Origin: a bacterium
GTDB lineage: Bacteria > SAR324 > JACQKK01
NCBI GenBank assembly: GCA_965205845.1
Contig: CBDBIG010000003.1
Location: 313,117-377,116, forward strand
Length of the DNA stretch: 64,000 nt
Reading direction: 5' to 3'
The notes beneath the pieces were generated by a model. That model was not told where the DNA came from. It worked only from the letters and a program-made list of their open reading frames with translations, and ran no database searches. This document shows positions 1 to 64,000 of this stretch, piece after piece. How positions within the stretch are numbered: position 1 is the first letter of the stretch; every line of letters begins with the position of its first letter. A program made the position numbers and the translations under genes.

Positions 1-613
1 TCGCAGGAAGTTCGTGGAGCTCTTTGGGATTAATGCTTCCTACATACCCCACCGCATGAGGCGTTAAAATGCCTTCAGGATAGAGCCGTTTAAACTCGAC
101 CTTAAGCGAAATACCAGAAAGGTCTTCTTGGTAGGTGTCAACAATGTCGGCCACCTTGCGTCCTACATCTTTAAGCAACACCACGGGTTTAAACACGGGT
201 CTTGCAGCATTTTTGCGTAAAATGTTTTCAAAGTGCTGCAGCGGAATGTTTGTAAGTTGGGAAAGGTTTTGCAAGGTTTGGTTTTGGTTGAGAGCGTCCT
301 CACGGGTAAACTGCAACGCAAAAGAGGCGCGGTTATAGGCAATAATGCGCGCATTCCTGTCGTAAATAACCCCGCGGGGGCCTTCTAATGGGGCAACCCG
401 AATGCGGTTTCCACGCGAAACCTCCTTGTAGTATGAGGCAGAAATGGCTTGCAAGTGAATCAGGCGAAGCACCCATATGACCCCTAAGCAGGCCAAACAG
501 ACCATCATCAAGGCAATCCAGTTGCGAAAACGCGCATTGGCGATGGCTTCAAAAGTATGGAACTTCATAGCGTTGTTCTTTAAAAACGGGGAGCAGTGCT
601 GTATCAAAGCCAT
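1..613 (-). CDS. mrdA: Penicillin-binding protein 2 (peptidoglycan D,D-transpeptidase MrdA), N-terminal part; gene continues past window start
   Basis: Own reverse-strand translation from ATG (complement of 611-613; alternative ATG at complement of 566-568): MALIQHCSPFLKNNAMKFHTFEAIANARFRNWIALMMVCLACLGV (TM helix) ...RIRVAPLEGPRGVIYDRNARIIAYN...RLYPEGILTPHAVGYVGSINPKELHE. This matches the PBP2 N-terminal pattern. It is absent from the ORF track because it is truncated by the window edge. Confidence 0.55.
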   Translation of the reverse strand, partial: MALIQHCSPFLKNNAMKFHTFEAIANARFRNWIALMMVCLACLGVIWVLRLIHLQAISASYYKEVSRGNRIRVAPLEGPRGVIYDRNARIIAYNRASFALQFTREDALNQNQTLQNLSQLTNIPLQHFENILRKNAARPVFKPVVLLKDVGRKVADIVDTYQEDLSGISLKVEFKRLYPEGILTPHAVGYVGSINPKELHELPA

Positions 614-1023
614 GATGCCCGCCAAGGGCTCGGTTGTCTAGTGGGTGCCGAGACACGCTTTTGCACTGGCAAAAATGATGGTTTTTGTGTGTAAAGGGAC
701 ACATGTTTTTACACTGGGTATTTTGCCGTTTTTTTTTGAGGCCTTCTTACCGCCATCTATGTCGCCTGGGCAGTGAAAATTTTTGGAGGCGTGCAGGTTT
801 TTAGCCGACAATGTGATGGGGACGAGGCGATTCATACGCTATGGTCGTTGTGTTTGTCCCATTTGTAGATGTTAAAAAAAAACGGGTAACGTGCGTTAAG
901 GCAAACGCTCGAGGTTAAGCTTTGCTTATGATAAAAACTGTTATAGTTTGACGTTAGATTGTGTAGTGATGCGTTGTTGTGCATATTCCTCCCCTTTTTT
1001 GAACCACCTGGTGCCCACACCCA

Positions 1024-2226
1024 ATGAAATCAGCAACATCCACCGCAAAATTTAACGGTTATTTTGGACAATTTGGCGGCCAATTTATTCCCGAAACCTT
1101 GGTAACGCCACTCAAGGATTTGACCCGTGCTTTTGAGGCAGCGACGGCAGATCCAAACTTTTGGGATGAAATGCGTTTGCTCCTTCGCGACTACGTCGGG
1201 CGGCCTACTCCATTGTTTTTAGCCAAGCGCTTAACTGCACACTGCGGTGGTGCCCAAATTTACTTGAAGCGTGAAGATTTAAACCATACAGGTGCGCATA
1301 AGGTGAATAACACCTTGGGTCAGGCTTTGTTAGCCAAACGCTTGGGCAAAAAGCACCTTATTGCCGAAACAGGTGCAGGCATGCATGGCGTGGCAACGGC
1401 CACGATGGCAGCATTGTTTGGGTTAGAATGCACGGTGTTTATGGGTGCTAAAGACATTGAGCGCCAAGCGCCCAATGTGGCGCGCATGCGGATGCTAGGC
1501 GCTAAGGTCAATGCAGTGAATGCGGGTTCAAAAACCCTCAAAGATGCCATGAACGAAGCCTTGCGCTACTGGGTGGCTGAGATAGACAATGCTTTTTACG
1601 TCATTGGATCGGTGGCAGGGCCGCACCCTTATCCGCTGATGGTGCGCGAGTTTCAGCGTGTGATTGGGGAGGAGGTAAAAAAACAAATGGCCCAAAAAAC
1701 GGGCAGCCTACCCGATTTGCTCATTGCCTGCGTGGGTGGCGGAAGCAATGCGATGGGGCTCTTTGCCACATTTATCGATACCCCCAGTGTACGCCTGCGC
1801 GGTGTTGAAGCGGCGGGTCAAGGCTTAGAAAGCGGTAGGCATTCTGCAGCACTTCATGCAGGCAAAATTGGTGTTTTGCATGGCAGCAAAAGTTACGTGC
1901 TCCAAGATCAAAATGGACAAGTACAAGAAGCGCACTCGATTTCCGCAGGGCTCGACTACCCCGGGGTGGGTCCCGAACACAGTTACCTCCAAGATAGCGG
2001 GCGGGCGGAGTATGTTGCCATTACAGACGACGAAGCACTGGACGCCTGTTTTGCCCTTTCACGCCTAGAAGGTATTTTGCCCGCCCTAGAAAGTGCCCAT
2101 GCCATTGCAGATGCCATGAAGGTCGCCCACGAAATGCCCAGCACAAAAAGCATCGTTGTCAACCTTTCAGGTCGTGGTGATAAAGACCTTAATAGCATAA
2201 TGAATGCAAGTCCCGATCGCTTTTAA
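1024..2226 (+). CDS. trpB: Tryptophan synthase beta chain
   Basis: 400-aa ORF with the hallmark [39 protein letters not shown], the PLP-binding Lys region, and GGGSNAMG. Confidence 0.95.
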
Positions 2227-2376
2227 AGCAATATTTTATCCTGATGCTCTCGGTATCGACCACGCTCCTCCAAAAGGCTGATGATGAGTGCCCGCGGGAG
2301 GTCTTTACCGTTTTAACCCCTTACCGCTTGCATCTTACCCGCCTCCTTTGTGTAATAAACACTGCGGTTGCGCTCC

Positions 2377-2476
2377 CGATCTTTTTTGCCAGTGGCAAAG
2401 CATGGAGACGGGGACACCCGTTTGCGCTGCCGATCTTTTTTGCCAGTGGCAAAGCATGGAGACGGGGACACCCGTT
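2377..2476. repeat. 54-bp direct tandem repeat x2 (CGATCTTTTTTGCCAGTGGCAAAGCATGGAGACGGGGACACCCGTT) between trpB and the HDAC gene
   Basis: Exact 46-bp cores at 2377-2422 and 2431-2476. The ORF track shows the duplicated peptide (DLFCQWQSMETGTPV x2) in the spurious N-extension of ORF 2288. Confidence 0.9.
2386..2452. promoter_or_regulatory. Two copies of the perfect palindrome TTGCCA-G-TGGCAA (2386-2398 and 2440-2452) spaced 54 bp apart; candidate operator pair for a dimeric regulator
   Basis: The 6-1-6 inverted repeat was read directly. A centre-to-centre spacing of 54 bp is about 5 helical turns. It lies about 200 bp upstream of the HDAC-family gene start. Confidence 0.3.
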
Positions 2477-2644
2477 ATTTCCATGTGGTCGCATAAGCAT
2501 GGGGACGGGGACAACGGGCATGCACTTAAGTTTTGGGTGATTTTTGCCATAAATTTGCTTTTTGGGCTTCGAATGTGGTGTAAGGAAGGCTGGCGTTTTA
2601 GAGAATCATCGGGCGGCGGGTGCTGGTTACATCACAAGGGGGCA

Positions 2645-3679
2645 ATGCTAAGAAAAATGATGCGCGTTTTTTATCATCCAAGCGAGCAGCACTACCGCCC
2701 ATCGCGCACCTGGTTTCATGGACGCATCGAGCCCAATCCCGAGGTTGTTGCGCGCACCCAAAGCATTTTAAATGCACTGGAACAACACCCCAATTTTGCG
2801 TTTGAAGAACCCCCTAACCTTGATCCCACAAAAGACCTGCCTTTACTGGCAGAGGTGCACGATGAAGGCTACCTAAACACCTTAAAAACGGTGTGCGAGA
2901 GGCTGGACCCAGAGGAAGAGTTCTTTCCTTTTATGGCACGCCCCGACAAGGCCTTGTTGAAGGTGGCCTACCCCCGTGTGCGCATGGGCTATTATGCGGT
3001 CGATGGTTCCATGCCCTTATTAACCCGCTCTTTTACCACAGCCTTAGGAGCAGCCGCCAGCGCTTTGGCGGGTGCCAAGGCAGTGTTATCGGGTGAAAAA
3101 GCCGTATACAGTTTGTGCCGTCCCCCGGGGCATCATGCCAGCAGGGCATCGTACAGTGGGTATTGTCTGCTAAACAATGCCGCGTTGGCCGCGCAGCGTT
3201 TGTCTAAGCAGGGCAAAACCGCCATCCTCGACGTTGATTTTCATCATGGTAACGGAGTACAGGAAATTTTTTACGCACGTGAGGATGTGCTGTACGCCTC
3301 CTTACATGGTGATCCACGCCAAGCTTACCCTTTTATTTTGGGCGATAAAACCGAAACGGGAAACGGGGCAGGCTTGGGTTGCAACCATAATTTTCCCCTA
3401 CCCAAAGGCTGCAATTGGTCTTTGTATGCTCCCGCCTTAGAGGATGCCCTTGAGCGAATTGCCGCGTTTTCTCCCGACTTTCTAGTGGTAGGCCTTGGCT
3501 TTGATACCTATGCCAAAGATCCCATTGGTTTTTTTAAACTTGAGGTGTTGGATTTCGCTGCCATTGGAGCAAGGCTGGCGCAACTCCAATGCCCCACCTT
3601 GGTGGTCCAAGAGGGGGGCTATTGTGCACCTGAATTGGGGGATTTGGCGGTGGCTTTTTTTAGGGGCTTCGGGCATTAA
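2645..3679 (+). CDS. Histone deacetylase / acetoin utilization AcuC-family amidohydrolase (arginase-deacetylase fold)
   Basis: Contains DVDFHHGNGVQEIFY (the HDAC D-x-D-x-HHG-x-G motif) and GFDTYAKDP. The ORF-track start at 2288 runs through the tandem repeat, so the start was placed at the internal ATG at 2645 (MLRKMMRVFYHP). Confidence 0.8.
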   Translation: MLRKMMRVFYHPSEQHYRPSRTWFHGRIEPNPEVVARTQSILNALEQHPNFAFEEPPNLDPTKDLPLLAEVHDEGYLNTLKTVCERLDPEEEFFPFMARPDKALLKVAYPRVRMGYYAVDGSMPLLTRSFTTALGAAASALAGAKAVLSGEKAVYSLCRPPGHHASRASYSGYCLLNNAALAAQRLSKQGKTAILDVDFHHGNGVQEIFYAREDVLYASLHGDPRQAYPFILGDKTETGNGAGLGCNHNFPLPKGCNWSLYAPALEDALERIAAFSPDFLVVGLGFDTYAKDPIGFFKLEVLDFAAIGARLAQLQCPTLVVQEGGYCAPELGDLAVAFFRGFGH

Positions 3680-3752
3680 GGGGTTTGGATTTGGGGGGAT
3701 TTAGCGATGGCTTTTTTTAGGGGCTTCGGGCAAGGGGTTTGGATTTGGGGGG
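3643..3752. repeat. ~55-bp tandem duplication (x2) spanning the 3' end and stop codon of the HDAC gene
   Basis: GGCGGTGGCTTTTTTTAGGGGCTTCGGGCATTAAGGGGTTTGGATTTGGGGGG is followed by GCGATGGCTTTTTTTAGGGGCTTCGGGCAAGGGGTTTGGATTTGGGGGGGG. The first copy encodes the C-terminus AVAFFRGFGH and the stop codon. Confidence 0.85.
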
Positions 3753-4182
3753 GGTGGAGGCTTATTTTGGCTGCCCTTGGCACCCAACCTGATGCACTTT
3801 GCGTTCTTGATGGCTGGTTTTGCGCTCTTGGCAATGGGGGGGCCGCCATAGGCTTGGTTTTTTTTTTAGATGCCCCGCACGCACATAGAAGGCGGGCTTG
3901 CATCCCCAAGTTTTGATAGAACTTTTGCTGGCGGGTCCCCAGCACAAAGTGCCATGCTTTTATAAGCCTCATCTTGCGTGCTAATCGGCCTTTTAGTAGG
4001 GGTCTACGCCCGTTCTGTGCCAATTCTGCGCCAATTGCTATAAGCCAATGCCTTGTGCCAACTCCAACCCCACGTTACACGCAAAACAACCTGGGGCTGC
4101 CATACCTTTGCCCTCGCACTTTGGTTTTGTGGGCATTTGCTGGCAATTATGGGCTTTGCTAAAGTGCGACGTTGTGTTAGAA

Positions 4183-5010
4183 ATGCGCCGCAAGTACAAT
4201 CTGCTCTCGGTGGTGTTGTTCTGTGCACTTACCTTGCTCTTGTTGCGCTTTAGCCTGTCTCCCCAAAGCACAAACAATTGGCGTTTGACTCCCCGTGTAT
4301 TGGCCCTGGTCCAAGGCAAGGCCGTTTCTGCCCAGCAAAGCCTTGCCTTAAACCCACTGCTTAACCGCCCTTTTCCCACCCGCCAAGCACTCGTGCAGGC
4401 CTTGCGCCAAAGGCTAACAAAGCAGCCGTTAACATCGGCCGCGCTGCTAGCCCTGGTGGGGGCAGTCCAAAATAACCAAGGCGCACCCCTGGTGGCAGGC
4501 TTGCTGTGGGTAGCCTTGTTGCTCGGGGCTACCCTAAGTTTAAACCGCGCCTTTGAACAAGAACGCGAACAAGGCAGTTTAGACATTTTGCTGCTGGCTC
4601 CCGCCTCACGCTGGGTGTTGTATGGCGGGAAAATGCTGGCATGCTTGCTGCGCTTGTTGGTGTTACAGGCAATTTTAACGCCCCTAACGGCACTGTTTTT
4701 TGGGAGCACTCTACACGGGGCTTGGCTGGTATTGTTGCCAGCATTGCTGGGAGGTGCCGTGGGCATTGCCGCTTTGGGTGCCTTGCTGGGTTGGCTTGCA
4801 GCGGAGATCCCAGGGCGCGAGGCCCTGTTACCCATTTTGCTTTACCCACTACTTACCCCTTTGCTACTGGCTGTAGTGCACCTTACCCAAGGTGCCTTGC
4901 AAGGTTTGCCTTGGCATGAACACTGGCCTTGGTTACGCTTGATGCTGACTTTTGATGCCATGGTGTTGCTTGCGGCTTGGCTGTTGTTTGAGCACGCCGC
5001 GAACGGATAG
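4183..5010 (+). CDS. ccmB: Heme exporter protein B (CcmB)-like ABC-type permease
   Basis: RAFEQEREQGSLDILLLAPASRWVLYGG aligns to the E. coli CcmB FRDDLQDGSLEQLMLLPLP region. The protein has about 6 predicted TM helices. The start was moved to the internal ATG at 4183 (MRRKYNLLSVVLF) and is uncertain. Confidence 0.6.
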   Translation: MRRKYNLLSVVLFCALTLLLLRFSLSPQSTNNWRLTPRVLALVQGKAVSAQQSLALNPLLNRPFPTRQALVQALRQRLTKQPLTSAALLALVGAVQNNQGAPLVAGLLWVALLLGATLSLNRAFEQEREQGSLDILLLAPASRWVLYGGKMLACLLRLLVLQAILTPLTALFFGSTLHGAWLVLLPALLGGAVGIAALGALLGWLAAEIPGREALLPILLYPLLTPLLLAVVHLTQGALQGLPWHEHWPWLRLMLTFDAMVLLAAWLLFEHAANG

Positions 5011-5270
5011 AAAAACGCTATGTTTGAGCGTGCTTGTCGCTTGAATGTGCAAAAAACCATGCCATTAAAAACTTGCGGCGAGATGCCCAATGCAAAGCCA
5101 CTTTGTCCCAAAATGGCAAAGTATACGGACCGCTTACCTTGACACAAGGGGTGTTTCGAAAACGGGTTACTTCAAACATTAGATGCTTGTATTCATGGCT
5201 CCATTGGGTTTATGGTGGCTTCATAGAATCAAGCGAGCGTGATGTAATCCTCTTATGCGTATCGATTTCA

Positions 5271-6302
5271 ATGATGACCTTGGCCCAACGAACCCTTGCC
5301 CAAGTGATGGCGGGTAAGCACTTAAACCATGCCCAGTCCAAAGAGGCCATGGCCGGCCTTATGGCGGGGGAATGGACACCTGCTCAAATTGGGGCTTACA
5401 TTGCGGCGTTAAAAATGAAGGGCGAGCAAGTAGAAGAACTCTCTGGTTCCGCCGAGGCGATGCGTGAAGCGGCAGTATGGACCCCTATAGCACAGCGTCC
5501 CATACTCGACGTGGTCGGCACAGGGGGCGATGGCGTGGGCACGGTGAATGTTTCGACCCTAGCTGCGCTGTTGTGCGCTGCGGCAGGTGTGGCTGTAGCC
5601 AAACACGGCAACAAGGCCATTACAGGGCAGTGCGGGAGTGCAGATGTGTTAGAGCATTTGGGGGTAGCACTAAAAGCAGAAGCCAAATACGCCATGAAGG
5701 GCATTGATGCGGTCGGTTTTGCTTTTTTGTTTGCACCCATGTTTCACCCTGCCATGCGTCATGCAGCAGTGCCACGGCGTGAGATTGGCGTGCCCAGCAT
5801 GTTTAATTCCCTAGGTCCCCTGACCAACCCCGCGCGGGCAGAATGGATGCTGTTAGGGGTAAGCAAACAACAAGACGCCATGCGTTTTGCCCAAGTACTA
5901 CAACGCATGGGCTGTCAACGTGGGTTGGTGGTGCATGGTATGGATGGCTTGGATGAAGTAAGTTTGTGTGGCCCCACGCTTTTGCTTGAGGTAACTCCTG
6001 ACCGCATTGCTGAAAGCAGCATCACGCCGCAAGAAATGGGTTTAACCCCTTGTTCCTTGCCCGATTTGCAGTTGCCTAACCGCCAAGGCATTCTTGATGC
6101 TGCCAGCGCTATTGTCGAAGGCAAGGATACCGATTCTCCTCATGTTAACTTGGTTTTGTTGAATGCAGGAACTGCATTGTATGTGGCACAACGGGAACCC
6201 AGCATTGCCAAAGGGGTTTTACTGGCTAAAGCCGTGCTACGTGATGGCGGTTTAAAAACGATGTTACAAAAAACCGCTGCCTACACCCAAAATGCCCCTT
6301 AG
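5271..6302 (+). CDS. trpD: Anthranilate phosphoribosyltransferase
   Basis: LDVVGTGGDGVGTVNVSTLAALLCAAAG (the TrpD glycine-rich PRPP loop) and MFHPAMRHAAVPRREIG. The ORF-track start at 5034 adds an improbable 79-aa extension, so the start was placed at MMTLAQRTLAQVMAGK (5271). Confidence 0.88.
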   Translation: MMTLAQRTLAQVMAGKHLNHAQSKEAMAGLMAGEWTPAQIGAYIAALKMKGEQVEELSGSAEAMREAAVWTPIAQRPILDVVGTGGDGVGTVNVSTLAALLCAAAGVAVAKHGNKAITGQCGSADVLEHLGVALKAEAKYAMKGIDAVGFAFLFAPMFHPAMRHAAVPRREIGVPSMFNSLGPLTNPARAEWMLLGVSKQQDAMRFAQVLQRMGCQRGLVVHGMDGLDEVSLCGPTLLLEVTPDRIAESSITPQEMGLTPCSLPDLQLPNRQGILDAASAIVEGKDTDSPHVNLVLLNAGTALYVAQREPSIAKGVLLAKAVLRDGGLKTMLQKTAAYTQNAP

Positions 6303-6375
6303 AAAACGCTAAAGGCTTAAGCATGGCCTTGATAACCAAAAAACCTTTAAAACCACAACACGCATTCTTTTTGTT

Positions 6376-7188
6376 ATGGCTGCAGATCTTCTTCGGCGTA
6401 TTTTGGATGCCAAGTACCAAGAAATTGACCGCCTAAAAACCATCACCCCTTTTGCCGCCTTGCGAGATCAAGTGGCGGATCAACCCCCCACACGCAACCT
6501 TACCCTAGCACTCAAAGGGGATAGTCCACGCGGAAAATCGGGAATCGTGCCGATTTTGGCGGAAATCAAACGCAAGTCACCCTCCAAAGGGTTTTTCCCG
6601 TGGACACGCAACCCCCAAGCCCAAGCCCAATGTTATGCCAAGGGGGGTGCTGCCGCTATTTCGGTGGTGACCGATCCCGCCTTTTTTGCAGGCGACACTA
6701 CCTGGCTGACCCAAGTCAAGCAGGTAGTTAGCCTACCGATATTGCAAAAGGACTTTTTCATTGAACCTTACCAAATATGGCGCGCACGGGCTTTGGGGGC
6801 AGACGCCTGCTTGCTTATTGCAGCTGCCACCCCTGGGCAACAACTCACCGACTTGGTAGGTATTGCCCTGCAGGTGGGCTTGCACCCTTTGGTCGAGGTT
6901 GTCGACGAAGAAGAACACGCCCAAGCCACCCAAGCAGGTGCGCTGCTTATTGGGGTAAACAACCGCAATTTACGGACCTTTGAGGTCGACGAAACACGCA
7001 CGCTTCGCCTAATAAAATGTTATCACGAGCACCAAGTGTGTATCGCAGAATCGGGCATTCATCAAGCAGAGCAAATTCAAACCCTACGCCAAGCGGGAGT
7101 CGCTGCCTTTTTAATTGGTGAAGCATTGATGAAAGCGCAAAACCCCACCACTTTTTTACGCAACCTGCAAACCGTCTCCAAGGCTTAA
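6376..7188 (+). CDS. trpC: Indole-3-glycerol phosphate synthase
   Basis: ILAEIKRKSPSKG, the IGPS signature (IAE[VI]K+ASPS+G), and IGVNNRNLRTFEVD. Confidence 0.9.
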   Translation: MAADLLRRILDAKYQEIDRLKTITPFAALRDQVADQPPTRNLTLALKGDSPRGKSGIVPILAEIKRKSPSKGFFPWTRNPQAQAQCYAKGGAAAISVVTDPAFFAGDTTWLTQVKQVVSLPILQKDFFIEPYQIWRARALGADACLLIAAATPGQQLTDLVGIALQVGLHPLVEVVDEEEHAQATQAGALLIGVNNRNLRTFEVDETRTLRLIKCYHEHQVCIAESGIHQAEQIQTLRQAGVAAFLIGEALMKAQNPTTFLRNLQTVSKA

Positions 7189-7316
7189 AAGCCCGGCCCG
7201 CCTTCCCCACCACCACGAGCGACCATCATCGCTTCTCCACGGGCTGATTTTGCCTGATATTTAGATCTGCAGACAATTTGGTAAAAGCGCAAAGCATGGG
7301 TTTCACAGAAGGGTTT

Positions 7317-8525
7317 TTAAAAAACGCTTTTGATAAAAAAGCCATAGATCTGTGTTTTATCCACGCTAGAATCGGTGTTGGCGAATGTTGTTTTTGCTTC
7401 GCGACTGCCAATTTCCACACCCCATGAACCACCGGTACCCTTTTTTTCGAAACCTGTAATGATCGAGGTAACCTCAAAACCTTGCACGAGACCCACAAGG
7501 TCCGCCCCAGAGAGCGACGATGGAATAGCGTATTTTGTATCCTCACTTACCAGCAACGCGTGCACAGAGTATTTTCCACCTAGACGTATTCCCAATGCCA
7601 TGTCATCTTTGGTGGCGGTTCCAATGCCCTCACGGGGCGAATTGGCCATAGGGGTGCCTAACGCCGTCACCTTGGGAAGGGTGGTGCTGGTTAATTCTAA
7701 GCCAAGGTAAATCGCCCCCAGTCGCATATACAGTTCGACCACGCCAGCATTGGATTCAGTTTCTACTCCAAGGTCTATTTCTCCTGCGCCATTGTCTAAA
7801 CCTTCACCTTCAGCCAATTGCGTGCGGAAACCCAGCCCAAAACTAGGGCGGGTATAACTTAAATAAAACAAAGTACTGCTTTGGGTTTGAACGTCAAAAA
7901 TCTTGCCTGAGGCGTCGGCATTACAAGCGGGTTCACAACTGCTTGAAAGGGCGAAGCCTAGGTTTAGATTGCCAAGGTTAAACTTAAAATCAATAGCCCC
8001 TTGATCGAGCAGGGTATATTGCGCATAGCCATCGGGTGAGATGAGATTTTCAACGGGCTGCACCGCCGCAAAACCCGTGTTGTCAAGGTCTGGCAAGCGC
8101 CCGATGCTAATGGAAAAAGTTTGATTAGGCATCCAGCGCATGCGCACACGCCCACTTTCGATCTGCCCAGTGTTGAAAGTGCCCGTGCTGTCTTGACCGC
8201 CTCGGACAAAGGAGCCGCCTTGCGTACCAAGAAGGTGCAAACTGAAGTAATAATTCAAAACATCTCTTTTGCCCGTCAAAACCAGATCTGCATCAATGAC
8301 GGTATAAGTGTTTTCTAATTCAGATACACCGGAGGCAGCGCCTATTTCTTCGGTATATTGACCAAAAGAGGCAGAGGCCGTTCCCGAAAATTTGGGCAAT
8401 GCACGCATCATTGCGTTTAGTTTTTGCAAAGAGGCCAGGCCGCCCTCTTGGCCCCATGCCATGTGCCACGGCAAAAAAGCCAGCAGTAAGCCAATACCCA
8501 TCCAGCGCAATGTTTTCTCGACCAC
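7317..8525 (-). CDS. Predicted outer-membrane beta-barrel (porin-like) protein, paralog A
   Basis: Signal peptide MVEKTLRWMGIGLLLAFLPWHMAWGQ, alternating amphipathic strands, a C-terminal aromatic residue (…FIKSVF) and two Cys. Shares the motifs IGRLP...TGFA..QP, GAID..F and SSGC with the ORF at 8867-10123. Confidence 0.65.
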   Translation of the reverse strand: MVEKTLRWMGIGLLLAFLPWHMAWGQEGGLASLQKLNAMMRALPKFSGTASASFGQYTEEIGAASGVSELENTYTVIDADLVLTGKRDVLNYYFSLHLLGTQGGSFVRGGQDSTGTFNTGQIESGRVRMRWMPNQTFSISIGRLPDLDNTGFAAVQPVENLISPDGYAQYTLLDQGAIDFKFNLGNLNLGFALSSSCEPACNADASGKIFDVQTQSSTLFYLSYTRPSFGLGFRTQLAEGEGLDNGAGEIDLGVETESNAGVVELYMRLGAIYLGLELTSTTLPKVTALGTPMANSPREGIGTATKDDMALGIRLGGKYSVHALLVSEDTKYAIPSSLSGADLVGLVQGFEVTSIITGFEKKGTGGSWGVEIGSREAKTTFANTDSSVDKTQIYGFFIKSVF

Positions 8526-8664
8526 TCAATTTCTCCTCATCACCCCGTTAACGGATTCTTCTCAAAGGCCATCAATTACGAAATCGATTACGCCAAAATC
8601 TTTGGTCCATTATTAAATATCTTACCTGTGGTAAGGGCCTCACAAACACCATTCATCTCCTTGC

Positions 8665-8831
8665 ACCACCATGCCCCATTTGCCAATAAGTATCTTGCTT
8701 TCAACGGCTTTTACGCACGCACCACCATGCCCCATTTGCCAATAAGTATCTTGCTTTCAACGGCTTTTACGCACGCACCACCATGCCCCATTTGCCAATA
8801 AGTATCTTGCTTTCAACGGCTTTTACGCATG
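8665..8831. repeat. 55/56-bp tandem repeat x3 in the intergenic region between the two paralogous OMP genes, 140-300 bp upstream of OMP-A
   Basis: CACCACCATGCCCCATTTGCCAATAAGTATCTTGCTTTCAACGGCTTTTACGCACG occurs at 8665, 8720 and 8776. Confidence 0.9.
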
Positions 8832-8866
8832 CACTCGCAGAACACACCCGCACCCTTAAAAGGTGT

Positions 8867-10123
8867 CTACAAGGAGACGGCAAGAACCAGACGTGCGGCA
8901 GACCACTCAATCAGCGGTTCCTTCAACCCAGCCAGAGAGTATGGCGTGATTGATTTGATGGTATACTCAAAGCCATAGGAAACGTTGTTTCGCTTTCTTA
9001 GCAGACCAATATTCGTAAAAGAAACCTCTTCTTGTTTAATGCTCGTACCGGTGTTGGTCTCTTCATTGACCTGTTGAAAATAAACCTCCGTATTAGGAAA
9101 ACGAAATTTTAGCGCTATGGCAAGGTCTGTTTTTTCCGGGATAATGGTGTCGCGGTCAAGGCTTGTGCTCCCTGCAACGAGTGCCGCTGACGCCGAGTTG
9201 GCACCTATGCTAATCACCCGCGAAAGCTTTGTTTGGGTTGACTCCACCCCTATGTAAAAACCACCAAAATTAACGGCAAACTCCCCCACATTACCAGAAG
9301 CCTCGGTTTCAACATCGTTATCATCCGCCGCGGAAACCCCACCTACCCGCGAACCCCGCGCAAAAGCAAAAACATCGCGATACCCTATTTTCCAACGCCT
9401 ACCTACATAGCTAAAATAGGATAGAATGCTTTGTTGGCTGCCAACAGCAAATGTTCGCCCACGGGCAGTACGGTCGCAGCGAAGTGAACACCCACTGCTC
9501 ACACTCATGCCAACGATCAAGCCAATGGGCAGTTGAAAGCGCAGGTCAATCGCCCCTAAATCACGAGGTGTCAACTGGTTTACGCCATCGCTGCGCACCG
9601 GCGCATAGCCTGGTTGAATGTCAGCAAAACCCGTACCTTCAATGCCTGGCAAGCGACCTATGTCCACAAGTAAAAAATCGGTGGCGCGCCAACGTACCCG
9701 CACCTGCGCGGTTTGCACCCCACCCGTTTGAAACACATCGTTTCTCAATACGTCATTTCTGCCACCCTCGGTGAGGGCAACATCCTGCTCGCCATTGCGG
9801 TTGCCCACCCCATATTGTGCACCGCGCACACGAAAGCGAAAATAATACGCGAAATCGCGTCCGCCCGTAAGTGCCACGCTTGATTGGACGGCGGTAAAGT
9901 AAGAATTCTCGCTTACAGGGCCCTTCGAGCCCACAGGCACTGCCTTAAGCGAGATGTCTCCAAAAGAGGCATCAACATCTCCGCTAAACTTGGGATATTT
10001 GTTTAAATCCTGGATCACTCCTGATGATGCAAGCGCGCTGGCGGCTTGCCCCCAAGCGTTGCTGCCCCATGCAAAGCATAAAACGAGCAAGGTGGTATTC
10101 AATAAGAAGCGTATCATACTCAA
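8867..10123 (-). CDS. Predicted outer-membrane beta-barrel (porin-like) protein, paralog B
   Basis: Signal peptide MSMIRFLLNTTLLVLCFAWGSNAWGQ, and the same IGRLPGIEGTGFADIQP / GAIDLRF / SSGCSLRC motifs as paralog A. Confidence 0.65.
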   Translation of the reverse strand: MSMIRFLLNTTLLVLCFAWGSNAWGQAASALASSGVIQDLNKYPKFSGDVDASFGDISLKAVPVGSKGPVSENSYFTAVQSSVALTGGRDFAYYFRFRVRGAQYGVGNRNGEQDVALTEGGRNDVLRNDVFQTGGVQTAQVRVRWRATDFLLVDIGRLPGIEGTGFADIQPGYAPVRSDGVNQLTPRDLGAIDLRFQLPIGLIVGMSVSSGCSLRCDRTARGRTFAVGSQQSILSYFSYVGRRWKIGYRDVFAFARGSRVGGVSAADDNDVETEASGNVGEFAVNFGGFYIGVESTQTKLSRVISIGANSASAALVAGSTSLDRDTIIPEKTDLAIALKFRFPNTEVYFQQVNEETNTGTSIKQEEVSFTNIGLLRKRNNVSYGFEYTIKSITPYSLAGLKEPLIEWSAARLVLAVSL

Positions 10124-10399
10124 AACAGCAACAAAGCAGTACTAAAACGGGTGCGCCAGAAAAAATCAGCAAGCTTGCGGCCAATTTTACACCGTAAACC
10201 AAAGCAAACGGCCCAATGCTCTACGCAGAAAAACTCCCCAAGCACACCAATTTGGCCAAATCAACACACACACCCGTAGACCCTACTATTCCCTATTGGG
10301 AATCGGCAAGTGTTTTTTGTTGCTTTTGCCACCCCACTGCACTTTGCATCCAAACACTTTGTGAACACTTTGGTTAATGAGGTATGCGAACGAGTCTTT

Positions 10400-11260
10400 T
10401 TACCATTTATGGGTGATCTTCACACGGCCTTCCCATTGATTGAGCCATGTGTTGCGTGCATTGGCTAACGCATGTGCATGTTTTTGCCGTGCCTTTTGCA
10501 ATGCGCCATGTGTTGCGTTGACGTAAATGCCTGTTCCCAGTAACACAAGCAAACTGGCACCCCCATGCGTTGGCTTACGTTGGTGGTGGGCAATGCCCAA
10601 GCCAATTAAGCCCAAACTTAGCAGCAAGCTCCACCATCCTTCCTGGGTTTCCCCTTGGTAAAAAAAGCCCCCTCCAGGAAATGCACTGCCCCATGCTTGC
10701 ACCTGATTTTGTGTATGCTTTGGGTAAGGAGCACCCAATGTGGGAGGCAAAAAGGGGATAGGTTTGGCGCTATGTCGAGCCCAGTGGGTTAAACTTTGCG
10801 TTGCGCGTGCTATTTTACCTTGGGCAATTTGTGCGCTGGCGAGCAACGCCCATGCTTTTTGCAGGTGGGGACCCTTGGGATATTGATCCAAAAAAGCATA
10901 TGCCAGGCGTTCGGTGATCCGATGGCGCTTTGCTGCTTGGTAAAGGATGATTTGCTGTATTTTTGCCCTTGGAATTTGGGGGTGCTGCGGGGCTTGAATC
11001 ATAAAGCGCAGCAGTTCCGACTCGGCGCGGTGTAAATCGTTTGACTGCATTAAAAAATCAATCCAACCAAACAAACCTTTGCTAGCCCTATCAAGCGCTA
11101 CCTGCTGGGTTGCCGGGCCTGTGTTTTGGCCCCAAGGTACCGCCGCCTGTAAACCAAAGGATGGCGGTGCTGCGTTCGCTTTTTGGGTGGGTGTCTGGGG
11201 CTGGGCAAAACCCGTGCCCCACCACCATGTAAACAGTAAACACACCGCCAGTCCCATGCT
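10400..11260 (-). CDS. Hypothetical secreted/membrane-anchored protein (helical, repeat-like)
   Basis: 313-aa ORF. The probable start is the internal Met of MGLAVCLLFTWWWGTGFAQP (signal peptide). A hydrophobic segment LLLSLGLIGLGIAHH lies near the C-terminal third. No recognisable catalytic motif. Confidence 0.4.
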   Translation of the reverse strand, partial: SMGLAVCLLFTWWWGTGFAQPQTPTQKANAAPPSFGLQAAVPWGQNTGPATQQVALDRASKGLFGWIDFLMQSNDLHRAESELLRFMIQAPQHPQIPRAKIQQIILYQAAKRHRITERLAYAFLDQYPKGPHLQKAWALLASAQIAQGKIARATQSLTHWARHSAKPIPFLPPTLGAPYPKHTQNQVQAWGSAFPGGGFFYQGETQEGWWSLLLSLGLIGLGIAHHQRKPTHGGASLLVLLGTGIYVNATHGALQKARQKHAHALANARNTWLNQWEGRVKITHKW

Positions 11261-11443
11261 AAAATTTGGCCGACCACAGCGGAGCCGCGCATGTTTTGAG
11301 CGAAGAGTGCTGTGAGGAGGTCTGCTGTGAAATAACCGCATTTTTTTAGAGTACCGTCGGTTACTAACGAGATAGCATGCGCTATGAAGTGAAGGCGACC
11401 TTAGCCTTCCATTTGGTTCAACAGCGTACGAGGCTCCTCGCTT

Positions 11444-12160
11444 TTAGCGGGTGCCGTCTATTTCGAGGGGTTTAATTAGGGTGTCATCCAAGCGTTGTGC
11501 GTGGTGCTCGTCTTGCGGGGCTGCATCATCCTCCCCAACTTCCTCGTTGTCATCCAAGCGTTGTGCGTGGTGCTCGTCTTGCGGGGCTGCATCATCCTCC
11601 CCAACTTCCTCGTGACTAAAGAGCCCATCTTGGGGCAGTTCTGGGATATCTAAAGCCTCAAGGGTGGGGAGTTCTTTTAAGGTGCTAATGCCAAACAGGC
11701 TAAAAAATTTACCTGCCACCCCGTATAGCAAAGGGCGTCCGGGGCCTTCATCGCGCCCTGTGATGCGTACCAGGCGTTTTTCTAACAAGCCACGCAAACC
11801 GTTTGAAGAATCGACTCCACGTAAATGCTCTACTTCTGCGCGGCTGACGGGCTGACGGTAGGCAATGATGGATAAAATTTCCAACGCCGCAGGGGAAAGT
11901 TTGGTGGGTTTGTAACGGCTCAGCTGGCTTAGCCATGGTTTAAACATGGGCAGTGTGCGCATTTGGTAGGCTTCGCCCACTTTGGCAATATGAAACGCGT
12001 GCTCGGCCGTGCTGTATTGTTGGTTTAGGGTTTTAACCATGGAAGCAATACGTAAAGTACCATGCGGTTTAAGCAGGCGGTTTAATGCATGGCTCGAAAC
12101 AGGGTCGGCGCTGGAAAACAAAACCGCCTCCAAGACCCTCTTTGCATCGTTGTCTTCCAT
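11444..12160 (-). CDS. scpB: Segregation and condensation protein B
   Basis: N-terminal LEAVLFSSADPVS, winged-helix region SRAEVEHLRGVDSSNGLRGLLEKRLVRITGRDEGPGRPLLYGV, and an acidic C-terminal tail. Confidence 0.8.
   Translation of the reverse strand: MEDNDAKRVLEAVLFSSADPVSSHALNRLLKPHGTLRIASMVKTLNQQYSTAEHAFHIAKVGEAYQMRTLPMFKPWLSQLSRYKPTKLSPAALEILSIIAYRQPVSRAEVEHLRGVDSSNGLRGLLEKRLVRITGRDEGPGRPLLYGVAGKFFSLFGISTLKELPTLEALDIPELPQDGLFSHEEVGEDDAAPQDEHHAQRLDDNEEVGEDDAAPQDEHHAQRLDDTLIKPLEIDGTR
11483..11614. repeat. In-frame 66-bp tandem duplication inside the scpB 3' coding region (22-aa acidic repeat EEVGEDDAAPQDEHHAQRLDD x2)
   Basis: Identical 66-bp units at 11483-11548 and 11549-11614. 66 = 22 codons, so the reading frame is preserved. 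Confidence 0.9.
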
Positions 12161-12292
12161 AGACGTTTGCTTGTAATGGTTTTTTAGGCAATGATATAAA
12201 AACGGTGCACAGACACTGTGACAGTGGCCTAGGTGGTGGTCTCCGCACCCTTAAAATTGGGATAACGGGCTCGGCGGCGGGATAAAAAGCGC

Positions 12293-12646
12293 TCAAAAAA
12301 TCCAGGTACGCAAGATGCTCGCAAGTCTGCTGCGGATCCAAGCAAAAAGCAATGCCATCCCCAGACAATCGGTGATGATCCCAGGGGCCACCAACAACCA
12401 CCCCCCCAATACCATCAAGCAAGCTTCCATTCCTTCAAGGGTAGGCATGCGGTTGTTATGCCAGTCTGAATGGATGCTGGTCCACAAGGTCAGGCTCTCA
12501 CGCCGTGCCACCCAAAACCCTGCTAGCGCCGTAATGCTGCAAAGCACCACCAAAAACGCGGCTTCAAGGCGCAACCTAATCACCAGCATTACCTCCAACC
12601 ATGGGAGGATAAAAAGTGCCGCAATGCCCCACTTCAATCTCGTCAC
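12293..12646 (-). CDS. fxsA: FxsA-family inner-membrane protein
   Basis: LKWGIAALFILPWLEVMLVIRLRLEAAFLVVLCSITALAGFWVARRES and MVLGGWLLVAPGIITDCLGMALLFAW align with E. coli FxsA (LPFIAIFLYVYIEISIF... and LLLLLPGFFTDFLGLLLLLP). The ORF-track ATG at 12829 would overlap lipA by 83 bp. The true start is probably a GTG/TTG near 12646 and is uncertain. Confidence 0.55.
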   Translation of the reverse strand: MTRLKWGIAALFILPWLEVMLVIRLRLEAAFLVVLCSITALAGFWVARRESLTLWTSIHSDWHNNRMPTLEGMEACLMVLGGWLLVAPGIITDCLGMALLFAWIRSRLASILRTWIF

Positions 12647-12746
12647 CCACTCCCATCGCCAGTGTTTGTAGGCAGCGGGCCCTAGCACAAGCAAAACGTA
12701 CACCCACAAGGGGCTTCGCCACCACCACGCCCTACCTTCCAAAACC

Positions 12747-13673
12747 TTACCTGCGCAATTGTTGTTCAATATAAAATTCTGCTGCACGGTAAGAACTACG
12801 CACCAACGGACCAGAGGCCGTATAGGCAAAACCCATCTTTAACCCCGCTTGCTCAAGGGATTTAAAGTATGCTGGGGCCAGGTATTCTTGCACATTCAGC
12901 TTGCGCTGTGCGGGTTTAAGATACTGGCCAATGGTTAAAAACGAGACCCCGACCTTGCGTAGGTCTCCCATGGCTTCGAGGACCTCCTCCTCGCTTTCGC
13001 CCAGCCCTACCATGAGGGAGGATTTGGTTTTTATGGCGGGGGTATCGTGCTTTACTTGCTCAAGCAATTGCAAGGATTGCGTATAGGTAGCCCTTGGATC
13101 GCGTACTTTGGGGGTCAGGCGGCGCACGGTTTCCAAGTTATGTGCAAAAACCGCAGGCTTGGCATCCACCACCACTTTGGCATGCTCAAAACGTCCTTGA
13201 AAATCCGGGGTAAGGACCTCGATGAGCAACTGTGGGTTGGCCAGTTGGGTACGGCGAATGGTTTCGGCCACATGATGGGCCCCTTGATCGGGAAGATCGT
13301 CGCGATTCACGGTGGTGAGTACCACATAATTCAGTTTCATCTGGCGAATGGTCTCGGCAATATTCACCGGTTCGGTGGTGTCTAAAGGTTCAGGGTTGCG
13401 TGCGGTCGTAACCGCACAAAAACGGCAACCACGTGTGCAGGCATCGCCCATGAGCATAAACGTGGCGGTTCCGCCCTGCCAGCATTCGCCTATATTGGGG
13501 CAACGGGCTTCCTCGCACACGGTGTGCAAGCGCAAATTGCGTGCTTGGGACTGAATCCAGTGGTAGCGTTCGCCTGAAGGAATTTTAACCTTAAGCCAAT
13601 TCGGTTTGCGAAGAGGGGGATTTTCCGTGGGTTGTGGTTCATTTTTTTCGATGGGGGGCATCACGGGTGGCAT
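12747..13673 (-). CDS. lipA: Lipoyl synthase
   Basis: CEEARCPNIGECW...TATFMLMGDACTRGCRFCAV, i.e. both Fe-S cysteine motifs of LipA. Confidence 0.92.
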   Translation of the reverse strand: MPPVMPPIEKNEPQPTENPPLRKPNWLKVKIPSGERYHWIQSQARNLRLHTVCEEARCPNIGECWQGGTATFMLMGDACTRGCRFCAVTTARNPEPLDTTEPVNIAETIRQMKLNYVVLTTVNRDDLPDQGAHHVAETIRRTQLANPQLLIEVLTPDFQGRFEHAKVVVDAKPAVFAHNLETVRRLTPKVRDPRATYTQSLQLLEQVKHDTPAIKTKSSLMVGLGESEEEVLEAMGDLRKVGVSFLTIGQYLKPAQRKLNVQEYLAPAYFKSLEQAGLKMGFAYTASGPLVRSSYRAAEFYIEQQLRR

Positions 13674-14052
13674 CCCTTTTTTGGTGTCCGTTTGGAATTA
13701 TTTTTAGCGCAAACCGCCTTCATTGTGACAATTTTTCGATGGCAATGCCAGTGTTGCAAGAGCAATTTTTTAAAAATTTCTGCTGGAGCGAACGCTAGCG
13801 ACAAAACATCAAGGGGTACGATCATACCATACTTTCGAAAATGGATGGCGTTACGCCAGCACGGTTTTTTATGGAAGTTTCAAGGGGTGCACTGCCATAA
13901 ACTTACGGTCGGTATGGGGAATAGATGAGAGGCGCAACGGCTTGAAGGTGGTGGTTTTAAGCTGCGCACAAAGCATGTTGCTCAAACTTGTTGTAGACAA
14001 CACTTGCATCCAAAAGCAAAATGGGGGAAGGTTTTGTGGATGGCGTTGAGAT

Positions 14053-14124
14053 GGCGACGTAGCCAAGTGGTAAGGCAGAGGTTTGCAAAACCTTGTACCA
14101 CCGGTTCGACTCCGGTCGTCGCCT
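14053..14124 (+). tRNA. tRNA-Cys (anticodon GCA)
   Basis: GGCGACGTAGCCAAGTGGTAAGGCAGAGGTTTGCAAAACCTTGTACCACCGGTTCGACTCCGGTCGTCGCC. The 7-bp acceptor stem GGCGACG/CGTCGCC pairs. The anticodon loop is tt-GCA-aa. A T-arm GGTTCGACTCC is present. Confidence 0.85.
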
Positions 14125-14387
14125 TTTGCTGTTGCTTACTCAAAAAATAAGCACCCGTGGGTTTTGCCAGTGTGGGGTTCGCCAAATAGAGCCGGTGGTT
14201 TACCACGCATAGGACTGCTGGTGTTCGCTGGTGATGGTGCCCGCTTAGGCCAGCGTTGCTTGTTGCAGCTAAGAATTGCTATGTACCAAGGTGCCTTTTG
14301 GGCGTGGTTTACGGCCAATCCGCCAAAAGGGTTGTTCATCAGCAATGCAGGTGAAGTCGACAAAAAGGGCAAGCGCAAAGTGGGTTG

Positions 14388-14471
14388 GCCTGGGTGGCGG
14401 AATTGGTAGACGCAAGGGACTTAAAATCCCTCGCTCGTAAGGGTGTGCGGGTTCGAGTCCCGCCCTAGGCA
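14388..14471 (+). tRNA. tRNA-Leu (anticodon TAA), long variable arm
   Basis: GCCTGGGTGGCGGAATTGGTAGACGCAAGGGACTTAAAATCCCTCGCTCGTAAGGGTGTGCGGGTTCGAGTCCCGCCCTAGGCA. The acceptor stem pairs with one G-U. The anticodon stem is AGGGA/TCCCT with loop cTTAAaa. Class II variable arm. Confidence 0.85.
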
Positions 14472-14540
14472 TGAGAATTTGACAAAAAATATTCGATTAA
14501 GCCATCGCAGGCTTTTATGAGCGGTATATAAATCCCAAAC

Positions 14541-15173
14541 ATGGTGCATATAATGATACGTATTTTAGGCAGAAAAAACTCGATCAACGTCATGAAGGCC
14601 CTTTGGTGCGCCCGTGAGGTTGGAGCAGACTATGAGCGCCTGGACTATGGCGGTGCTTTTGGCAAAGTCGACGAGGCAGACTATCTGGCCAAAAACCCCA
14701 ATGGTCGCATCCCTACCATGGAAGATGGCGACATCACCTTGTGGGAATCCAACGTGATTGTACGCTACATGGCCGAAAAATATGGCTCAAATGGCATGTT
14801 CCCTGGCAGTGCAAAAGTGCGCTGGAATGCGGAAAAATGGATGGATTGGCAGCAAACCACCTTGAATGTGGCCATGAGCCCCGCATTTTGGGGGCTGGTG
14901 CGGACCCCACCGGAAAAACGTGATCGACAATCCATTCAAAATTCGGTGGATGCGAGCAATCGGTGCTGGCTGTTGTTAGACAGGCACTTGGCCAAGACTC
15001 CCTACATTGTGGGTGATCAGTTGACCATGGCCGATATTCCAGTGGGTTGCGGGGTGTATCGCTGGTTTGCCATGGAGGTGGAACGCCCAAAAATGCCCCA
15101 TGTAAATGCTTGGTACCAGCGCTTACAGCAACGCCCTGCCTTTTGTGAGCATGTAATGCAACCCCTTACGTAA
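14541..15173 (+). CDS. Glutathione S-transferase family protein
   Basis: N-terminal thioredoxin-like GST domain (SINVMKALWCAREVGADYERLD, IPTMEDGDITLWESNVIVRYMAEKYG), then a helical C-terminal domain. Confidence 0.75.
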   Translation: MVHIMIRILGRKNSINVMKALWCAREVGADYERLDYGGAFGKVDEADYLAKNPNGRIPTMEDGDITLWESNVIVRYMAEKYGSNGMFPGSAKVRWNAEKWMDWQQTTLNVAMSPAFWGLVRTPPEKRDRQSIQNSVDASNRCWLLLDRHLAKTPYIVGDQLTMADIPVGCGVYRWFAMEVERPKMPHVNAWYQRLQQRPAFCEHVMQPLT

Positions 15174-15253
15174 ACGCAATTGTTAACCCTATACAAACAA
15201 TCCTCTTTGCCCTCAAACCATCACTTAAGAATGCGGTGAAGGGTTAAAAAAGG

Positions 15254-15952
15254 GTGTCACACGCGAAAAATTGGGATGCCTGTTTGGAAGATTTATACTT
15301 TAAGCAGTTGTTGCTGGGGCCCATGGAGAATTTTGTCTACCTCATTGGCTCGCACTCGAGCAAGGAGGCTTTGGTGGTTGACCCTGCATGGCAGGTACAA
15401 CGCATTTTAGACATCCTGGCCCAAGATGACATGCAATTAAAAGGAATGCTGATTACCCACACCCATTTTGATCACGTGGGGGGGGATTTTCAAGGTAACC
15501 ATGTTGAAGGGGTGGAGCACTTGATGGAGAAACACCCCACCCGCGTTTACGTGCACAAAGCAGAGGCTAATTTTGCCCCCTTGCCCATGAGTGAACTGGT
15601 GGCGGTCGAAAACAACCATCAAATTACGCTAGGAAAGGTTGTTGTGCAATGCATTCATACCCCTGGTCATACCCCAGGGTCCCAGTGTTTTAAACTGGAT
15701 GACAGGCTGGTTGCTGGCGATACCTTGTTTATTGGTTCCTGCGGACGTACCGATTTACCGGGGGGCGATGCAGGGGAATTGTATGATAGTTTGACTCAAA
15801 AGCTGATGAAATTAGAAGAAAATACGCTGGTTTTTCCGGGCCACAATTATGCCCATGGACAGTGCAATACCACCATCATGGCCGAAAAAAAACACAATCC
15901 TTTTTTTGGTTTTTCTTCCCGCAGTGCTTTTTTGGCTGCCATGGGATATTAG
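15254..15952 (+). CDS. MBL-fold metallo-hydrolase (hydroxyacylglutathione hydrolase-like)
   Basis: ITHTHFDHVGG (the H-x-H-x-D-H zinc motif), and downstream HTPGHTPGS and D (LVAGDTLF). Confidence 0.8.
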   Translation: MSHAKNWDACLEDLYFKQLLLGPMENFVYLIGSHSSKEALVVDPAWQVQRILDILAQDDMQLKGMLITHTHFDHVGGDFQGNHVEGVEHLMEKHPTRVYVHKAEANFAPLPMSELVAVENNHQITLGKVVVQCIHTPGHTPGSQCFKLDDRLVAGDTLFIGSCGRTDLPGGDAGELYDSLTQKLMKLEENTLVFPGHNYAHGQCNTTIMAEKKHNPFFGFSSRSAFLAAMGY

Positions 15953-16016
15953 TTTTTAGGGGTGGGACAAGGTTTTTGCCAACCGCCAATGGCGGGCAGC
16001 CCGCCCCACGCAAGAT

Positions 16017-16128
16017 GTGTGCTGTGATGCCCATAGGTGGCAAGGCAAGCAAAAGTGCCCCTTTGTGCGGGTGTGTGCTGTGATGCCCATAGGTGGCAGG
16101 GCAAGCAAAAGTGCCTCTTGCCCATGGA
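16017..16128. repeat. 56-bp tandem repeat x2 (GTGTGCTGTGATGCCCATAGGTGGCARGGCAAGCAAAAGTGCC...) upstream of leuB
   Basis: Near-identical units start at 16017 and 16073. Confidence 0.85.
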
Positions 16129-16164
16129 TTCCAATGCTTTTTTAATTCAATCCTCCTTTATTGA

Positions 16165-17283
16165 ATGCCGCTAACCATGAATAAAAAACTTTTGCTCATG
16201 CCGGGAGATGGGGTAGGGCCTGAGGTTATCGAACAAGCGAAACGCGTTTTCGAAGCCCTTGTTTCCCGTGAAGGGCTAGCATTTGAGGTCGATGAGGCCT
16301 TGATTGGTGGTGCAGCTTACGATGCCAGTGGCTCGCCTTTGCCCTTCGAAAGCCTGAGCAAAGCGCGCGAAGCCGATGCCATTTTACTGGGAGCAGTGGG
16401 CGGAGGAAAATGGGATACCTTGGCCGATCATGCCTTGCGTCCTGAACGTGGGTTGCTCCGATTGCGCTCGGAACTGGCCTTGTATGCCAATTTGCGGCCC
16501 GCCACCGTGCTCCCCCAATTGGTGCAGGCCTCCTCGTTAAAAAAGGAATGGGTCTCGGGCTGCGACTTGTTGGTGGTGCGTGAGCTCACGGGGGGAATTT
16601 ATTTTGGGACACCCCGTGGAATTGAGGGAGAGATAGGGCAGCGGCGTGGGTTTAACACCCTTGTGTATAGCGAGTCCGAAATTGAGCGCATTGTGCGGGT
16701 GGGCTGCGATGCGGCACTGGGCCGTGGGGGAGGCCTTTGCTCTGTGGATAAGGCCAATGTTTTAGAATGTTCGATGCTATGGCGCGAGGTGGCTGGCAAA
16801 ACAGCCTCCCAATACCAAGGGGTTACTTTAGAACACATGTACGTTGACAATGCAGCCATGCAACTGGTGCGCGACCCACGCCAGTTTGATGTGATTGTAA
16901 CGAGCAATATGTTTGGCGATATTTTAAGCGATGTTGCTGCCATGATCACGGGTTCGATTGGAATGCTGCCCTCGGCCAGCTTAGGGGATGGGGGGGGGCT
17001 GTACGAACCTGTACACGGTTCTGCCCCTGATATTGCAGGTCAAGACCGGGCTAACCCCTTGGCTGCCATTTTGTCGGTCGGCATGATGTTACGCCACAGT
17101 TTTCAACTTTCGCAGCTCGACGATTTGCTGCAAAACGCGGTGAAAGAAGTACTTAAAACCCATTGTACCGCCGATTTAAACATTGAAGGTGCCAAGGTGG
17201 TGGGTTGCACGGAAATGGGTGCGTTGGTAGAAAAGGCGATTGCCAAGCAAACCATGCCCAAGGCCGTTGCATCAAATACGTAA
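16165..17283 (+). CDS. leuB: 3-isopropylmalate dehydrogenase
   Basis: [14 protein letters not shown]-terminus, [11 protein letters not shown] and NMFGDILSD motifs of LeuB/IDH-family decarboxylating dehydrogenases. Contains a G9 tract at 16990-16998 (DGGGL). Confidence 0.9.
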
Positions 17284-17339
17284 CACCGGATGATGACCGC
17301 GCCCACACAAAACACCCTCGTTCAAAGCGATAATAGTTC

Positions 17340-18203
17340 ATGCGTAAATCTGTTCACGTTTTTCATGCCAACGCTGCAAAATCTGCCAAGCCGCCTCCCG
17401 ATACACTTGAAGTGCAGGTGCGCCCCGCCGCCACCTTGGTGCTGCTCCGCGATGCTCCCAGCAAAGATGAAGCAAGCAGCGTGTTGCAGGTACTCCTTTT
17501 GCGCCGCACCCCCAAAGCGGGTTTTGCTGCCAACGCCTATGTGTTTCCTGGTGGGGCGGTCGATGTCCATGATTGTACCCCAAACGCCGCGCGATTGAGT
17601 ACCCTTAGCCAAGGGCAAGCGGGTAAAGCCCTTGGCCTTACGGCCCATCATGAAGCGTTGGGCTACTACCTTTGCGCGATTCGCGAAACCTTTGAAGAGG
17701 CCCTCATTTTGGTGGGGAGCAAAAAACACCGTGGAACCCAACCCGATGTGGTGGTTTTGCGCGAGGCTCGCGAGCAGATGCAAAACGGCAAGGTGGATTT
17801 TTTTTCGTGGCTACAAAAACAAGATCTCATGCTGCATGCAAAAGACTTGGTGTATTTTTCTCATTGGATTACCCCTAAGGGGTCTTCCCGCCGTTTTGAC
17901 ACGCGTTTTTTTGCCTGCCGTGCACCCAGTACGGCGGCTGTGGAGGTCGACAATGGCGAAATGCTGGCCAGCTGGTGGACCACACCCGCACAAGCCCTCG
18001 ACGCCTTGAAAGAACGCAGGATTGAAATGATGCACCCCACCGCGGCAACCTTACGGTTGCTCTTACAGCACCAAACAGTGAAGGACGCACTGCAAAATTT
18101 GGCTCAGCAACCTAAAGGCCCCGTACTGCCCAAACGGGTAACCACGCCCCAGGGCGAAATGCGCGTCCTGATGCCATGGGATAAGGATTATGAAAACGCT
18201 TAA
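17340..18203 (+). CDS. NUDIX-family hydrolase (putative)
   Basis: Nudix-box-like segment PGGAVDVHD...x...AIRETFEEALIL (G-x5-E-x7-REuxEExGu). Moderate confidence, motif-level only. Confidence 0.5.
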   Translation: MRKSVHVFHANAAKSAKPPPDTLEVQVRPAATLVLLRDAPSKDEASSVLQVLLLRRTPKAGFAANAYVFPGGAVDVHDCTPNAARLSTLSQGQAGKALGLTAHHEALGYYLCAIRETFEEALILVGSKKHRGTQPDVVVLREAREQMQNGKVDFFSWLQKQDLMLHAKDLVYFSHWITPKGSSRRFDTRFFACRAPSTAAVEVDNGEMLASWWTTPAQALDALKERRIEMMHPTAATLRLLLQHQTVKDALQNLAQQPKGPVLPKRVTTPQGEMRVLMPWDKDYENA

Positions 18204-19740
18204 TCGATTGAAAATAAGCCCATGGTTTTTGACGGCGTATGTGCTCGCCTGTCTGGCACCGCCCGCTTTAGCACAACGCAATTTTAAACCCCTTGAGCAA
18301 GGGGATGGCGTTGATGTTGAAGAAAAAATCGTCCTTTTGCGCGGTGTCGAGGCGCGGGCAGAGTTTGCCGCATGGTTGGAGCAAATGCGCTCGAGCGATC
18401 TAAAGCTTGAATTGGGGCACGCTTCAGGAAGCCGTTCCAAGCAAGATACCCTACTCTTTTTTAGAACGGTAAGGCACCAAAATATTTCGGTTAATTTGGA
18501 AGTCCAATTGGGTGATACCGCCTTTCAACCTACTGAATGGCGCCGCCAAGAAGACCCCAGCAGTGCAGCACGTGCGCCGCAGTCGAACCCATTAACCCTA
18601 AGCGTACGCCAGGCGCACATTGCCTACCGCTTTAATCCACGCTCACGCCTGCGAATAGGCAAGCAGTATGTTTCTTTCGACGAGGGGCGGGGCAAAATCT
18701 TTCACGGTTTTTTTCCAGCGATCCAATTTGATTGCTTTGTGAAGACCTGGTGCTTTCCCATCAAAGTGGCGTATATCGGCCCATCATCTGCCGATGCGGC
18801 CTACCAGTTTGCCTTGCGCTATCCCGCTTGGGATGAGGGTGAGGGCCTTGAGCGCCGCCGTTTTCAGGTAGAATTGTTCCGGACACGCTACACAGAAAAC
18901 AATGTCCCTTTGGCGGTAGGTTTTGGGGCAGGACGTTCTAACCCAAGCGATCAAGACGACCTCACCCAAAATCCCACCTTGGTAAATGATGGCGCAGGAA
19001 CGGTGTTTTTTGATACCAACGGTGTCGACATATACGGGCTACGCTTTTGGTGGGATACGTCATGGCTAAACTTGTATTTGGATACCATTTCCTCAAACGG
19101 CGCACGGGTGTACCATCGGCGCAAATTACCAACGGGGGACTTTGTAAGCTCTTTAAATGGCGGGGCAGAAACCAATCGCCAACAAGTAAGGGGCAATGCC
19201 AGTGAGCTAGAGGTCTCGATTTCCGTGCAAAAAAACTTGCGCTTTGGTTTGCGTGTGATGCGCGCAGATGGCGACCCAAATCGCAGCAATGCAGGGCAAG
19301 GCGTGTACGCCCGCAGTTTAGAGGGGTATTATGAGATTACCCCGGGGGGCTACACGGGCAGCAGGCTTTATTTTAATGGCAGCGGTGGCGAAGCCCTTAA
19401 CAAAGGCCTTGGCTTGGGGCATTCCATCACCAATACCTCCATGGATAGCGTGTTGTTTTATTGGAAACAAGCGCAAAATTTGGGTCTTTCTTTTGACATC
19501 GCAATCCATCGCTTGGCTTACAAGCACCCTGTACGCAACGCCCAAGGGGCTTTCACCACCGATATTGGGAGAGAATTGAATGTCTTGATGCAAAAGCCCT
19601 TGAGTGAGGACTTAAATTTGGAATGGGAATTCAATTATATTTCTGCTGCCAGTGGGTTTTCCTTAACCGACCACCGACCACCCGTGGCCAGTCCCGATGA
19701 CCTGTCCCAGGCTATTATGCGCCTTCACTATCGTTTTTAG
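18190..19740 (+). CDS. Predicted outer-membrane beta-barrel protein (516 aa), unrelated to the OMP-A/B pair
   Basis: Signal peptide MKTLNRLKISPWFLTAYVLACLAPPALAQ. Rich in alternating strands with aromatic girdle residues. C-terminal …LHYRF. Confidence 0.5.
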   Translation: MKTLNRLKISPWFLTAYVLACLAPPALAQRNFKPLEQGDGVDVEEKIVLLRGVEARAEFAAWLEQMRSSDLKLELGHASGSRSKQDTLLFFRTVRHQNISVNLEVQLGDTAFQPTEWRRQEDPSSAARAPQSNPLTLSVRQAHIAYRFNPRSRLRIGKQYVSFDEGRGKIFHGFFPAIQFDCFVKTWCFPIKVAYIGPSSADAAYQFALRYPAWDEGEGLERRRFQVELFRTRYTENNVPLAVGFGAGRSNPSDQDDLTQNPTLVNDGAGTVFFDTNGVDIYGLRFWWDTSWLNLYLDTISSNGARVYHRRKLPTGDFVSSLNGGAETNRQQVRGNASELEVSISVQKNLRFGLRVMRADGDPNRSNAGQGVYARSLEGYYEITPGGYTGSRLYFNGSGGEALNKGLGLGHSITNTSMDSVLFYWKQAQNLGLSFDIAIHRLAYKHPVRNAQGAFTTDIGRELNVLMQKPLSEDLNLEWEFNYISAASGFSLTDHRPPVASPDDLSQAIMRLHYRF

Positions 19741-19770
19741 AGATCGTTTTTAGAGTGAGACAATATCTTG

Positions 19771-21078
19771 ATGAGCAAAGCACCCGCATTGCATTTAAAC
19801 CGTTCCAACGCACTGTTTCAGCAAGCCCAACAGCTGCTGGTGGGTGGGGTGAACAGTCCTGTGCGTACTTTTCGCGCAGTTGGGAACGCACACCCCTTGT
19901 TTATCCAAAAGGCAAAAGGGGCTTACGTGTATGATGTGGATGGCAATCGCTACCTCGATTACATGGGTGCCTGGGGTCCTATGATTTTAGGCCACGCCCA
20001 TGAAACCATTGAAAAAGCGGTGATTGAGGCCGTGAAGAATGGACTGGCCTTTGGCTTGTGCTGTGAAACCGAAATGGAACTGGCCAAAGCCGTACAAGCA
20101 TGCTGCCCCCATGTAGAACAAGTGCGCTTTGTGAATTCTGGGGGGGAAGCCGCGCAAACGGCCTTGCGCTTGGCACGCGGGTATACTAAACGAGAGAAGG
20201 TGGTGAAGTTTAACGGCTGCTATCATGGAAGCATCGACCCGCTGTTGGTCAAAGCGGGTTCGGGCCTGTCCACTTTAGGCATTCCCGATTCCGCGGGCGT
20301 AACCGCAGGCAGTGCGCAAGATACCCTGTGCGCCGAATTTAACGACCTTGAGAGTGTGATCGCATTGTTTGAGGCCAATGCGGGTGAGGTCGCAGCGCTT
20401 ATTTTAGAGATTATTCCTGGCAATATGGGGGTGGTAACCCCCAAACTACCCTTTTTACAAGGGTTAAGGGACTTGTGCGATCGCGAAGGTGCGGTGCTGA
20501 TTGCGGATGAGGTGATGACTGGCTTTAGGGTGGGTTTGGGTGGTGCGCATGCGCTATTTGGGCTTGTGCCCGATTTGATAATGTTTGGTAAAGTAATGGG
20601 CGGTGGCATGCCCGTAGGTGCGGTCGGGGGACGCACAGATATTATGCAAACTCTCTCGCCACAAGGGCCTGTGTACCAAGGGGGCACGCTGTCTGGTAAC
20701 CCTGTGGCCATGGCCGCTGGACTTGCTGCGTTAACCCTATTGCAACAACAAGAACGTGATGATGGGTTTTATGCCGAACTCAACCGCAAAAGCGCCATGC
20801 TATTGGATGGCCTAAAGAGCATTTGCAAAAGTGCGGACATTGGTGTGCAAACGTGCCATTTTGGGGGCATGCTAGGGTTTTACTTTAGCGATACTCCCGT
20901 AGAAAATTACCGCCAAGCGATGGCAGCCAATGGACCTCAGTATCAGCGTTTGTTTCGCGGCTTGCTTAAACGCGGGATCGTGTTTGCGCCCTCGGCTTTA
21001 GAAGCCGCTTTTGTATCGACAGCCCATGGCGAAGAAGAGATTGAGCAGACCCTTGATGCGATGAAAGAGGTGTTGTGA
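19771..21078 (+). CDS. hemL: Glutamate-1-semialdehyde 2,1-aminomutase
   Basis: GGVNSPVRTFRAVG N-terminal motif and the PLP lysine region MFGKVMGGGMPVGAVGG. The stop overlaps the next gene (ATGA). Confidence 0.92.
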   Translation: MSKAPALHLNRSNALFQQAQQLLVGGVNSPVRTFRAVGNAHPLFIQKAKGAYVYDVDGNRYLDYMGAWGPMILGHAHETIEKAVIEAVKNGLAFGLCCETEMELAKAVQACCPHVEQVRFVNSGGEAAQTALRLARGYTKREKVVKFNGCYHGSIDPLLVKAGSGLSTLGIPDSAGVTAGSAQDTLCAEFNDLESVIALFEANAGEVAALILEIIPGNMGVVTPKLPFLQGLRDLCDREGAVLIADEVMTGFRVGLGGAHALFGLVPDLIMFGKVMGGGMPVGAVGGRTDIMQTLSPQGPVYQGGTLSGNPVAMAAGLAALTLLQQQERDDGFYAELNRKSAMLLDGLKSICKSADIGVQTCHFGGMLGFYFSDTPVENYRQAMAANGPQYQRLFRGLLKRGIVFAPSALEAAFVSTAHGEEEIEQTLDAMKEVL

Positions 21079-21329
21079 TGTCACCAAACCCTCTCGGTGA
21101 AAGGAAACGAAAAGTCCCCCAAGCACCCAAAAAACCGCCGCAGCCTTCCTTGTGGAGCAAAGGCGTGCGATTTATGGCGGTGGGTGTTGAGGTAGCCGTT
21201 GCGATTTTGCTAAGCTTATGGGTGGGTCAGTGGCTTGACATCCGCCTTGGTAGCGAGCCTTGGCTATTGTTGGGATGCATGTTGGTTGGGATGATTGCCG
21301 CGCTCCGTATTTTAATGCGTTTGCGCTAG
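21075..21329 (+). CDS. atpZ: Small 2-TM membrane protein in the atpZ/AtpI-like position at the head of the F0 ATP synthase operon
   Basis: 84 aa. It has a basic N-terminus and two hydrophobic helices (VGVEVAVAILLSLWVGQWL / LLLGCMLVGMIAALRIL). It is immediately upstream of atpI-atpB-atpE. Its 3' end is the first unit of the 87-bp array. Confidence 0.6.
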   Translation: MMSPNPLGERKRKVPQAPKKPPQPSLWSKGVRFMAVGVEVAVAILLSLWVGQWLDIRLGSEPWLLLGCMLVGMIAALRILMRLR

Positions 21330-21790
21330 GCCTGCGGTTTGCACACAGCGCAGCTATTGGGATGCGTGTTGGTTGGGATGATTGCCGCGCTCCGTATTTT
21401 AATGCGTTTGCGCTAGGCCTGCGGTTTGCACACAGCGCAGCTATTGGGATGCGTGTTGGTTGGGATGATTGCCGTGCCCCGTATTTTAATGCGTTTGCGC
21501 TAGGCCTGCGGTTTGCACACAGCGCAGCTATTGGGATGCGTGTTGGTTAGGATGGTGGCCGCGCTCCGTATTTTAATGCGTTTGCGCTAGGCCTGCGGTT
21601 TGCACACAGCGCAGCTATTGGGATGCGTGTTGGTTAGGATGGTGGCCGCGCTCCGTATTTTAATGCGTTTGCGCTAGGCCTGCGGTTTGCACACAGCGCA
21701 GCTATTGGGATGCGTGTTGGTTGGGATGGTGGCCGCGCTCCGTATTTTAATGCGTTTGCGCTAGGCCTGCGGTTTGCACACAGCGCAGCT
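21265..21790. repeat. 87-bp tandem repeat x6 that begins inside the atpZ 3' end; every unit re-creates the atpZ C-terminal codons (…GMIAALRILMRLR) and the TAG stop
   Basis: Units start at 21281, 21368, 21455, 21542, 21629 and 21716 with exact 87-bp period (87 = 29 codons). Units differ by a few SNPs (GGTTGGGATGATTGCC vs GGTTAGGATGGTGGCC). The ORF track shows the repeated peptide AIGMRVGWDDCRAPYFNAFALGLRFAHSA in another frame. Confidence 0.95.
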
Positions 21791-21833
21791 TTGAAGAATG
21801 GGTTCGTAATACAAGCATGCAGCCAGGTGAGGG

Positions 21834-22205
21834 ATGATCGATAAATCTGCAAACGCACTTTCGTGGCGTAGAATAAGGTACTTGCTTTATGCCATTGCCG
21901 TTTTGGGCGGACTCATGGCAGGCTTGAGCCTGTGGTTTATAGGCAGCAAATTTGCTGGTGCGCTCTTGCTTGGGGTAGGCCTGGTGTTGTTGAACGTGTG
22001 GGGGACAGCACGATTTGCCTCTGCCTTGCTAAATAAGCAAAGGAAAAGTTTATTGTGGATTGCCTATCCCTTTAAACTATTGATAGACGTAGCCTTCGTC
22101 GTGTGGCTTATTGGATATGTGCAAATTGATCCCATTGGGTTTTTAGCGGGGCTCTCTACGCTGGCGATAGGGGTGGTGCTTTTTGCCTTCTACCCAAATG
22201 CTTAA
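21834..22205 (+). CDS. atpI: ATP synthase protein I (AtpI)
   Basis: 123-aa polytopic membrane protein directly upstream of atpB, with four hydrophobic helices. Call is positional plus topology. Confidence 0.6.
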   Translation: MIDKSANALSWRRIRYLLYAIAVLGGLMAGLSLWFIGSKFAGALLLGVGLVLLNVWGTARFASALLNKQRKSLLWIAYPFKLLIDVAFVVWLIGYVQIDPIGFLAGLSTLAIGVVLFAFYPNA

Positions 22206-22265
22206 AAGTTTGTATGTGAGAAACAAATCACGAAAAAGGGCGGAAATTAAAGGGGACCGGCGCTT

Positions 22266-22985
22266 ATGGCAGAACAAAATGCAATTACTTGGGGAGAACA
22301 GTTGCTTCCAGGGGTTGAGCACACGTTGGCGAAGTATGGCGTGGACCCCCATGCAGGGATTGACGCTGTGGTGGTGGGAGTTGCGCTGGTTGCCTTTGCC
22401 TATGTGGTTGGCCGTCCTTTTCGCAAAGGGCGCATGCTTGAGCCCAAAGGCAAGGCCAGTTACAGTTTTTTAGGAGAGGTCTTGGTGGGCGGCATGCTGA
22501 ACATGTTTAACGGAATTATTCGTAGTGGCGCAAGGCCGTTTTTTGTGCTACTGGGTTCCTTTGCTTTGTTTATTTTAGCAAACAATTTGATCGGTTTGAT
22601 CCCTGGGTTTCACCCACCCACCTCTCAGTACAACGTTACGGTGGTGATGGCGTTGATGGTGTTTTTTACGGCTCATTACACGGGGATTCGTCAACACAAA
22701 TTTGGTTATGTTAAAAAATTTTTGGGACCTTTGGTGTTGATAGCCCCGCTCATTTTTCCCATTGAAATCATCAGTCACCTCGTTCGCCCGCTTTCGTTGT
22801 CTGTACGTTTGTTTGGTAACATTACGGGTGACCATCAGGTGGTGTCGGTGTTTAGCTCGCTACTCGCTGTTGGATTGCCTGTGCCCTTTATGGCATTGGG
22901 CGTGCTTGTTTCTTTTTTACAAGCGTATGTGTTTGTTTTATTGGCAGCAGTATACTTTCAAGATGCACTAGACCACCCACACTAG
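22266..22985 (+). CDS. atpB: F0F1 ATP synthase subunit a
   Basis: [15 protein letters not shown] (the essential Arg of subunit a), multi-TM, 239 aa. Confidence 0.9.
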
Positions 22986-23092
22986 CCCCTGTTTGTTGTG
23001 CGTCGGGAGGGGAGGTATTGTACCTAAGTTACGCACAGGTTTATTGGATGACCGTGATCCGCCAACATTTTATGAAAGAAAAGAAAACATAC

Positions 23093-23404
23093 ATGAAACA
23101 AAAAACCTTATTTCTATTTGGCTTATTCATCTTGGCTTTGGCTACCCCGCTTTATGCTGCCACGGGCGAAGTTGCGACGTTGGGCCTGGCCTTAGGAGCA
23201 GGCATTGCCATTGGGATTGCTGCTTTAGGTGGTGGTATTGGTCAAGGTATCGCTGTTTCCAGTGCCTTAGAAGGCATTGCGCGCAACCCAAATGCGGCGG
23301 ATAAAATTTTTACCCCCATGATTATTGGCCTCGCCTTGATTGAATCGTTGGTAATTTACGGCTTGGTAATTGCGTTTATTTTGCAAGCAAAAATTGCTGT
23401 CTAG
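23093..23404 (+). CDS. atpE: F0F1 ATP synthase subunit c with an N-terminal signal-peptide-like extension
   Basis: c-subunit hairpin [25 protein letters not shown]...ARNP...[21 protein letters not shown] (with the ion-binding E). It is preceded by [24 protein letters not shown]. The start was placed at the ATG at 23093. The ORF-track start at 23018 is less likely. Confidence 0.85.
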
Positions 23405-23674
23405 CCTACTGATTGCTTGGCCTTAAAGCGATGAGGGGCACATTAGGGCAAAACAACACGCTCTTTGGTTTTTCTTTAAAAGGCGGCTAAAGGGCACGTT
23501 TGGGTGGGTACGTGTCGCCAAGCGATTTGGCGGATTGCTTGTTCCTTTCGCCCCTTGCCCCCGTTTACCGGGGGTTGCTTGGCTCGTACTTTTTGATGAG
23601 GCTATTTATCAGCATATGTGCAAGCTTTTGGCTGTGATACAAGGCCTTATGTAACCAACCACTTCCGCCCAAGA

Positions 23675-23860
23675 GCGATCTCATTCAATCCCGTCGCGTT
23701 GTGTTCGCCCGTAGCCGATCAAAAACCCTTGTGAAAGCGATCTCATTCAATCCCGTCGCGTTGTGTTCGCCCGTAGCCGATCAAAAACCCTTGTGAAAGC
23801 GATCTCATTCAATCCCATCGCGTTGTGTTCGCCCGTAGCCGATCAAAAACCCTTGTGAAT
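23675..23860. repeat. 62-bp tandem repeat x3 (GCGATCTCATTCAATCCCGTCGCGTTGTGTTCGCCCGTAGCCGATCAAAAACCCTTGTGAAA)
   Basis: Units at 23675, 23737 and 23799 in the gene-free region downstream of atpE. Confidence 0.9.
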
Positions 23861-24214
23861 CCGTTTTCTGGCACCTGCGCCTAAACCCCTTTTAGCAATT
23901 GCGTGTAAACCCTTGGGGTATGCCTTAAAAAAGCCGTGGGGGTATTCATGGGGCGTTTGCCCCTTTGCCGACCACCCCTTACCCGTGTGTCCTGAGAAGG
24001 GCACGGGAAAGAGCGGTCCATTTGGCGGTCAAAACCGCCTTTTACGCGCAAGATGAAACGGGTTTTTCATCGGCCATTTTGGGTTTTGGTTTAAAGGTTT
24101 TGGTTTAAGCCAACGCTTAAAACTCAGGTAACCGCCCAGCCCAGCCAAGAAGTGCATGTGTCCGAGCCTTGCTGGCGTGAAAAACATACCTCTCGCGCCT
24201 TGGCAGGGTTGCTC

Positions 24215-24252
24215 GCCCTTGCGTATCACTTAAAGCGGGCAAGGGCTTTTTT
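24215..24252 (+). terminator. Rho-independent terminator candidate
   Basis: GCCCTTGCGTATCACTTAAAGCGGGCAAGGGC (8-bp GC-rich stem) followed by TTTTTT. Confidence 0.6.
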
Positions 24253-24473
24253 GGGGTTATTCTCTATTGCCTTGGTGCTGTGGGTTGGCTTTTCTTGGAG
24301 TGCTTCCTCTTGGGTAGGAGGCCTCGGCAGCACTCTCGAGCCTTGAAGCCCTTTTGCAAAAGCACCTTGCATTCTCTGGGGGCAGGCTTTACCCACAAAA
24401 CCTAAAACCGCGTTATGAATCGCTACGCTATTGCGGGCAAAAGCCCTTTTTTGAGCATGGCTTGCCCTTTGGT

Positions 24474-24593
24474 CGATTTCAAACACAGGTTCAAACACAG
24501 GTTCAAACACAGGTTCAAACACAGGTTCAAACACAGGTTCAAACACAGGTTCAAACACAGGTTCAAACACAGGTTCAAACACAGTGCCATCAA
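24474..24593. repeat. 12-bp microsatellite (CAGGTTCAAACA) x10
   Basis: Read directly. It yields the FEPV/QTQV/FKHR peptide repeats seen in three ORF-track frames. Confidence 0.95.
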
Positions 24594-24644
24594 TCGCAAT
24601 GCTCGCCTTGACCTTAAAACCCCAAACCCATTCCTTCTTGGACG

Positions 24645-25124
24645 CCAGCCACCTGTTCCGCAGAGCAGATTCGAAGCCACGAGCGTTTACAAATGCTGTC
24701 AACAGCCGTAAAAAAAGAGTACTTGCGTTACATGAGGCGCAATCACCGACGTGGTAGCCCTCCCATGCGCGCATCATGAAAGAAATGTGCTACACTGAGG
24801 TGTCCTACGAACAGGCTTGGTTGGCTCTGCAGCCAGTTAAGTCGTTCATCCAAGTTTTGGCCCTTTTTTTAAGTATCACATGTACCAGCCACCTGTTCCG
24901 CAGAGCAGGTTCGAAGCCACGAGCGTTTACAAATGCTGTCAACAGCCGTAAAAAAAGAGTACTTGCGTTACATGAGGCGCAATCACCGACGTGGTGGCCC
25001 TCCCATGCGCGCATAATGAAAGAAATGTGCTACACTGAGGTGTCCTACGAACAGGCTTGGTTGGCTCTGCAGCCAGTTAAGTCGTTCATCCAAGTTTTGG
25101 CCCTTTTTTAAGTATCACACGTAT
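24645..25124. repeat. 240-bp direct tandem duplication (x2), near-identical
   Basis: Unit 1 is 24645-24884 and unit 2 is 24885-25124 (CCAGCCACCTGTTCCGCAGAGCAG...GGCCCTTTTTTTAAGTATCACA). Each unit carries a sigma70-like TTTACA-N17-TAAAAA and a T-run. Confidence 0.95.
24686..24714 (+). promoter_or_regulatory. Candidate sigma70-type promoter (TTTACA - 17 bp - TAAAAA), repeated at 24926-24954 in the second 240-bp unit
   Basis: -35/-10-like hexamers with 17-bp spacer read directly. A T7 run at 24864-24870 lies about 150 nt downstream, a possible short transcript. Speculative. Confidence 0.3.
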
Positions 25125-25135
25125 CTGTGTAAACG

Positions 25136-26509
25136 ATGTTTGAAGTATTACGCGAACGATTTCATCAGGCAGCCAACCAGTTCAAAGGCGGACGTTTGCG
25201 CCAAGAATTACTGGAAGAAGTACTCGAACAGGTGCGTGCTGCCTTGCTTGAAGCGGATGCTGGGCTGGAAAGCATTGCGCTATTTTTGGAGTGCTTGCGC
25301 CGGCGCTGTGAGCAAGAAGCCCCCCCGAATGATGAGGGTGTCTCTGCCAGTCAACGCTTTTTAAAAATGGCAGCAGAAGAATTGGCCACCATGATGGGAG
25401 GGGAAGAGGCCAAACCCTTGCGCACAACAGGTCGCCCCGCCTTGATTATGTTGGTGGGGCTACAAGGGGCAGGCAAAACAACCACTTGCGCCAAGCTGGC
25501 TTTGCACTTGCAGACCACCACTAAAAAGCGCTGTCATATGGCTTCTACCGACCACCGCCGTCCTGCCGCCATGGAACAACTTGCAGTGTTAGCGCAAGGT
25601 TTGGGTGTGTCTTGTAGCCCTCCCAACACGGCCAAGAATGCCATGAAACTGGCACGTTATGGTCTTTCTGCAGCCAAAAAAGCCAAGTGTGAAGTGCTAC
25701 TGCTTGACACCGCGGGGCGCTTGGAAATGGACACGGCACTCATGGATGAATTGGCTCAAATGGCCCAGGTGCTTCAACCCACTGAAATTTTGTACGTGGC
25801 TGATGGAATGAGCGGGCAAAATGCCGTGCAAGCATCGCGTCAATTTGCCGCAAAACTGCCTTTAACAGGATGCATTTTAACCAAAATGGAAGGGGATGCC
25901 AGGGGCGGGGCGGCCATTTCGATTCGTCACGGAAGTGGTGCTGTGGTTAAATTTATGGGCGTCGGAGAAAACCCTAAAGACCTCGAGGTTTTTCATCCGC
26001 AACGTATTGCCTCACGTATTTTGGGCTTAGGAGATATCCTCTCCTTAATGGAGCGGGCAGAAACGCTGTATAGCGAAGAAAAATCCCTTGAAATCCAGCG
26101 CAAAATGGCGCAGAACGCTTTTACTCTCACCGACTTTTTAGAGCAACTGCGCAATTTTAAAAGCATTGGGTCCATGAGTGAATGGAAGGAAATGCTACCC
26201 GCGTTGGGCAATGCTGGGGGCAACAAAATGGATGAAGGGCGCATGCGTAAAATGGAAGCAATGATTTGCTCAATGACCTTCGCCGAACGCGAGAACCATC
26301 AAATCATAAACCCTTCAAGGCTTCTCCGGATTGCCAAGGGCAGTGGCTGTAAAACCAGCGATGTCCAGCGTTTGCTTAAGCGGTTTAGACAAATGCGCAA
26401 AACCATGAAAAACCTGCGACAGTTGCAAAAGCAAAATGGCGGGGATTTAAGTTCTTTGCTCGGCGGAATGGGCGGGGAAGGGATAAAGGCTGGAAAAGGT
26501 TTTTTTTGA
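25136..26509 (+). CDS. ffh: Signal recognition particle protein Ffh
   Basis: N domain MFEVLRERF...LLEADAG, the GTPase motif MLVGLQGAGKTTTCAKLA plus DTAGR, and an M domain with a Met-rich C-terminal region. Confidence 0.93.
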   Translation: MFEVLRERFHQAANQFKGGRLRQELLEEVLEQVRAALLEADAGLESIALFLECLRRRCEQEAPPNDEGVSASQRFLKMAAEELATMMGGEEAKPLRTTGRPALIMLVGLQGAGKTTTCAKLALHLQTTTKKRCHMASTDHRRPAAMEQLAVLAQGLGVSCSPPNTAKNAMKLARYGLSAAKKAKCEVLLLDTAGRLEMDTALMDELAQMAQVLQPTEILYVADGMSGQNAVQASRQFAAKLPLTGCILTKMEGDARGGAAISIRHGSGAVVKFMGVGENPKDLEVFHPQRIASRILGLGDILSLMERAETLYSEEKSLEIQRKMAQNAFTLTDFLEQLRNFKSIGSMSEWKEMLPALGNAGGNKMDEGRMRKMEAMICSMTFAERENHQIINPSRLLRIAKGSGCKTSDVQRLLKRFRQMRKTMKNLRQLQKQNGGDLSSLLGGMGGEGIKAGKGFF

Positions 26510-26528
26510 CCCTTTTGCCAAAGGTTTT
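26510..26528 (+). terminator. Weak terminator-like hairpin after ffh
   Basis: CCCTTTTGCCAAAGG followed by TTTTGAT. Short stem, low confidence. Confidence 0.3.
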
Positions 26529-26919
26529 GATAAAAGTTTTTAAGGTTGCTAGCATTTTGTGTATGATGGTACGTCTTTAGGTCAAAATCCTATGCCGATG
26601 GATGCCGTCAGGCGGCCTTCGGTCGTCCTCTTATGCTTTGCAAAACGCTGCTTAAAAAATGGCAGCCTTGGGACCGTGTATATCGGTGATGGCTTGGTGT
26701 CTCAAGCAAGCGGATAGACATCCATGGCAAAAAAGGACGCGGGCGAGAATTTATTGCCCCAGTGCAATCCAGAGGTAAGCCCTTCTAGCAAGCATCCCCG
26801 TGAGGTCCGCAAAAGTTCATCTAAGCCGGCAAAACCAGCCAAAAGCCTATGCAAAGCATGTTTTGGACAGCAAGCCTTTTGATTACAATTTAACACTAAG
26901 GAGTTATTGAGAAAATACT

Positions 26920-27300
26920 GTGTCATTAAGCATCCACTTAGCCCGTGGTGGGAAGAAAAAAAGACCTTTTTATCGTGTTGTTGTGCAAGAAAGAACGGCA
27001 CCACGCGATGGACGTTTTATCGAGCGCATTGGTGAATACAACCCTTTGCTCACAGAGGGTAAATCCTCGTTTAAATTGGATCGCGTTAAGCATTGGATGG
27101 ATGTGGGGGCCAGCCCCAGCCTACGGGTGTACAAGTTGCTTTCTTTTCATGGGTTTTCGCACCCAGCACTCGACAAAGTTGCCGCACGTGAAAAAATTTC
27201 ATCTGCCGCACGTGAAAAAGCCTACGCCTTAAAGCAAGCAGCGGAAAAAACCGCCAAAGAGGCTGAGGAAACCAAAGCAGAAAAAACCAAGAAGGCTTAG
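26920..27300 (+). CDS. rpsP: 30S ribosomal protein S16 with Lys/Ala-rich C-terminal extension
   Basis: GTG start. SLSIHLARGGKKKRPFYRVVVQERTAPRDGRFIERIGEYNP is the conserved S16 core. The C-terminal 45 aa (AAREKISSAAREKAYALKQAAEKTAKEAEETKAEKTKKA) includes a 24-bp in-frame duplication. Confidence 0.9.
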   Translation: MSLSIHLARGGKKKRPFYRVVVQERTAPRDGRFIERIGEYNPLLTEGKSSFKLDRVKHWMDVGASPSLRVYKLLSFHGFSHPALDKVAAREKISSAAREKAYALKQAAEKTAKEAEETKAEKTKKA

Positions 27301-27466
27301 AGAAATTTTCACATCTGCCAGCCCCGGCAATATGGGGGTGCTTTGCGTAAAAGGCATCCATGGTTGGCCTTGTCTACGTGGGGTGACTTTGCGTAAAGAG
27401 GCCCTGTGGTTGGGCTTTACTGCTCTATGGCAGTGCTCAACGCGCTGGGGCTGACTTGCCACAAGC

Positions 27467-27658
27467 AACGCTGAGGTGCACATTGTTGTAAACCGTGTTT
27501 GAAAGAGGGGCGCTCGATTGAAACCATGCTGTTTGACCGCGAACAACTCCCTTGCATTAAGCAACGCTGAGGTGCACATTGTTGTAAACCGTGTTTGAAA
27601 GAGGGGCGCTCGATTGAAACCATGCTGTTTGACCGCGAACAACTCCCTTGCATTGGCG
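27467..27658. repeat. 96-bp tandem duplication (x2) covering the RBS, start codon and first 11 codons of rimM
   Basis: Units at 27467-27562 and 27563-27658. Copy 1 contains ATGCTGTTTGACCGCGAACAACTCCCTTGCATT and runs into TGA, giving the decoy ORF MLFDREQLPCIKQR. Copy 2 is the real rimM start at 27622. Confidence 0.9.
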
Positions 27659-28194
27659 TGGTACTCCGACCCCACGGCTTAAAAGGGGTGCTTTGCGTGC
27701 GGGCTTTTGCCTTGTTTCGCCCAGCCATTCAAGTTTTACCCACGCTGATTGTATACGGTGCGGGGGCGTTGTGCGAAAAAACGGTGCTGGACTACACATC
27801 GAATAACGGATTGTGGCATGTGAAACTGCAAGGTGTAAGCACGCGTACCCAGGCCGAGGCTTTGCATAAAGCCCAATTGCTGGCGCATCCAGATGCGCTG
27901 GTGACACTTTCGCAGCATGTACCCCCCAACACCCCCACACCCCAGGCACAGGGCAACCCACACGCATTGTGGGATGCCATATTGGGTTGCAGTGTTCAAA
28001 CGGAAACTGACGAAGTACTGGGGGAGGTGGAAGGGGTGTTTTCGACGGGTGCCAATGATGTACTGGAGGTGCGTCCAAACACCGGTGGCAAGGTCTTGCT
28101 GGTGCCTTGGATTGAACAGGTGGTGCGCTCCATTAACCTTGCCAAACGGCAGGTATGCATTCGCCCTTTGGAAGGAATGCAAGAGATGCCATGA
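27622..28194 (+). CDS. rimM: 16S rRNA processing protein RimM
   Basis: LPCIGVVLRPHGLKGVLCVRAF (the RimM N-terminal beta-barrel motif) and a C-terminal PRC-barrel-like region. Position is between rpsP and trmD. The start was moved from 27595 (inside the repeat) to the ATG at 27622. Confidence 0.85.
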   Translation: MLFDREQLPCIGVVLRPHGLKGVLCVRAFALFRPAIQVLPTLIVYGAGALCEKTVLDYTSNNGLWHVKLQGVSTRTQAEALHKAQLLAHPDALVTLSQHVPPNTPTPQAQGNPHALWDAILGCSVQTETDEVLGEVEGVFSTGANDVLEVRPNTGGKVLLVPWIEQVVRSINLAKRQVCIRPLEGMQEMP

Positions 28195-28973
28195 AGCAAC
28201 CCCTAGGCAAAACAGCAACACCGTGCCCTACCCTAACCGAGCAAACAACCCCCAGGCATCCCAATCCCCTCAAATATTTGGATGTCATTACCCTATTTCC
28301 CGCCCTGTTTGCGCCGTGGTTGCAAGAGGGGTTGATGGCAAGGGCCAAGAAGCGTGGTTTGATTCAACTTACGTTGGTCCCTTTGCGTCAGTACGGCCTC
28401 GGGCCAAGGCATAACGTGGATGCTACCCCTTACGGCGGAGGCCCGGGGATGGTGCTGCGCCCTGAACCCATTGCAGCCGCTTTGGAAGCACGCACACAAA
28501 TCCACAAAGCCAAGGGCTTGCACGCACATTGCGTTTTGCTCACCCCCCAAGGCAAGCCCATTCAACAAGCCATGGTCGAGGACTGGGCACAACAGTCGAA
28601 ACGGGTGCTTACCCTAATTTGTGGGCGCTACGAAGGCTTTGATGAGCGCGTTCGTCAAACCTTGGTCGATGAGGAGGTGTGCGTGGGGGACTTTATTTGC
28701 TTAGGCGGCGAAGCCTTGGCTTTGGCCGTGCTCGAGGCGGTGGTGCGACTGCTCCCAGGATCATTGGGCAACAAAAGCTCCCCTAAGGAAGAGAGCTTTA
28801 GCAATGGAGGTTTAGAATATGCCCAGTATACAAAACCATTGGTGTTTAAAGGGTATGAGGTCCCCCCTGTATTGCGTTCAGGCAACCATGCCCAAATTAC
28901 GACATGGCGTCAGCAACAAGCAAAGCAACGTACAAGGCTGCGCCGTCCCGACCTCTCCCAAGGCAAAGGGTAG
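28191..28973 (+). CDS. trmD: tRNA (guanine37-N1)-methyltransferase
   Basis: LKYLDVITLFPALFAPWLQEGLMARAKKRGLIQL (TrmD N-terminus) and YGGGPGMVL (the SAM-binding trefoil-knot motif). The start ATG overlaps the rimM stop (ATGA). Confidence 0.92.
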   Translation: MKQPLGKTATPCPTLTEQTTPRHPNPLKYLDVITLFPALFAPWLQEGLMARAKKRGLIQLTLVPLRQYGLGPRHNVDATPYGGGPGMVLRPEPIAAALEARTQIHKAKGLHAHCVLLTPQGKPIQQAMVEDWAQQSKRVLTLICGRYEGFDERVRQTLVDEEVCVGDFICLGGEALALAVLEAVVRLLPGSLGNKSSPKEESFSNGGLEYAQYTKPLVFKGYEVPPVLRSGNHAQITTWRQQQAKQRTRLRRPDLSQGKG

Positions 28974-29043
28974 GCATGCAGCATTTCTTCATAAGGCGAA
29001 AAAAAGAGCCATTGCAAAACGGGTTGTGTTGGCGCAAAATAGC

Positions 29044-29898
29044 ATGACAAAAAGCGAGGTGGAAAAACCAAACGCACAGGGGACAAAACCCATGGGTGAA
29101 ACGGCCGCCAAACCCACTCCTGAAGAGGTCGACGGCTTGCGCGAGCTGTTGCAAGGCTCAAGTAGCATTACGGTGTTTAGTGGGGCTGGAATGAGTACGG
29201 AGTCGGGAATTCCGGATTTTCGCGGGCCCAATGGTGTGTGGCAACGGGTCGATCCTGCTGATTTTCACATTGACCGCCTGCTTGCCAGCGATGAATCGCG
29301 CAAGCGTTATTGGCTGCGTAGCAGCACGATGTATGCGCAAATAAAGCAGGCACAACCCAATTTAGGGCATCATGCCGTGGTCCAGTTAGAGCAATTGGGC
29401 CGCTTACACGCCCTTATCACCCAAAATGTGGATGGCTTGCACCAACAAGCAGGGAATAACGATACCAAGGTGCTCGAGTTGCACGGCAATGCATGCTACG
29501 TTGCTTGCCTTTCGTGTCAAAAAAAGATATCACGCGAGATCTACCAGCCAAAGGTTGGTGAGGATGGTTTTGCACCTCCATGCGAGGCGTGCGCGGGCAT
29601 CATGAAGCCAGCGACCATCTCTTTTGGGCAGATGCTCGACCCTCAGGTGCTTGAAACGGCCGTGCAGGCGTCAAAAAATTGCGATTTGTTTTTGGTGGTG
29701 GGGTCTTCATTGCAAGTTCATCCCGCGGCCACCTTGCCTTTTGTGGCTTTGGAACAAGGGGTGGACCTGGTCATTTTGAATGCGCAAACCACCCCCTGCG
29801 ATTCCTTTGCCAAACTGGTGGTGCATGCATCGTCTGCCCAAACCTTGCACCAAGCGGTGAACGCGCTCTCTGCCAAAGCAGGTCATGTTTTACACTAA
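29044..29898 (+). CDS. cobB: NAD-dependent protein deacylase, Sir2 family (CobB-like)
   Basis: GAGMSTESGIPDFRGPNGVW, ITQNVDGLH, and the C-x2-C...C-x2-C zinc ribbon (CLSCQKK...CEACAG). Start chosen at MTKSEVEK (29044) and is uncertain. Confidence 0.85.
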   Translation: MTKSEVEKPNAQGTKPMGETAAKPTPEEVDGLRELLQGSSSITVFSGAGMSTESGIPDFRGPNGVWQRVDPADFHIDRLLASDESRKRYWLRSSTMYAQIKQAQPNLGHHAVVQLEQLGRLHALITQNVDGLHQQAGNNDTKVLELHGNACYVACLSCQKKISREIYQPKVGEDGFAPPCEACAGIMKPATISFGQMLDPQVLETAVQASKNCDLFLVVGSSLQVHPAATLPFVALEQGVDLVILNAQTTPCDSFAKLVVHASSAQTLHQAVNALSAKAGHVLH

Positions 29899-29925
29899 AC
29901 GCGGAATAATAGGTTCCACACACGC

Positions 29926-30510
29926 ATGTCAAATATTCCTCACGGAAATGTGTATCGATTCCAAAACTGGACACCCACCATTGCCCCCAGTGCTTATATC
30001 GCCCCCGGGGCACATGTTATAGGCCAAGTGCACCTTGCAGCCAAAGTACACATTTTGTTCAATGTCGTGCTGCGCGGTGACAATGCAGCCATTACTGTGG
30101 GTGAGGGTTCAAATATACAAGACAACTCCACCATTCATGTAGAGCCAGCTCGGGAAGATGGCACACCCCAAGCCCCTTGCACCATTGGTAAAAACGTAAC
30201 CATTGGGCACAACTGCCTTGTGCACGGTGCAACCATTGAGGACGAGGTGCTGATTGGCATGGGTGCAGTGGTGATGAATTTTGCCAAAATTGGCCGTGGT
30301 TGCATTGTGGGCGCAGGTGCGATTGTGCTAGAACATACCGTGGCACCGCCTTTTTCTTTGCTGGTGGGAGCACCTGCTATAATTAAAAAAACCTATCCCT
30401 CAAAAGAAGCCCTTGCGGTAACCGTTCGTGCAGCGCAAGGCTATCAGCAACGCATTGAGGACTTTAAAACCACCTTACGCCAACAAAACATGGGGCATGG
30501 TCAAACTTAA
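29926..30510 (+). CDS. Gamma-class carbonic anhydrase family / left-handed beta-helix hexapeptide-repeat protein
   Basis: IAPSAYIAPGAHVIGQVHLAAKVHILFNVVLRGDN...IGHNCLVHGATIEDEVLIGMGAVV: hexapeptide repeats with the His pattern of gamma-CA/YrdA-like proteins. Confidence 0.7.
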   Translation: MSNIPHGNVYRFQNWTPTIAPSAYIAPGAHVIGQVHLAAKVHILFNVVLRGDNAAITVGEGSNIQDNSTIHVEPAREDGTPQAPCTIGKNVTIGHNCLVHGATIEDEVLIGMGAVVMNFAKIGRGCIVGAGAIVLEHTVAPPFSLLVGAPAIIKKTYPSKEALAVTVRAAQGYQQRIEDFKTTLRQQNMGHGQT

Positions 30511-30559
30511 CGCTCGCCGTCTGTACACGTACGCTCCCCTTGCGCATGATAAAGGCCCT

Positions 30560-30990
30560 CAACGACAAGAACCATTTTACAACCACACCCCAGCAAGGTC
30601 GCTAAACCAGCATCGCCCCATGCAAAGGTGGAACGCACAAAGCACGGCGACAAGAACCATTTTACAACCACACCGCAGCAAGGTCGCTAAACCAGCATGA
30701 CCCCATGCAAAGGTGGAACGCACAAAGCACGGCGACAAAAACCATTTTACAACCACACCCCAGCAAGGTCGCTAAACCAGCATCGCCCCATGCAAAGGTG
30801 GAACGCACAAAGCACGGCGACAAAAACCATTTTACAACCACACCCCAGCAAGGTCGCTAAACCAGCATCGCCCCATGCAAAGGTGGAACGCACAAAAGCA
30901 CGGCGACAAAAACCATTTTACAACCACACCCCAGCAAGGTCGCTAAACCAGCATCGCCCCATGCAAAGGTGGAACGCACAAAAGCACAGC
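30560..30990. repeat. 85/86-bp tandem repeat x5 between the gamma-CA-like gene and nfeD
   Basis: Marker ACCATTTTACAACCACACC occurs at 30571, 30656, 30741, 30826 and 30912. The units encode nothing recognisable. Confidence 0.9.
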
Positions 30991-31014
30991 AATTTTTCAA
31001 AAAACACAGGGTAG

Positions 31015-31491
31015 GTGGGTGAATCGATGGAATGGTTTTATTGGATTTCTTGGGCGCAAATCTGGCTAATTGTGGGCCTTTTTTTGATTGGGATGGATCT
31101 CTTTATCCCATCTGGTGGGTTGCTGGCAGCCACGGGTTTAACGGTACTTTCTGCTGCGCTCTTAGCGTGGTTTCAGGTAGCATGGTGGATATATTTGGTC
31201 GTACTGCCTCCCATGGCAGCTCTTTTCGTTGCGCTGTGCCTTTGGGTATTGGCCAAGGGGGGTGGTTTGCTTGAACGCTGGATACTACCCGAAAAGATTA
31301 AAACCAACATGGATGCCCTGCCAGGCCGCGAGGGGCTGGTAAGACAGCTGCGTGAAGATGGATTGGTTTATGTTGAGGTGCAAGGAGATCGCTGGCTGAG
31401 CACGGTCGAAGGCAAGGCAAGGGTAGAAGTGGGGACACGCGTTCGCATTGTACGCGTGCAAGAAGGTCGCTTGGTGGTAAGCATCTGTTGA
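31015..31491 (+). CDS. NfeD-family membrane protein (stomatin-operon partner)
   Basis: Three N-terminal TM helices, then a C-terminal OB-fold-like soluble domain (VQGDRWLSTVEGKARVEVGTRVRIVRVQEGRLVV). Located immediately upstream of an SPFH gene. Confidence 0.75.
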   Translation: MGESMEWFYWISWAQIWLIVGLFLIGMDLFIPSGGLLAATGLTVLSAALLAWFQVAWWIYLVVLPPMAALFVALCLWVLAKGGGLLERWILPEKIKTNMDALPGREGLVRQLREDGLVYVEVQGDRWLSTVEGKARVEVGTRVRIVRVQEGRLVVSIC

Positions 31492-31574
31492 GGTGTTTTT
31501 TGAATTTTAGGGAACGCACACCGGCGTACTTATGGACGTCATTTTTTTTGAAAGGATAAGTAGGTACAACAAAG

Positions 31575-32426
31575 ATGTTTTTTTATCGCATCCCCCAAGC
31601 CCATGTGATGGTGGTTGAACGCTTGGGTAAATTTCACCGCATTTGCCAGCCTGGTTTAAGGGTACTTTTGCCCATACTCGATTACCCCAAAGAAATGCCC
31701 GAATGGGAAGGGCGTGGAGTACGCTTAGTGGGCAGCCGTCCTATTTTGGTGGAGCTGGCAGAGCAATCTTTAGGGACAGAACCACGTGCGAGCATTACCC
31801 GCGACAACGTGCAGCTGCGTGTTGACACGCTTATTTATTGGCAGGTTACCGATGTGATGCGTGCCGTGTATGAAGTAGATGTGCTGCCCAATGCCATTTT
31901 GGATCTTACCCTGACCACCTTGCGCTCGGTAATTGGCAGCATGAACATGGATGAGGCCATTAGCAACCGCCTAAAAATTAACGACGCTGTGCAAACCGAG
32001 CTTCAAGGTGCGGTGGAAAAATGGGGGGTGCGGGTCAACCGTGTGGAAATTCAAGAACTGCATGCCTCGGATGAAGCCTCTGCGGCAATGCTGAAACAAA
32101 TGACCGCTGAGCGTGAAAAACGCGCAGCCGTTACCGAAGCCGAAGGGAAAAAAGCCGCCGCTATTTTAGAGGCAGAAGGCTATCGCGAGGCGGTGCTCAT
32201 CCGTTCAAAGGCGGATGCGGATGCCATGAAGGAGTTTGCCCGTGGGGAAGCAGAATTTCTAAAACCACTCCACCAAGTGCTGGGAGAAAAGAACGGAATG
32301 AATTTTGCTCTCGCTGCAAAATACCTCCGCACCCTTGGCAGCATGGATGAAACAGCCAAGGTGTTTTTGCCCTTAAACCTGGCTGAAGCCATTGATACGG
32401 TTTTACGCGGCACGGGCAAAAAATAA
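31575..32426 (+). CDS. SPFH/band-7 (stomatin-like) protein
   Basis: VVERLGKFHRICQPGLRVLLPILD, a band-7 core, and a Glu/Ala-rich coiled-coil tail. Canonical nfeD-SPFH pair. Confidence 0.85.
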   Translation: MFFYRIPQAHVMVVERLGKFHRICQPGLRVLLPILDYPKEMPEWEGRGVRLVGSRPILVELAEQSLGTEPRASITRDNVQLRVDTLIYWQVTDVMRAVYEVDVLPNAILDLTLTTLRSVIGSMNMDEAISNRLKINDAVQTELQGAVEKWGVRVNRVEIQELHASDEASAAMLKQMTAEREKRAAVTEAEGKKAAAILEAEGYREAVLIRSKADADAMKEFARGEAEFLKPLHQVLGEKNGMNFALAAKYLRTLGSMDETAKVFLPLNLAEAIDTVLRGTGKK

Positions 32427-32831
32427 GGGCATTTGCAAAAGTGGTTGCTTTTAAGCAATCTTGCAAGCCTCATTCAAGCATTGTTATAGACGCGGCACGG
32501 GCAAAAAATAAGGGCATTTGCAAAAGCAGTTGCTTTTAAGCAATCTTGCAAACCTCATTCAAGCATTGTTATAGACGCGGCACGGGCAAAAAATAAGGGC
32601 ATTTGCAAAAGCAGTTGCTTTTAAGCAATCTTGCAAGCCTCATTCAAGCATTGTTATAGACGCGGCACGGGCAAAAAATAAGGGCATTTGCAAAAGCAGT
32701 TGCTTTTAAGCAATCTTGCAAGCCTCATTCAAGCATTGTTATAGACGCGGCACGGGCAAAAAATAAGGGCATTTGCAAAAGCAGTTGCTTTTAAGCAATC
32801 TTGCAAACCTCATTCAAGCATTGAATAGAAA
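32407..32831. repeat. 85-bp tandem repeat x5 that starts inside the SPFH gene 3' end (includes the TAA stop) and fills the whole intergenic space up to the next start codon
   Basis: GCGGCACGGGCAAAAAATAAGGGC marker at 32407, 32492, 32577, 32662 and 32747 with exact 85-bp period. The first unit encodes …LRGTGKK-stop. Confidence 0.95.
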
Positions 32832-33425
32832 GTGAAAGCGCGCACGATGGCCGATCATTTTGAAACCCCCAAAAACATGCGCATCCCCAACGTGATAGAG
32901 AAAACCCTCAGCGTCCAGCAAAAACATGCCCAAAAGGCTGTACTCGATAGCCCGCGCGGGCATGTGGTGGGGCCGTTTTGGGCATGGCTTTATAGCCCCA
33001 AAATGTGCATCCATGCTCAAGCAATGGGGGCCTATGTGCGCTTTGAAACCAGCTTGCCTAAACCCTTAAACGAGTTAGCCATTTTGCTCACAGGTCGGCG
33101 TTGGCGTTCTCAATTTGAATTTTTTGCCCACGCCAAACTGGGCATAGCTGCAGGTTTGGGCCGTGATTTGATTGAAGCCTTGCGCCAAGGTAACCGCCCT
33201 GAAGGCATGAGCGATGACGAAGTGCTGGTGTATGATGCCGTGGAAACCTTGCTTGCCACCAGCCGCATGCCTGATAAGCTTTATCAGCAGGTCGAAACCC
33301 GCTTTGGCGTGCAAGGCACCGTCGATTTGGTGGCTGCGGTAGGCTATTACACCATGGTATGCCTCACCTTAAACACTTTTCGCATTTTGCCTGAGGAGGC
33401 GGATATGCCATTTGAAGAGAAGTAA
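32832..33425 (+). CDS. Carboxymuconolactone decarboxylase (CMD/AhpD-like) family protein
   Basis: VDLVAAVGYYTMVCLTLNTF, a typical CMD-family helical core. Start possibly the MADHFE Met at 32847. Confidence 0.6.
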   Translation: MKARTMADHFETPKNMRIPNVIEKTLSVQQKHAQKAVLDSPRGHVVGPFWAWLYSPKMCIHAQAMGAYVRFETSLPKPLNELAILLTGRRWRSQFEFFAHAKLGIAAGLGRDLIEALRQGNRPEGMSDDEVLVYDAVETLLATSRMPDKLYQQVETRFGVQGTVDLVAAVGYYTMVCLTLNTFRILPEEADMPFEEK

Positions 33426-33502
33426 AAAATACGCCCAAGATTAGAAAAAATCGCCCAAAAAATATCCAAAAAGGCAAAGCCATAGCGCTCTTTTTAAAAA
33501 AA

Positions 33503-34270
33503 TTGCACGCCCAGGTAAAGTCTATGCAAAAATTTGCCCGCGATGTACCTGCCAACGTGGGTGTTACCATTCCCCAAATGTCCAGCGCAAGCAATCTTTG
33601 TGCATGTGCTGACCAAAGTATTGACTTGGCTGTCACATCCCCGCCCTATTTAAACGCCGTTGACTATCCCCGAACCCATCAGCTTGAAACTTACTGGTTA
33701 GGCCTCGCTTCTGGTTCTTTGAGGGATTTAAAAGCGCAGCACATCGGTACTGAAGTTGTTTCTTCACGGGATTGCAAACGCTTACACGCGACGGGTTACG
33801 ATTGCGCGGATGCTGTTATTGCAAGCATCTATCAAAAAGACCCGCGCAGAGCCTACCATTGCCTACAAGTACTTGGTAGATATGGAAGAGCTATTTAAAA
33901 GAAGTAAATCGGGTGTTAAAACCACAGGGAAGGTATGTGATTGCGATTGGCTCTAACAAGGTTAGGGGGCATACCTTTGAATCTTGGAGACATTTTATCG
34001 ACATCGCACAAAGCGTTGGTTACAGGGTAAACCATCGGTTCGAGTCGGAGATTATTAACCACTTTATCAAAGTACCTCGCGATGAGCGCATTGAGGAAGA
34101 TCATGTGTTGGTATTGTAAAAAGGAAAGAAAATAAAGGCCAACGTGCCGCTGCCACTGGGTTTGCAAACGAAAGCAGGCTTCTTGGGGCCTTATTATCAA
34201 GGGGTTACAATGCTTTTAGGGTAGACCTACCTCTATCTTCTTATGATATTATCATGGAATTGGATCCACG
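33503..34270 (+). pseudogene. Beta-class (N4-cytosine/N6-adenine) DNA methyltransferase, disrupted by at least two frameshifts
   Basis: Frame 1 gives CADQSIDLAVTSPPYLNAVDY (motif IV, the D/S-PPY type). Frame 2 gives YKYLVDMEELFKRSK. Frame 3 gives RVLKPQGRYVIAIG. A further frame reads AAATGFANESRLLGALLSRGYNAFRVDL, resembling the FxGSGTT...GR.FIGIE SAM-binding region. The order IV->I matches the beta class. No intact ORF spans these pieces. Confidence 0.6.
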
Positions 34271-34708
34271 GAGCAATATCCGTATCCAGGTAAAAACGGT
34301 CGGCATTTGCTGGGTCCGTTCGTTTTACAGGGGGTCTAAGGGGAGGTGTCGATCGGTCCTATAAATCGGGTGTTAAAGCGTACATACAAAGCACACGTAC
34401 CTCAGACGCAGTGGTGGGAGTAAAAGTAGAGAGAGAAAACGGCGACTCCAAAATAGATTTCTACATCATCCCCACGTTGTACATTGAAAAATTGGAACAA
34501 AAAAGCCTCTCTATAAACAAAATACCCCAGGCAAAAAATCACTGGAAACTTCTTGAAATGTGTAAAGACCACGCGTACGTTGAAAATCTATTTTGTTAAA
34601 GTGTGCGTCATGGTATTTTTAGTACGCACGTTCGTCCTAGCTTGTTTGGCGATTTTACCCGCCCACAGTACACCATTCACCTTTTCATTGCGTGCTGCGT
34701 AAAAACCG

Positions 34709-35575
34709 ATGACACAACCCGCCACCTTGCAAGATATCAACGCCTTCCCCCCACTGGCGGTTTTAAACGCTAATGTACACAGGGTGCTCGGCATGAACCC
34801 TTCTGCCTTCACGGGACCAGGAACCAACACCTACCTGGTGGGGCAGGCGGGGTCGAACCCTGTATTGATAGACTCGGGGATTGGAGTGCCCGTTTGGCAG
34901 AAAAACTTACAAACCCACACGCAACAGCAAAAGCATGCACCCCAGCGCTGCTTGTTTACCCACGGTCACCCCGACCATATTGGTGGTTGGCAACAACTGC
35001 GTGCACTCTGGCCCAACATTCCCTTTTACAAAATGCCCTGGCCTCAAAAAGATGGTGCGCTCACCCCACAATTAACACCCATTCAAGATGGCAATGTGTT
35101 TGAGGGAGAAGGCTACACGTTGCGCGCTGTACACACCCCAGGGCATGCCCCAGATCATATTTGTTTTTGGCTTGAAGAAGAAAAAGCCTTGTTCACGGGG
35201 GATGTCGTGCTAGGCATTGGAACCACGGTGATTCCACAAGACGGTGGTAACATGAAGCAATACCTTGGATCGCTGCAACGCTTGCTTGAGATGAAACCCG
35301 AGCGCATTTATCCAGGGCATGGTCCCGTTATTGAAAACGCCTGTGCCACCATTACAAACCTCATCAACCATCGCCTGCAACGCGAGGAACAAGTGCTCAA
35401 TTGCGTGGGTGATGGCCTTGAAAGCGTGGAGGAAATTGTAGCCTTGCTCTACCAAAAATATCCCAAAAACCTACACCACGCAGCAGGACAATCGGTGCTG
35501 TCTCACCTGGACAAATTGGTGGAAGACGGGCGGGTTGTGCGTACGGGGATGCCGCCACGCTTTGGCTTATTGTAA
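34709..35575 (+). CDS. MBL-fold metallo-hydrolase
   Basis: LFTHGHPDHIGG (H-x-H-x-DH), HTPGHAPDH, and GDVVLGIGT with the downstream His. Confidence 0.8.
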   Translation: MTQPATLQDINAFPPLAVLNANVHRVLGMNPSAFTGPGTNTYLVGQAGSNPVLIDSGIGVPVWQKNLQTHTQQQKHAPQRCLFTHGHPDHIGGWQQLRALWPNIPFYKMPWPQKDGALTPQLTPIQDGNVFEGEGYTLRAVHTPGHAPDHICFWLEEEKALFTGDVVLGIGTTVIPQDGGNMKQYLGSLQRLLEMKPERIYPGHGPVIENACATITNLINHRLQREEQVLNCVGDGLESVEEIVALLYQKYPKNLHHAAGQSVLSHLDKLVEDGRVVRTGMPPRFGLL

Positions 35576-35709
35576 GCGCGATTTGAGCACTTAACACGCA
35601 CTTCTTTTGTGAACCTTGGAAAAAAGCCTGCCTGGCTACAAACACAACGGCTTTGTGGGGGTATGGTGCGTTCAAAAAAACATCCTCGCACCATGATGGT
35701 TATTTTATT

Positions 35710-36594
35710 ATGGTGACACCCCCCCCTTGCCTTACCAACGCAGATACACCCCAAAAAACGCGTCAACTGCTGGGTGAGCGGCTGCAAACGTTTGTACCCA
35801 GGCCCCCACCCTATCCGCTGATTATGGGCATTATCAACGTCACCCCAAACTCGTTTAGCGATGGTGGCGACCTACCCCAGCTCGAGGATGTGCTCCGTCG
35901 GGCAGGCACCTTAAAGGGCGAAGGGGCAGATATTTTAGATGTAGGTGGGGCGTCCTCACATCCCAATGCCCCCCATACCCCAATTAAAGTGGAATTACAG
36001 CGCGTTGTGCCCGTGGTGAAAACCCTACACCAGCAAGGATTGGGACCTATTTCAATCGATACCCAACACCCTGCTGTCGCGCAGCAATGCCTGCACGCAG
36101 GGGCGCACCTAATCAACGATGTAAGCGGCCTTTGCACCACCCAAACCCCCAACGCTGATATGGCCGCGATCGCTGCTCAATTTGGAGCGCCGCTGGTGAT
36201 CACCTGCAACCATTTGAACCAACCCCCTCCCCCCAACACGCCTTTGTTAGAAGGGATGCTCCATTTTTTTAAGCAGCGCATTACCGCCGCCAAAAAGCAC
36301 GGGGCGACCCAACTTATTTTGGATCCTGGGTATGGTTTTGGCAAAAGCCTGCCCCAAAACTTGCAAACTTTGCGCGAACTTTCAAGTTTAATCCCTTTGG
36401 GTTACCCTATTTTAACCTGCACTTCGCGCAAAGGTTCCCTTGGCAAGTTAAGCGCAGAACCCAAACCAAAGGAACGCCTAGGTGCCGGTTTGGCAAGTGC
36501 ATTCTTTGCGCTGAAACAAGGGGCTAGCATTGTGCGTACCCATGATGTAAAACCCTTGCACCAGTTCGTTCATCTATGGCACACTTTGCGGTGA
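35710..36594 (+). CDS. folP: Dihydropteroate synthase
   Basis: IMGIINVTPNSFSDGGD (the DHPS N-terminal motif), DILDVGG, and GASIVRTHDV (C-terminal motif). The start is uncertain (ORF-track ATG at 35653; a later ATG at 35710 was used). Confidence 0.85.
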   Translation: MVTPPPCLTNADTPQKTRQLLGERLQTFVPRPPPYPLIMGIINVTPNSFSDGGDLPQLEDVLRRAGTLKGEGADILDVGGASSHPNAPHTPIKVELQRVVPVVKTLHQQGLGPISIDTQHPAVAQQCLHAGAHLINDVSGLCTTQTPNADMAAIAAQFGAPLVITCNHLNQPPPPNTPLLEGMLHFFKQRITAAKKHGATQLILDPGYGFGKSLPQNLQTLRELSSLIPLGYPILTCTSRKGSLGKLSAEPKPKERLGAGLASAFFALKQGASIVRTHDVKPLHQFVHLWHTLR

Positions 36595-37240
36595 CCCGCG
36601 CACAACATAGGCTAGGCAACACCTTATATAAATTTTTTTGTTTTTATGGCGTAAAAAAATTAAAGCATCGTTATTGCGCTTTTTGTATGTGATGTTTTGC
36701 GCAAGGCTTGGGCGTTGGCGGCTTGGCCACTGTACGCGCGTTTTCTCACATCATTTCAAAATACAGTCAATTAAGAAGCACGCAAGCCTGCTTGCCGCCG
36801 ATATTTCCTTGCGCAAAACACGCCTTTTTACGGCAGCCGAAAAGCGTGAGGTAAAACGCTTGCAACAAGCAAAGGCGCGCGTTGTGCGGACCCATGATGC
36901 TAAAACCCTTGCACCAGTTCGTTCATCTATGGAACCCCTTACGATGACCCACGCACAATTTGGCTATGAGCAGGACCTTAAATGAACTTTTTTTGGTTTT
37001 TATGGCGTAAAGAAATCAAAGCCTCGTTATTGCGCTTTTTGTTTGTGATGTTTTGCGCAGGCTTGGGCGTTGGCGGTTTAGCCACTGTACGCGCGTTTTC
37101 TCACACCATTCAAAATACGGTCAATCAAGAAGCACGCAGCCTGCTTGCCGCCGATATTTCCTTGCGCAAAACGCGCCCTTTTACGGCAGCCGAAAAGCGT
37201 GAGGTAAAACGCTTGCAACAAGCAGGGGCGCGCGTTGTGC
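36530..37240. repeat. ~355-bp tandem duplication spanning the folP 3' end, the intergenic spacer and the first ~85 codons of the downstream FtsX-permease gene
   Basis: Unit 1 is about 36530-36885 and unit 2 about 36886-37240. GTGCG[GT]ACCCATGATG...CACCAGTTCGTTCATCTATGG..., TTTTTATGGCGTAAA[AG]AAATCAAAG...CGCTTTTTGT[AT]TGTGATGTTTTGCGCA...GCCACTGTACGCGCGTTTTCTCACA...CGCTTGCAACAAGCA. About 93% identity. The junction lies at the short homology TTGTGC. Confidence 0.9.
36638..36985 (+). pseudogene. Chimeric ORF created by the 355-bp duplication: N-terminal 80 aa of the FtsX-permease fused to a diverged copy of the FolP C-terminus
   Basis: MFLWRKKIKASLLRFLYVMFCARLG...LLAADISLRKTRLFTAAEKREVKRLQQAKARVVRTHDAKTLAPV. 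Compare the real gene MNFFWFLWRKEIKASLLRFLFVMFCAGLG...LLAADISLRKTRPFTAAEKREVKRLQQAGARVVQ and the FolP end VRTHDVKPLHQFVHLWHTLR. Confidence 0.6.
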
Positions 37241-39516
37241 AAGGCATCCGCTTTTTGTCTTTGGTGCAGCGTCTCGATGCCAATGGCAAGCCTCTTGCCG
37301 CCCGTCTTGCAGGGGTGCGCGGTGTGCAGGCGGGATATCCTTTGTATGGGCGTGTGATTACCGCATCGGGAAAGCCGTTGAGTCAATTGCTCACCAAAGG
37401 GCATGCTTTGGTCGAAGAAAGTTTGCTCTATCAGTTGGACGCCAAGGTAGGCGACACGCTGCGCTTGGGCAAGGTAGAACTTAAAATTGCCGATGTGCTG
37501 ATACGCGAGCCCGATGCCACCGTGCAATTTAGCCGTTTTGCTCCACGCTTACTCATGGGTTTTGAAGAAGCCCAGGCAAGCGGCCTGATTGGGCCCGCCA
37601 GCCGCGTGGTCCGTAACACGCTCATTCGTCTGCCTAAAACACAAGACCCCCACCAACAAGCCGATTCTCTGCGCAAGGCTTTACCCAATCGCTTTTCAAC
37701 CATTCGTACCTACGACCAAGCCCAACCCTTTTTTAGGCGCATCAAACGCACTCTAGAAGACTACCTTAACCTCATTGGCCTTGCGGCTTTACTGCTCTCG
37801 GGCGTGGGCATAGCGGGGGCAGTGCGCGTACACACCTTGCGCAGTGCCAACCCTTACGCACTCTACCGTTGCCTGGGTGCCCCTACCCGTACGCTTTTGG
37901 GTGTACACGTGATGACGGTGGGGTTTTTTGGTATTTTGGGCGGAATCCTGGGCGGCATCATTGGAGGCCTTGCCCAGCAGGTACTTAACCTATGGCTTGG
38001 GGAATTGTTGCCCGTAAAACTGGTGTTTGCTTGGACTCCCCGTTTGTTGATTCCCCCGGTTGTGATGGGCGCGGTGGTTGCCGTTTGGTTTTCGCTTGCA
38101 GCACTGTGGCGCTTAGGCCAAACCCCACCCGTACAAACCCTCCGCCGCGACATTGCCCATGAGGGAGTGCGAGGCTTGTTTCGTTTACCCGAAGCACTGA
38201 CAAGCTTTGCGATGAGCATTGCCTTTGCCTGCGTGATGGTGTGGCTCACCGTGGGGTTTAACACCCTATCGCTTATTTTTATCGGTGCTTTGGCTGCTGC
38301 CATGGTGCTGTGCCCATTGATTGGCTTGGGCCTGATTGCATTGATTCGCGGCTTGCCCTCGGCATGGCCCTTTATTGTACGCCAAGGGGTGGCTTGCCTA
38401 CACCGCCCTGGCAATCAAACTTTAACCATTATTGCCTCGATTGGTTTAGGAGGCTTGGTGTTGTTTACTGCATTACTGTTGCGCAACGATTTACTGCACC
38501 AACTTACCCCTTCGAAGGAGGTTGACCAACCCAATGTGTTTATGGTGGATATTCAACCCAGTCAACGCGAAACTTTTCGCCTTTTGGCCAAAAAACATGG
38601 CCTCGGCAACGCAAATTTAACCCCCATTGTTCGCGGGCGGATTAAGGCTGTAAAAGGCGAACGTGTTAAACCCAACGAAATCGAAAACAGTGACGCACTC
38701 CGCTATTTACGCTTTGAATATGCCATGACGTATCGCGATGCGCTGGGGCAAGACGAAAAATTGCTAAAAGGTACATTTGCCCATGACCCTAGCATTTTAG
38801 GTCCCCAGGTGTCGGTTACCCAATGGTTGGTTGATCACGGCAAATTTGGGATTGGCGACACCATTACCATGGACATTCAAGGGGTTCACGTGAAGGCCAC
38901 CATTACCAGCATTCGCCGTGTCAATTGGCGTAGTCGCCGTGCCAATTACTCTTTGGTGTTTTTGCCAGGAGCACTTGAAGAGGCACCAAAAATTTACCTC
39001 GCCGAAGCTTTTTTGCCCACAGCCCAAGCCAAGGCCAACCTGCGCCGCGATTTGGTGAAAACCCTGCCTAATGTAAGCATGCTCGATATTGAAAGCATTT
39101 TAAAAACCCTTAACCTTGTGCTGGATCGCGCTGCTGCTGCCTTGCGTTTTATGGCGGTGTTTTTGCTCATCATTGGGTTGAGTATTTTGTTTAGCGCAAT
39201 CCTTGCCTCAAGGGTAGTACGCCTAAAAGAGGTGGGTTTGTGGCGTGCCTTGGGATCCAGTCAGCAAACCATTTTGCAGATTACCGCGGTCGAACAAGGC
39301 ATTTTAGGGTTGGCTGCAGGTGCTGTTACCGTTATGGGAGCCAATGTGCTCGCCTGGGCCTTGCTGCGCTTCGTGTTTCATTTCAACTTTCATTTTTCAT
39401 GGGAGCATAGCATGCTGGCCTGGGGCATCACCATTCTTAGCACGACGGCAGGTGGGGTTTTATGCAGTTGGCCTACGCTGCGCGGCACCCCCCTTTCCGT
39501 TTTAAAGGAAGAATAG
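36982..39516 (+). CDS. ABC transporter permease with duplicated FtsX domains (YbbP/MacB-like, about 10 TM)
   Basis: 844 aa. Two FtsX-type 4-TM modules, each preceded by a large extracytoplasmic domain. The N-terminal TM is followed by a MacB-like periplasmic domain. No ATPase domain was found in the window. Confidence 0.75.
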   Translation: MNFFWFLWRKEIKASLLRFLFVMFCAGLGVGGLATVRAFSHTIQNTVNQEARSLLAADISLRKTRPFTAAEKREVKRLQQAGARVVQGIRFLSLVQRLDANGKPLAARLAGVRGVQAGYPLYGRVITASGKPLSQLLTKGHALVEESLLYQLDAKVGDTLRLGKVELKIADVLIREPDATVQFSRFAPRLLMGFEEAQASGLIGPASRVVRNTLIRLPKTQDPHQQADSLRKALPNRFSTIRTYDQAQPFFRRIKRTLEDYLNLIGLAALLLSGVGIAGAVRVHTLRSANPYALYRCLGAPTRTLLGVHVMTVGFFGILGGILGGIIGGLAQQVLNLWLGELLPVKLVFAWTPRLLIPPVVMGAVVAVWFSLAALWRLGQTPPVQTLRRDIAHEGVRGLFRLPEALTSFAMSIAFACVMVWLTVGFNTLSLIFIGALAAAMVLCPLIGLGLIALIRGLPSAWPFIVRQGVACLHRPGNQTLTIIASIGLGGLVLFTALLLRNDLLHQLTPSKEVDQPNVFMVDIQPSQRETFRLLAKKHGLGNANLTPIVRGRIKAVKGERVKPNEIENSDALRYLRFEYAMTYRDALGQDEKLLKGTFAHDPSILGPQVSVTQWLVDHGKFGIGDTITMDIQGVHVKATITSIRRVNWRSRRANYSLVFLPGALEEAPKIYLAEAFLPTAQAKANLRRDLVKTLPNVSMLDIESILKTLNLVLDRAAAALRFMAVFLLIIGLSILFSAILASRVVRLKEVGLWRALGSSQQTILQITAVEQGILGLAAGAVTVMGANVLAWALLRFVFHFNFHFSWEHSMLAWGITILSTTAGGVLCSWPTLRGTPLSVLKEE

Positions 39517-39696
39517 GCACCCTGTTGATGTTGCGCATGGCACCAACCGTTGAAAACGGAGGCTGCTTTAACGCTACCCATAGAAAAAAATCGTAGTGGG
39601 CAAAGAGGGTGCGTACGATCCCCTCTGAACAAGCCAACCAGCACCCATTGCCATGCCTTGATCCATTTTGGTGCACTTTAAAAAGCCTCGTCTGGT

Positions 39697-42600
39697 TCAC
39701 AGGGCATCTGCCAAGCCAACGGGTTGGTATTTCCATGAAACAAAGTGCCTTTGCAACGCAAAGTACACCCCAAGGCAAATGGGCAAACGGGCATCCCACC
39801 GATAAAAGGCATCGCCATAGGCTTGGAGCTGGGCTTTGTGCTCGTCGATTCTTTCTGCAATAAAGGCTTCCAGTTGCACACCTCGCAATTCATGGGTTTG
39901 TCCTTCCACTTTATAGTCTACAATCCAGCGAATTTTCTGATGTACAAAACTGCGATCAAGAATGCGTTTTTTGGGTTGATTGGAACCGTTGGCAACCCAC
40001 AAGGGCATTTCCGTAACTCCTGGACAACGCAATAGCCAGCGTCCATTTGCATCGGTTATCACGTTGTTTAAGGCGTGTTGTACCGTTTGCACCGCTTGGG
40101 TTAAATGGCCTAAATCGACCCCTTGGGCAAGCAAACGCGCCTTGATTTGAGCCTGCAACGCTGCAATTTTGGTGCTGTTCCAGCCCTGCAAACCATCGTT
40201 AGCCATTTGCATTAGCAAAGCATGGACTTCTTCCCCCACCAAGCGGTTGGTATGCCTGGCATGGTCAAAGTCATGGAAACCCAAGGCTTCTTTTACGCTC
40301 GCTTCTTCCTTTGCGCCTTGGGTTTGGGTCCATCTGTCATCCCAAGGGGGATCGGGTAAACCGGGAGGATAATCGACGCACTGCCACCCAAGGTTAAGGC
40401 GTTGAAGCATGCGGGGGGTGGCTTCTGCGGGTTGATCCGTTGTTTGGGCGGCAAAGGGGGGCTGCGTCTTGGCTTCATGTGTTGCGCTGAGGGAGTCTGG
40501 TACGCTGTTTTTAATGGCTTTTTCTTCGCCACCATCCCACAGGAAGCGTAGAAATGAGCCTTGTTCAGGCAGGTTTTTTCCTGGTCCTTGGGGTGCTGCA
40601 ACCTTGAGTTCCCCGCCCAGCAAAATATGTTTTTTGGCACGGGTAACAGCCACATACAACAAGCGTAGGGCCTCGTTTGCCTGGCGTTGTTTGTCGCGTT
40701 GCGCCAACCATTCATATAAGCTGGGCTCTTTTTGAGCCGCTGCGTCATATGCGTTAGGACGCGGTGCCATGAACACCGCCTGTGCCAGGAGGTTTGGTGT
40801 GGGTTGCTTGTGCGCCAGGGAGTCACCCGGGGTGTCATCCATGCTCGTGTTAAGCGCACCTTTTTCCCAGCGCAGCACAGAGGTATCGCTGTTCTTTACC
40901 CCAAAATGCAAACCAGGCAGCACCACCACATCAAATTCGGTCCCCTTGGCTTTGTGTATGCTCATTACCTGCACCTGTTGTAAACTACTCGGCTGGTTGG
41001 GGGCATACACCTTGGCGAGGCGCGCCTCTAAGGCATAAGGCCAAGGGAGTTCTCCACCTTGTAGGGGTTTTTCAAGTTGAGCAAAGCAGGCTTGCACAGT
41101 GTGCAATGCTTGGGTTTGTATCGTGATATTAGGGTTTTGGAGTGTTGCGGGACCATTAAGAGCCAGCCAGCATCCTTCGACCCAATCGCGCAGGGCAAGG
41201 CGCTCACGCAGGACGAAAGCCGCTTTAAATGCATGCAGCACGGGCTGAATACGTGCGCGGCCATCGAGGCTTAAGGTGGCCTGCACTGCGGGGTTTTGCA
41301 GCCTTTCGTACACGCTTAACAGCGTTGTATCATGGCCGTTGTGGACAGATGGGCAGATTTGATGCAAATCGCTGAGGCACAAACCACACCAAGGGGCACG
41401 CAACACAGCCATCCATGCAATGGCATCATCTGGTAGGTAAAGGGCATGTACCAAGCTTGAAATATCAAGGGCTTCTTGTTGCGTGCCCAAGGTTTCAAGG
41501 TCAACCCCCTGGTATGCTATCCTATGCAAACGCATGGCTTGCAAAAAGGGTTGTACGTGCTTTCGGGTACGAAACAACACAGCCACACGGGGTGTTTGCT
41601 GGTGCAAGGTGGTGTCTTGCTGCATGCAACTTTGCAAGCGCATCGCCAATTGTTGCGCCCAATCAGGGGGCGCATGGCTCGGTGTAGCCTCTCGGTTTGG
41701 GGTGCATACATAGGCGATGCATGGCGTGTGCGGGTGGTTCCTTGGCGGGATACTGGTTTGTGGAGGCATGGCTTGGGCAAAGCGAATGGCACCCAACGCT
41801 GCATATTGTTTTGCGGGAGACATCTGCTCAAATATCCGATTTGTCCAGCGAATAAGGGCAGGGCTGGAGCGAAAATTGACTTGCAAGCGTAAAAACTGGG
41901 GTTTAACCTGGCCTAAGCCATGGTCAATCACATGTAAAAATACCGCCACCTCAGCGCCCCGAAAGCGATAAATGGCCTGCATGGGGTCGCCCACCAAAAA
42001 TAAACTATTCTCCTGGCCGTCGTTAAAATGGCGGGTAAGCAAAGTGAGAAGTTGCAACTGGGTGTGGGAGGTATCTTGAAACTCATCCACCAGCAAATGG
42101 TGCAAACCCGTTTTTCCAAAGGCGTGAAGAAAAGGTGCTTCATCCAGTACAAGCAAAGCATCTTGGGTAATTTGCAGGTAATCAATGCCCCCTTCTTGCG
42201 CAAACAATGCTTGCAGGCATTGGTTGGCATGCCACGCCATGCGCATGATGGCTTGCAGCTCTTGCCCTTGTACTTTTGCAAAAGGTGGGGCGCAATAGTG
42301 TCTTACATCACTTAAGCCTGCAACCGCATGCGGCACAGCAGCCAATTGTTTGAGCAGAAGCTTCATTTCTCGTTTGGCTTGCTCGCCTGCGCCCCCCCCC
42401 ATTTGTTTATTGAGGTAGCCGAGGTTTTTGTCGAGATTTTTTCGTACCCTACCTGCTTGGGTGAGTAAAAAAGCCGCCCAACTGCGCCATAGGCCAAGGC
42501 ATTGTTGCAGCCCTTGGTAAAACTGGGTGGGTGTTTGAAAATCACTGTCCTTGGGTGTTTGAGGCCAGTTATCAACTTTGGCCAAAGCCGTTAAGAGCGA

Positions 42601-43497
42601 TGGTTCATTCCCTTGTTCGGTTAAAATACGCACGGCCCGCTGTGCTTGCTGCGCAAAGGCTTGGCCCAGATGGGTTTGTTCCAAGGTTTGTTCCAAGGTC
42701 CCCAACGATTGCTGTAGCCAGTAAGCCCATGCTTGGTTGTGCTGTTGGAGCCACTCACGCCATGGTTGCGCGTTTGGCGTGTTTTTGGTGTTGCTGGCAT
42801 GAGGGCTTAACATGCCAAGCCACTGATCGCGGGTTCTTAGCATATGGGCCAGCATGCTGGCTGCTTGCATGTACTGGTTGTCCATGTAATCCAAAAAAGA
42901 TCCCGCTGCTTGAGACAACGGACCCTCCTTTTCCAGCGCACTCAAAGCCTGCATGGCTGCGCGTTGATACAGCAATTCGGAATCATCAAGTACCGTGTTG
43001 CTGCCGCTTGTTTTACGCTGAAAAGGGGCACTGCGTACAATGTGGGAGCACAGGGAATCGATGGTTTGAATGCGCAAGCGATGTGGCATTTCCAGCAGTT
43101 GCCAGTTTTTTTCTTGGTTGCGTGTATACGCTGCCAGGGCTAGTTGCTGGCGCCCTTGTTCTTGGGTACTAGGTTTGGCAGCGGCATCTTTGGAGTGGGA
43201 TTGAGGCACCCCCTCTTGTAAAGCGTTCAATACACGCTGGCGCATTTCGGCAGCAGCTTTTTTGCTAAAGGTAATGGCCAGTACGTGCTCTGGCTCTTCC
43301 ACCTGTGCCAGCAATGCCAACACGCGCTGGATAAGAAGCTCGGTTTTACCCGAACCTGCTGGAGCTTGTACAATAAACGAGTGCTTGGTGCAGAGTGCTT
43401 GTTGGCGCAGCGCATCATCAGGAGAAGCCTGGGCTGGTATATCAGCAGTGCGCGAGTACGTCGTGTGTTGGGTGTCCTTGTTTTGCATATCGCTCAT
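39697..43497 (-). CDS. addA: ATP-dependent helicase/nuclease subunit A (AddA; UvrD-family helicase plus C-terminal RecB-type nuclease)
   Basis: Walker A FIVQAPAGSGKTELLIQRVLALL, UvrD-like motifs, and the C-terminal nuclease motif ILDRSFVHQKIRWIVDYKVEGQ (G-x-ID-x... IVDYK). 1266 aa. The start overlaps the addB stop by 4 bp. Carries a C9 tract at 42392-42400. Confidence 0.85.
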   Translation of the reverse strand: MSDMQNKDTQHTTYSRTADIPAQASPDDALRQQALCTKHSFIVQAPAGSGKTELLIQRVLALLAQVEEPEHVLAITFSKKAAAEMRQRVLNALQEGVPQSHSKDAAAKPSTQEQGRQQLALAAYTRNQEKNWQLLEMPHRLRIQTIDSLCSHIVRSAPFQRKTSGSNTVLDDSELLYQRAAMQALSALEKEGPLSQAAGSFLDYMDNQYMQAASMLAHMLRTRDQWLGMLSPHASNTKNTPNAQPWREWLQQHNQAWAYWLQQSLGTLEQTLEQTHLGQAFAQQAQRAVRILTEQGNEPSLLTALAKVDNWPQTPKDSDFQTPTQFYQGLQQCLGLWRSWAAFLLTQAGRVRKNLDKNLGYLNKQMGGGAGEQAKREMKLLLKQLAAVPHAVAGLSDVRHYCAPPFAKVQGQELQAIMRMAWHANQCLQALFAQEGGIDYLQITQDALLVLDEAPFLHAFGKTGLHHLLVDEFQDTSHTQLQLLTLLTRHFNDGQENSLFLVGDPMQAIYRFRGAEVAVFLHVIDHGLGQVKPQFLRLQVNFRSSPALIRWTNRIFEQMSPAKQYAALGAIRFAQAMPPQTSIPPRNHPHTPCIAYVCTPNREATPSHAPPDWAQQLAMRLQSCMQQDTTLHQQTPRVAVLFRTRKHVQPFLQAMRLHRIAYQGVDLETLGTQQEALDISSLVHALYLPDDAIAWMAVLRAPWCGLCLSDLHQICPSVHNGHDTTLLSVYERLQNPAVQATLSLDGRARIQPVLHAFKAAFVLRERLALRDWVEGCWLALNGPATLQNPNITIQTQALHTVQACFAQLEKPLQGGELPWPYALEARLAKVYAPNQPSSLQQVQVMSIHKAKGTEFDVVVLPGLHFGVKNSDTSVLRWEKGALNTSMDDTPGDSLAHKQPTPNLLAQAVFMAPRPNAYDAAAQKEPSLYEWLAQRDKQRQANEALRLLYVAVTRAKKHILLGGELKVAAPQGPGKNLPEQGSFLRFLWDGGEEKAIKNSVPDSLSATHEAKTQPPFAAQTTDQPAEATPRMLQRLNLGWQCVDYPPGLPDPPWDDRWTQTQGAKEEASVKEALGFHDFDHARHTNRLVGEEVHALLMQMANDGLQGWNSTKIAALQAQIKARLLAQGVDLGHLTQAVQTVQHALNNVITDANGRWLLRCPGVTEMPLWVANGSNQPKKRILDRSFVHQKIRWIVDYKVEGQTHELRGVQLEAFIAERIDEHKAQLQAYGDAFYRWDARLPICLGVYFALQRHFVSWKYQPVGLADAL

Positions 43498-46400
43498 TTT
43501 AAAAAAATGCCTTCTTGGGTATTTTCTGAGTCACCAAGATGGCTTTTTTTGGGTGTGCCCAGGGGGCCTTCTTTGGCTTTTATGCGGCAAAAAGCCGTAA
43601 AATCGCAATACTCGCAGGCGTCGTCTTGAGGATCGACCTGCGCTGCCCCTCGAGAAAATTGTTTCACGCTTTTTTCAAATGCCTGTTGCCAACGTGCCAA
43701 CAGTGCTGGCTGTGTAGGCCATGGGTTTTTACCCCAGGTGCTTACTTTGTTGCCAAACAAACTGTCTTTGAATGTGACCTCACTCAAGCCAATCATCTCC
43801 ATGCCTTTGCGGTGCAGTTTGGCAAAAGCAAGTGCCATCAGGGGTTTTTGCTGCTGCGCTGGCTGTTGTGCTTGTTTTTGGAGCCAGGCCAAGGCATAAA
43901 GGGGCAGTTGGGGTTGGGTAATGCGTTCCTCGTTCTGCCATGAATGAAGGGGCAGTGTTTCTCCCGTTTTATAGTCCAGCAACACGGCAGCCTCAACCGC
44001 TTCTTGTGCATTCGATTCAAGGCTGCATTCTACGTAGTCCAAGCGGTCGAGACGTAGGCTTAAGGGCAAGCCAACCACGCTAAAGTCCAGTTTTTCCTCT
44101 TGCTTGCCTACACAAAAATCGCCCCTTTCCATGGCTTCTTTTTCCAACCATGCTGTGAGCAAACGGGTGATACGTTTGCCTTCCAAGCGTGCGGCGGCGG
44201 GAGAAAGCATCACGGTTTTTTTGCTTGCCTGTGCTTCGCTCGGTTTAGCTTGTGCTGCGGGGTCTGCGGGGTCTGCGGGGTCTGCGGGGTCTGCGGGGTC
44301 TGCGGGGTCTGCGGGGTCTGCGGGGTCTGCGGGGTCTGCGGGGTTGCTTACGCGAATAACACGCCCAATGGTGCGTTCCAAGGCTTGCTTAAAAGCCAAA
44401 GGTTTGGCAAGGAGGGCTCGTAATTCGCTTTGGCTTTGGGCCGCATCGTGCCAAAAAATTTCCAACACCCAGTGCACAATATTGCCTCGGGTCAGTGCGT
44501 CCAAACCTGTTTGCGCAAGGGTTTTTTTTTGGAGCATCAGGCGGTGCCTTGCAAAACTGCGAAAAGGGCAGAGCGCAATATCTTGGAGCAAACTTGCACC
44601 ACCCTTTAGGGTAGACACATCAATGGGCGGCCCGTTGGAATCGGGGCATGACTGCCAAGGCGAATGGCTTTGGGCATGGTCCAACATGGCCATCCATGCC
44701 GTGTGGGGGGGTGTCGGCATGGCACCTTTGGTGACGATAGGAGGGGGGGTGATGGTTTGCAGCAAGGAGCTGGGTCTGCGCTCCTCTTCGCTATCTAACT
44801 GCTGGGTTGCGTGGCTAATAACCACCTGCTTGGCGCTATGCAACAAGCGCGTCAGGCTCATTTTTCCCAGTGCAAGTTCACGGGCAGCACTTGAGCGTGG
44901 CATCTGATGGTCGCGTTGAAAAGCAAGGGGTAGCAAAGCATGCGGCATGGGCGGGGGAGGCCAGTGTTGATCATCAAAGCCCAACACCCATAGGTGGTCA
45001 AAAAAGAGACCGCTAGCCTGCCATGGTCCTAAAATATGGAGGCTTGCTTCGAATCCCTCGGCTTGAAAGGGGGTTTCTGCAACGATCCGTTGTAACCATG
45101 CAAACGCTTGGTTTGCAGACCATAGGTTCGTCGTTTGTGTATTTTGGATTCCATCGAGGGTGGAAAATACCTGCAACGCCTTTAAAAATCTCTTTTTTGC
45201 CTGTGCCTCGGTACTGTTAAGACCGCCCTCGGTTTGGCTCCCGTTTTTGGAAAAACCCAAGGTCCAACCCGCTGTGTGCAACAGGTTTAAAAAAAAATGC
45301 GCCCATTGCGAGGGCATTTTGTGCGTTGTTTGGGCCAATTGCCACGCATTTTTCCAAGCTTGCATTGGTTGGCACCATGTCTGCAGTTCTACCCCCGAAC
45401 GTTGCGCTTGTTGCAGCACATGGCGCACTGAAAACGGCTCAACCCAGGTGGCCAAAAAACGATGCGCAAACCGTGCACGCGGAATGCGTTCGGCGGTGGC
45501 ACCCACAATAAATGGGCTTGTAACCCACTGCACAAAATGCTTGGCACTGCGTGCAACCAAAGGGGATTGCAACAAGAGCAAGGCCGCTTGGACCAACCCT
45601 TGCTCGCTGAGTGGTGGTGCATAGGAAAGGTTAAAGGGCTTGGCTGCACCTGCCTCGGTTGCATGGGTAATCAGGGTTTTGATGGGGGATAAATACTGTG
45701 TACAGACCGTGTGCACCCGTTGCCATTCTTCTTGCAGATTGGGGTGGATAATCGCAATTTTTTGCTTTGGGTTTTTTTGGGATAAGTCACGTGCCCAAAG
45801 CAGTGCTCCCTCTAATTCCTTTTGCGAGTTTGAATACGGATGCACGGTAGGAGGGTTTGCCAACGGCGGTGGTGCTTGCCTTTGGGGTTGTGGCTCGGCT
45901 TGGGCGCGGGGTAGGGCAAGCCAAGTGCTAGCTGGCACGTTCACGGGGACCCACTCCACCACCACTTGTAGAGTACGCAATGCATCAAACAACCGCTCTT
46001 GCTGCGGGGTCAAGACATCAAACCCGCAGAGCACCATGTTGGTGGGCAACATAAACCCAAAGCCTTGGGTACTACCTTGTTCTCCAAGGTAATGTTCCCT
46101 TTCCAAAGCATGCACCACCAAACTGGCTACCTGTTCTTGACTACACCACCCTTGGGTATGCATTGCTTGCCCAAAAGCCAATGCCCAATTGACAAAAACC
46201 TTGGCTTCCAATTGCAACGTATGGGCAAAGGCTTCCTTTGCATGGGGCTGTAAAAACGCTCCTATGGTGGTATTCCAGCCCACAACATGCCACTCGCATA
46301 GCAAACCCCATGCTTGCTGTGCCAAGGCAGCGGCTTTGGCTGGTGTTAAGGGCTTATGAGTCGTCGTTGGGTTATGCAGGGGTGTTGTGCGGGAATTACG

Positions 46401-46691
46401 TGTATTGGCAACGTTCCATCCGCAACGTGCAATTACTTGCTCCCACATAAGCCGTTCTTGCCACATATCCAAGGGCCATGGGGCTACATGCTGCGCGTCG
46501 AATCGGCCCAAGCGCAGTGCTTGCCACAGGCTACGTACCCATTCGTGCCAAACCACAATGTAAGAATCTTCCCAAACCCGCAGGCCTGCTTGGTATTTTT
46601 GCGCGTCATATTGTGTGGTGAGTTCATGCTGCAAACGCTTATTTGCAGTGAGTGTGAGCGTGGTTTGTGGGCGTTTTTGGAAGGCTTCCAT
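43494..46691 (-). CDS. addB: ATP-dependent helicase/nuclease subunit B (AddB) with Fe-S-stapled PD-(D/E)xK nuclease domain
   Basis: C-terminal AAVLLDYKTGE nuclease motif, and the cysteine cluster DDACEYCDFTAFCRIK typical of the AddB iron-sulfur staple. 1065 aa. Contains the in-frame PAD x9 repeat and two 9-nt A/T homopolymers. Confidence 0.8.
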   Translation of the reverse strand: MEAFQKRPQTTLTLTANKRLQHELTTQYDAQKYQAGLRVWEDSYIVVWHEWVRSLWQALRLGRFDAQHVAPWPLDMWQERLMWEQVIARCGWNVANTRNSRTTPLHNPTTTHKPLTPAKAAALAQQAWGLLCEWHVVGWNTTIGAFLQPHAKEAFAHTLQLEAKVFVNWALAFGQAMHTQGWCSQEQVASLVVHALEREHYLGEQGSTQGFGFMLPTNMVLCGFDVLTPQQERLFDALRTLQVVVEWVPVNVPASTWLALPRAQAEPQPQRQAPPPLANPPTVHPYSNSQKELEGALLWARDLSQKNPKQKIAIIHPNLQEEWQRVHTVCTQYLSPIKTLITHATEAGAAKPFNLSYAPPLSEQGLVQAALLLLQSPLVARSAKHFVQWVTSPFIVGATAERIPRARFAHRFLATWVEPFSVRHVLQQAQRSGVELQTWCQPMQAWKNAWQLAQTTHKMPSQWAHFFLNLLHTAGWTLGFSKNGSQTEGGLNSTEAQAKKRFLKALQVFSTLDGIQNTQTTNLWSANQAFAWLQRIVAETPFQAEGFEASLHILGPWQASGLFFDHLWVLGFDDQHWPPPPMPHALLPLAFQRDHQMPRSSAARELALGKMSLTRLLHSAKQVVISHATQQLDSEEERRPSSLLQTITPPPIVTKGAMPTPPHTAWMAMLDHAQSHSPWQSCPDSNGPPIDVSTLKGGASLLQDIALCPFRSFARHRLMLQKKTLAQTGLDALTRGNIVHWVLEIFWHDAAQSQSELRALLAKPLAFKQALERTIGRVIRVSNPADPADPADPADPADPADPADPADPADPAAQAKPSEAQASKKTVMLSPAAARLEGKRITRLLTAWLEKEAMERGDFCVGKQEEKLDFSVVGLPLSLRLDRLDYVECSLESNAQEAVEAAVLLDYKTGETLPLHSWQNEERITQPQLPLYALAWLQKQAQQPAQQQKPLMALAFAKLHRKGMEMIGLSEVTFKDSLFGNKVSTWGKNPWPTQPALLARWQQAFEKSVKQFSRGAAQVDPQDDACEYCDFTAFCRIKAKEGPLGTPKKSHLGDSENTQEGIFLK
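44259..44339. repeat. 9-bp microsatellite (GGGGTCTGC) x9 inside addB, in frame (encodes PADPADPAD... on the minus strand)
   Basis: Read directly. 9 perfect units. The ORF track shows PADPADPADPADPADPADPADPADPA within AddB. Confidence 0.95.
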
Positions 46692-46846
46692 CTGTTTTGT
46701 TCCATTGTTTTAAAAAGAGCTGCTCTTTTTTGCACACGTATCCCCATCTTTAAAATCTCACAAACGAAGTACAAGTGCCATGAGAACGATGGCTTGTTAT
46801 CGGCATAACCCTTGTGGCTATCGCAATTTAAATCGGTCTGATAGGG

Positions 46847-47062
46847 CACAAAGCCAAACGCACCTTGATTCTCGCGCTCAAGGATTTTCTTTTCTGCATG
46901 CCAGCGTCCAAGTTTTATCCCATTTTTCCCTGCGCTGCTTCCTTGTGCACAAAGCCAAACGCACCTTGATTCTCGCGCTCAGGGATTTTCTTTTCTGCAT
47001 GCCAGCGTCCAAATTTTGTCCCATTTTTCCCTGCTTCGGGTTCCTTGTGCACAAAGCCAAAC
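46847..47062. repeat. 101-bp tandem duplication (x2, bounded by a 13-bp direct repeat CACAAAGCCAAAC) covering the thyX 3' end, stop codon and downstream
   Basis: Units at 46861-46960 and 46961-47062 have a few SNPs and one small indel. This makes the ThyX C-terminus FGFVHKEPEAGK...GAFGFVHKEAAQGKMG-stop with FGFVHKE twice. 101 is not a multiple of 3, so the copies are read in different frames. Confidence 0.9.
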
Positions 47063-48591
47063 AAGGGTGCAAATAAAGGATGCGCTTTCAGTACGCATTG
47101 ATACATCTGCTGGGCAATCCCTCTGTATACCAAATGGCCTTGGGGCATCGTGCGTAACTCGGTTAACCAAATCAGTGCCCTTAAATTGAGATGCACCTGC
47201 CAGCGTACACGATAAGCCATGGGGAGCACGTAGGCGGCTTGCTCGGCAGAAAAATGCTGGCTCAGTTGCTGGTGCGCCTCGGCGGCTTGCAAAATCGCTT
47301 GGCAAAAAGGTTTTTCTAAGTTTGCCGCTTGAATATCTTCTGGGATCGTATAACCAAGGCTGATTCCAAGGGGTTGCCGTTGCTGGGTTAGGGTGCGATG
47401 GCGGTGCAGGTCGCGAAACGCACCAAAATCCGCCTGCAATTCGAAGGTGTAAAACACCAGTTCGGTGGCTCGGGGGGGCTTGTGGCGGCGGTTTTTGCGC
47501 GCTTTGCCCAGGCTTTCGATGGCTCTTTGGCGGGCGGCGGCGTCTAAGTCTGCCACGCTACGCTGTACGCCATCCCAGGGGCAAGACTGGTCCTCGTACA
47601 ACCACGCCGTAAGCATTTTTTCAACCGCTTGTCCCTCGCTTTCACAGTGCAACAGGCGTACGCATTCTCCACCGTTTTCCGCAATCCCCTCAAAGGCTTG
47701 GGCGACCGAAGCAGGGGGAAATACCTGTGCGAGGGTTTTTTGACGCGCTTTAAGCAGGGTTTGATGGTAGGTTTGTTGCGCTTTGGTGTTGGGGTGCTCC
47801 CTGGCGGAGCGCGTAACGAAAGCGGGAATCACGCCTTCCAGTTCGCATTGCATGGCATTGGCAAGGGCTTGCATTTCAGGCAAAGACTGGCTGCGTGTTT
47901 TGGCAATAAGGCTTTGAAAAAAACGCCCGTTACCATAAAGCCCCATGTTGGTGTGGGTGCAAATGGGAAGCAACCCCCGCAAAACATCCAAGGCGTGTGC
48001 GTGCAATGCTCTTTCCCATGGAATTTTCTTTTGTCCTTGGGGTCGCGGGCTGGCTTGCCTTAAAAATTGCTGTAAAGGGCCAAGCAAATCTCGATAACTG
48101 TCAAACAAAGTGCGCACGGCTTTTAAAAACAACCCTTGCTGGGGTGACGCCATAATTTGAGGGTCTTGATAAAAACGATAGTCACCATTGAAGAGGTCAT
48201 CAAAGCGCACATAACGCGTCGATTTTTCGAGGAATGAGCCCCCAATGCGCGAAGCCTGCAAATGGTTGGCAGCAAGCATCGAAATGCCCTCCAAGGCCAA
48301 GTGTGCACCGCCCAATTCTCCCACCGAATCATCGCCATAGCCATCGAGCACACGTTTGTAAAATGCATGCGCTTTTTTCTCATCGGCTTCCAAAAGGGTC
48401 TCCTCGCCCGCCAAAAATTCGCGCTCCAAGAGGCTGCGCAAATCGAGATTTGAACGCGAATAACGCGAAAACAATGCACCCTTCACCACCTCTGGCAAGG
48501 CTTTTAACGCAAAGATAGGCCTTTGTGTATTGGTTACAAAGCGTGCTACGGTGGTGGGATTAAAGGGCGTTAAAGGGGAATGCTTGTTCAT
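46915..48591 (-). CDS. thyX: FAD-dependent thymidylate synthase ThyX, long tandem-domain form (558 aa)
   Basis: C-half: ELVFYTFELQADFGAFRDLHRHRTLTQQRQ (the ThyX RHR motif) and RVRWQVHLNLRALIWLTELR (ThyX C-terminal N-x-R-x-L helix). N-half: SRIGGSFLEKSTRYVRF (S-x3-S-x-RY half of the ThyX signature) and ALDVLRGLLPICTHTNMGLYGNGRFFQSLIAKTRSQ. Two ThyX-like domains are fused. Confidence 0.65.
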   Translation of the reverse strand: MNKHSPLTPFNPTTVARFVTNTQRPIFALKALPEVVKGALFSRYSRSNLDLRSLLEREFLAGEETLLEADEKKAHAFYKRVLDGYGDDSVGELGGAHLALEGISMLAANHLQASRIGGSFLEKSTRYVRFDDLFNGDYRFYQDPQIMASPQQGLFLKAVRTLFDSYRDLLGPLQQFLRQASPRPQGQKKIPWERALHAHALDVLRGLLPICTHTNMGLYGNGRFFQSLIAKTRSQSLPEMQALANAMQCELEGVIPAFVTRSAREHPNTKAQQTYHQTLLKARQKTLAQVFPPASVAQAFEGIAENGGECVRLLHCESEGQAVEKMLTAWLYEDQSCPWDGVQRSVADLDAAARQRAIESLGKARKNRRHKPPRATELVFYTFELQADFGAFRDLHRHRTLTQQRQPLGISLGYTIPEDIQAANLEKPFCQAILQAAEAHQQLSQHFSAEQAAYVLPMAYRVRWQVHLNLRALIWLTELRTMPQGHLVYRGIAQQMYQCVLKAHPLFAPLFGFVHKEPEAGKNGTKFGRWHAEKKIPERENQGAFGFVHKEAAQGKMG

Positions 48592-48884
48592 TGGAAAATT
48601 TGAGGTGGGGTGAGGAGATTGCCCTCATTGAAAAGCAGGCTTTTTAACGCATGGCTTGGTTTAAATTGATTTAGAGATGAGGGGCGGGAAACGGGCACCG
48701 CGAGGCGTGGGCTGCACTGCCCGGGAAAGTATACTAAAGGTATACCAAAAAACGGCGCAATAAACGCGGAAATAATCGCTTCGTTTTTCACCATCATCCA
48801 AAATGGATTATCAAATAAATTTCCACCAGCCAATGCACATTGGCCAGGCTTGCTTATCATTGCCATCTGGGCGCAAAATAACCC

Positions 48885-49202
48885 ATGACCCCAAAAGATC
48901 AAATCATCGTCCGTGGTTTTATTTTGTTGATCTTTGGTGCCATCATTGCGTTGCTTCAATCCGTTCTACCGGCAGCAGCCCCCATTGCCGTGGCTTTATA
49001 TGGCTGCGTGCAAGGTCTCAACAAACGCCTTGGAGCACGTCTCCGTTTATTCGAATGGCTGGCTAGCTTGGTATTGGCCGTCTTGTTATGGTTGGTGCGC
49101 GAACCTTTTGCTTGGATTTTGTGGGGCCTTGGCGCGACCATGGCAGGTGCTGGTATTTACTGCCTTATGCTTGGCTGGTTTGCTAGCCAGCATAAGCCAT
49201 AA
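48885..49202 (+). CDS. Small hypothetical membrane protein (3 predicted TM helices)
   Basis: 105-aa ORF with LLIFGAIIALLQSVLPAAAPIAVALYG / LASLVLAVLLWLV / LGATMAGAGIYCLMLGWF. No similarity recognised. Low confidence that it is expressed. Confidence 0.3.
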   Translation: MTPKDQIIVRGFILLIFGAIIALLQSVLPAAAPIAVALYGCVQGLNKRLGARLRLFEWLASLVLAVLLWLVREPFAWILWGLGATMAGAGIYCLMLGWFASQHKP

Positions 49203-49279
49203 AGGCGTTATAGATTGCAGAGCCGTCGTGCGCGTCCTATAGCATTGTAACTGCTGACGACACCATCTTAAGAAATAAA

Positions 49280-50050
49280 ATGCCCTTGATACACAGCCTC
49301 AAAACCCTGCTGTATACGCTAGTGCTTAGCGCATGTTGGCAACTGGTGCTACCTACGGTTGCGCGGACACAAGCAAGCGCACAAGCGGATGTCCTCACAA
49401 AAAGCAACCCCATTTCCCAAGGCACACCCAGCCCGCAACCTGGGTCCACTTGGCGTCTGGATGATTTTACCCGAACATGGGACCCCAATACATTGCCTAA
49501 ACCTTGGATGTATCACAAAATATTTCCCCTTTTTGGGAGCAGTAGCAACATGTTGCTCCAGTTTGTGCACACACCAATCAAGCATTATATCCATATGAGA
49601 AGCGGACCAAAGGATTTTTTTGGCGTGGGTGTAAAGGGCATTGAAACAAGACAATGGCCTGTTTGGGAGTGGTCTTGGCGGGTAAGCAAAATACCGCGTG
49701 GGGGAGATGTGCGAAACCCCAAAAAAAATGATCAAGCGGGCTCGGTGTGTTTGTATGACAAGTTAAGCCCTTTGAACATTGGGAATGGTGTGTGTTACCT
49801 CTGGGAAAATACGGTACCCAAAAACACTTGGTATTCTAGTCGCAACCTGCACACCATGGTGTTGCGCAATGTAACTGAAGATGGGCTCAACCGTTGGTAT
49901 CGCGAAAAGCGCAATGTAGCGGCAGACTATCGCCGATTGTTCAAGCGACTCCCACCTCGCAAACTGTTTTTTGTGTTAACCATTGACGCCGACTCTACCC
50001 AGAGCGTGGCAGAGGTTTTTTACCGTGATATCGTTTTGCATAAACGCTAA
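49280..50050 (+). CDS. DUF3047-family secreted protein
   Basis: Signal peptide, then W..SW...KIP....VRNPKKNDQAGSVCL...FFVLTIDADSTQSVAEVFYRDIV, which matches the conserved blocks of DUF3047 (…NPK…QD.A..V.V and LTIDADST.S.A). Confidence 0.6.
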   Translation: MPLIHSLKTLLYTLVLSACWQLVLPTVARTQASAQADVLTKSNPISQGTPSPQPGSTWRLDDFTRTWDPNTLPKPWMYHKIFPLFGSSSNMLLQFVHTPIKHYIHMRSGPKDFFGVGVKGIETRQWPVWEWSWRVSKIPRGGDVRNPKKNDQAGSVCLYDKLSPLNIGNGVCYLWENTVPKNTWYSSRNLHTMVLRNVTEDGLNRWYREKRNVAADYRRLFKRLPPRKLFFVLTIDADSTQSVAEVFYRDIVLHKR

Positions 50051-50068
50051 AAAACCCCTCCTCATGGC

Positions 50069-51496
50069 TTGCCCAACAGCCTTTTTGAACCGTGGCTCAT
50101 GTTAAAGTTTCTCGCAGATTTTTTTGGCAAGTCACCCTCTGCCCTACCCGCCCACGGTCAAGATCCGTCTGCATTGCTCGAGGTTGTGCTGTCCAAAAAA
50201 GGAATGGCTAAAAAAAACCAAGGAGCTCTCGAACAAGCTGCTCCTGCGGTACTGGCCAATGCCCTAAGTGCTTTGTCTCTTCAAAATCAGGTCACCGTGC
50301 TAAGGCGCTTGACCATTAAGCAAAGTGCCATCATTTTAACCCACTTAGAATCAGCTTTGCTTCCCCCCTTAGGGCAAAGGCTATCTCATGGTTTTCTCCA
50401 GCGCGTGTTGGCTACCCTTGAACCCGATGCAGCAGCCTCAATTGCCCACCATTTGCCCAAACCATTGATTGAAAAAGCCTTGTCGCGTTTGCGCCCAGGG
50501 CATCGTCAAGCGATTTTGCAGGTAATGTCTCACCCCCTTGAGCACGCAGGGAGCCTGATGAACCCTAACATTGTGCTCATTGAGGAAGGGTATACCGTAG
50601 CAAAAGCCCTAAAAACTGCACGTGCGAGCATGTTGTTGGTGGACATGAAGTCGTTTTTTTATGCCTTTGTGGTGAATGAAACGGGGCGTCTCACGGGTCT
50701 GCTACCTTTGTGGCGCATGATTGTGGCCAGCCCCACGGGGTTGGTGCATGAGGTAATGGATAAAAAAGTGGTGGCGGTCCAAGATAGCACGGATCGCGAG
50801 AGTGCCAGCCGCTTAGCACTTGAGCATGACCTGATTACCCTACCCGTTGTGGATGCCAACTATCACCCCATTGGGCGCATTACTGCCGATGATTTAATGG
50901 ATGTGATTCACGAAGAAAACCAAGAAGACATGGGGCGTTTTAGCGGAACGGGTGTCGAAAGTGTGTTGGGTGCACCCATTTGGCGCTCCATTTTAAGCAG
51001 GTTGCCTTGGCTACTTTTGGCCATGAGTGGTGAGTTTCTGCTTTCTGTAGTGATGGAAACCCGTCAAGATTTGCTTTTTTCCCTGCCCATGCTCGCCGTT
51101 TTTTTCCCTGTAATGATGGCCATGGGCGGGAACGTGGGAGTCCAATCTGCCTCGTTGGTTATTCGCGGTCTTGCTACAGGCGAAGTAAGTACGGGGCGTT
51201 TGATGCAGCGAATTTTTCGTGAGCAAGCCATTTCGCTGGGTTTGGGTGTTGTTTTGGCAGGTACGCTATTTGCTGGGGGCTGGTTGCTCACCCAAAATAT
51301 ACACTTAAGTGGTGTGCTGGGGGCTGCGACCTTGATCAATATTTTTTTGGCGAGCACCGTTGGAGGTGGCATTCCCATTTTGTTTAATGCACTTCATCGC
51401 GATCCGGCCATGGCGGCAGGGCCACTGCTTACCACCTTGAACGACATGATGGGGGTGGGTGTTTATTTACTGCTTGCTTGGCTTGTTTTGTTTTAA
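50069..51496 (+). CDS. mgtE: Magnesium transporter MgtE
   Basis: N domain, tandem CBS pair, and a TM domain with MAMGGNVGVQSASLVIRGLATGEV and LTTLNDMMGVGVYLLLA (MgtE pore motifs). Confidence 0.88.
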   Translation: MPNSLFEPWLMLKFLADFFGKSPSALPAHGQDPSALLEVVLSKKGMAKKNQGALEQAAPAVLANALSALSLQNQVTVLRRLTIKQSAIILTHLESALLPPLGQRLSHGFLQRVLATLEPDAAASIAHHLPKPLIEKALSRLRPGHRQAILQVMSHPLEHAGSLMNPNIVLIEEGYTVAKALKTARASMLLVDMKSFFYAFVVNETGRLTGLLPLWRMIVASPTGLVHEVMDKKVVAVQDSTDRESASRLALEHDLITLPVVDANYHPIGRITADDLMDVIHEENQEDMGRFSGTGVESVLGAPIWRSILSRLPWLLLAMSGEFLLSVVMETRQDLLFSLPMLAVFFPVMMAMGGNVGVQSASLVIRGLATGEVSTGRLMQRIFREQAISLGLGVVLAGTLFAGGWLLTQNIHLSGVLGAATLINIFLASTVGGGIPILFNALHRDPAMAAGPLLTTLNDMMGVGVYLLLAWLVLF

Positions 51497-51778
51497 GGGC
51501 TAACCCAGACAACTCAAAAACAAGGAGGTGTGCTTTGGTTTTTTGATGACTGCGTTTAAGGCACCCTTTTTGCGCGTACAATACCCTTCAAGTGAGCCGT
51601 TTGGCTCTATAGCGACGATCGGGCAAACGGCACTACAGATTTTTTAAGTCAAGGAATTCCCCGTAAAAACCGCTGGTGTCCACAAACACCCACTAAAAAT
51701 TCCAGCGCGGCATCGCAAGGGTTTGGGGACCTTGCTGCCATGTGGTTTTTGGGGCAACACGCGGGCGTAGAAAAAAAT

Positions 51779-52057
51779 TTAGAGAATTTTGGGGGCTTTA
51801 AAAAAGCCATTTTCGACGTGAGGGCTAAAATCGGCCACGTCTATGTTCGATTGTACAGGTTCATCTTTGCGCAACGGAAGGGTGGCGGTGCTTTCCCTCA
51901 CCACATCGCCAGTATCGGCTTCTTGCACTTGTCGTACAATGCCTAAAATCGATTTGAATTGTTCGGTAAACAACACTTTTTCTGCATCACTCAGTTCAAG
52001 CGCGGCCAATTTGGCAATTTTTTTAATCAAAGCCTGATCAATGACTGGATTTTGCAT
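51779..52057 (-). CDS. gatC: Asp-tRNA(Asn)/Glu-tRNA(Gln) amidotransferase subunit C
   Basis: MQNPVIDQALIKKIAKLAALELSDAEKVLFTEQFKSILGIVRQVQEADT...PLRKDE...FKAPKIL, the GatC pattern. Start set at the internal Met (52057) rather than the ORF-track start at 52087. Confidence 0.75.
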   Translation of the reverse strand: MQNPVIDQALIKKIAKLAALELSDAEKVLFTEQFKSILGIVRQVQEADTGDVVRESTATLPLRKDEPVQSNIDVADFSPHVENGFFKAPKIL

Positions 52058-52378
52058 GGCTCCCTTTTTAAGATTCGCACACGGCAATCTTGACTACGGT
52101 TACAGTGATAACGCATCTAACGCATAGATTGTGTAGTCTGTTCGGTATTTATTCGAAGGCAACCATTGAGCAATGACCGTCCCCCCAAATACAACACGCT
52201 GTCCTATAAAAAAACCGCCCCTTTACCAAGGAATTCCAAAGAATTTACCCTTTGATGGGAGTTTGCCAAGGTGACATCCCCATTCTTTTGAAACCAAAAA
52301 AAGGCCTTGAGATTCTTCTCTCGGACCCTACAAGGGATTAAAACCCTTTAACCTCCCGCTACAAACGGTAGAATTTGC

Positions 52379-52843
52379 TTAAAACGGAATATCATCATCA
52401 ATGTAGGGCTCATCTTCTCTGGCATGGCCTTGTGGTGCTGCAGCCGCATCTCCACGGGGTGGGAGTGTTGACCGCCGTCCATAAGAAGCACCGCTTCCTC
52501 CTCCGCCTCCTTCTTCTTTACGGTCTAAAAATTGAAAGGCATTGACTTTGACTTCCTTGGTATAGCGTTTGATGTTTTCCTTATCGACCCATTCGCGGGT
52601 TTCGACGCGCCCCTCCACGTATACCCTTGAACCTTTGTGCAGGTAGTTTTGTACCAATTCTGCCTGCTTGCGCCATACCACACAGTTGTGCCATTCGGTT
52701 TTTTCCTGCATTTCGCCTTGTTTATCACGCCAGCGTTCATTGGTGGCAATGGAAAAATTGGCGACTGCATCACCCGATCGGGTGTAGCGCACTTCTGGGT
52801 CGCGACCCAGATATCCAATGAGCATGATTTTATTGAGGCTCAT
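52379..52843 (-). CDS. ssb: Single-stranded DNA-binding protein
   Basis: OB-fold MSLNKIMLIGYLGRDPEVRYTRSGDAVANFSIATNERW...TEWHNCVVW, a Gly-rich linker and an acidic tail DDDIPF. Confidence 0.93.
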   Translation of the reverse strand: MSLNKIMLIGYLGRDPEVRYTRSGDAVANFSIATNERWRDKQGEMQEKTEWHNCVVWRKQAELVQNYLHKGSRVYVEGRVETREWVDKENIKRYTKEVKVNAFQFLDRKEEGGGGGSGASYGRRSTLPPRGDAAAAPQGHAREDEPYIDDDIPF

Positions 52844-53037
52844 AGCAAAACGGTCACTTTTTAAACATGGTTTTTGATAAAGAGGTTAGGGTAAACAAAA
52901 AACACCACACCACCTGCACGGAGCCACCCTGCGCTAGGATACCAATAAATTGCACGAAAAAACCACCTTGCACCTGTCGCCTTAAGCATCTTGTCGTGTT
53001 GCTTCGTGCTGAGGGTTTGTTTTTTAGCGTTCAAAAA

Positions 53038-53622
53038 TTAATGGCGCTTTAGCACGCCAAGTGCTGCTTGAATACGTTCTTCGATGCTACCTGCATTTGG
53101 GGGCACTTTTTGTAATGCGTTGAGTATGTCAAGTTCTTTAAAGCCTAGGTTGTTGAGTGCAGAGGCCAATTCGTCGTTATGGGTGGTGGCAAATGGCACT
53201 TTTTCCCCTTTGGATGGGGGGGCAATTTTACCCTGTAATTCAAGGTAAATGCGCTCAGATCCCTTTTTTCCCAGCCCAGGCACCGAGGCAAGGCGGGCAG
53301 TATCACCTTGGTCAATGGCTTGGCGCAGGCCATCTACCGAAAGGGCGCTGAGCAAAGCCATGCCAATCCGCGGTCCCACGCCACGCACGCTTAGCATGCG
53401 GTCAAACAACATTTTTTCCTCTAAACTCTCAAAACCATACAGTGTCATAGCGGTTTCGCGCACAACCATGCTGGTATGCAGCCTTATTTCTCCTACCTCA
53501 CTGCTGGCTTTTGCCACCAATTGAGGGCCCACAAATACCTGATATCCCACCCCCGCGGCATGTAAAATCACCACACTGTCCTCTTGATGAGGTAGCAGGC
53601 GACCTTCAAGTATGGCAATCAC
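53038..53622 (-). CDS. ruvA: Holliday junction branch-migration complex subunit RuvA
   Basis: MIAILEGRLLPHQEDSVVILHAAGVGYQVFV, the helix-hairpin-helix pair (LLSALSVDGLRQAI... / LASVPGLGKKGSERIYLEL), and C-terminal domain III. Confidence 0.9.
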   Translation of the reverse strand: MIAILEGRLLPHQEDSVVILHAAGVGYQVFVGPQLVAKASSEVGEIRLHTSMVVRETAMTLYGFESLEEKMLFDRMLSVRGVGPRIGMALLSALSVDGLRQAIDQGDTARLASVPGLGKKGSERIYLELQGKIAPPSKGEKVPFATTHNDELASALNNLGFKELDILNALQKVPPNAGSIEERIQAALGVLKRH

Positions 53623-54140
53623 GACAAGGCACTTTTTAAAAAAAGAGACGATTGAACGTTAGCAGCATGGGTCAGGGCAATGGCGAGGGCATCGGATTCA
53701 TCGCCGCCCATGGTTTGGTGGTATTGTAGCAACATCTGCACCATACGTGCTACCTGTGCTTTCTCGGCGCGCCCGCTGCCCGTCATGGCTTGCTTAACAC
53801 TGCTAGGGCTATATTCAAAAAGTTGAATCCCGTGGCGGGCCAGGGTGAGCAGTGACGCCCCGCGTGCCTGCCCCAACGCAAGGGCACTCCTCGGGTTATG
53901 CGCACTAAATACTCCCTCAATCGCACCGTGCTTGGGTTGGTAGGTTTCTAGTACGGCTTCTAGCCCCTCGGCTAACCGGCATAAACGCGTGTGCAAAGGT
54001 GCTCTGCTCGACAATTTGAAGACGCCACTTCCCAACCGTACCTGCTGTTGTGCGCTTTGTTGTAAAATAACCCCCCAACCCAGCATGCGGCTCCCAGGGT
54101 CGACCCCCAAAATGGTTAAAGGAAAGTTTATCCGTTCCAT
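53619..54140 (-). CDS. ruvC: Crossover junction endodeoxyribonuclease RuvC
   Basis: ILGVDPGSRMLGWGVI (catalytic Asp), ...EGVF..., and the acidic residues of the RNase H fold. Overlaps ruvA by 4 bp. Confidence 0.9.
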   Translation of the reverse strand: MERINFPLTILGVDPGSRMLGWGVILQQSAQQQVRLGSGVFKLSSRAPLHTRLCRLAEGLEAVLETYQPKHGAIEGVFSAHNPRSALALGQARGASLLTLARHGIQLFEYSPSSVKQAMTGSGRAEKAQVARMVQMLLQYHQTMGGDESDALAIALTHAANVQSSLFLKSALS

Positions 54141-54880
54141 TCTTTAGCCAATCCTTCAGACAAATCAAAATTGGAAAACACTTTTTGCACATCGTCATCT
54201 TCTTCGAGAAAGTCCAAGAACTTCACCAGTTTTTCAGCTTGGACCCTGTCGGCAATTTCGACCTGCACGGTGGGTAACCATTCCAATTGTGCCGCTGTGA
54301 TCTTCATTTTTTTATCTTCGACACAGCTCCGCACAGCATCAAACTGCTCCATAGGGCAATACACCACAAAGTGCTCTTCTTGCTCTTCCAAATCATCTGC
54401 TCCGCCTTCGAGTACAGCATTGGTGATTTCTTCTTCTGCAATTCCCGCTTTGGGGACCATAAGGACCCCTTTGCGTTGAAACATATGCTGCACCGAATTA
54501 GAACTGCCTAAATTGCCATTGTGCTTGCTAAAAATAGAGCGTACCGAGGCCACCGTACGGTTGCGATTGTCCGTTAAAGCCTCCACCATAACGGCCACAC
54601 TAAATGGGCCATAGCCTTCATACACAATTTCCTCAAAATTGTTGCCTCCTAAACCACCCGCCCCCTTTTTGACGGCACGCTCAATGGTATCGCTTGGCAT
54701 GTTTTGCCCACGCGCTTGGGTTACTGCGAGGCGCAAGCGCGGGTTGGTGTCAATATCACCACCGCCTTGTTTGGCTGCTACCGTAATTTCACGAATTAAT
54801 TTTGTGAAAATTTTACCGCGTTTGGCGTCCACGGCAGCCTTTTTGTGTTTAATCGTACTCCACTTGCTATGTCCTGACAT
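54128..54880 (-). CDS. yebC: YebC/PmpR-family transcriptional regulatory protein
   Basis: MSGHSKWSTIKHKKAAVDAKRGKIFTKLIREI, a near-universal YebC N-terminus. Confidence 0.92.
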   Translation of the reverse strand: MSGHSKWSTIKHKKAAVDAKRGKIFTKLIREITVAAKQGGGDIDTNPRLRLAVTQARGQNMPSDTIERAVKKGAGGLGGNNFEEIVYEGYGPFSVAVMVEALTDNRNRTVASVRSIFSKHNGNLGSSNSVQHMFQRKGVLMVPKAGIAEEEITNAVLEGGADDLEEQEEHFVVYCPMEQFDAVRSCVEDKKMKITAAQLEWLPTVQVEIADRVQAEKLVKFLDFLEEDDDVQKVFSNFDLSEGLAKEWNG

Positions 54881-55298
54881 CGTTTACCTTCATTTTTCCC
54901 TCCCTTATTTTAGTGCGCGTACTTGCAGCATGCGAGCACGATAATAGGGATGCCTCCCTGATCCCATGGCGCACATCGTACTTTATTTTTCGCGAATTAG
55001 CACGACCATTTTTTATCACTCGCCCGTAGCTATCTCGGGTGCGTTGTGGAAACCATCTCGAGCAGAGCGCAATGAAATCTTTCCCTCCTTCGATTCATTT
55101 GAATGCCAACGGGTTGATACCCGATACGTCATCGGCTCATCCAAAGGCCACCCCCAAAACATCACAGAACGGCTTTACAGCCATTTTAAAACCCTACAAA
55201 AGCAGCCTCACAAAGGAGGCAAGCGATTGATGACAACATCAAAACGCAAAAAACAGGGCTATTGCAAAATTTGCGGTCAAGACGGGCAGTGTAAAAAC

Positions 55299-55410
55299 AG
55301 GTGCACATTTACACGGATGGGCGTTGGTGCCAAGCAAAACGAAGGCGGCAAAGCAGGTGCACATTTACACCGATTAGCGTTCGTGCCAAGCAAAGGGAAG
55401 CAGTTGTTCC
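55299..55410. repeat. 56-bp tandem duplication (x2, about 80% identical) of the epmA 3' end including its stop
   Basis: AGGTGCACATTTACAC[GC]GAT[GT][AG]GCGTT[GC]GTGCCAAGCAAA... appears at 55299 and 55355. Copy 2 encodes …LLPFAWHER-stop. Copy 1 is a diverged duplicate downstream. Confidence 0.8.
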
Positions 55411-56939
55411 ACCAAATCGGCACCGCAAAGGGCAAGGAGTAAGCGCTCAAGACCCACGGCCATGCCTGCAGCGGGCGGCATGCCTTGTTCGAGGGAGGTT
55501 AAAAAGGCTTCATCCAAAGGCAATTGAACCAAGCCAAGGTGCTGGCGCTGGATCAATTCTGTCTGATAGCGTTGACGTTGCTCCCTTGCATTGGTTAACT
55601 CACAAAAACCATTGGCGAGTTCAAGACGGTTAACATACCATTCCATCCGCAAGGCCACGCTGGAATCTTGGGGATGCAATTGCGCCAAACTCGCCGCTTG
55701 GGCTGGCCAATGTACCAACAGCACACAACCCATGGGCAGGCGTCCAATCAGCAGGTCGATTAAGGCCGTAAAGAGGCTGTTGAAGTCTGCTTGGGCAAAA
55801 CTTTGTAAATTGGGCAAGCCTGCTTTTTGCACTTGTTGATAAAGGGCTCGCGCGCCTTTTCTCCAGTTAGGCGTAATGCCTAAATAGTGGGTAAACGCTT
55901 GGGCCACGCTTAGTTCCAACCACGTATGACTTTGGCTTAAAGCACGCGCACACTGCTGCAAACTGGCTATTTTGGCCTGAATGCTTGCTTGGGCTTGGCT
56001 GGCTTTTGGCACCAAGGCATCGCCAAGGGTTTGCCACAATTGGGCTGCTTCCAATGCCAGAGGTGCACAGCTGGCACCCAGTTGTTTGAGACGCACCTTA
56101 AGCGTTTCCTCGTTTGCAAAACCCTCACACCATTCAAGCAGGGTAAACTCTGGGTTGTGTAGTGTGCCTAAATCGCCCCCGCGCCATACGGGCCCCAGGC
56201 GGTACACACGCGAAAACCCCCCACAAAGGAGGCGTTTTAAATGGTGTTCCGGGGAGGTAATCAGCCAGCTTTCTTCGGCAACAATGGGGTGAGACACCGC
56301 CTCTGGGTTAGGCCCTTGGGTAAGGCTTGGGGTTTCTACCTCTAAAAACCCTTGTTGATGCATTACCTCACGCAAACGGCGTACCAAACGGGCGCGCAAA
56401 TGGAGCCAATTCATGCGGCTGGGGTGGTAAACAACGGCTGATTCGAGTCCTTGCACAGTGATTGCGTGGTGGTGGCCCTGGTTTTGCGTGGCAGGAATGG
56501 TGCGTTCAAATTGATTCCAGCGCATGGAATCTCCCCCACCGTCCCAACGCAAAGGGCGGTGCAAGCAGCGCATGGAGAGCACTTGCTTTCGCGTCCAATC
56601 CACACTACAGGCAATCCAGTCCCCCGTTTTAACGTGCCCTTTTTGGACTTGGTTCAACATGGTGTCATGCAGCACAAATTTGCGCGTAATGCCATGTAAC
56701 TGGGTGAGACGCACCTGCCCAACAGGGCTGAGCATAAGCCAAATAAAAGCTGGGCGGGGGTGTGCGCTTTGGCTGGGAGTGATGGCGGGTTTCCGGACCG
56801 TGCTATCTATCTGTTTGCCCTTGCGCGGCGCTGCATTTGGGATATGCTCGGCGCTTTTGGTGTTTGGCTGCCGTTGAGTATCTTGCACACGCAGCACCCG
56901 TGCCCCAATCTCTTGCGCCCCAAGGACAGCCGCACTCAT
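55374..56939 (-). CDS. epmA: EF-P lysine-34 beta-lysyltransferase EpmA (PoxA/GenX; class II LysRS paralog) with ~175-aa N-terminal extension
   Basis: LysRS-like catalytic core: LRARLVRRLREVMHQQGFLEVETPSL (motif 1), FSRVYRLGPVWRG (motif 2-like), and NGFCELTNAREQR...PPAAGMAVGLERLL (motif 3). Adjacent to efp. The start ATG overlaps the efp stop (ATGA), supporting the long form. An alternative internal start MNWLH at 56414 gives a canonical 347 aa. Confidence 0.7.
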   Translation of the reverse strand: MSAAVLGAQEIGARVLRVQDTQRQPNTKSAEHIPNAAPRKGKQIDSTVRKPAITPSQSAHPRPAFIWLMLSPVGQVRLTQLHGITRKFVLHDTMLNQVQKGHVKTGDWIACSVDWTRKQVLSMRCLHRPLRWDGGGDSMRWNQFERTIPATQNQGHHHAITVQGLESAVVYHPSRMNWLHLRARLVRRLREVMHQQGFLEVETPSLTQGPNPEAVSHPIVAEESWLITSPEHHLKRLLCGGFSRVYRLGPVWRGGDLGTLHNPEFTLLEWCEGFANEETLKVRLKQLGASCAPLALEAAQLWQTLGDALVPKASQAQASIQAKIASLQQCARALSQSHTWLELSVAQAFTHYLGITPNWRKGARALYQQVQKAGLPNLQSFAQADFNSLFTALIDLLIGRLPMGCVLLVHWPAQAASLAQLHPQDSSVALRMEWYVNRLELANGFCELTNAREQRQRYQTELIQRQHLGLVQLPLDEAFLTSLEQGMPPAAGMAVGLERLLLALCGADLVEQLLPFAWHER

Positions 56940-57499
56940 TTTTTAACCCGTTCCACATATTCACCACTGCGGGTATCAATGCGCAATACCTCCCCTTTTT
57001 CCACAAACAACGGGACCTGAATGACCGCACCCGTTGACAATGTGGCAGGTTTGCGCCCGCCTGTAACGGTATCACCCTTTACCCCTGGGTCGGTATCGGT
57101 TACCTCGAGTTCAACAAAATTGGCTAGGGAAACGCTAATGGGTTGGTCATTATGCAACAGCACGCTAACGTCAGTGTTTTCCAGCAAAAAGTGCGCATCG
57201 TCCCCCAACGCTTCTTTGGTTAATTGATACTGCTCATAGCTGCTTTGATCCATAAAAGTGTAGATATCCCCTTCTTTGTAAAGGCATTGCATGGTCCGCG
57301 AGTCGAGGGAGGCCTGTTGTAGTTTTTCGCCTGACTTCCAAGTACGATCAAGCACTGCACCGTTAAGCATGTTACGAATTTTGCAGCGGGTAAACGCATT
57401 GCCCTTGCCTGGTTTTACAAACTGAAAATCAATCACCGTGTAGGGGTTACCATCAATTTCAATTTTGAGTCCTTTGCGAATGTCTGAGGTATCGTACAT
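56936..57499 (-). CDS. efp: Elongation factor P
   Basis: MYDTSDIRKGLKIEIDGNPYTVIDFQFVKPGKGNAFTRCKIRNM. The KPGKG loop carries Lys, i.e. the EpmA-modified type. Confidence 0.93.
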   Translation of the reverse strand: MYDTSDIRKGLKIEIDGNPYTVIDFQFVKPGKGNAFTRCKIRNMLNGAVLDRTWKSGEKLQQASLDSRTMQCLYKEGDIYTFMDQSSYEQYQLTKEALGDDAHFLLENTDVSVLLHNDQPISVSLANFVELEVTDTDPGVKGDTVTGGRKPATLSTGAVIQVPLFVEKGEVLRIDTRSGEYVERVKK

Positions 57500-57778
57500 C
57501 CCGCCTTTGTGCTGCTCCTTGTCGTTTTGCTATTTTTGGGTGTTCTCTGCTGAGACTCTCAATGCTTGAGATACAACAAACATGGCGTAAAGTAAATCCA
57601 ATGTTTTCTTTGGCAAGGTTTGTAAAAGGGTGTACGAAAGTGCTCAGGGATGGCTATAGGGAGAGAAAATCTGAGGCTTGAGAAGCCACCCCCAAGCTTT
57701 TCCGCAGCATTTTTGTTATTAAGGGTCTCGAAGCCCTTGTTCGAAGCGCACTCTGCTCTCAAACCCTTTATAGTGTTA

Positions 57779-57788
57779 GGGGGGGGGG
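57779..57788. repeat. G10 homopolymer in the efp upstream / flgL downstream intergenic region
   Basis: TTAGGGGGGGGGGAATAAG read directly. Confidence 0.9.
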
Positions 57789-57860
57789 AATAAGCCATCG
57801 TTACCCTGACAGGGCCACGTTCCCTTTTGTTGTTGAGAGGCAAGACGGGAGGGTTTTTGC

Positions 57861-59111
57861 TTAGCGCAGAAAGTCGAGCAAACTGGGGGCTAACAAGCGC
57901 TCCCCCGTGTGCAGTACCGAGCGGTATTTGGTTTCTGCCGTGTTCAAATCAATCGAGGCATCGGCCACGTCCAAATCTTCTACCACCGAGATGCGCTGGG
58001 TGTTTAAAAATTCGCGATCGTCCATGGTTTGCAGGCGGTCTTGCAAGGTTTTGCTCACTATCCCCACATCAGAGCGCCGCAGAAATGCTCGATTTAAGGC
58101 GCGGTCAATCTCTCCCAAGCGCGCACTCAAAGTTTTGCCATCATCGCTTTTTAGTGCCTCGATGAGGCCTTTTAGCAAAGTGAACGTATCGCCATCATCC
58201 TCTTTTGCGCCATCGCTTTTTTGAGGCCAAAAAATTTCTGGAGCGGTCAGGTTGATTGCCCTCGTTTTGCCGTCTCCAATGGGTGCCAAGCGTTTGGCAT
58301 CATCCCCTACATAGGTCAGGTAGGGATTAGGTTGTACCTTAAACATCAGCCCCTCGTCAAAAAACATTTGCGTGTTCGACACACTGCCCTCAAAGCGCAT
58401 TTGTGTTTTTTCGCTGGGCAAGCCGTGAGGATTCACCAGCTCAATCACAGGGCGTAACAATTGCTCTCGACTAAAGGTTTTGCCACCATCGTCGGATACC
58501 ACAAAATGCGCCTCACCAAAGCCACCCTCCTTGACCACCCGTACTTCATATTCGCGATTAAAATGCCCCTCTACATCGACCACCATGCTCTGCTTGCCCA
58601 ACGCCAAGGCAGCTTGCGTGGTTAAGCCACCCCCATCAATGGTGGCTTGGGTTACCTCTGGGTTTTTCACCAAAGGTGGTTTAAGCGTACTGCTTCCCGC
58701 AAATAGGTGTACTTTGCCAAGGCGGTTATTGCCTATATCTATCAGGGATCTCAAAATATCCTCGAGTTCATTGGCAGCCAATCTGCGCGTTTCTGCATCG
58801 AAGGTATCGTTGGCATGGGTAATCACAATGCCTTTGGCACGGTTAAGCAATTCTGCCGATTGTTGTAGTTCTTGCTCGGTCCGATCAAGCCACACGTAGT
58901 TGTCTTGGACGGCGCGTTTCACCGCTTGGGCATGGGAGACGCGGGTACGGTGGTCTTGTACTTGAGCAGCACCGATTGGGTCATCTGAATAGCGATTGAT
59001 ACGCCGTCCGCTGCTCAATTTCTCTTGAATTTCTTGCAAACGCCCGCTGGAATTTTGCAAATTGCGTACCGTTTCTCCGTGGCGCGTTGTGTCTGATACA
59101 CGCATAAGCAA
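57861..59111 (-). CDS. flgL: Flagellar hook-associated protein 3 (HAP3)
   Basis: Flagellin-like N-terminus MLMRVSDTTRHGETVRNLQNSSGRLQEIQEKLSSGRRINRYSDDPIGAA, and a C-terminal helical region. Follows flgK. Confidence 0.8.
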   Translation of the reverse strand: MLMRVSDTTRHGETVRNLQNSSGRLQEIQEKLSSGRRINRYSDDPIGAAQVQDHRTRVSHAQAVKRAVQDNYVWLDRTEQELQQSAELLNRAKGIVITHANDTFDAETRRLAANELEDILRSLIDIGNNRLGKVHLFAGSSTLKPPLVKNPEVTQATIDGGGLTTQAALALGKQSMVVDVEGHFNREYEVRVVKEGGFGEAHFVVSDDGGKTFSREQLLRPVIELVNPHGLPSEKTQMRFEGSVSNTQMFFDEGLMFKVQPNPYLTYVGDDAKRLAPIGDGKTRAINLTAPEIFWPQKSDGAKEDDGDTFTLLKGLIEALKSDDGKTLSARLGEIDRALNRAFLRRSDVGIVSKTLQDRLQTMDDREFLNTQRISVVEDLDVADASIDLNTAETKYRSVLHTGERLLAPSLLDFLR

Positions 59112-59179
59112 AACCTGTGCTAGCCCTAAAAAAGGGGATTGTATTCATAGTGTGTTTTTTAAAATCCTGCCCTTGAGCA

Positions 59180-60871
59180 TTACAGGTCAAGCACCGTTTG
59201 GGTCATTTCATTCACCGTGTTTAAAAACTTTGCAGAAGCCTCAAAACCCCGTTGATGCTGCACCATGGCGGCCAACTCCTCATCGGTATTCACCCCCGAA
59301 ACCTCGTTACGCAGTTTTTGAAACTGGTCGACGATTAAGCGGTGGTTTTCTGCCTCTTGTTGTACGCGATCAATCTCTAAGCCAAGGTCAATCAAACTGC
59401 CATTGTAGTATTCATCCAAGGTGCTGGTTTGCTGGTTTAGCAGGTTCGAAAACTGGAGTTGATGAATTCCCAAAGCGACAGAATTGTCCCCTGGCTTAAG
59501 GCGTTGGCCCGTGGTAACCTGTTGGGGGTTGTTGACAATATCTGGGTTGAGGCTAAAATTTTTGGCCCCTCCGCTGCTGTGAAAAAAACCATTTAGCCCC
59601 AAAGCCACGCTAAAATCGCTTTCATCGGGTCCCAGCACAAAATGCTCCCCGGGGGCTGCTTGCAACTGCACCCGCCCTTGGGAATCAATCTCGGCCATTA
59701 GGTGGCCACCTGCCAGTTGGTTAATCCGGGTTACCACATCTTCGACGCTGTCTTTGCCCGCGTGTACGGGAATTTCGAGGGTATTGCGGATGGTTTCGCC
59801 ATCGGGGCTGGTAAATTGGACGCGAAACATGCCATCACGCAAAAAGGGAGCGGGGTTATCCTGCCATAAATGTCCCATCTCTGCTGCCCCTTGCAGGCTT
59901 TCAAAACGATGGAGCAGGCCCGTGCCTGGGTTGTGCAAACGGTTTACCTCATACATTAGGGTGTCCGCCAGGGTGTTGAGTTCATCGAGCGCTTTGGAAG
60001 CCGTTTTATCACGCACCTCCACCATGTGGTGCAATGCGCCGCTTTTAAGCGTATAGGTTAAATTGTGTGGCGGGCCAGAGGATTGCAGCCCGTGAATTTG
60101 CATGCTGGCTGCGCTTTTAAATTCTGCGGGTGCAAGATGCAGCCTTGATGATACCCCGCCGTTAACCAGAGGAAATCCGTTGCCAATGCTTACATTGAGC
60201 ATCTTTTTATTATCCTCGACCCATTTCACCTCCACAATGCGGGAAAGTTCTTTGAGGGCTTTTTCGCGCGCATCGCGCAGATCGTTGGCCTCACCACGCA
60301 ACCGATCTACCCGTGAAATTTGCCTGTTGAGTTCGGCAATTTTGTTCGCCTTTTGGTTGACCTCATGAATGCTTTGGCTTAAGCGTTCATTAAAATCTCC
60401 GCGCAAGGTTTCAATGCTGTTGTGCAAACCGCCCATGCGCTCTGCCAAAGCCTCGCCTTTTTGCAACACATCGCGCCGATGAATTTCTTGCTCGGGGTTG
60501 TTGGCCAAACCCGACCACGAACCCCAAAATGCGTTTAAAGCCTCGCGCAGGCCATTGCCCTCAATCTCGGCAAACAAGCTTTCCAAAGCACGCAAGCCTT
60601 GTTGGCGTACCCCAAGGCCAGCATCGGTTGATTGCTCTGCAATCAGCCGTTTGTTCACAAAATTGTCGCGTACCTGGGCTACCCGCTCCACATCCACCCC
60701 GCCACCTAACAAATTGCGGGTAGGGTGCTTGGCGGCGTATTCCACCCTTTGGCGTGAGTAGTTTTCATCTTCCGCATTGGCGATGTTATGCCCAGCCGTT
60801 TGCATGCCCGACTGCTGCACTTGCATGGCGCGTGCGCCAAGGCTTAGCTGAGAAAACAATGAACTCGTCAT
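59180..60871 (-). CDS. flgK: Flagellar hook-associated protein 1 (HAP1)
   Basis: MTSSLFSQLSLGARAMQVQQSGMQTAGHNIANAEDENYSRQRVE (FlgK N-terminal rod/hook-family motif), and the C-terminal ...QRGFEASAKFLNTVNEMTQTVLDL. Confidence 0.88.
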   Translation of the reverse strand: MTSSLFSQLSLGARAMQVQQSGMQTAGHNIANAEDENYSRQRVEYAAKHPTRNLLGGGVDVERVAQVRDNFVNKRLIAEQSTDAGLGVRQQGLRALESLFAEIEGNGLREALNAFWGSWSGLANNPEQEIHRRDVLQKGEALAERMGGLHNSIETLRGDFNERLSQSIHEVNQKANKIAELNRQISRVDRLRGEANDLRDAREKALKELSRIVEVKWVEDNKKMLNVSIGNGFPLVNGGVSSRLHLAPAEFKSAASMQIHGLQSSGPPHNLTYTLKSGALHHMVEVRDKTASKALDELNTLADTLMYEVNRLHNPGTGLLHRFESLQGAAEMGHLWQDNPAPFLRDGMFRVQFTSPDGETIRNTLEIPVHAGKDSVEDVVTRINQLAGGHLMAEIDSQGRVQLQAAPGEHFVLGPDESDFSVALGLNGFFHSSGGAKNFSLNPDIVNNPQQVTTGQRLKPGDNSVALGIHQLQFSNLLNQQTSTLDEYYNGSLIDLGLEIDRVQQEAENHRLIVDQFQKLRNEVSGVNTDEELAAMVQHQRGFEASAKFLNTVNEMTQTVLDL

Positions 60872-61077
60872 AAGGGGCCACGGTTATGGGTAAAAAAGGA
60901 ATCTGCAATAGGATTTTTAAACGCGCACACCATGCATCAATTCGGGGTCCATGGCTTGCATCAAGGTGGGTACAAGGGCTGTTTTTTTATTAAGAGGATG
61001 ACCACCCACCTCATTAAAAAGGGTATTTGAACACGGCATTCCCCAGTTCCCATTACGCGGTTCTTGTACGGAACAAT

Positions 61078-61112
61078 GCAAAAAGGGCGCAAAAAGGGCG
61101 CAAAAAGGCGCA
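61078..61112. repeat. 11-bp repeat GCAAAAAGGGC x3 (phased A5 tracts) about 210-240 bp upstream of flgK
   Basis: GCAAAAAGGGCGCAAAAAGGGCGCAAAAAGGCGCA read directly. Same unit as the array at 62955-63020. Confidence 0.9.
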
Positions 61113-61303
61113 TTTTGTTGCTCTGGCGGGTAAAGCATCTGAGATGTGATAACAAAGAAACAAAAACCAACGCGCCAAGGCGCGATGCCAGGGGTGTATG
61201 GGCTGAACAAGGGCCGTTTGTTGCCAATACATGCTGAAATCTGGCGTGACTAAACACAACTGTGATCCCCCAAAAGTTTTTGCACTTTTGTAAGTTGCAC
61301 GTT

Positions 61304-61837
61304 TTAAACCGATTTGCTGGTAAAATGCATGGTGCGCTGGGCCAGACGGCCTGCACCGGAGTAAGTGGTGTGCAGTTTGGCTGCCTCGCAAATAACATGC
61401 AAGGTCGCATCCATGGCCTGCAAACGGGCTTTGGCGTTGCGTGCCGTGTGCGCTGCCATGCGTTGAATATCTTGTGCTTGTTGTCTTAGCTTTTGATGCA
61501 ACGGCAAAAAAGCGTCCGCGTTTTCAGCAGCAGCGCAGTTTGCCAAGTCTTTTAGGCATGGCGGACTATTGCTCACCCCCCATTGGGTGCCCAATTCGAT
61601 GGCACACGCAACAAGTGCTTTCTCAACATCTTGTACTTCCACAGCCATACGCGACTTGCGCTGTTGGAGGCGGGTAAAATCGGTAGCATTCAGTTTTCCA
61701 TCATTTTCCAGTTCGTAAGCCAATGCTTTTTCCATGGCAACCAGGGTCTTTTCCAATTTGCGCAACAACCCCAGCATGGCCTGGGCACTGCCTTCGCCGC
61801 GTCCTAACGATGTGGGTTCATTGGCTAAAGAAGGCAT
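61304..61837 (-). CDS. flgN: Putative flagellar export chaperone FlgN-like protein
   Basis: 177-aa helical protein between flgM and flgK (the canonical flgN position), with LEKTLVAMEKALAYELENDGKLNATDFTRLQQRKSRMAVEVQDVEKAL. Mainly a positional call. Confidence 0.4.
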   Translation of the reverse strand: MPSLANEPTSLGRGEGSAQAMLGLLRKLEKTLVAMEKALAYELENDGKLNATDFTRLQQRKSRMAVEVQDVEKALVACAIELGTQWGVSNSPPCLKDLANCAAAENADAFLPLHQKLRQQAQDIQRMAAHTARNAKARLQAMDATLHVICEAAKLHTTYSGAGRLAQRTMHFTSKSV

Positions 61838-61928
61838 ACGTAAAAAAACCAGCGAGCCCGTTTGCCTTGTTCAAGCATAAGGGAGGGGGTTGGGGGAAAA
61901 AAAGGGAGGGGGCCTCCTTAGAAAGCCA

Positions 61929-62234
61929 TTACAAGCGCTCGTGAATCGCTTCTGCAACCAGTTTGTCGGCCACCGCGTTGGCATTGACTTGGTAAGTGCC
62001 TGCTTGAATCTCGGCACGCAGGGTTTCCACTTTTTTCATGTCGACATCCGGTGTGTCGGCAATTGCCTGCTTTAGTTTGTGCACGGTTAAGGCTGGGCGT
62101 GCCTGACCTTGCAAGCCCTGAGGGGCTTTACGAAAGGGGCTAGTATCTTTTTTTACCTGAAACTCACCTGCGCCACGGCTTTTTGCATGGCGCGTTTCTG
62201 GCGAAATATGAGGGGTGCTGGGATCAACCTTCAT
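61929..62234 (-). CDS. flgM: Anti-sigma-28 factor FlgM
   Basis: 101 aa. C-terminal KLKQAIADTPDVDMKKVETLRAEIQAGTYQVNANAVADKLV matches the FlgM sigma28-binding helices (…IK.AI……VD..KV..LK..I..G.Y.VD…IA.KL). Confidence 0.75.
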   Translation of the reverse strand: MKVDPSTPHISPETRHAKSRGAGEFQVKKDTSPFRKAPQGLQGQARPALTVHKLKQAIADTPDVDMKKVETLRAEIQAGTYQVNANAVADKLVAEAIHERL

Positions 62235-62455
62235 GGTAAACTCCTATAGATAGAGGCAGTCAGTGGTTTTGTGTGTGGGTGTTTGTTTTAAAATACGGCT
62301 TGCGTGTTTTAACAATGGGTATCAAGCGGTGTTTATCAAGTGACAACGCAGTGCCAAGCAAACAGCCATCACCCGCCATCATGCTACCTTATTTAAACCC
62401 TTGATGCCCAGCGTGTTCTGCCTTGCAGGGCCCGCGTCTCAGCCCTTCGTTTTGC

Positions 62456-62878
62456 TTAAGGGATCACGGGTGCCCCTTTACTGGGTGCAAGGGCCGCTTT
62501 TTCAGTATAAGGATTTTTGCTGCCTTGATGAACTGCGGCGCGCTCTGCTAGGGGCTCGTATTTTTTAAGCGATTGCAGTAAATTTTCCGTAAAACCGAGA
62601 CCCCCGTTTTCACCAATTAAGCGCACGTACTCCGTGTCAAGCATTTCGGTAAACCATTCTTGGCTGGTGGTTTTGCCAAATAGATCCGACTTTGGGGTGG
62701 CTTTGCGCATCGAGCGCACCATCATCTCGGTCAGCATATTCTCAAATTCTTGCGCTGCCTTGCGTAACTTCACCATATCTTGCGCTTTGTTGGCTTCTGC
62801 TGCTGCACTTTGGGTTTGTGCAAGCTGGTGTTGCTTGCGTGGCAGGCTTGCGTAGTCTGGAATAATATTGAGTGCCAT
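62456..62878 (-). CDS. flgJ: Flagellar rod-binding protein FlgJ (N-terminal Rod_binding domain only; no muramidase domain)
   Basis: AAQEFENMLTEMMVRSMRKATPKSDLFGKTTSQEWFTEMLDTEYVRLIGENGGLGFTENLLQSLKK matches the Rod_binding family consensus. Start set at MALNIIPDY (62878). The ORF-track start is 62926. Confidence 0.75.
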   Translation of the reverse strand: MALNIIPDYASLPRKQHQLAQTQSAAAEANKAQDMVKLRKAAQEFENMLTEMMVRSMRKATPKSDLFGKTTSQEWFTEMLDTEYVRLIGENGGLGFTENLLQSLKKYEPLAERAAVHQGSKNPYTEKAALAPSKGAPVIP

Positions 62879-62954
62879 TTTTTTTAAAAACCTAACCCTT
62901 CGTTGTAAAAGCAGGTGGCAAGTCAAGGGAGACTGACTATCAGCCCACTATAAT

Positions 62955-63020
62955 GCAAGAAGGGTGCAAGAAGGGTGCAAAAAGGGCGCAAAAAGGGCGC
63001 AAAAAGGGCGCAAAAAGGGC
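62955..63020. repeat. 11-bp repeat x6 (GCAAGAAGGGT x2 + GCAAAAAGGGC x4), helically phased A-tracts immediately upstream of flgJ-flgM
   Basis: TGCAAGAAGGGTGCAAGAAGGGTGCAAAAAGGGCGCAAAAAGGGCGCAAAAAGGGCGCAAAAAGGGCACAAGG read directly. The 11-bp period is about one helical turn. Confidence 0.9.
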
Positions 63021-63246
63021 ACAAGGCAAAGCATTAAAAAGAGAGAGCATGTCAGACTAGGCACTTTACAAGCCTTGGCTCTAAACCCTTGCAGTGCGAA
63101 GTGGGGGTAGGCCCGTATGACAGCAAGGAGTGTGGCGTAAACCCCAAGGGTCTCCTCTTGCGTGGCTGAGTGATAAGGGGAAGGAAAAAGGGTTTTTCCT
63201 TTAAAAAAAAACGGCTGATGGCTTTTTTAAAAAAGGGTGTTCTTTC

Positions 63247-64000
63247 CTAGCGAATCTCCAATTCTGCATGCAAAGCCCCAGCATTTTTGATGCCGCGCAG
63301 TATTTGCACCAAATCTGCTGGCGAAGCCCCAATGCGATTCAGGCCTTCGACCACCTCTTTTAGGTCGACCTCCCCTTTAAACAGGGCAATCCCGCGCTTT
63401 GTTGGGTCCCCAAGGGCACTCCCAGGCTCGGCGTTGGCTCCATTACTGTTTTCAGGACCCACTTCAATGCGAATACCCCCCTGGGAAATGGCCACGGGTG
63501 CGATGCGCACATGCTGACCCATCACAATCGAGCCCGCACGTTCATCAATAATTACTTTGGCAACAAAGTCGGGTTCCACCTCCAAATTTTCAATTCGTGA
63601 AAGCAACTCCACAGTACGCCCTAAATAACTATCGGGCACAGAGATTTCAACAGAACCTGCATCTTTGGCTTGGGCTGAACCTTCACCCAAAGCGCGATTC
63701 ACCGCCTTGGCCAAACGATAGGCTGTGGTAAAATCGCTTTGCTTAAGGTTAATGTACACGCGGGTGCGGGTGTTTAAATTGAGGTTGATTTCGCGCTCAA
63801 CCAGTGCACCGCTGGGCACGTGGCCTTTTGTAGCCACCAGGCTTGAGCGCGAATCGAGGCGGGTGCGGGTGTCTGTACTGGTGTCCAAATCGCGCCGTAA
63901 CCCTTGTGGAATACCCGATATGGTCCCTTGTGCAATGGCATATACCTGCTGGTTGGTGGCACTTAAAGGGGTTAGCATCAGCGTCCCCCCACGCAAGGAG
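63247..64000 (-). CDS. flgI: Flagellar P-ring protein FlgI, C-terminal ~250 aa (5' end beyond window)
   Basis: …VAKVIIDERAGSIVMGQHVRIAPVAISQGGIRIEVGP... and the C-terminal GASPADLVQILRGIKNAGALHAELEIR match the FlgI C-terminal consensus. The ORF is open to the window edge. Confidence 0.85.
   Translation of the reverse strand, partial: SLRGGTLMLTPLSATNQQVYAIAQGTISGIPQGLRRDLDTSTDTRTRLDSRSSLVATKGHVPSGALVEREINLNLNTRTRVYINLKQSDFTTAYRLAKAVNRALGEGSAQAKDAGSVEISVPDSYLGRTVELLSRIENLEVEPDFVAKVIIDERAGSIVMGQHVRIAPVAISQGGIRIEVGPENSNGANAEPGSALGDPTKRGIALFKGEVDLKEVVEGLNRIGASPADLVQILRGIKNAGALHAELEIR

Follow-up and report, generated by a model that had tools for sequence, protein, structure and literature searches.

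A decayed tandem duplication across a folP/permease gene boundary

Introduction

In bacteria, tandem duplications based on short homologies form independently of RecA, by replication slippage or template switching between microhomologies. The duplication literature on E. coli and Salmonella is reportedly surveyed in reviews by Lovett and by Reams and Roth, and a universal GC-to-AT mutational bias is said to have been documented by Hershberg and Petrov 2010 and by Hildebrand et al. 2010. Tandem-repeat plasticity in Ehrlichia ruminantium is likewise said to have been described by Collins et al. 2005. In that species, genome plasticity takes the form of tandem repeats in non-coding regions that expand and contract (PMC10710844), and tandem repeats occupy 6.3% of its genome versus 0.38% of that of E. 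coli K-12 (PMC3287509, Tandem Repeats Finder table).

Here we describe a locus in a 64-kb window (the whole stretch of DNA that was analysed, 64,000 nucleotides) where the end of folP and the start of the neighbouring permease gene are duplicated. Its architecture resembles that of RecA-independent, short-homology duplications: the copies lie head-to-tail with no intervening DNA, they meet at a short stretch of common bases (TTGTGC), neither flanking gene has been disrupted, and the join point creates a novel fusion. Work on such duplications has usually concerned segments of kilobases to hundreds of kilobases, whereas this one is very short, at 353 bp.

Results

Both genes that flank the duplicated boundary are intact, and their Pfam matches agree with the identities proposed in an earlier sequence-only reading of the region (folP and an 844-aa FtsX-type permease). 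The folP gene (35710..36594, + strand) encodes a 294-aa dihydropteroate synthase that matches Pterin_bind (PF00809) over profile positions 1-244 of 244 (E = 3e-55) and is complete to its C-terminal end; an identical protein (P0121) has been recorded from this contig, which is 877,621 bp long. The permease gene (36982..39516, + strand) encodes an FtsX/MacB-type ABC-transporter permease with FtsX (PF02687, two stretches, 50.8 bits) and MacB_PCD (PF12704, 31.1 bits) matches, both above cut-offs. It has 1061 full-length homologues and an identical protein on record (P0001), and its ribosome-binding site, AGGA at 36972-36975, lies 6 nt before the ATG.

The duplication across the folP/permease boundary is confirmed: Tandem Repeats Finder, blastn and alignment agree on the repeat, and its gene content is as previously assigned. 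In the 64-kb window, Tandem Repeats Finder places it at 36530-37240 with a period of 353 and 2.0 copies (90% matches, 2% indels, score 1167). The unit comprises 65 bp of folP (21 codons and the stop), the intergenic spacer and 253 bp (84 codons) of the permease gene. Tandem Repeats Finder, blastn and global alignment together delimit copy 1 (352 bp, 36530..36881, + strand), which contains the functional folP tail (36530-36594, the last 21 codons and stop of the gene), spacer copy 1 and a relic permease head, and copy 2 (353 bp, 36882..37234, + strand), where a relic folP tail is followed by spacer copy 2, which holds the working ribosome-binding site, and by the functional permease head (permease codons 1-84). 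The copies abut directly, with zero bases between them. Copy 2 matches copy 1 at 89.6% identity over 357 columns in blastn (E = 5e-130), and their global alignment contains 32 substitutions and 6 indel events (7 bases). The repeat proposed earlier thus stands, though with a unit of 352/353 bp instead of 355 bp, a spacer of 33 nt (copy 1) or 34 nt (copy 2) instead of 44 bp, and a divergence of about 9% in substitutions, or about 10% with indels, instead of about 7%. A blastn search of the window with copy 2 returned itself and copy 1, with no third copy. We also considered a mobile or dispersed repeat, which is ruled out: the window holds neither another copy of the unit nor a mobile element, at its ends or elsewhere.

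The copies meet within a 6-bp microhomology, TTGTGC (36882..36887, + strand, read off the sequence), that recurs at the left limit of the repeat (36530-36535) and a third time after copy 2, at the right limit (37235-37240). The boundary contexts are GCA-TTGTGC-GTACCC in folP, GCG-TTGTGC-GGACCC at the junction and GCG-TTGTGC-AAGGCA in the permease gene; the junction therefore has permease sequence on its left and folP sequence on its right, within the 6-bp shared motif, as had been claimed. At the join, permease codon 84/85 is followed by folP codon 273, and the chance of at least 6 shared bases at the junction is about 0.002. Among the resolvable young arrays of the window, junction microhomologies measure 0, 0, 0, 1 and 4 bp versus 6 bp here; the earlier view that this duplication clearly arose by the same process as the other arrays is not supported.

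The redundant middle 320 bp contain every one of the eight lesions by which an ancestral reading frame or translation signal was disabled. In spacer copy 1 (36595..36627, + strand, 33 nt; delimited by sequence and global alignment), the Shine-Dalgarno sequence is lost through a change from GCAGGA to GCAACA at 36616-36621 (AGGA to AACA). The relic permease head (36628..36881, + strand), a pseudogene fragment identified by global alignment, blastn and a family profile, has ATA for ATG at its start (36628-36630), a net loss of 2 bp at 36633-36640 just after the ancestral start, and +1 insertions at 36703, 36754 and 36784, all of them A or T added to A/T runs, that put 27 codons out of frame across the second half of the helix; its ancestral frame also acquired a stop (CAA to TAA) at 36772. 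The relic folP tail (36882..36947, + strand; global alignment), likewise a pseudogene fragment, carries an extra C at 36900, after the codons for VVRTHD, and without this base it reads VVRTHDVKPLHQFVHLWNPLR followed by a stop. A profile of homologue C-termini gives 98 bits to the functional folP tail and 82 bits to the relic tail as read. Since frameshifts are absent from the other genes of the window, these indels are not assembly noise. Sequencing frameshifts were considered as their source and ruled out: suspicious overlapping open reading frame (ORF) pairs elsewhere in the window are separate, full-length, intact genes.

The 115-aa ORF of the upstream copy (36638..36985, + strand, TTG start; ORF listing and blastn) had been read as a chimeric permease/FolP protein. 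The open frame is there, and its TGA stop (36983-36985) overlaps the permease ATG as ATGA, but, with the net loss of 2 bp, the +1 insertions and the nonsense codon, the reading as a chimeric protein is not supported. Of its residues, only 22 + 34 follow the permease frame and 6 that of FolP; given the lesions in the middle piece, the ORF therefore mixes ancestral and scrambled frames. Neither end retains what had been claimed for it. The permease's N-terminal transmembrane helix and periplasmic start are not recovered: the best 19-residue hydropathy window falls from 1.98 in the real permease head to 0.96 in the ORF, and a profile of homologue N-termini assigns 64 bits to the real head, 53 bits to the frame-repaired relic and 24 bits to the ORF as read. 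At the other end, only VVRTHD is in the FolP frame; because the extra C at 36900 then shifts the frame, the supposed diverged FolP C-terminus is an out-of-frame read-through of the folP tail and spacer. The second ribosome-binding site and start attributed to the upstream copy are absent too, with GCAACA in place of GCAGGA and ATA in place of ATG. We conclude that the 115-aa ORF is an accidental open frame across a decayed fragment, not a current hybrid gene. A 103-aa version (TTG start at 36674) is called as a gene in the source genome (P0361), and this "hypothetical protein" being a pseudogene fragment is a warning for annotation. The fragment is mildly more orderly than pure decay would make it: the three +1 insertions jointly restore the frame, the TGA overlaps the ATG and the ORF remains open at P = 0.04-0.10.

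Divergence is concentrated in the spacer. Spacer copy 2 (36948..36981, + strand, 34 nt; delimited by sequence) is the working 5' leader of the permease gene, and 11 of 33 aligned columns are substituted between the copies, a higher density than elsewhere in the unit (Fisher P = 6e-5) and about three times the divergence at synonymous sites (P = 0.0013). Simple neutral decay gives no account of this excess over synonymous sites. The changes in copy 1 turn TTAAATGAA into TTATATAAA, an AT-rich string resembling a -10 element, with no -35 match visible upstream of it. Candidate regulatory elements were sought in the enlarged folP-permease gap. A new promoter or terminator was rejected, consensus sites being absent from the + strand in a consensus scan; a structured RNA or riboswitch was ruled out, the predicted RNA structure of the gap not going beyond shuffled controls (z = +0.42) and no Rfam family matching it.

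Substitutions in the permease head are skewed in direction: at 12 of the 15 substituted sites an A/T in the relic faces a G/C in the working copy, with the reverse at 2. This A/T excess fits unconstrained decay, in which a free copy follows GC-to-AT mutation bias. The relic folP tail lacks an AT bias (3 vs 3), though on just 6 substituted sites. Between the two permease heads, dS is 0.13 and dN/dS 0.29; on 15 substitutions, the latter is compatible with a pair in which one copy is constrained and the other free. It also lies below the value of at least 0.5 expected for a relic neutral from birth, a difference that is not significant on 15 substitutions. A direct repeat of 353 bp is expected to be lost by homologous recombination well before dS reaches 0.13, and an AddAB-like pair is encoded next to the locus; with deletion thus expected, persistence to this divergence counts against simple decay. 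The locus is a clock of sorts, showing that short direct repeats here can survive to a synonymous divergence of 0.13.

The surrounding DNA is rich in arrays. Tandem arrays make up 6.5% of the 64-kb window, and several straddle gene boundaries. The folP/permease array is the most diverged of them, with 90% matches versus 91-100% in the other arrays with units of at least 50 bp. Stages in the window begin with a 96-bp duplicate of the rimM start that is still perfect and extend to this 10%-diverged relic. A MIRU-like family joining the window's arrays was considered and ruled out, their units having no cross-matches.

Relatives of the organism are distant. A scan of genome contigs with the permease found only spirochaete loci, 28-29% identical, and among 5.8 billion proteins the search returned the window's own protein and then matches at 33% identity. 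The nearest homologues of FolP and Ffh, at 50-54% identity, come from SAR324 and Lambdaproteobacteria metagenome-assembled genomes (MAGs). The collections searched contained no second assembly and no relative above 33-54% protein identity, a 26-mer of the unit had no exact match in metagenome contigs, and downstream of folP at L003, the closest FolP locus read, there is no gene for an FtsX permease. A literature search on tandem repeats in SAR324 or Lambdaproteobacteria found nothing relevant.

Discussion

The locus is very probably the product of an old, single, local tandem duplication mediated by microhomology that left a pseudogene relic. Judging from the junction, the event may have been a misalignment in DNA synthesis, or another illegitimate join, between two TTGTGC hexamers, the first 65 bp short of the folP stop, the second 253 bp inside the permease gene, by which the 353 bp between them would have been copied head-to-tail. 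A tandem duplication always leaves one complete copy per flank, so folP keeps its tail, in copy 1, and the permease gene keeps its leader, ribosome-binding site, start and head, in copy 2. The middle piece, in which the permease head of copy 1 runs into the folP tail of copy 2, would have started out as an in-frame fusion of 105 aa that carried a ribosome-binding site and ATG of its own. Being redundant, it has since lost both of these signals and gained frameshifts and a nonsense codon. The decay itself is shown by the lesions. The only present effect of the duplication would probably be a longer folP-permease gap, 387 nt in place of 34. The locus offers a clear example of the fate of a redundant join-point fusion after tandem duplication.

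It is very improbable that the middle piece is instead a working new gene or leader ORF, acting through its 103-115-aa product or through its translation; as a leader, it would couple the permease to folP read-through via the ATGA overlap, with the compensating frameshifts kept to hold the frame open. Such a role would be consistent with the 115 open codons and their stop on the permease start, with the dN/dS of 0.29 and with the call of P0361 in the source genome, though a gene caller's output is no evidence of expression. The folP-permease interval yielded no + strand terminator, so the region is probably co-transcribed, which would also suit a leader. When decay was simulated with mutation numbers as observed, an ORF of at least 103 aa survived in only 10% of runs and one of at least 115 aa in 3.7%. 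The frame is nevertheless open about as often as expected by chance, and wrong-frame ORFs of this size are common, with 15 of at least 103 aa inside real genes in the next 9.7 kb; the open frame counts for little. The candidate TTG, GTG and ATG starts of the ORF have no Shine-Dalgarno sequence upstream, the ancestral AGGA and ATG having been destroyed, and the permease has a good ribosome-binding site of its own. Furthermore, half of the residues are out of frame and without a homologue, the 115-aa ORF has no Pfam match, P0361 is a singleton cluster among 5.8 billion proteins, and the ORF no longer has the transmembrane helix. Selection for a regulatory effect of the duplication is very unlikely. 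It might have acted by uncoupling the permease from folP through the wider gap or by creating a promoter in spacer copy 1, and the fast-evolving spacer would then be the adaptive part. The excess of spacer substitutions, the -10-like string in copy 1 and the persistence of the direct repeat to its present synonymous divergence could all be read in this way. However, the consensus scan gave no + strand promoter and no -35 matches the string, the RNA structure is not unusual, and at least three changes of the spacer region (AGGA to AACA, ATG to ATA) simply abolish a translation start that was redundant, while persistence could equally reflect a low deletion rate genome-wide, as the array load of the window might indicate.

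An assembly artefact, such as two strain variants stitched in tandem, is extremely unlikely. The organism is represented by a single assembly in the collections searched, and the window's many repeat arrays are of a kind that is hard to assemble. Assembler overlaps and k-mers, however, are far longer than the 6 bases through which these copies are joined, and artefactual duplications are normally identical, whereas these are 10% apart, with 6 indel events among the differences. Each of two functional alleles would be intact; here the differences hit precisely the redundant ribosome-binding site, start and frames and are AT-biased in the redundant copy, which indicates evolution in place.

The dense young arrays, together with an old surviving repeat, suggest an unusual balance between making and deleting duplications. 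One broader interpretation, which we regard as very unlikely, is that the relic is not inert but one stage of a genome-wide regime, its scrambled 115-aa ORF kept open as a coupling leader. If so, this lineage would form short, boundary-crossing duplications at an exceptional rate and rarely delete them, hence the share of the window taken up by arrays; each duplication would plant extra starts, upstream ORFs and fusion ORFs ahead of genes, and here the leader ORF would end in ATGA on the permease start, next to a fast-evolving spacer. Taken alone, the folP/permease locus matters little, and the genome-wide question about arrays merits follow-up more than it does. In a lineage without close relatives, the array-rich context is more notable than the duplication itself.

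A single decayed tandem duplication, which we favor, is ordinary in kind, belonging to a known type: microhomology-mediated tandem duplication with a pseudogene relic. Duplications that arise in the laboratory are young, with identical copies, and soon disappear; the present one, by contrast, has reached about 9% substitution divergence and a dS of 0.13. As in fusion genes formed at join points, the junction at birth would have encoded an in-frame protein, of 84 permease and 21 FolP residues. Unlike chimeric new genes, it is now a dead fusion, since ribosome-binding site, start codon and reading frames have all been destroyed. The relic permease head follows the pattern of pseudogene erosion under GC-to-AT bias (12 vs 2 sites), in that single A/T bases were added to runs, a nonsense codon arose and the start disappeared; the relic folP tail, at 3 vs 3 on just 6 substituted sites, does not. 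The closest parallel for the array load is E. ruminantium, with 6.3% of the genome versus 6.5% here, a figure for the 64-kb window only. In both, units measure tens to hundreds of bp and are mostly intergenic, with some clipping gene ends. The organisms, however, are unrelated: the nearest homologues here are in SAR324 and Lambdaproteobacteria MAGs at about 50% identity, and the window carries flagellar genes and genes for the synthesis of tryptophan and haem, making it unlike a reduced, obligate intracellular genome.

Results

The end of folP, the spacer behind it and the start of the FtsX/MacB-type permease gene are present twice, head to tail, at 36530-37240 (Tandem Repeats Finder: period 353, 2.0 copies, 90% matches, 2% indels, score 1167). 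Copy 1 (36530-36881) and copy 2 (36882-37234) differ by 32 substitutions and six indel events, seven bases in all, in a global alignment; a blastn search of the whole window with copy 2 as query hit, apart from itself, copy 1 alone (89.6% identity over 357 columns, E = 5e-130), which leaves no third copy in the window. Each unit comprises 65 bp of folP (21 codons plus the stop), an intergenic spacer (33 nt long in copy 1, 34 nt in copy 2, and so shorter than the 44 bp originally read) and 253 bp of the permease gene (84 codons). The tandem duplication that the sequence-only reading had described across this gene boundary is confirmed, and the microhomology it proposed at the junction is likewise borne out: TTGTGC forms the first six bases of both copies and occurs a third time at 37235-37240, in the contexts GCA-TTGTGC-GTACCC (folP), GCG-TTGTGC-GGACCC (junction) and GCG-TTGTGC-AAGGCA (permease). 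Permease sequence thus lies to the left of the junction and folP sequence to its right, with the crossover inside the six shared bases; the chance of at least six shared junction bases is ~0.2%.

A tandem duplication leaves each flank with one complete copy. Here folP (35710-36594) ends on the copy 1 tail and the permease gene (36982-39516) takes its leader and head from copy 2, which leaves the copy 1 permease head and the copy 2 folP tail redundant (hereafter the relic). The folP product, a dihydropteroate synthase of 294 aa, matches Pfam Pterin_bind right through to the profile end, and an identical protein is recorded from the same 877,621-bp contig. The 844-aa permease matches Pfam FtsX in two stretches as well as MacB_PCD and has more than 1000 full-length homologues. 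No ABC ATPase gene adjoins this two-FtsX-domain permease in the 34709-39516 region; its neighbors are genes for an MBL-fold hydrolase and folP upstream and for an AddA-like helicase downstream on the opposite strand. The E. coli homologue ybbP adjoins its ATPase gene, ybbA.

Taking the present functional copies as ancestral, the junction when new would have encoded a fusion of 105 aa, in frame and equipped with the permease RBS and ATG. The junction no longer encodes it. Relative to the working copy, the relic has GCAACA for the Shine-Dalgarno GCAGGA, ATA for ATG at the start position (36628-36630), a loss of 2 bp from the T7GG run just 3' of it, and single A/T insertions in the permease head at 36703, 36754 and 36784; a CAA codon of the ancestral frame is now TAA (36772), and the copy 2 folP tail carries an extra C at 36900, directly 3' of the VVRTHD codons. 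Overlapping ORF pairs elsewhere in the window are distinct full-length genes (TrmD/Sir2, FxsA/LipA) and its long genes have no interruptions, so the assembly is not littered with indel errors. The polarity of the copy differences follows from two internal arguments rather than an outgroup. The RBS and ATG losses are placed in copy 1 because the single-copy ancestral spacer must have had the permease RBS and ATG, and the relic head has A/T where the working head has G/C at 12 of 15 substituted sites (the opposite at two), an excess expected from general GC-to-AT mutation bias on unconstrained sequence. The divergence of the two heads (dN = 0.038, dS = 0.133, ratio 0.29), on 15 substitutions, cannot be told apart from that of one constrained and one free copy.

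The frame at 36638-36985 (+), which opens with TTG, had been taken for a chimeric FtsX-permease/FolP ORF of 115 aa. Given the lesions, it is a mosaic of frames: 22 residues in the permease frame, 27 out of frame across the second half of the transmembrane helix, 34 in the permease frame again, six in the FolP frame, and 26 from the out-of-frame folP tail and spacer, with a terminal TGA that overlaps the permease ATG. The sequence contradicts three features ascribed to this ORF. Its supposed N-terminal transmembrane helix is frame-shifted through its second half, and the best 19-residue hydropathy window reaches 0.96 versus 1.98 in the real permease head; its "diverged FolP C-terminus" amounts to VVRTHD followed by out-of-frame read-through; and the second RBS and start are mutated, with the Shine-Dalgarno motif absent before every candidate start. 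A profile built from 119 permease homologue N-termini gave 64 bits for the real head, 53 for the frame-repaired relic and 24 for the ORF as read, and the ORF has no match in Pfam.

That the frame is open is of little significance. Within the 9.7 kb of genuine genes that follows immediately, 15 wrong-frame ORFs are at least 103 aa long. Random mutation of the newborn fusion, using as many substitutions and indels as were observed, left an ORF of at least 103 aa in 10% of runs and one of at least 115 aa in 3.7%, a survival that is mildly unusual but not compelling. A 103-aa version from TTG 36674 (P0361) is a singleton in the protein collection, from the same contig; it is a gene-caller annotation, probably mistaken, and such a call is not evidence of function. 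RNA structure in the enlarged folP-permease gap does not exceed that of shuffled controls (z = +0.42), and neither an Rfam family nor a + strand promoter or terminator consensus was found there.

Discussion

The folP/permease repeat is best explained as an old tandem duplication formed through microhomology, a fresh example of a well-known kind of event; the fusion at its join point has since decayed to a pseudogene relic. Its spacer copies (36595-36627 and 36948-36981) differ at 11 of 33 aligned columns, a divergence far in excess of that elsewhere in the unit (Fisher P = 6e-5) and roughly threefold that at synonymous sites in the neighboring coding sequence (P = 0.0013). Three of the 11 changes are explained by the redundant copy having lost its RBS and start. 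The others could relate to selection for silencing a harmful truncated membrane protein, to re-tuning of the working leader or to one complex mutation. A 353-bp direct repeat would normally be deleted by homologous recombination well before such divergence; an AddAB-like helicase-nuclease pair adjoins this locus.

The array-rich genome is a more interesting lead than this repeat itself. Tandem arrays occupy 20 loci and 4149 bp (6.5%) of the 64,000 bp, with units of 9-353 bp and identities mostly of 97-100%, an extraordinarily high density; a 50-kb E. coli K-12 control produced a single weak row, and a 14.5-kb spirochaete locus produced none. The units are unrelated to one another, so the arrays arose locally, and several straddle gene ends. 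A young counterpart of the folP/permease event lies at the 5' end of rimM (27463-27654; 96 bp x2, perfect), where the upstream region, the ATG (27622) and the first 11 codons have been copied; the upstream copy has an identical leader, ATG (27526) and 11 codons followed by KQR-stop, and thus amounts to an upstream ORF of 14 codons whose start signals are intact. Across the young arrays with resolvable ends, junction microhomology is 0, 0, 0, 1 and 4 bp (0 bp at rimM), versus 6 bp at folP/permease. The "same process" earlier proposed for all of them is plausible as a class only.

A 240 bp x2 duplication (24645-25123; copies 97% identical) spans the 5' end of a minus-strand 183-aa ORF (24226-24777) and stops 13 bp short of the ffh start (25136); this ORF has no Pfam match and also holds a 12-bp x 8.9 array (24478-24584). 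Five multi-copy arrays largely make up the intergenic gaps in which they lie: 21270-21790 (87 bp x6), 30563-30987 (85 bp x5), 32405-32823 (85 bp x4.9, starting 21 bp inside the 3' end of the SPFH/Band 7 gene at 31575-32426), 8663-8834 (56 bp x3) and 23674-23859 (62 bp x3). In-frame arrays occur in a histone-deacetylase-family gene (2368-2476; 54 bp x2), in scpB (11482-11613; 66 bp x2, 100% identical) and, as CTGCGGGGT x10 (44255-44344), in the AddB-like PD-(D/E)XK nuclease gene (43494-46691, minus strand). A 101-bp x2.1 array (46846-47062, 93% identical) overlaps the 3' end of thyX (46915-48591, minus strand), which is unusually long (558 aa, two Thy1 stretches); since the unit length is not divisible by 3, the C-terminus of the product may consist of repeats translated in more than one frame.

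The source organism is an orphan lineage. The window's own proteins (25136-26509, 35710-36594, 36982-39516) were found once, on the single 877,621-bp contig, and no independent assembly of the locus was found among genome and metagenome contigs. The next-best homologues share 33% (permease), 50% (Ffh) and 50-54% (FolP) identity, and those named come from SAR324-cluster, Lambdaproteobacteria and Deltaproteobacteria MAGs. Among the window's other genes are trpB, trpD, hemL, mgtE, epmA and flgK, suggesting a genome unlike that of a reduced symbiont. Published tandem repeat contents are 0.38% in E. coli K-12, 1.6% in Wolbachia wMel and 6.3% in Ehrlichia ruminantium (PMC3287509), and in the latter genome tandem repeats in non-coding regions expand and contract (PMC10710844). 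Comparing a 64-kb window with whole genomes, the array load here is ~17x as high as in E. coli K-12 and equal to that in E. ruminantium.

Follow-up and report, generated by a model that had tools for sequence, protein, structure and literature searches.

Curved DNA upstream of bacterial promoters is a classical, long-established principle, and operators of the Pho-box type are built with exactly 11-bp periodicity, often in multiples. In Bacillus subtilis, AT-rich upstream elements boost flagellar promoters, the effect expected of these A+T elements being a stimulated binding of the polymerase (PMC4495994). Sigma54 promoters receive help from IHF or from intrinsic bends, to which each A4/T4 run contributes about 18 degrees (PMC2709558). 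Across many classes they are over-represented at genes of the flgK/flgL type (PMC12316311), and TTGCAT is the optimal -12 box for the sigma54 of Pseudomonas putida (PMC11997794). In Helicobacter pylori, promoter-proximal T-tract repeats tune output via the axial alignment of UP-like elements; at sabA, the length of such a slippage-prone repeat beside the promoter determines the local shape of the DNA and how upstream elements are aligned (PMC4081817).

Two arrays of an 11-bp repeat lie upstream of flagellar genes in the window (the whole stretch of 64 kb that was analysed; Table 1). They resemble the curved, UP-like A+T elements of the B. subtilis hag, fliD and motA promoters, with phased tracts on one face of the helix upstream of a flagellar core (PMC4495994). 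Unlike elements of that type, they form an exact 11-bp tandem repeat that duplicates a portion of the core, which is not of the sigma28/sigmaD or sigma70 -35/-10 kind and whose activity here is predicted. The core also resembles sigma54 promoters assisted by IHF or intrinsic bends (glnAp2, nifLA, and the flagellar class III promoters of Vibrio, Pseudomonas, Campylobacter and Caulobacter) by its 11-bp spacing, its TTGCAT -12 box and the C-A-C that follows the -24 G, as well as by its place before flgK-type genes with the bend directly upstream. It departs from them by a T instead of a G at -25 in all four copies known, and neither rpoN nor a gene for an activator nor an enhancer site is visible in the window. 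In addition, the bend here overlaps or abuts the core, whereas the known bends lie at about -50 to -70, between enhancer and core.

Pfam domains confirmed the flagellar genes around the arrays (FlgI, a FlgJ-like protein, FlgM, FlgN, FlgK and FlgL, all encoded on the minus strand), and a protein search with the N-terminus of FlgK gave no match. Alignment with the homologue of one close relative (L005; 74% identity for the FlgJ-like protein, 79% for FlgK) set the start of the flgJ-like gene at ATG 62878, not TTG 62926. Array 2 therefore lies 77-146 bp upstream of this gene and not 30-95 bp as had been proposed; for array 1 and the flgK ATG (60871) the distance is 207-241 bp. The terminator-like hairpin between flgN and array 1, a region loosely alignable with L005, would set flgN apart from a flgK transcription unit.

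Table 1. Features of the flagellar segment carrying the two repeat arrays, in order of transcription (positions in the window)
Feature	Position	Strand	Description	Domain or method
flgI, 3' part	63247..64000	(-)	runs off the window	PF02119
Array 2	62955..63024	(-)	flgI-flgJ spacer; period 11, 6.4 copies	Tandem Repeats Finder
Core upstream of flgJ	62952..62969	(-)	TTGCAC-CCTTC-TTGCAT(T), -24/-12-like geometry	local alignment with L005
Rod-binding gene (FlgJ N-terminal type)	62456..62878	(-)	first gene downstream of array 2	PF10135
flgM	61929..62234	(-)	anti-sigma-28 factor	PF04316
flgN	61304..61837	(-)		PF05130
Putative terminator	61171..61184	(-)	GC hairpin then T-run, ~120 nt past the flgN stop, ~60 nt upstream of array 1	
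Array 1	61078..61112	(-)	flgN-flgK spacer; period 11, 3.3 copies	Tandem Repeats Finder
Core upstream of flgK	61076..61095	(-)	TTTTTGCGC-CCTTT-TTGCAT	local alignment with L005
flgK	59180..60871	(-)	first gene downstream of array 1	PF22638 + PF06429
flgL	57861..59111	(-)		PF00669

Tandem Repeats Finder returned the same consensus, GCAAAAAGGGC, for both arrays. Array 1 consisted of two exact units and one 10-bp unit lacking one G. On the gene strand, array 2 ran from a partial unit at its distal end through four copies of GCCCTTTTTGC (62977-63020) to two copies of ACCCTTCTTGC (62955-62976). The latter pair, nearest flgJ, represents a variant (GCAAGAAGGGT) with an interrupted A-tract, and array 2 thus holds four phased A5 tracts instead of the six previously counted; a model array built from the variant unit was predicted to be straight. 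The exact 11-mer occurred six times in the 64 kb (61078 and 61089; 62977, 62988, 62999 and 63010), always within the arrays. The initial description of two arrays of three and six units, found nowhere else, holds for the existence of both arrays and for the confinement of the exact 11-mer to them, but not for the third unit of array 1, which is 10 bp long, nor for the variant pair at the flgJ end of array 2. When one mismatch was allowed, 17 matches were obtained in the window, against 6.6 +/- 2.4 in shuffled sequences, none of 100 shuffles reaching 17.

The four distal units of array 2 and the units of array 1 were 100% identical over 32 nt. TTGC motifs recurred on the gene strand of the arrays with a period of 11 nt, which replaces the GC dinucleotides 12 nt apart noted at first. 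A scan with a two-unit 22-mer gave four matches among genome_contigs and one among metagenome_contigs, none in a recognisable flagellar context and all in unrelated organisms (Clostridia, Luteolibacter, Verrucomicrobia, Planctomycetota and one soil contig). Two small plus-strand open reading frames over the arrays (40 and 48 aa) were rejected as coding sequences, the 11-bp period being out of frame; they also had no conserved counterpart in the spacers of L005, where the arrays are absent and only the cores are alignable.

Array 1 carried three A5 tracts and array 2 four, hence at least three apiece that are free of TpA steps and of sufficient length (4-5 bp or more). Their 11-bp spacing is close to the helical repeat (10-11 bp), and both arrays ranked within the top 0.05% of the window for predicted bend. 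In a wedge model with approximate angles, the arrays ranked second and fourth in the window at the 60-bp scale, with a predicted net deflection of 73-85 degrees. In an A-tract vector-sum model they ranked first and second, with about 70 degrees predicted; some other loci of the window were predicted to be equally curved. The predicted intrinsic curvature suggested earlier was upheld by this agreement between two independent models, and it recurred, without repeats, at both corresponding positions of L005. The arrays should make the local DNA sharply curved, the two models giving net bends between about 70 and 85 degrees. These predicted bends adjoin a promoter-like core located 65-195 nt upstream of the start codons.

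This core, TTGC(A/G)C-N5-TTGCAT on the gene strand, sits at the gene-proximal end of both arrays. When the orthologous spacers were aligned end to end between the window and L005, the forced identity of about 63% was uninformative; the cores emerged in local alignment, each as the sole significant match of its spacer pair (flgJ: 18 nt, 94%, E 7e-4; flgK: 20 nt, 95%, E 3e-5). With up to two mismatches allowed, an 18-mer derived from the window matched exactly the two core sites of L005 (0.01 expected). The only occurrences of TTGC-N7-TTGCAT in the window were at the gene-proximal ends of the two arrays; those of L005 were confined to the two homologous spacers, and in both sequences every one lay on the gene strand. 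A short contig from a third lineage (L011; FlgJ 61% identical) starts with GTTTTTGCAT, 96-105 bp upstream of flgJ. The wider motif TTGC-N7-TTGC also appeared enriched in the window (25 occurrences against 1.9 in mononucleotide shuffles); this was discarded as an artefact, because TTGC is a very common tetramer there and pairs at distance 11 were no commoner than pairs at other distances. The common cis element once proposed for flgJ and flgK persists as a bipartite core of 17-20 bp and not as the arrays, which L005 lacks. The core is a candidate promoter. If C62955 corresponds to -12, transcription of flgJ would start near 62943 with a leader of about 65 nt; if C61078 does, that of flgK would start near 61066 with a leader of about 195 nt.

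Since L005 does without the arrays, they are not needed for whatever role the core plays, and they appear to be dispensable, lineage-specific expansions. Upstream of its cores, L005 displayed non-repetitive T-runs in the helical register of the arrays (at about -16, -27, -38, -47 and -57). Relative to the core, T-runs were centred at -38/-49/-60/-71 (flgJ) and -16/-27/-38 (flgK) in the window, and at -37.5/-46/-57 (flgJ) and -16/-27/-38/-47 (flgK) in L005, where they keep the phase but not the hexamer. In the wedge model, the L005 segments just upstream of the two cores were the first and the second to third most curved in 16.5 kb; in the vector-sum model they ranked first to third at a helical repeat of 10.5 bp and lower at 11.0, and at flgK part of this conserved curvature is due to T-runs inside the conserved core itself. 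Because the T-runs of L005 keep the register and are its most curved segments, it can be argued that the geometry made by the arrays is under selection. Over the two to three genomes compared, the conserved feature appears to be a -24/-12-like core with phased T-tracts upstream, not the arrays themselves.

The core differs by one mismatch from the sigma54 consensus (TTGCAC-N5-TTGCAT against TGGCAC-N5-TTGCW), a likeness closer than the loose one claimed initially, but the mismatch strikes the near-invariant GG. All four cores of the window and L005 have T at -25 and G at -24, and on this account they fall outside the strict definition of a sigma54 promoter. The TTGCAT -12 box was present at the exact spacing in all four, and in the L011 contig as well. 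Neither rpoN nor a gene for an enhancer-binding protein was found in the 64-kb window, which holds housekeeping genes, and local alignment with L005 revealed no conserved upstream activator site in the array spacers. No acceptable match to a sigma28 (FliA) promoter (TAAA-N15-GCCGATAA) occurred near either array, a scan of the gene strand of both spacers gave no sigma70 -35/-10 pair (TTGACA, 16-18 nt, TATAAT), and no recognisable or common -10 element followed the four cores. The core thus combines an ideal sigma54 -12 box with TGC in place of GGC at -24, and sigma54 is a candidate for reading it.

We propose, with roughly even chances of being right on the model as a whole, that the arrays arose recently, when the upstream half of a conserved core resembling a promoter was amplified, and that the resulting bend assists two internal flagellar promoters. 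The core precedes the flgJ-flgM-flgN group and the flgK-flgL group, and it shares its geometry and most of its sequence with -24/-12 (sigma54-type) promoters. As its halves stand 11 bp apart and both carry TTGC, it is a natural seed for 11-bp slippage, and each array would have arisen from its upstream half by lineage-specific tandem amplification. The likely mechanism is slippage during replication, or else unequal exchange, and one site may have been copied to the other over the 1.9 kb between them. The amplified unit carries a T5 run and spans about one turn of the helix. Its copies therefore align their T-tracts, which are A-tracts when read on the opposite strand, along a single helical face at roughly the positions given above for the window, and the predicted outcome is a static bend of about 70-85 degrees directly upstream of the core. 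Polymerase recruitment or activator contact may be helped by this bend, or else by the narrow minor grooves that it presents in phase to the polymerase alpha subunits or to a nucleoid protein. Such expansions could be tolerated because an 11-bp unit keeps the upstream DNA in rotational register as copy number changes, and the arrays would be one way among others to build a phased-tract architecture.

The same tolerance would hold if the arrays were neutral by-products of slippage, with only the core, or nothing, functional, in a genome that would generate tandem duplications very frequently, a reading that we consider rather unlikely. The window is rich in repeats (41 Tandem Repeats Finder rows in 64 kb; about 15 near-perfect arrays of period 9-353 over about 3.9 kb), and with near-perfect tandem repeats making up about 6% of it the arrays could be neutral. 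L005 is likewise repeat-rich and has cores without arrays, and the 100% identity of the unit copies points to their youth. Neutrality fits poorly, however, with a core left intact at the proximal end of both arrays and with the fact that the non-repetitive T-runs of L005, in the register of the arrays, are its most curved segments. Perfect tandem units close to a promoter could also form a rheostat or contingency locus, the number of units varying in the population, shifting promoter strength or the distance to an upstream site, and producing heritable, reversible variation of late flagellar genes. The H. pylori T-tracts offer a precedent, but unlike the mononucleotide run of sabA the unit here spans a full turn, so that copy changes keep the phase and add bend instead of rotating elements. 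One 11-bp step changes the phase by only about 17 degrees, with a small effect expected per step, and neither array is long (3 units in one and 6 in the other, their copy number being known from a single assembly of the species); we hold a rheostat to be very unlikely.

A direct-repeat-binding regulator, for instance a winged-helix protein of the OmpR/PhoB type, might instead recognise the arrays as a multi-site operator made of head-to-tail TTGC(A/G)C sites 11 bp apart, the curvature being incidental. Direct repeats of the hexamer-N5-hexamer form, as in Pho-box operators with their 11-bp periodicity and sometimes multiple copies, are kept at both loci in two genomes, and the missing GG speaks against sigma54. 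Unlike Pho-box operators, however, the four cores have no recognisable -10 and no sigma70- or sigma28-like promoter downstream, the 64-kb window contains no gene for such a regulator, and in the upstream T-runs of L005 the phase is preserved whereas the hexamer is not, a pattern that fits a readout of shape rather than of bases; an operator is in our judgement quite improbable. The arrays could finally act in RNA, their pyrimidine-rich repeats in flgI read-through mRNA pairing with the purine-rich initiation region of flgJ and modulating its translation. For the RNA spanning 63019-62870, the predicted folding energy is -39.2 kcal/mol, and shuffled versions give -29.5 +/- 3.2 (z = -3.05); ACCCUUC pairs with GAAGGGU and U5 with the A-run before the AUG, and L005 could form a similar but weaker pairing. 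The L005 fold, though, falls short of significance (z = -0.56). By themselves the arrays show no structure (z = -1.15 and -0.23), nothing comparable was seen at flgK, and Rfam gave no match at E<=1. A 10.5-11-bp phasing kept without sequence conservation is a property of DNA and not of RNA, and we regard an RNA element as extremely improbable.

A further reading, to which we give little credence, is that the lineage uses a distinct -24/-12 class, TTGC-N7-TTGCAT, at internal flagellar promoters. Its reader would be a divergent sigma54 or a paralogue dedicated to flagella, built-in curvature would replace IHF, and through 11-bp slippage the promoters could multiply into overlapping arrays, the number of copies tuning expression of the rod-cap and hook-junction genes.

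Among distant relatives, one genome (L006) showed TGGCAT-N5-TTGCT upstream of flgF, and canonical sigma28 sites stood upstream of flgM in four of four. The ancestral layout would be compact from flgF to flgL, with one sigma54-like and one sigma28 promoter, and would here have been split by long spacers with new internal signals. As curved DNA upstream of promoters has long been established, the gain lies in a case study and not in a new concept. If the proposed amplification of the core and its bend hold true, the locus would be a clear natural example of a promoter architecture built by tandem duplication, in which a bipartite promoter seeds 11-bp slippage, slippage yields in-phase T-tracts, and these give a static bend in the correct register. 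It would also provide a first handle on flagellar regulation in this uncultured lineage related to SAR324/Lambdaproteobacteria.

The flagellar cluster lay at the right end of the window on the minus strand, and an 11-bp unit was tandemly repeated in the flgN-flgK spacer (array 1) and in the flgI-flgJ spacer (array 2). The initial annotation held these to be the only such sites in the window, which was borne out for the exact 11-mer (6 of 6 occurrences in 64 kb); with up to one mismatch, 17 matches were found versus 6.6 +/- 2.4 in shuffles. Array 1 did comprise the three units described, but the third was short of one G. The two flgJ-nearest units of array 2 read GCAAGAAGGGT, so that A5 tracts occurred in four of its six units rather than in all six. 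As the alignment with the homologue on L005 (contig of one close relative) begins at MALNIIP, the flgJ start was placed at ATG 62878, and array 2 was therefore 77-146 bp upstream of it, instead of the 30-95 bp first proposed. Array 1 preceded the flgK ATG by 207-241 bp.

Coordinates of features in the window and in L005, with T-run centres measured relative to the core (bp)
Feature	Position	Strand	Basis
flgI	63247 onward	minus	Pfam
Rod-binding flgJ-like gene	62456-62878	minus	Pfam
flgM	61929-62234	minus	Pfam
flgN	61304-61837	minus	Pfam
flgK	59180-60871	minus	Pfam
flgL	57861-59111	minus	Pfam
Array 1, period 11, 3.3 copies, consensus GCAAAAAGGGC	61078-61112		Tandem Repeats Finder
Array 2, period 11, 6.4 copies, consensus GCAAAAAGGGC	62955-63024		Tandem Repeats Finder
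CCCTTTTT sites in cluster	59129, 59841, 61016, 61899, 63185, 63230	minus	
TTGC-N7-TTGCAT, window	62969-62953, 61092-61076	minus	
TTGC-N7-TTGCAT, L005, upstream of flgJ	2700-2716		
TTGC-N7-TTGCAT, L005, upstream of flgK	4878-4894		
T-run centres, window flgJ	-38, -49, -60, -71		
T-run centres, window flgK	-16, -27, -38		
T-run centres, L005 flgJ	-37.5, -46, -57		
T-run centres, L005 flgK	-16, -27, -38, -47		
Window tandem repeats	2368-2476, 3637-3752, 8663-8834, 11482-11613, 21270-21790, 23674-23859, 24478-24584		
Window tandem repeats, continued	24645-25123, 27463-27654, 30563-30987, 32405-32823, 36530-37240, 44255-44344, 46846-47062		

A terminator-like hairpin with a T-run separated flgN from array 1 (61184-61171). 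Another, GGAGGCCCCCTCC followed by CTTTTTTT (61905-61917, minus strand), lay past the flgM stop, ahead of flgN, and hints that these two genes are perhaps not simply co-transcribed. Copies of CCCTTTTT outside the arrays numbered six on the gene strand of the 6-kb cluster, compared with five on that strand in the remaining 58 kb; most of the six were in spacers (directly past the stop codons of flgI and flgM, and in the leader of flgK), and the sequence was also present in the flgI-flgJ and flgM-flgN spacers of L005. The presumed flgK leader was ~150 nt longer in the window than in L005 and held a degenerate 24-bp tandem duplication (60933-60980, 71% identical). Unlike L005 and all four distant relatives, where the order flgL-csrA-fliW was present, the window showed no csrA or fliW after flgL (57500-57860), which was followed by efp, a class II tRNA-synthetase-like gene, yebC, ruvC and ruvA.

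The arrays were sought in L005 without any being found, and its spacers gave no global alignment with those of the window. Both genomes carried a core, TTGC(A/G)C-N5-TTGCAT: TTGC-N7-TTGCAT was confined to the gene-proximal array ends in the window and to one site each upstream of flgJ and flgK in L005, on the gene strand at every site. A window-derived 18-mer, with up to two mismatches, recovered exactly the two L005 core sites versus 0.01 expected. The sole significant local match was TTGCACCCTT[C/A]TTGCATT between the flgJ spacers (E 7e-4) and TTTTTGCGC[C/T]CTTTTTGCAT between the flgK spacers (E 3e-5); each subtype being kept in both genomes, the two sites had already diverged by the time of the common ancestor. 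A 694-bp contig from a third lineage (L011, FlgJ 61% identical), cut exactly at GTTTTTGCAT, its first bases, placed this stretch 96-105 bp upstream of flgJ. With the C of TTGCAT taken as -12, leaders for flgJ and flgK would be ~65 and ~195 nt in the window, and ~123 and ~48 nt in L005. Upstream of the L005 flgK core, ~30 bp (CTGGCGGGCTGTGGCACTTTGGGTTTTT) were duplicated (4768-4800 and 4832-4862); the duplicate has TGGCAC-N5 without the -12 GC and is loosely alignable with the window hairpin region 61171-61195.

The GG doublet of sigma54 promoters is almost invariant. The core differed from the consensus TGGCAC-N5-TTGCW by one mismatch, located at the first G of this doublet in all four copies, and for this reason it is described from its sequence as -24/-12-like and not filed as a sigma54 promoter. 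The loose resemblance noted initially stands in being one base from consensus, but fails at the doublet. The -12 half, TTGCAT, is the same as the optimal in vitro -12 box of P. putida sigma54 (PMC11997794), and flgK- and flgL-type genes are enriched for sigma54 promoters across many bacterial classes (PMC12316311). Neither a sigma70 -35/-10 pair nor a sigma28 motif was found near the arrays, and no rpoN or activator gene within the 64-kb window.

Intrinsic curvature of the arrays, as initially proposed, was predicted by both a dinucleotide wedge model (Bolshoy-Trifonov angles) and an independent A-tract vector sum. With the wedge model, local curvature at the arrays reached the 99.96th and 99.98th window percentiles, and the arrays ranked 2nd and 4th among its 60-bp segments (net deflections of 73-85 degrees), while a simulated array of the variant unit GCAAGAAGGGT and an out-of-phase control were straight. 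The vector sum ranked them 1st and 2nd (~70 degrees). Their predicted curvature is extreme but not unique, since other places in the window were similarly curved (e.g., about 33450, 13712 and 52028). The top predicted curvature, at 33430-33475, came from non-repetitive A6/A6/A5 tracts, in phase, within the spacer preceding an ORF at 33503; phased A-tracts upstream of genes are therefore not limited to the flagellar cluster. In L005, non-repetitive segments directly upstream of the two cores ranked 1st and 2nd-3rd of 16.5 kb with the wedge model, and 1st to 3rd with the vector sum at 10.5 bp per turn. Several T-run centres were common to both genomes, so that helical register was conserved and inter-run sequence was not; at the flgK sites, the two proximal T-runs belong to the conserved core itself. 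Register kept without sequence points to a DNA-shape constraint over base-specific or RNA-level readout.

The closest FlgK was the 79% identical protein of L005, which matched the window in gene order and had spacers of similar length; the best named matches (about 44-48% identity) were MAGs carrying a Lambdaproteobacteria, SAR324 or Deltaproteobacteria label. The cluster was compact (flgF-G-A-H-I-J-M-N-K-L-csrA-fliW) in four distant relatives (L006, L008, L009, L010), with gaps of 9-22 bp (flgI-flgJ) and 45-129 bp (flgN-flgK), and the long spacers are thus specific to the lineage of the window and L005. In all four, flgM was directly preceded by a sigma28-type promoter just past the flgJ stop, TAAAGTTT-N11-GCCGATAA-like in each and clearest in L006 (TCAAGTTC-N11-GCCGATAA, 8790-8817); upstream of the window flgM (62235-62455) none was convincing (best match, 3 mismatches). 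L006 also displayed TGGCAT-N5-TTGCT upstream of flgF.

Near-perfect tandem repeats (periods of 9-353 bp) covered ~3.9 kb (6%) of the window, with a similar situation in L005, several copying gene 3' ends, and this abundance marks a lineage prone to tandem duplication. Those of the window were 90-100% identical (mostly 97-100%), exceptionally dense and mostly intergenic, some lying in frame within ORFs (periods 9, 54 and 66) or across gene 3' ends, and were flanked by ordinary housekeeping genes. In L005, duplications 97-100% identical (2183-2388, 107 bp x 1.9; 6561-6911, 88 bp x 4.0) copied the 3' ends of flgI and flgK, stop codon included, which in large part accounts for its long spacers; those of the window were probably made likewise. 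Judged by its bases, the core, whose two halves each contain TTGC at an 11-bp distance, is a quasi-repeat that would offer a ready slippage substrate, and the L005 flgJ site had TCCCTTTTTAC at about -57. Over 32 nt, the distal four units of array 2 were identical to array 1 units, which suggests either copying from one site to the other or that a related ancestral motif was amplified in parallel.

With so much duplication, the arrays could be a neutral by-product of slippage, which we consider rather unlikely; an 11-bp step drifts by ~17 degrees per unit and keeps upstream DNA nearly in phase, so that a promoter would tolerate or benefit from such expansions. When public genomes and metagenomes were searched for the unit repeated twice in tandem, five sites only were returned, unrelated and non-flagellar, and the unit itself is therefore not a flagellar signature. 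Arrays of 5-6 units of nearly the window's A5 unit, (G/A)CAAAAAGGGC, in two unrelated MAGs (L003, Verrucomicrobia, 2414-2468; L004, Planctomycetota, about 375-450) had no recognisable flagellar genes around them and may reflect independent origin of phased A-tract repeats. The core, hexamer-N5-hexamer, is possibly a direct-repeat operator; that the arrays serve as a multi-site operator bound by a direct-repeat-binding protein seems improbable. A copy-number rheostat appears quite improbable here. That the repeats pair with the flgJ initiation region in read-through mRNA is hardly credible: the read-through fold reached a z of -3.05, and did so only for the window, but the arrays alone were unstructured and an Rfam search gave no match.

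To the explanation retained here, we give about an even chance: flgJ(-M-N) and flgK(-L) would each be transcribed from an internal promoter, made of the -24/-12-like core with a static bend upstream, and the arrays would be this genome's repeat-built form of that bend. Precedents exist: sigma54 promoters depend on IHF or on intrinsic bending (PMC2709558), B. subtilis flagellar promoters are driven by upstream elements rich in AT (PMC4495994), and repeats close to a promoter adjust output via DNA shape in H. pylori (PMC4081817). The bent-DNA interpretation is supported in part, and in one respect strengthened by the predicted curvature conserved in L005, but shifted away from the arrays, which appear as a recent, dispensable means of making tracts, the putative functional unit being the conserved core with phased T-tracts. 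Arrays and core together would represent a fresh example of a known promoter architecture, with a mildly unusual core.
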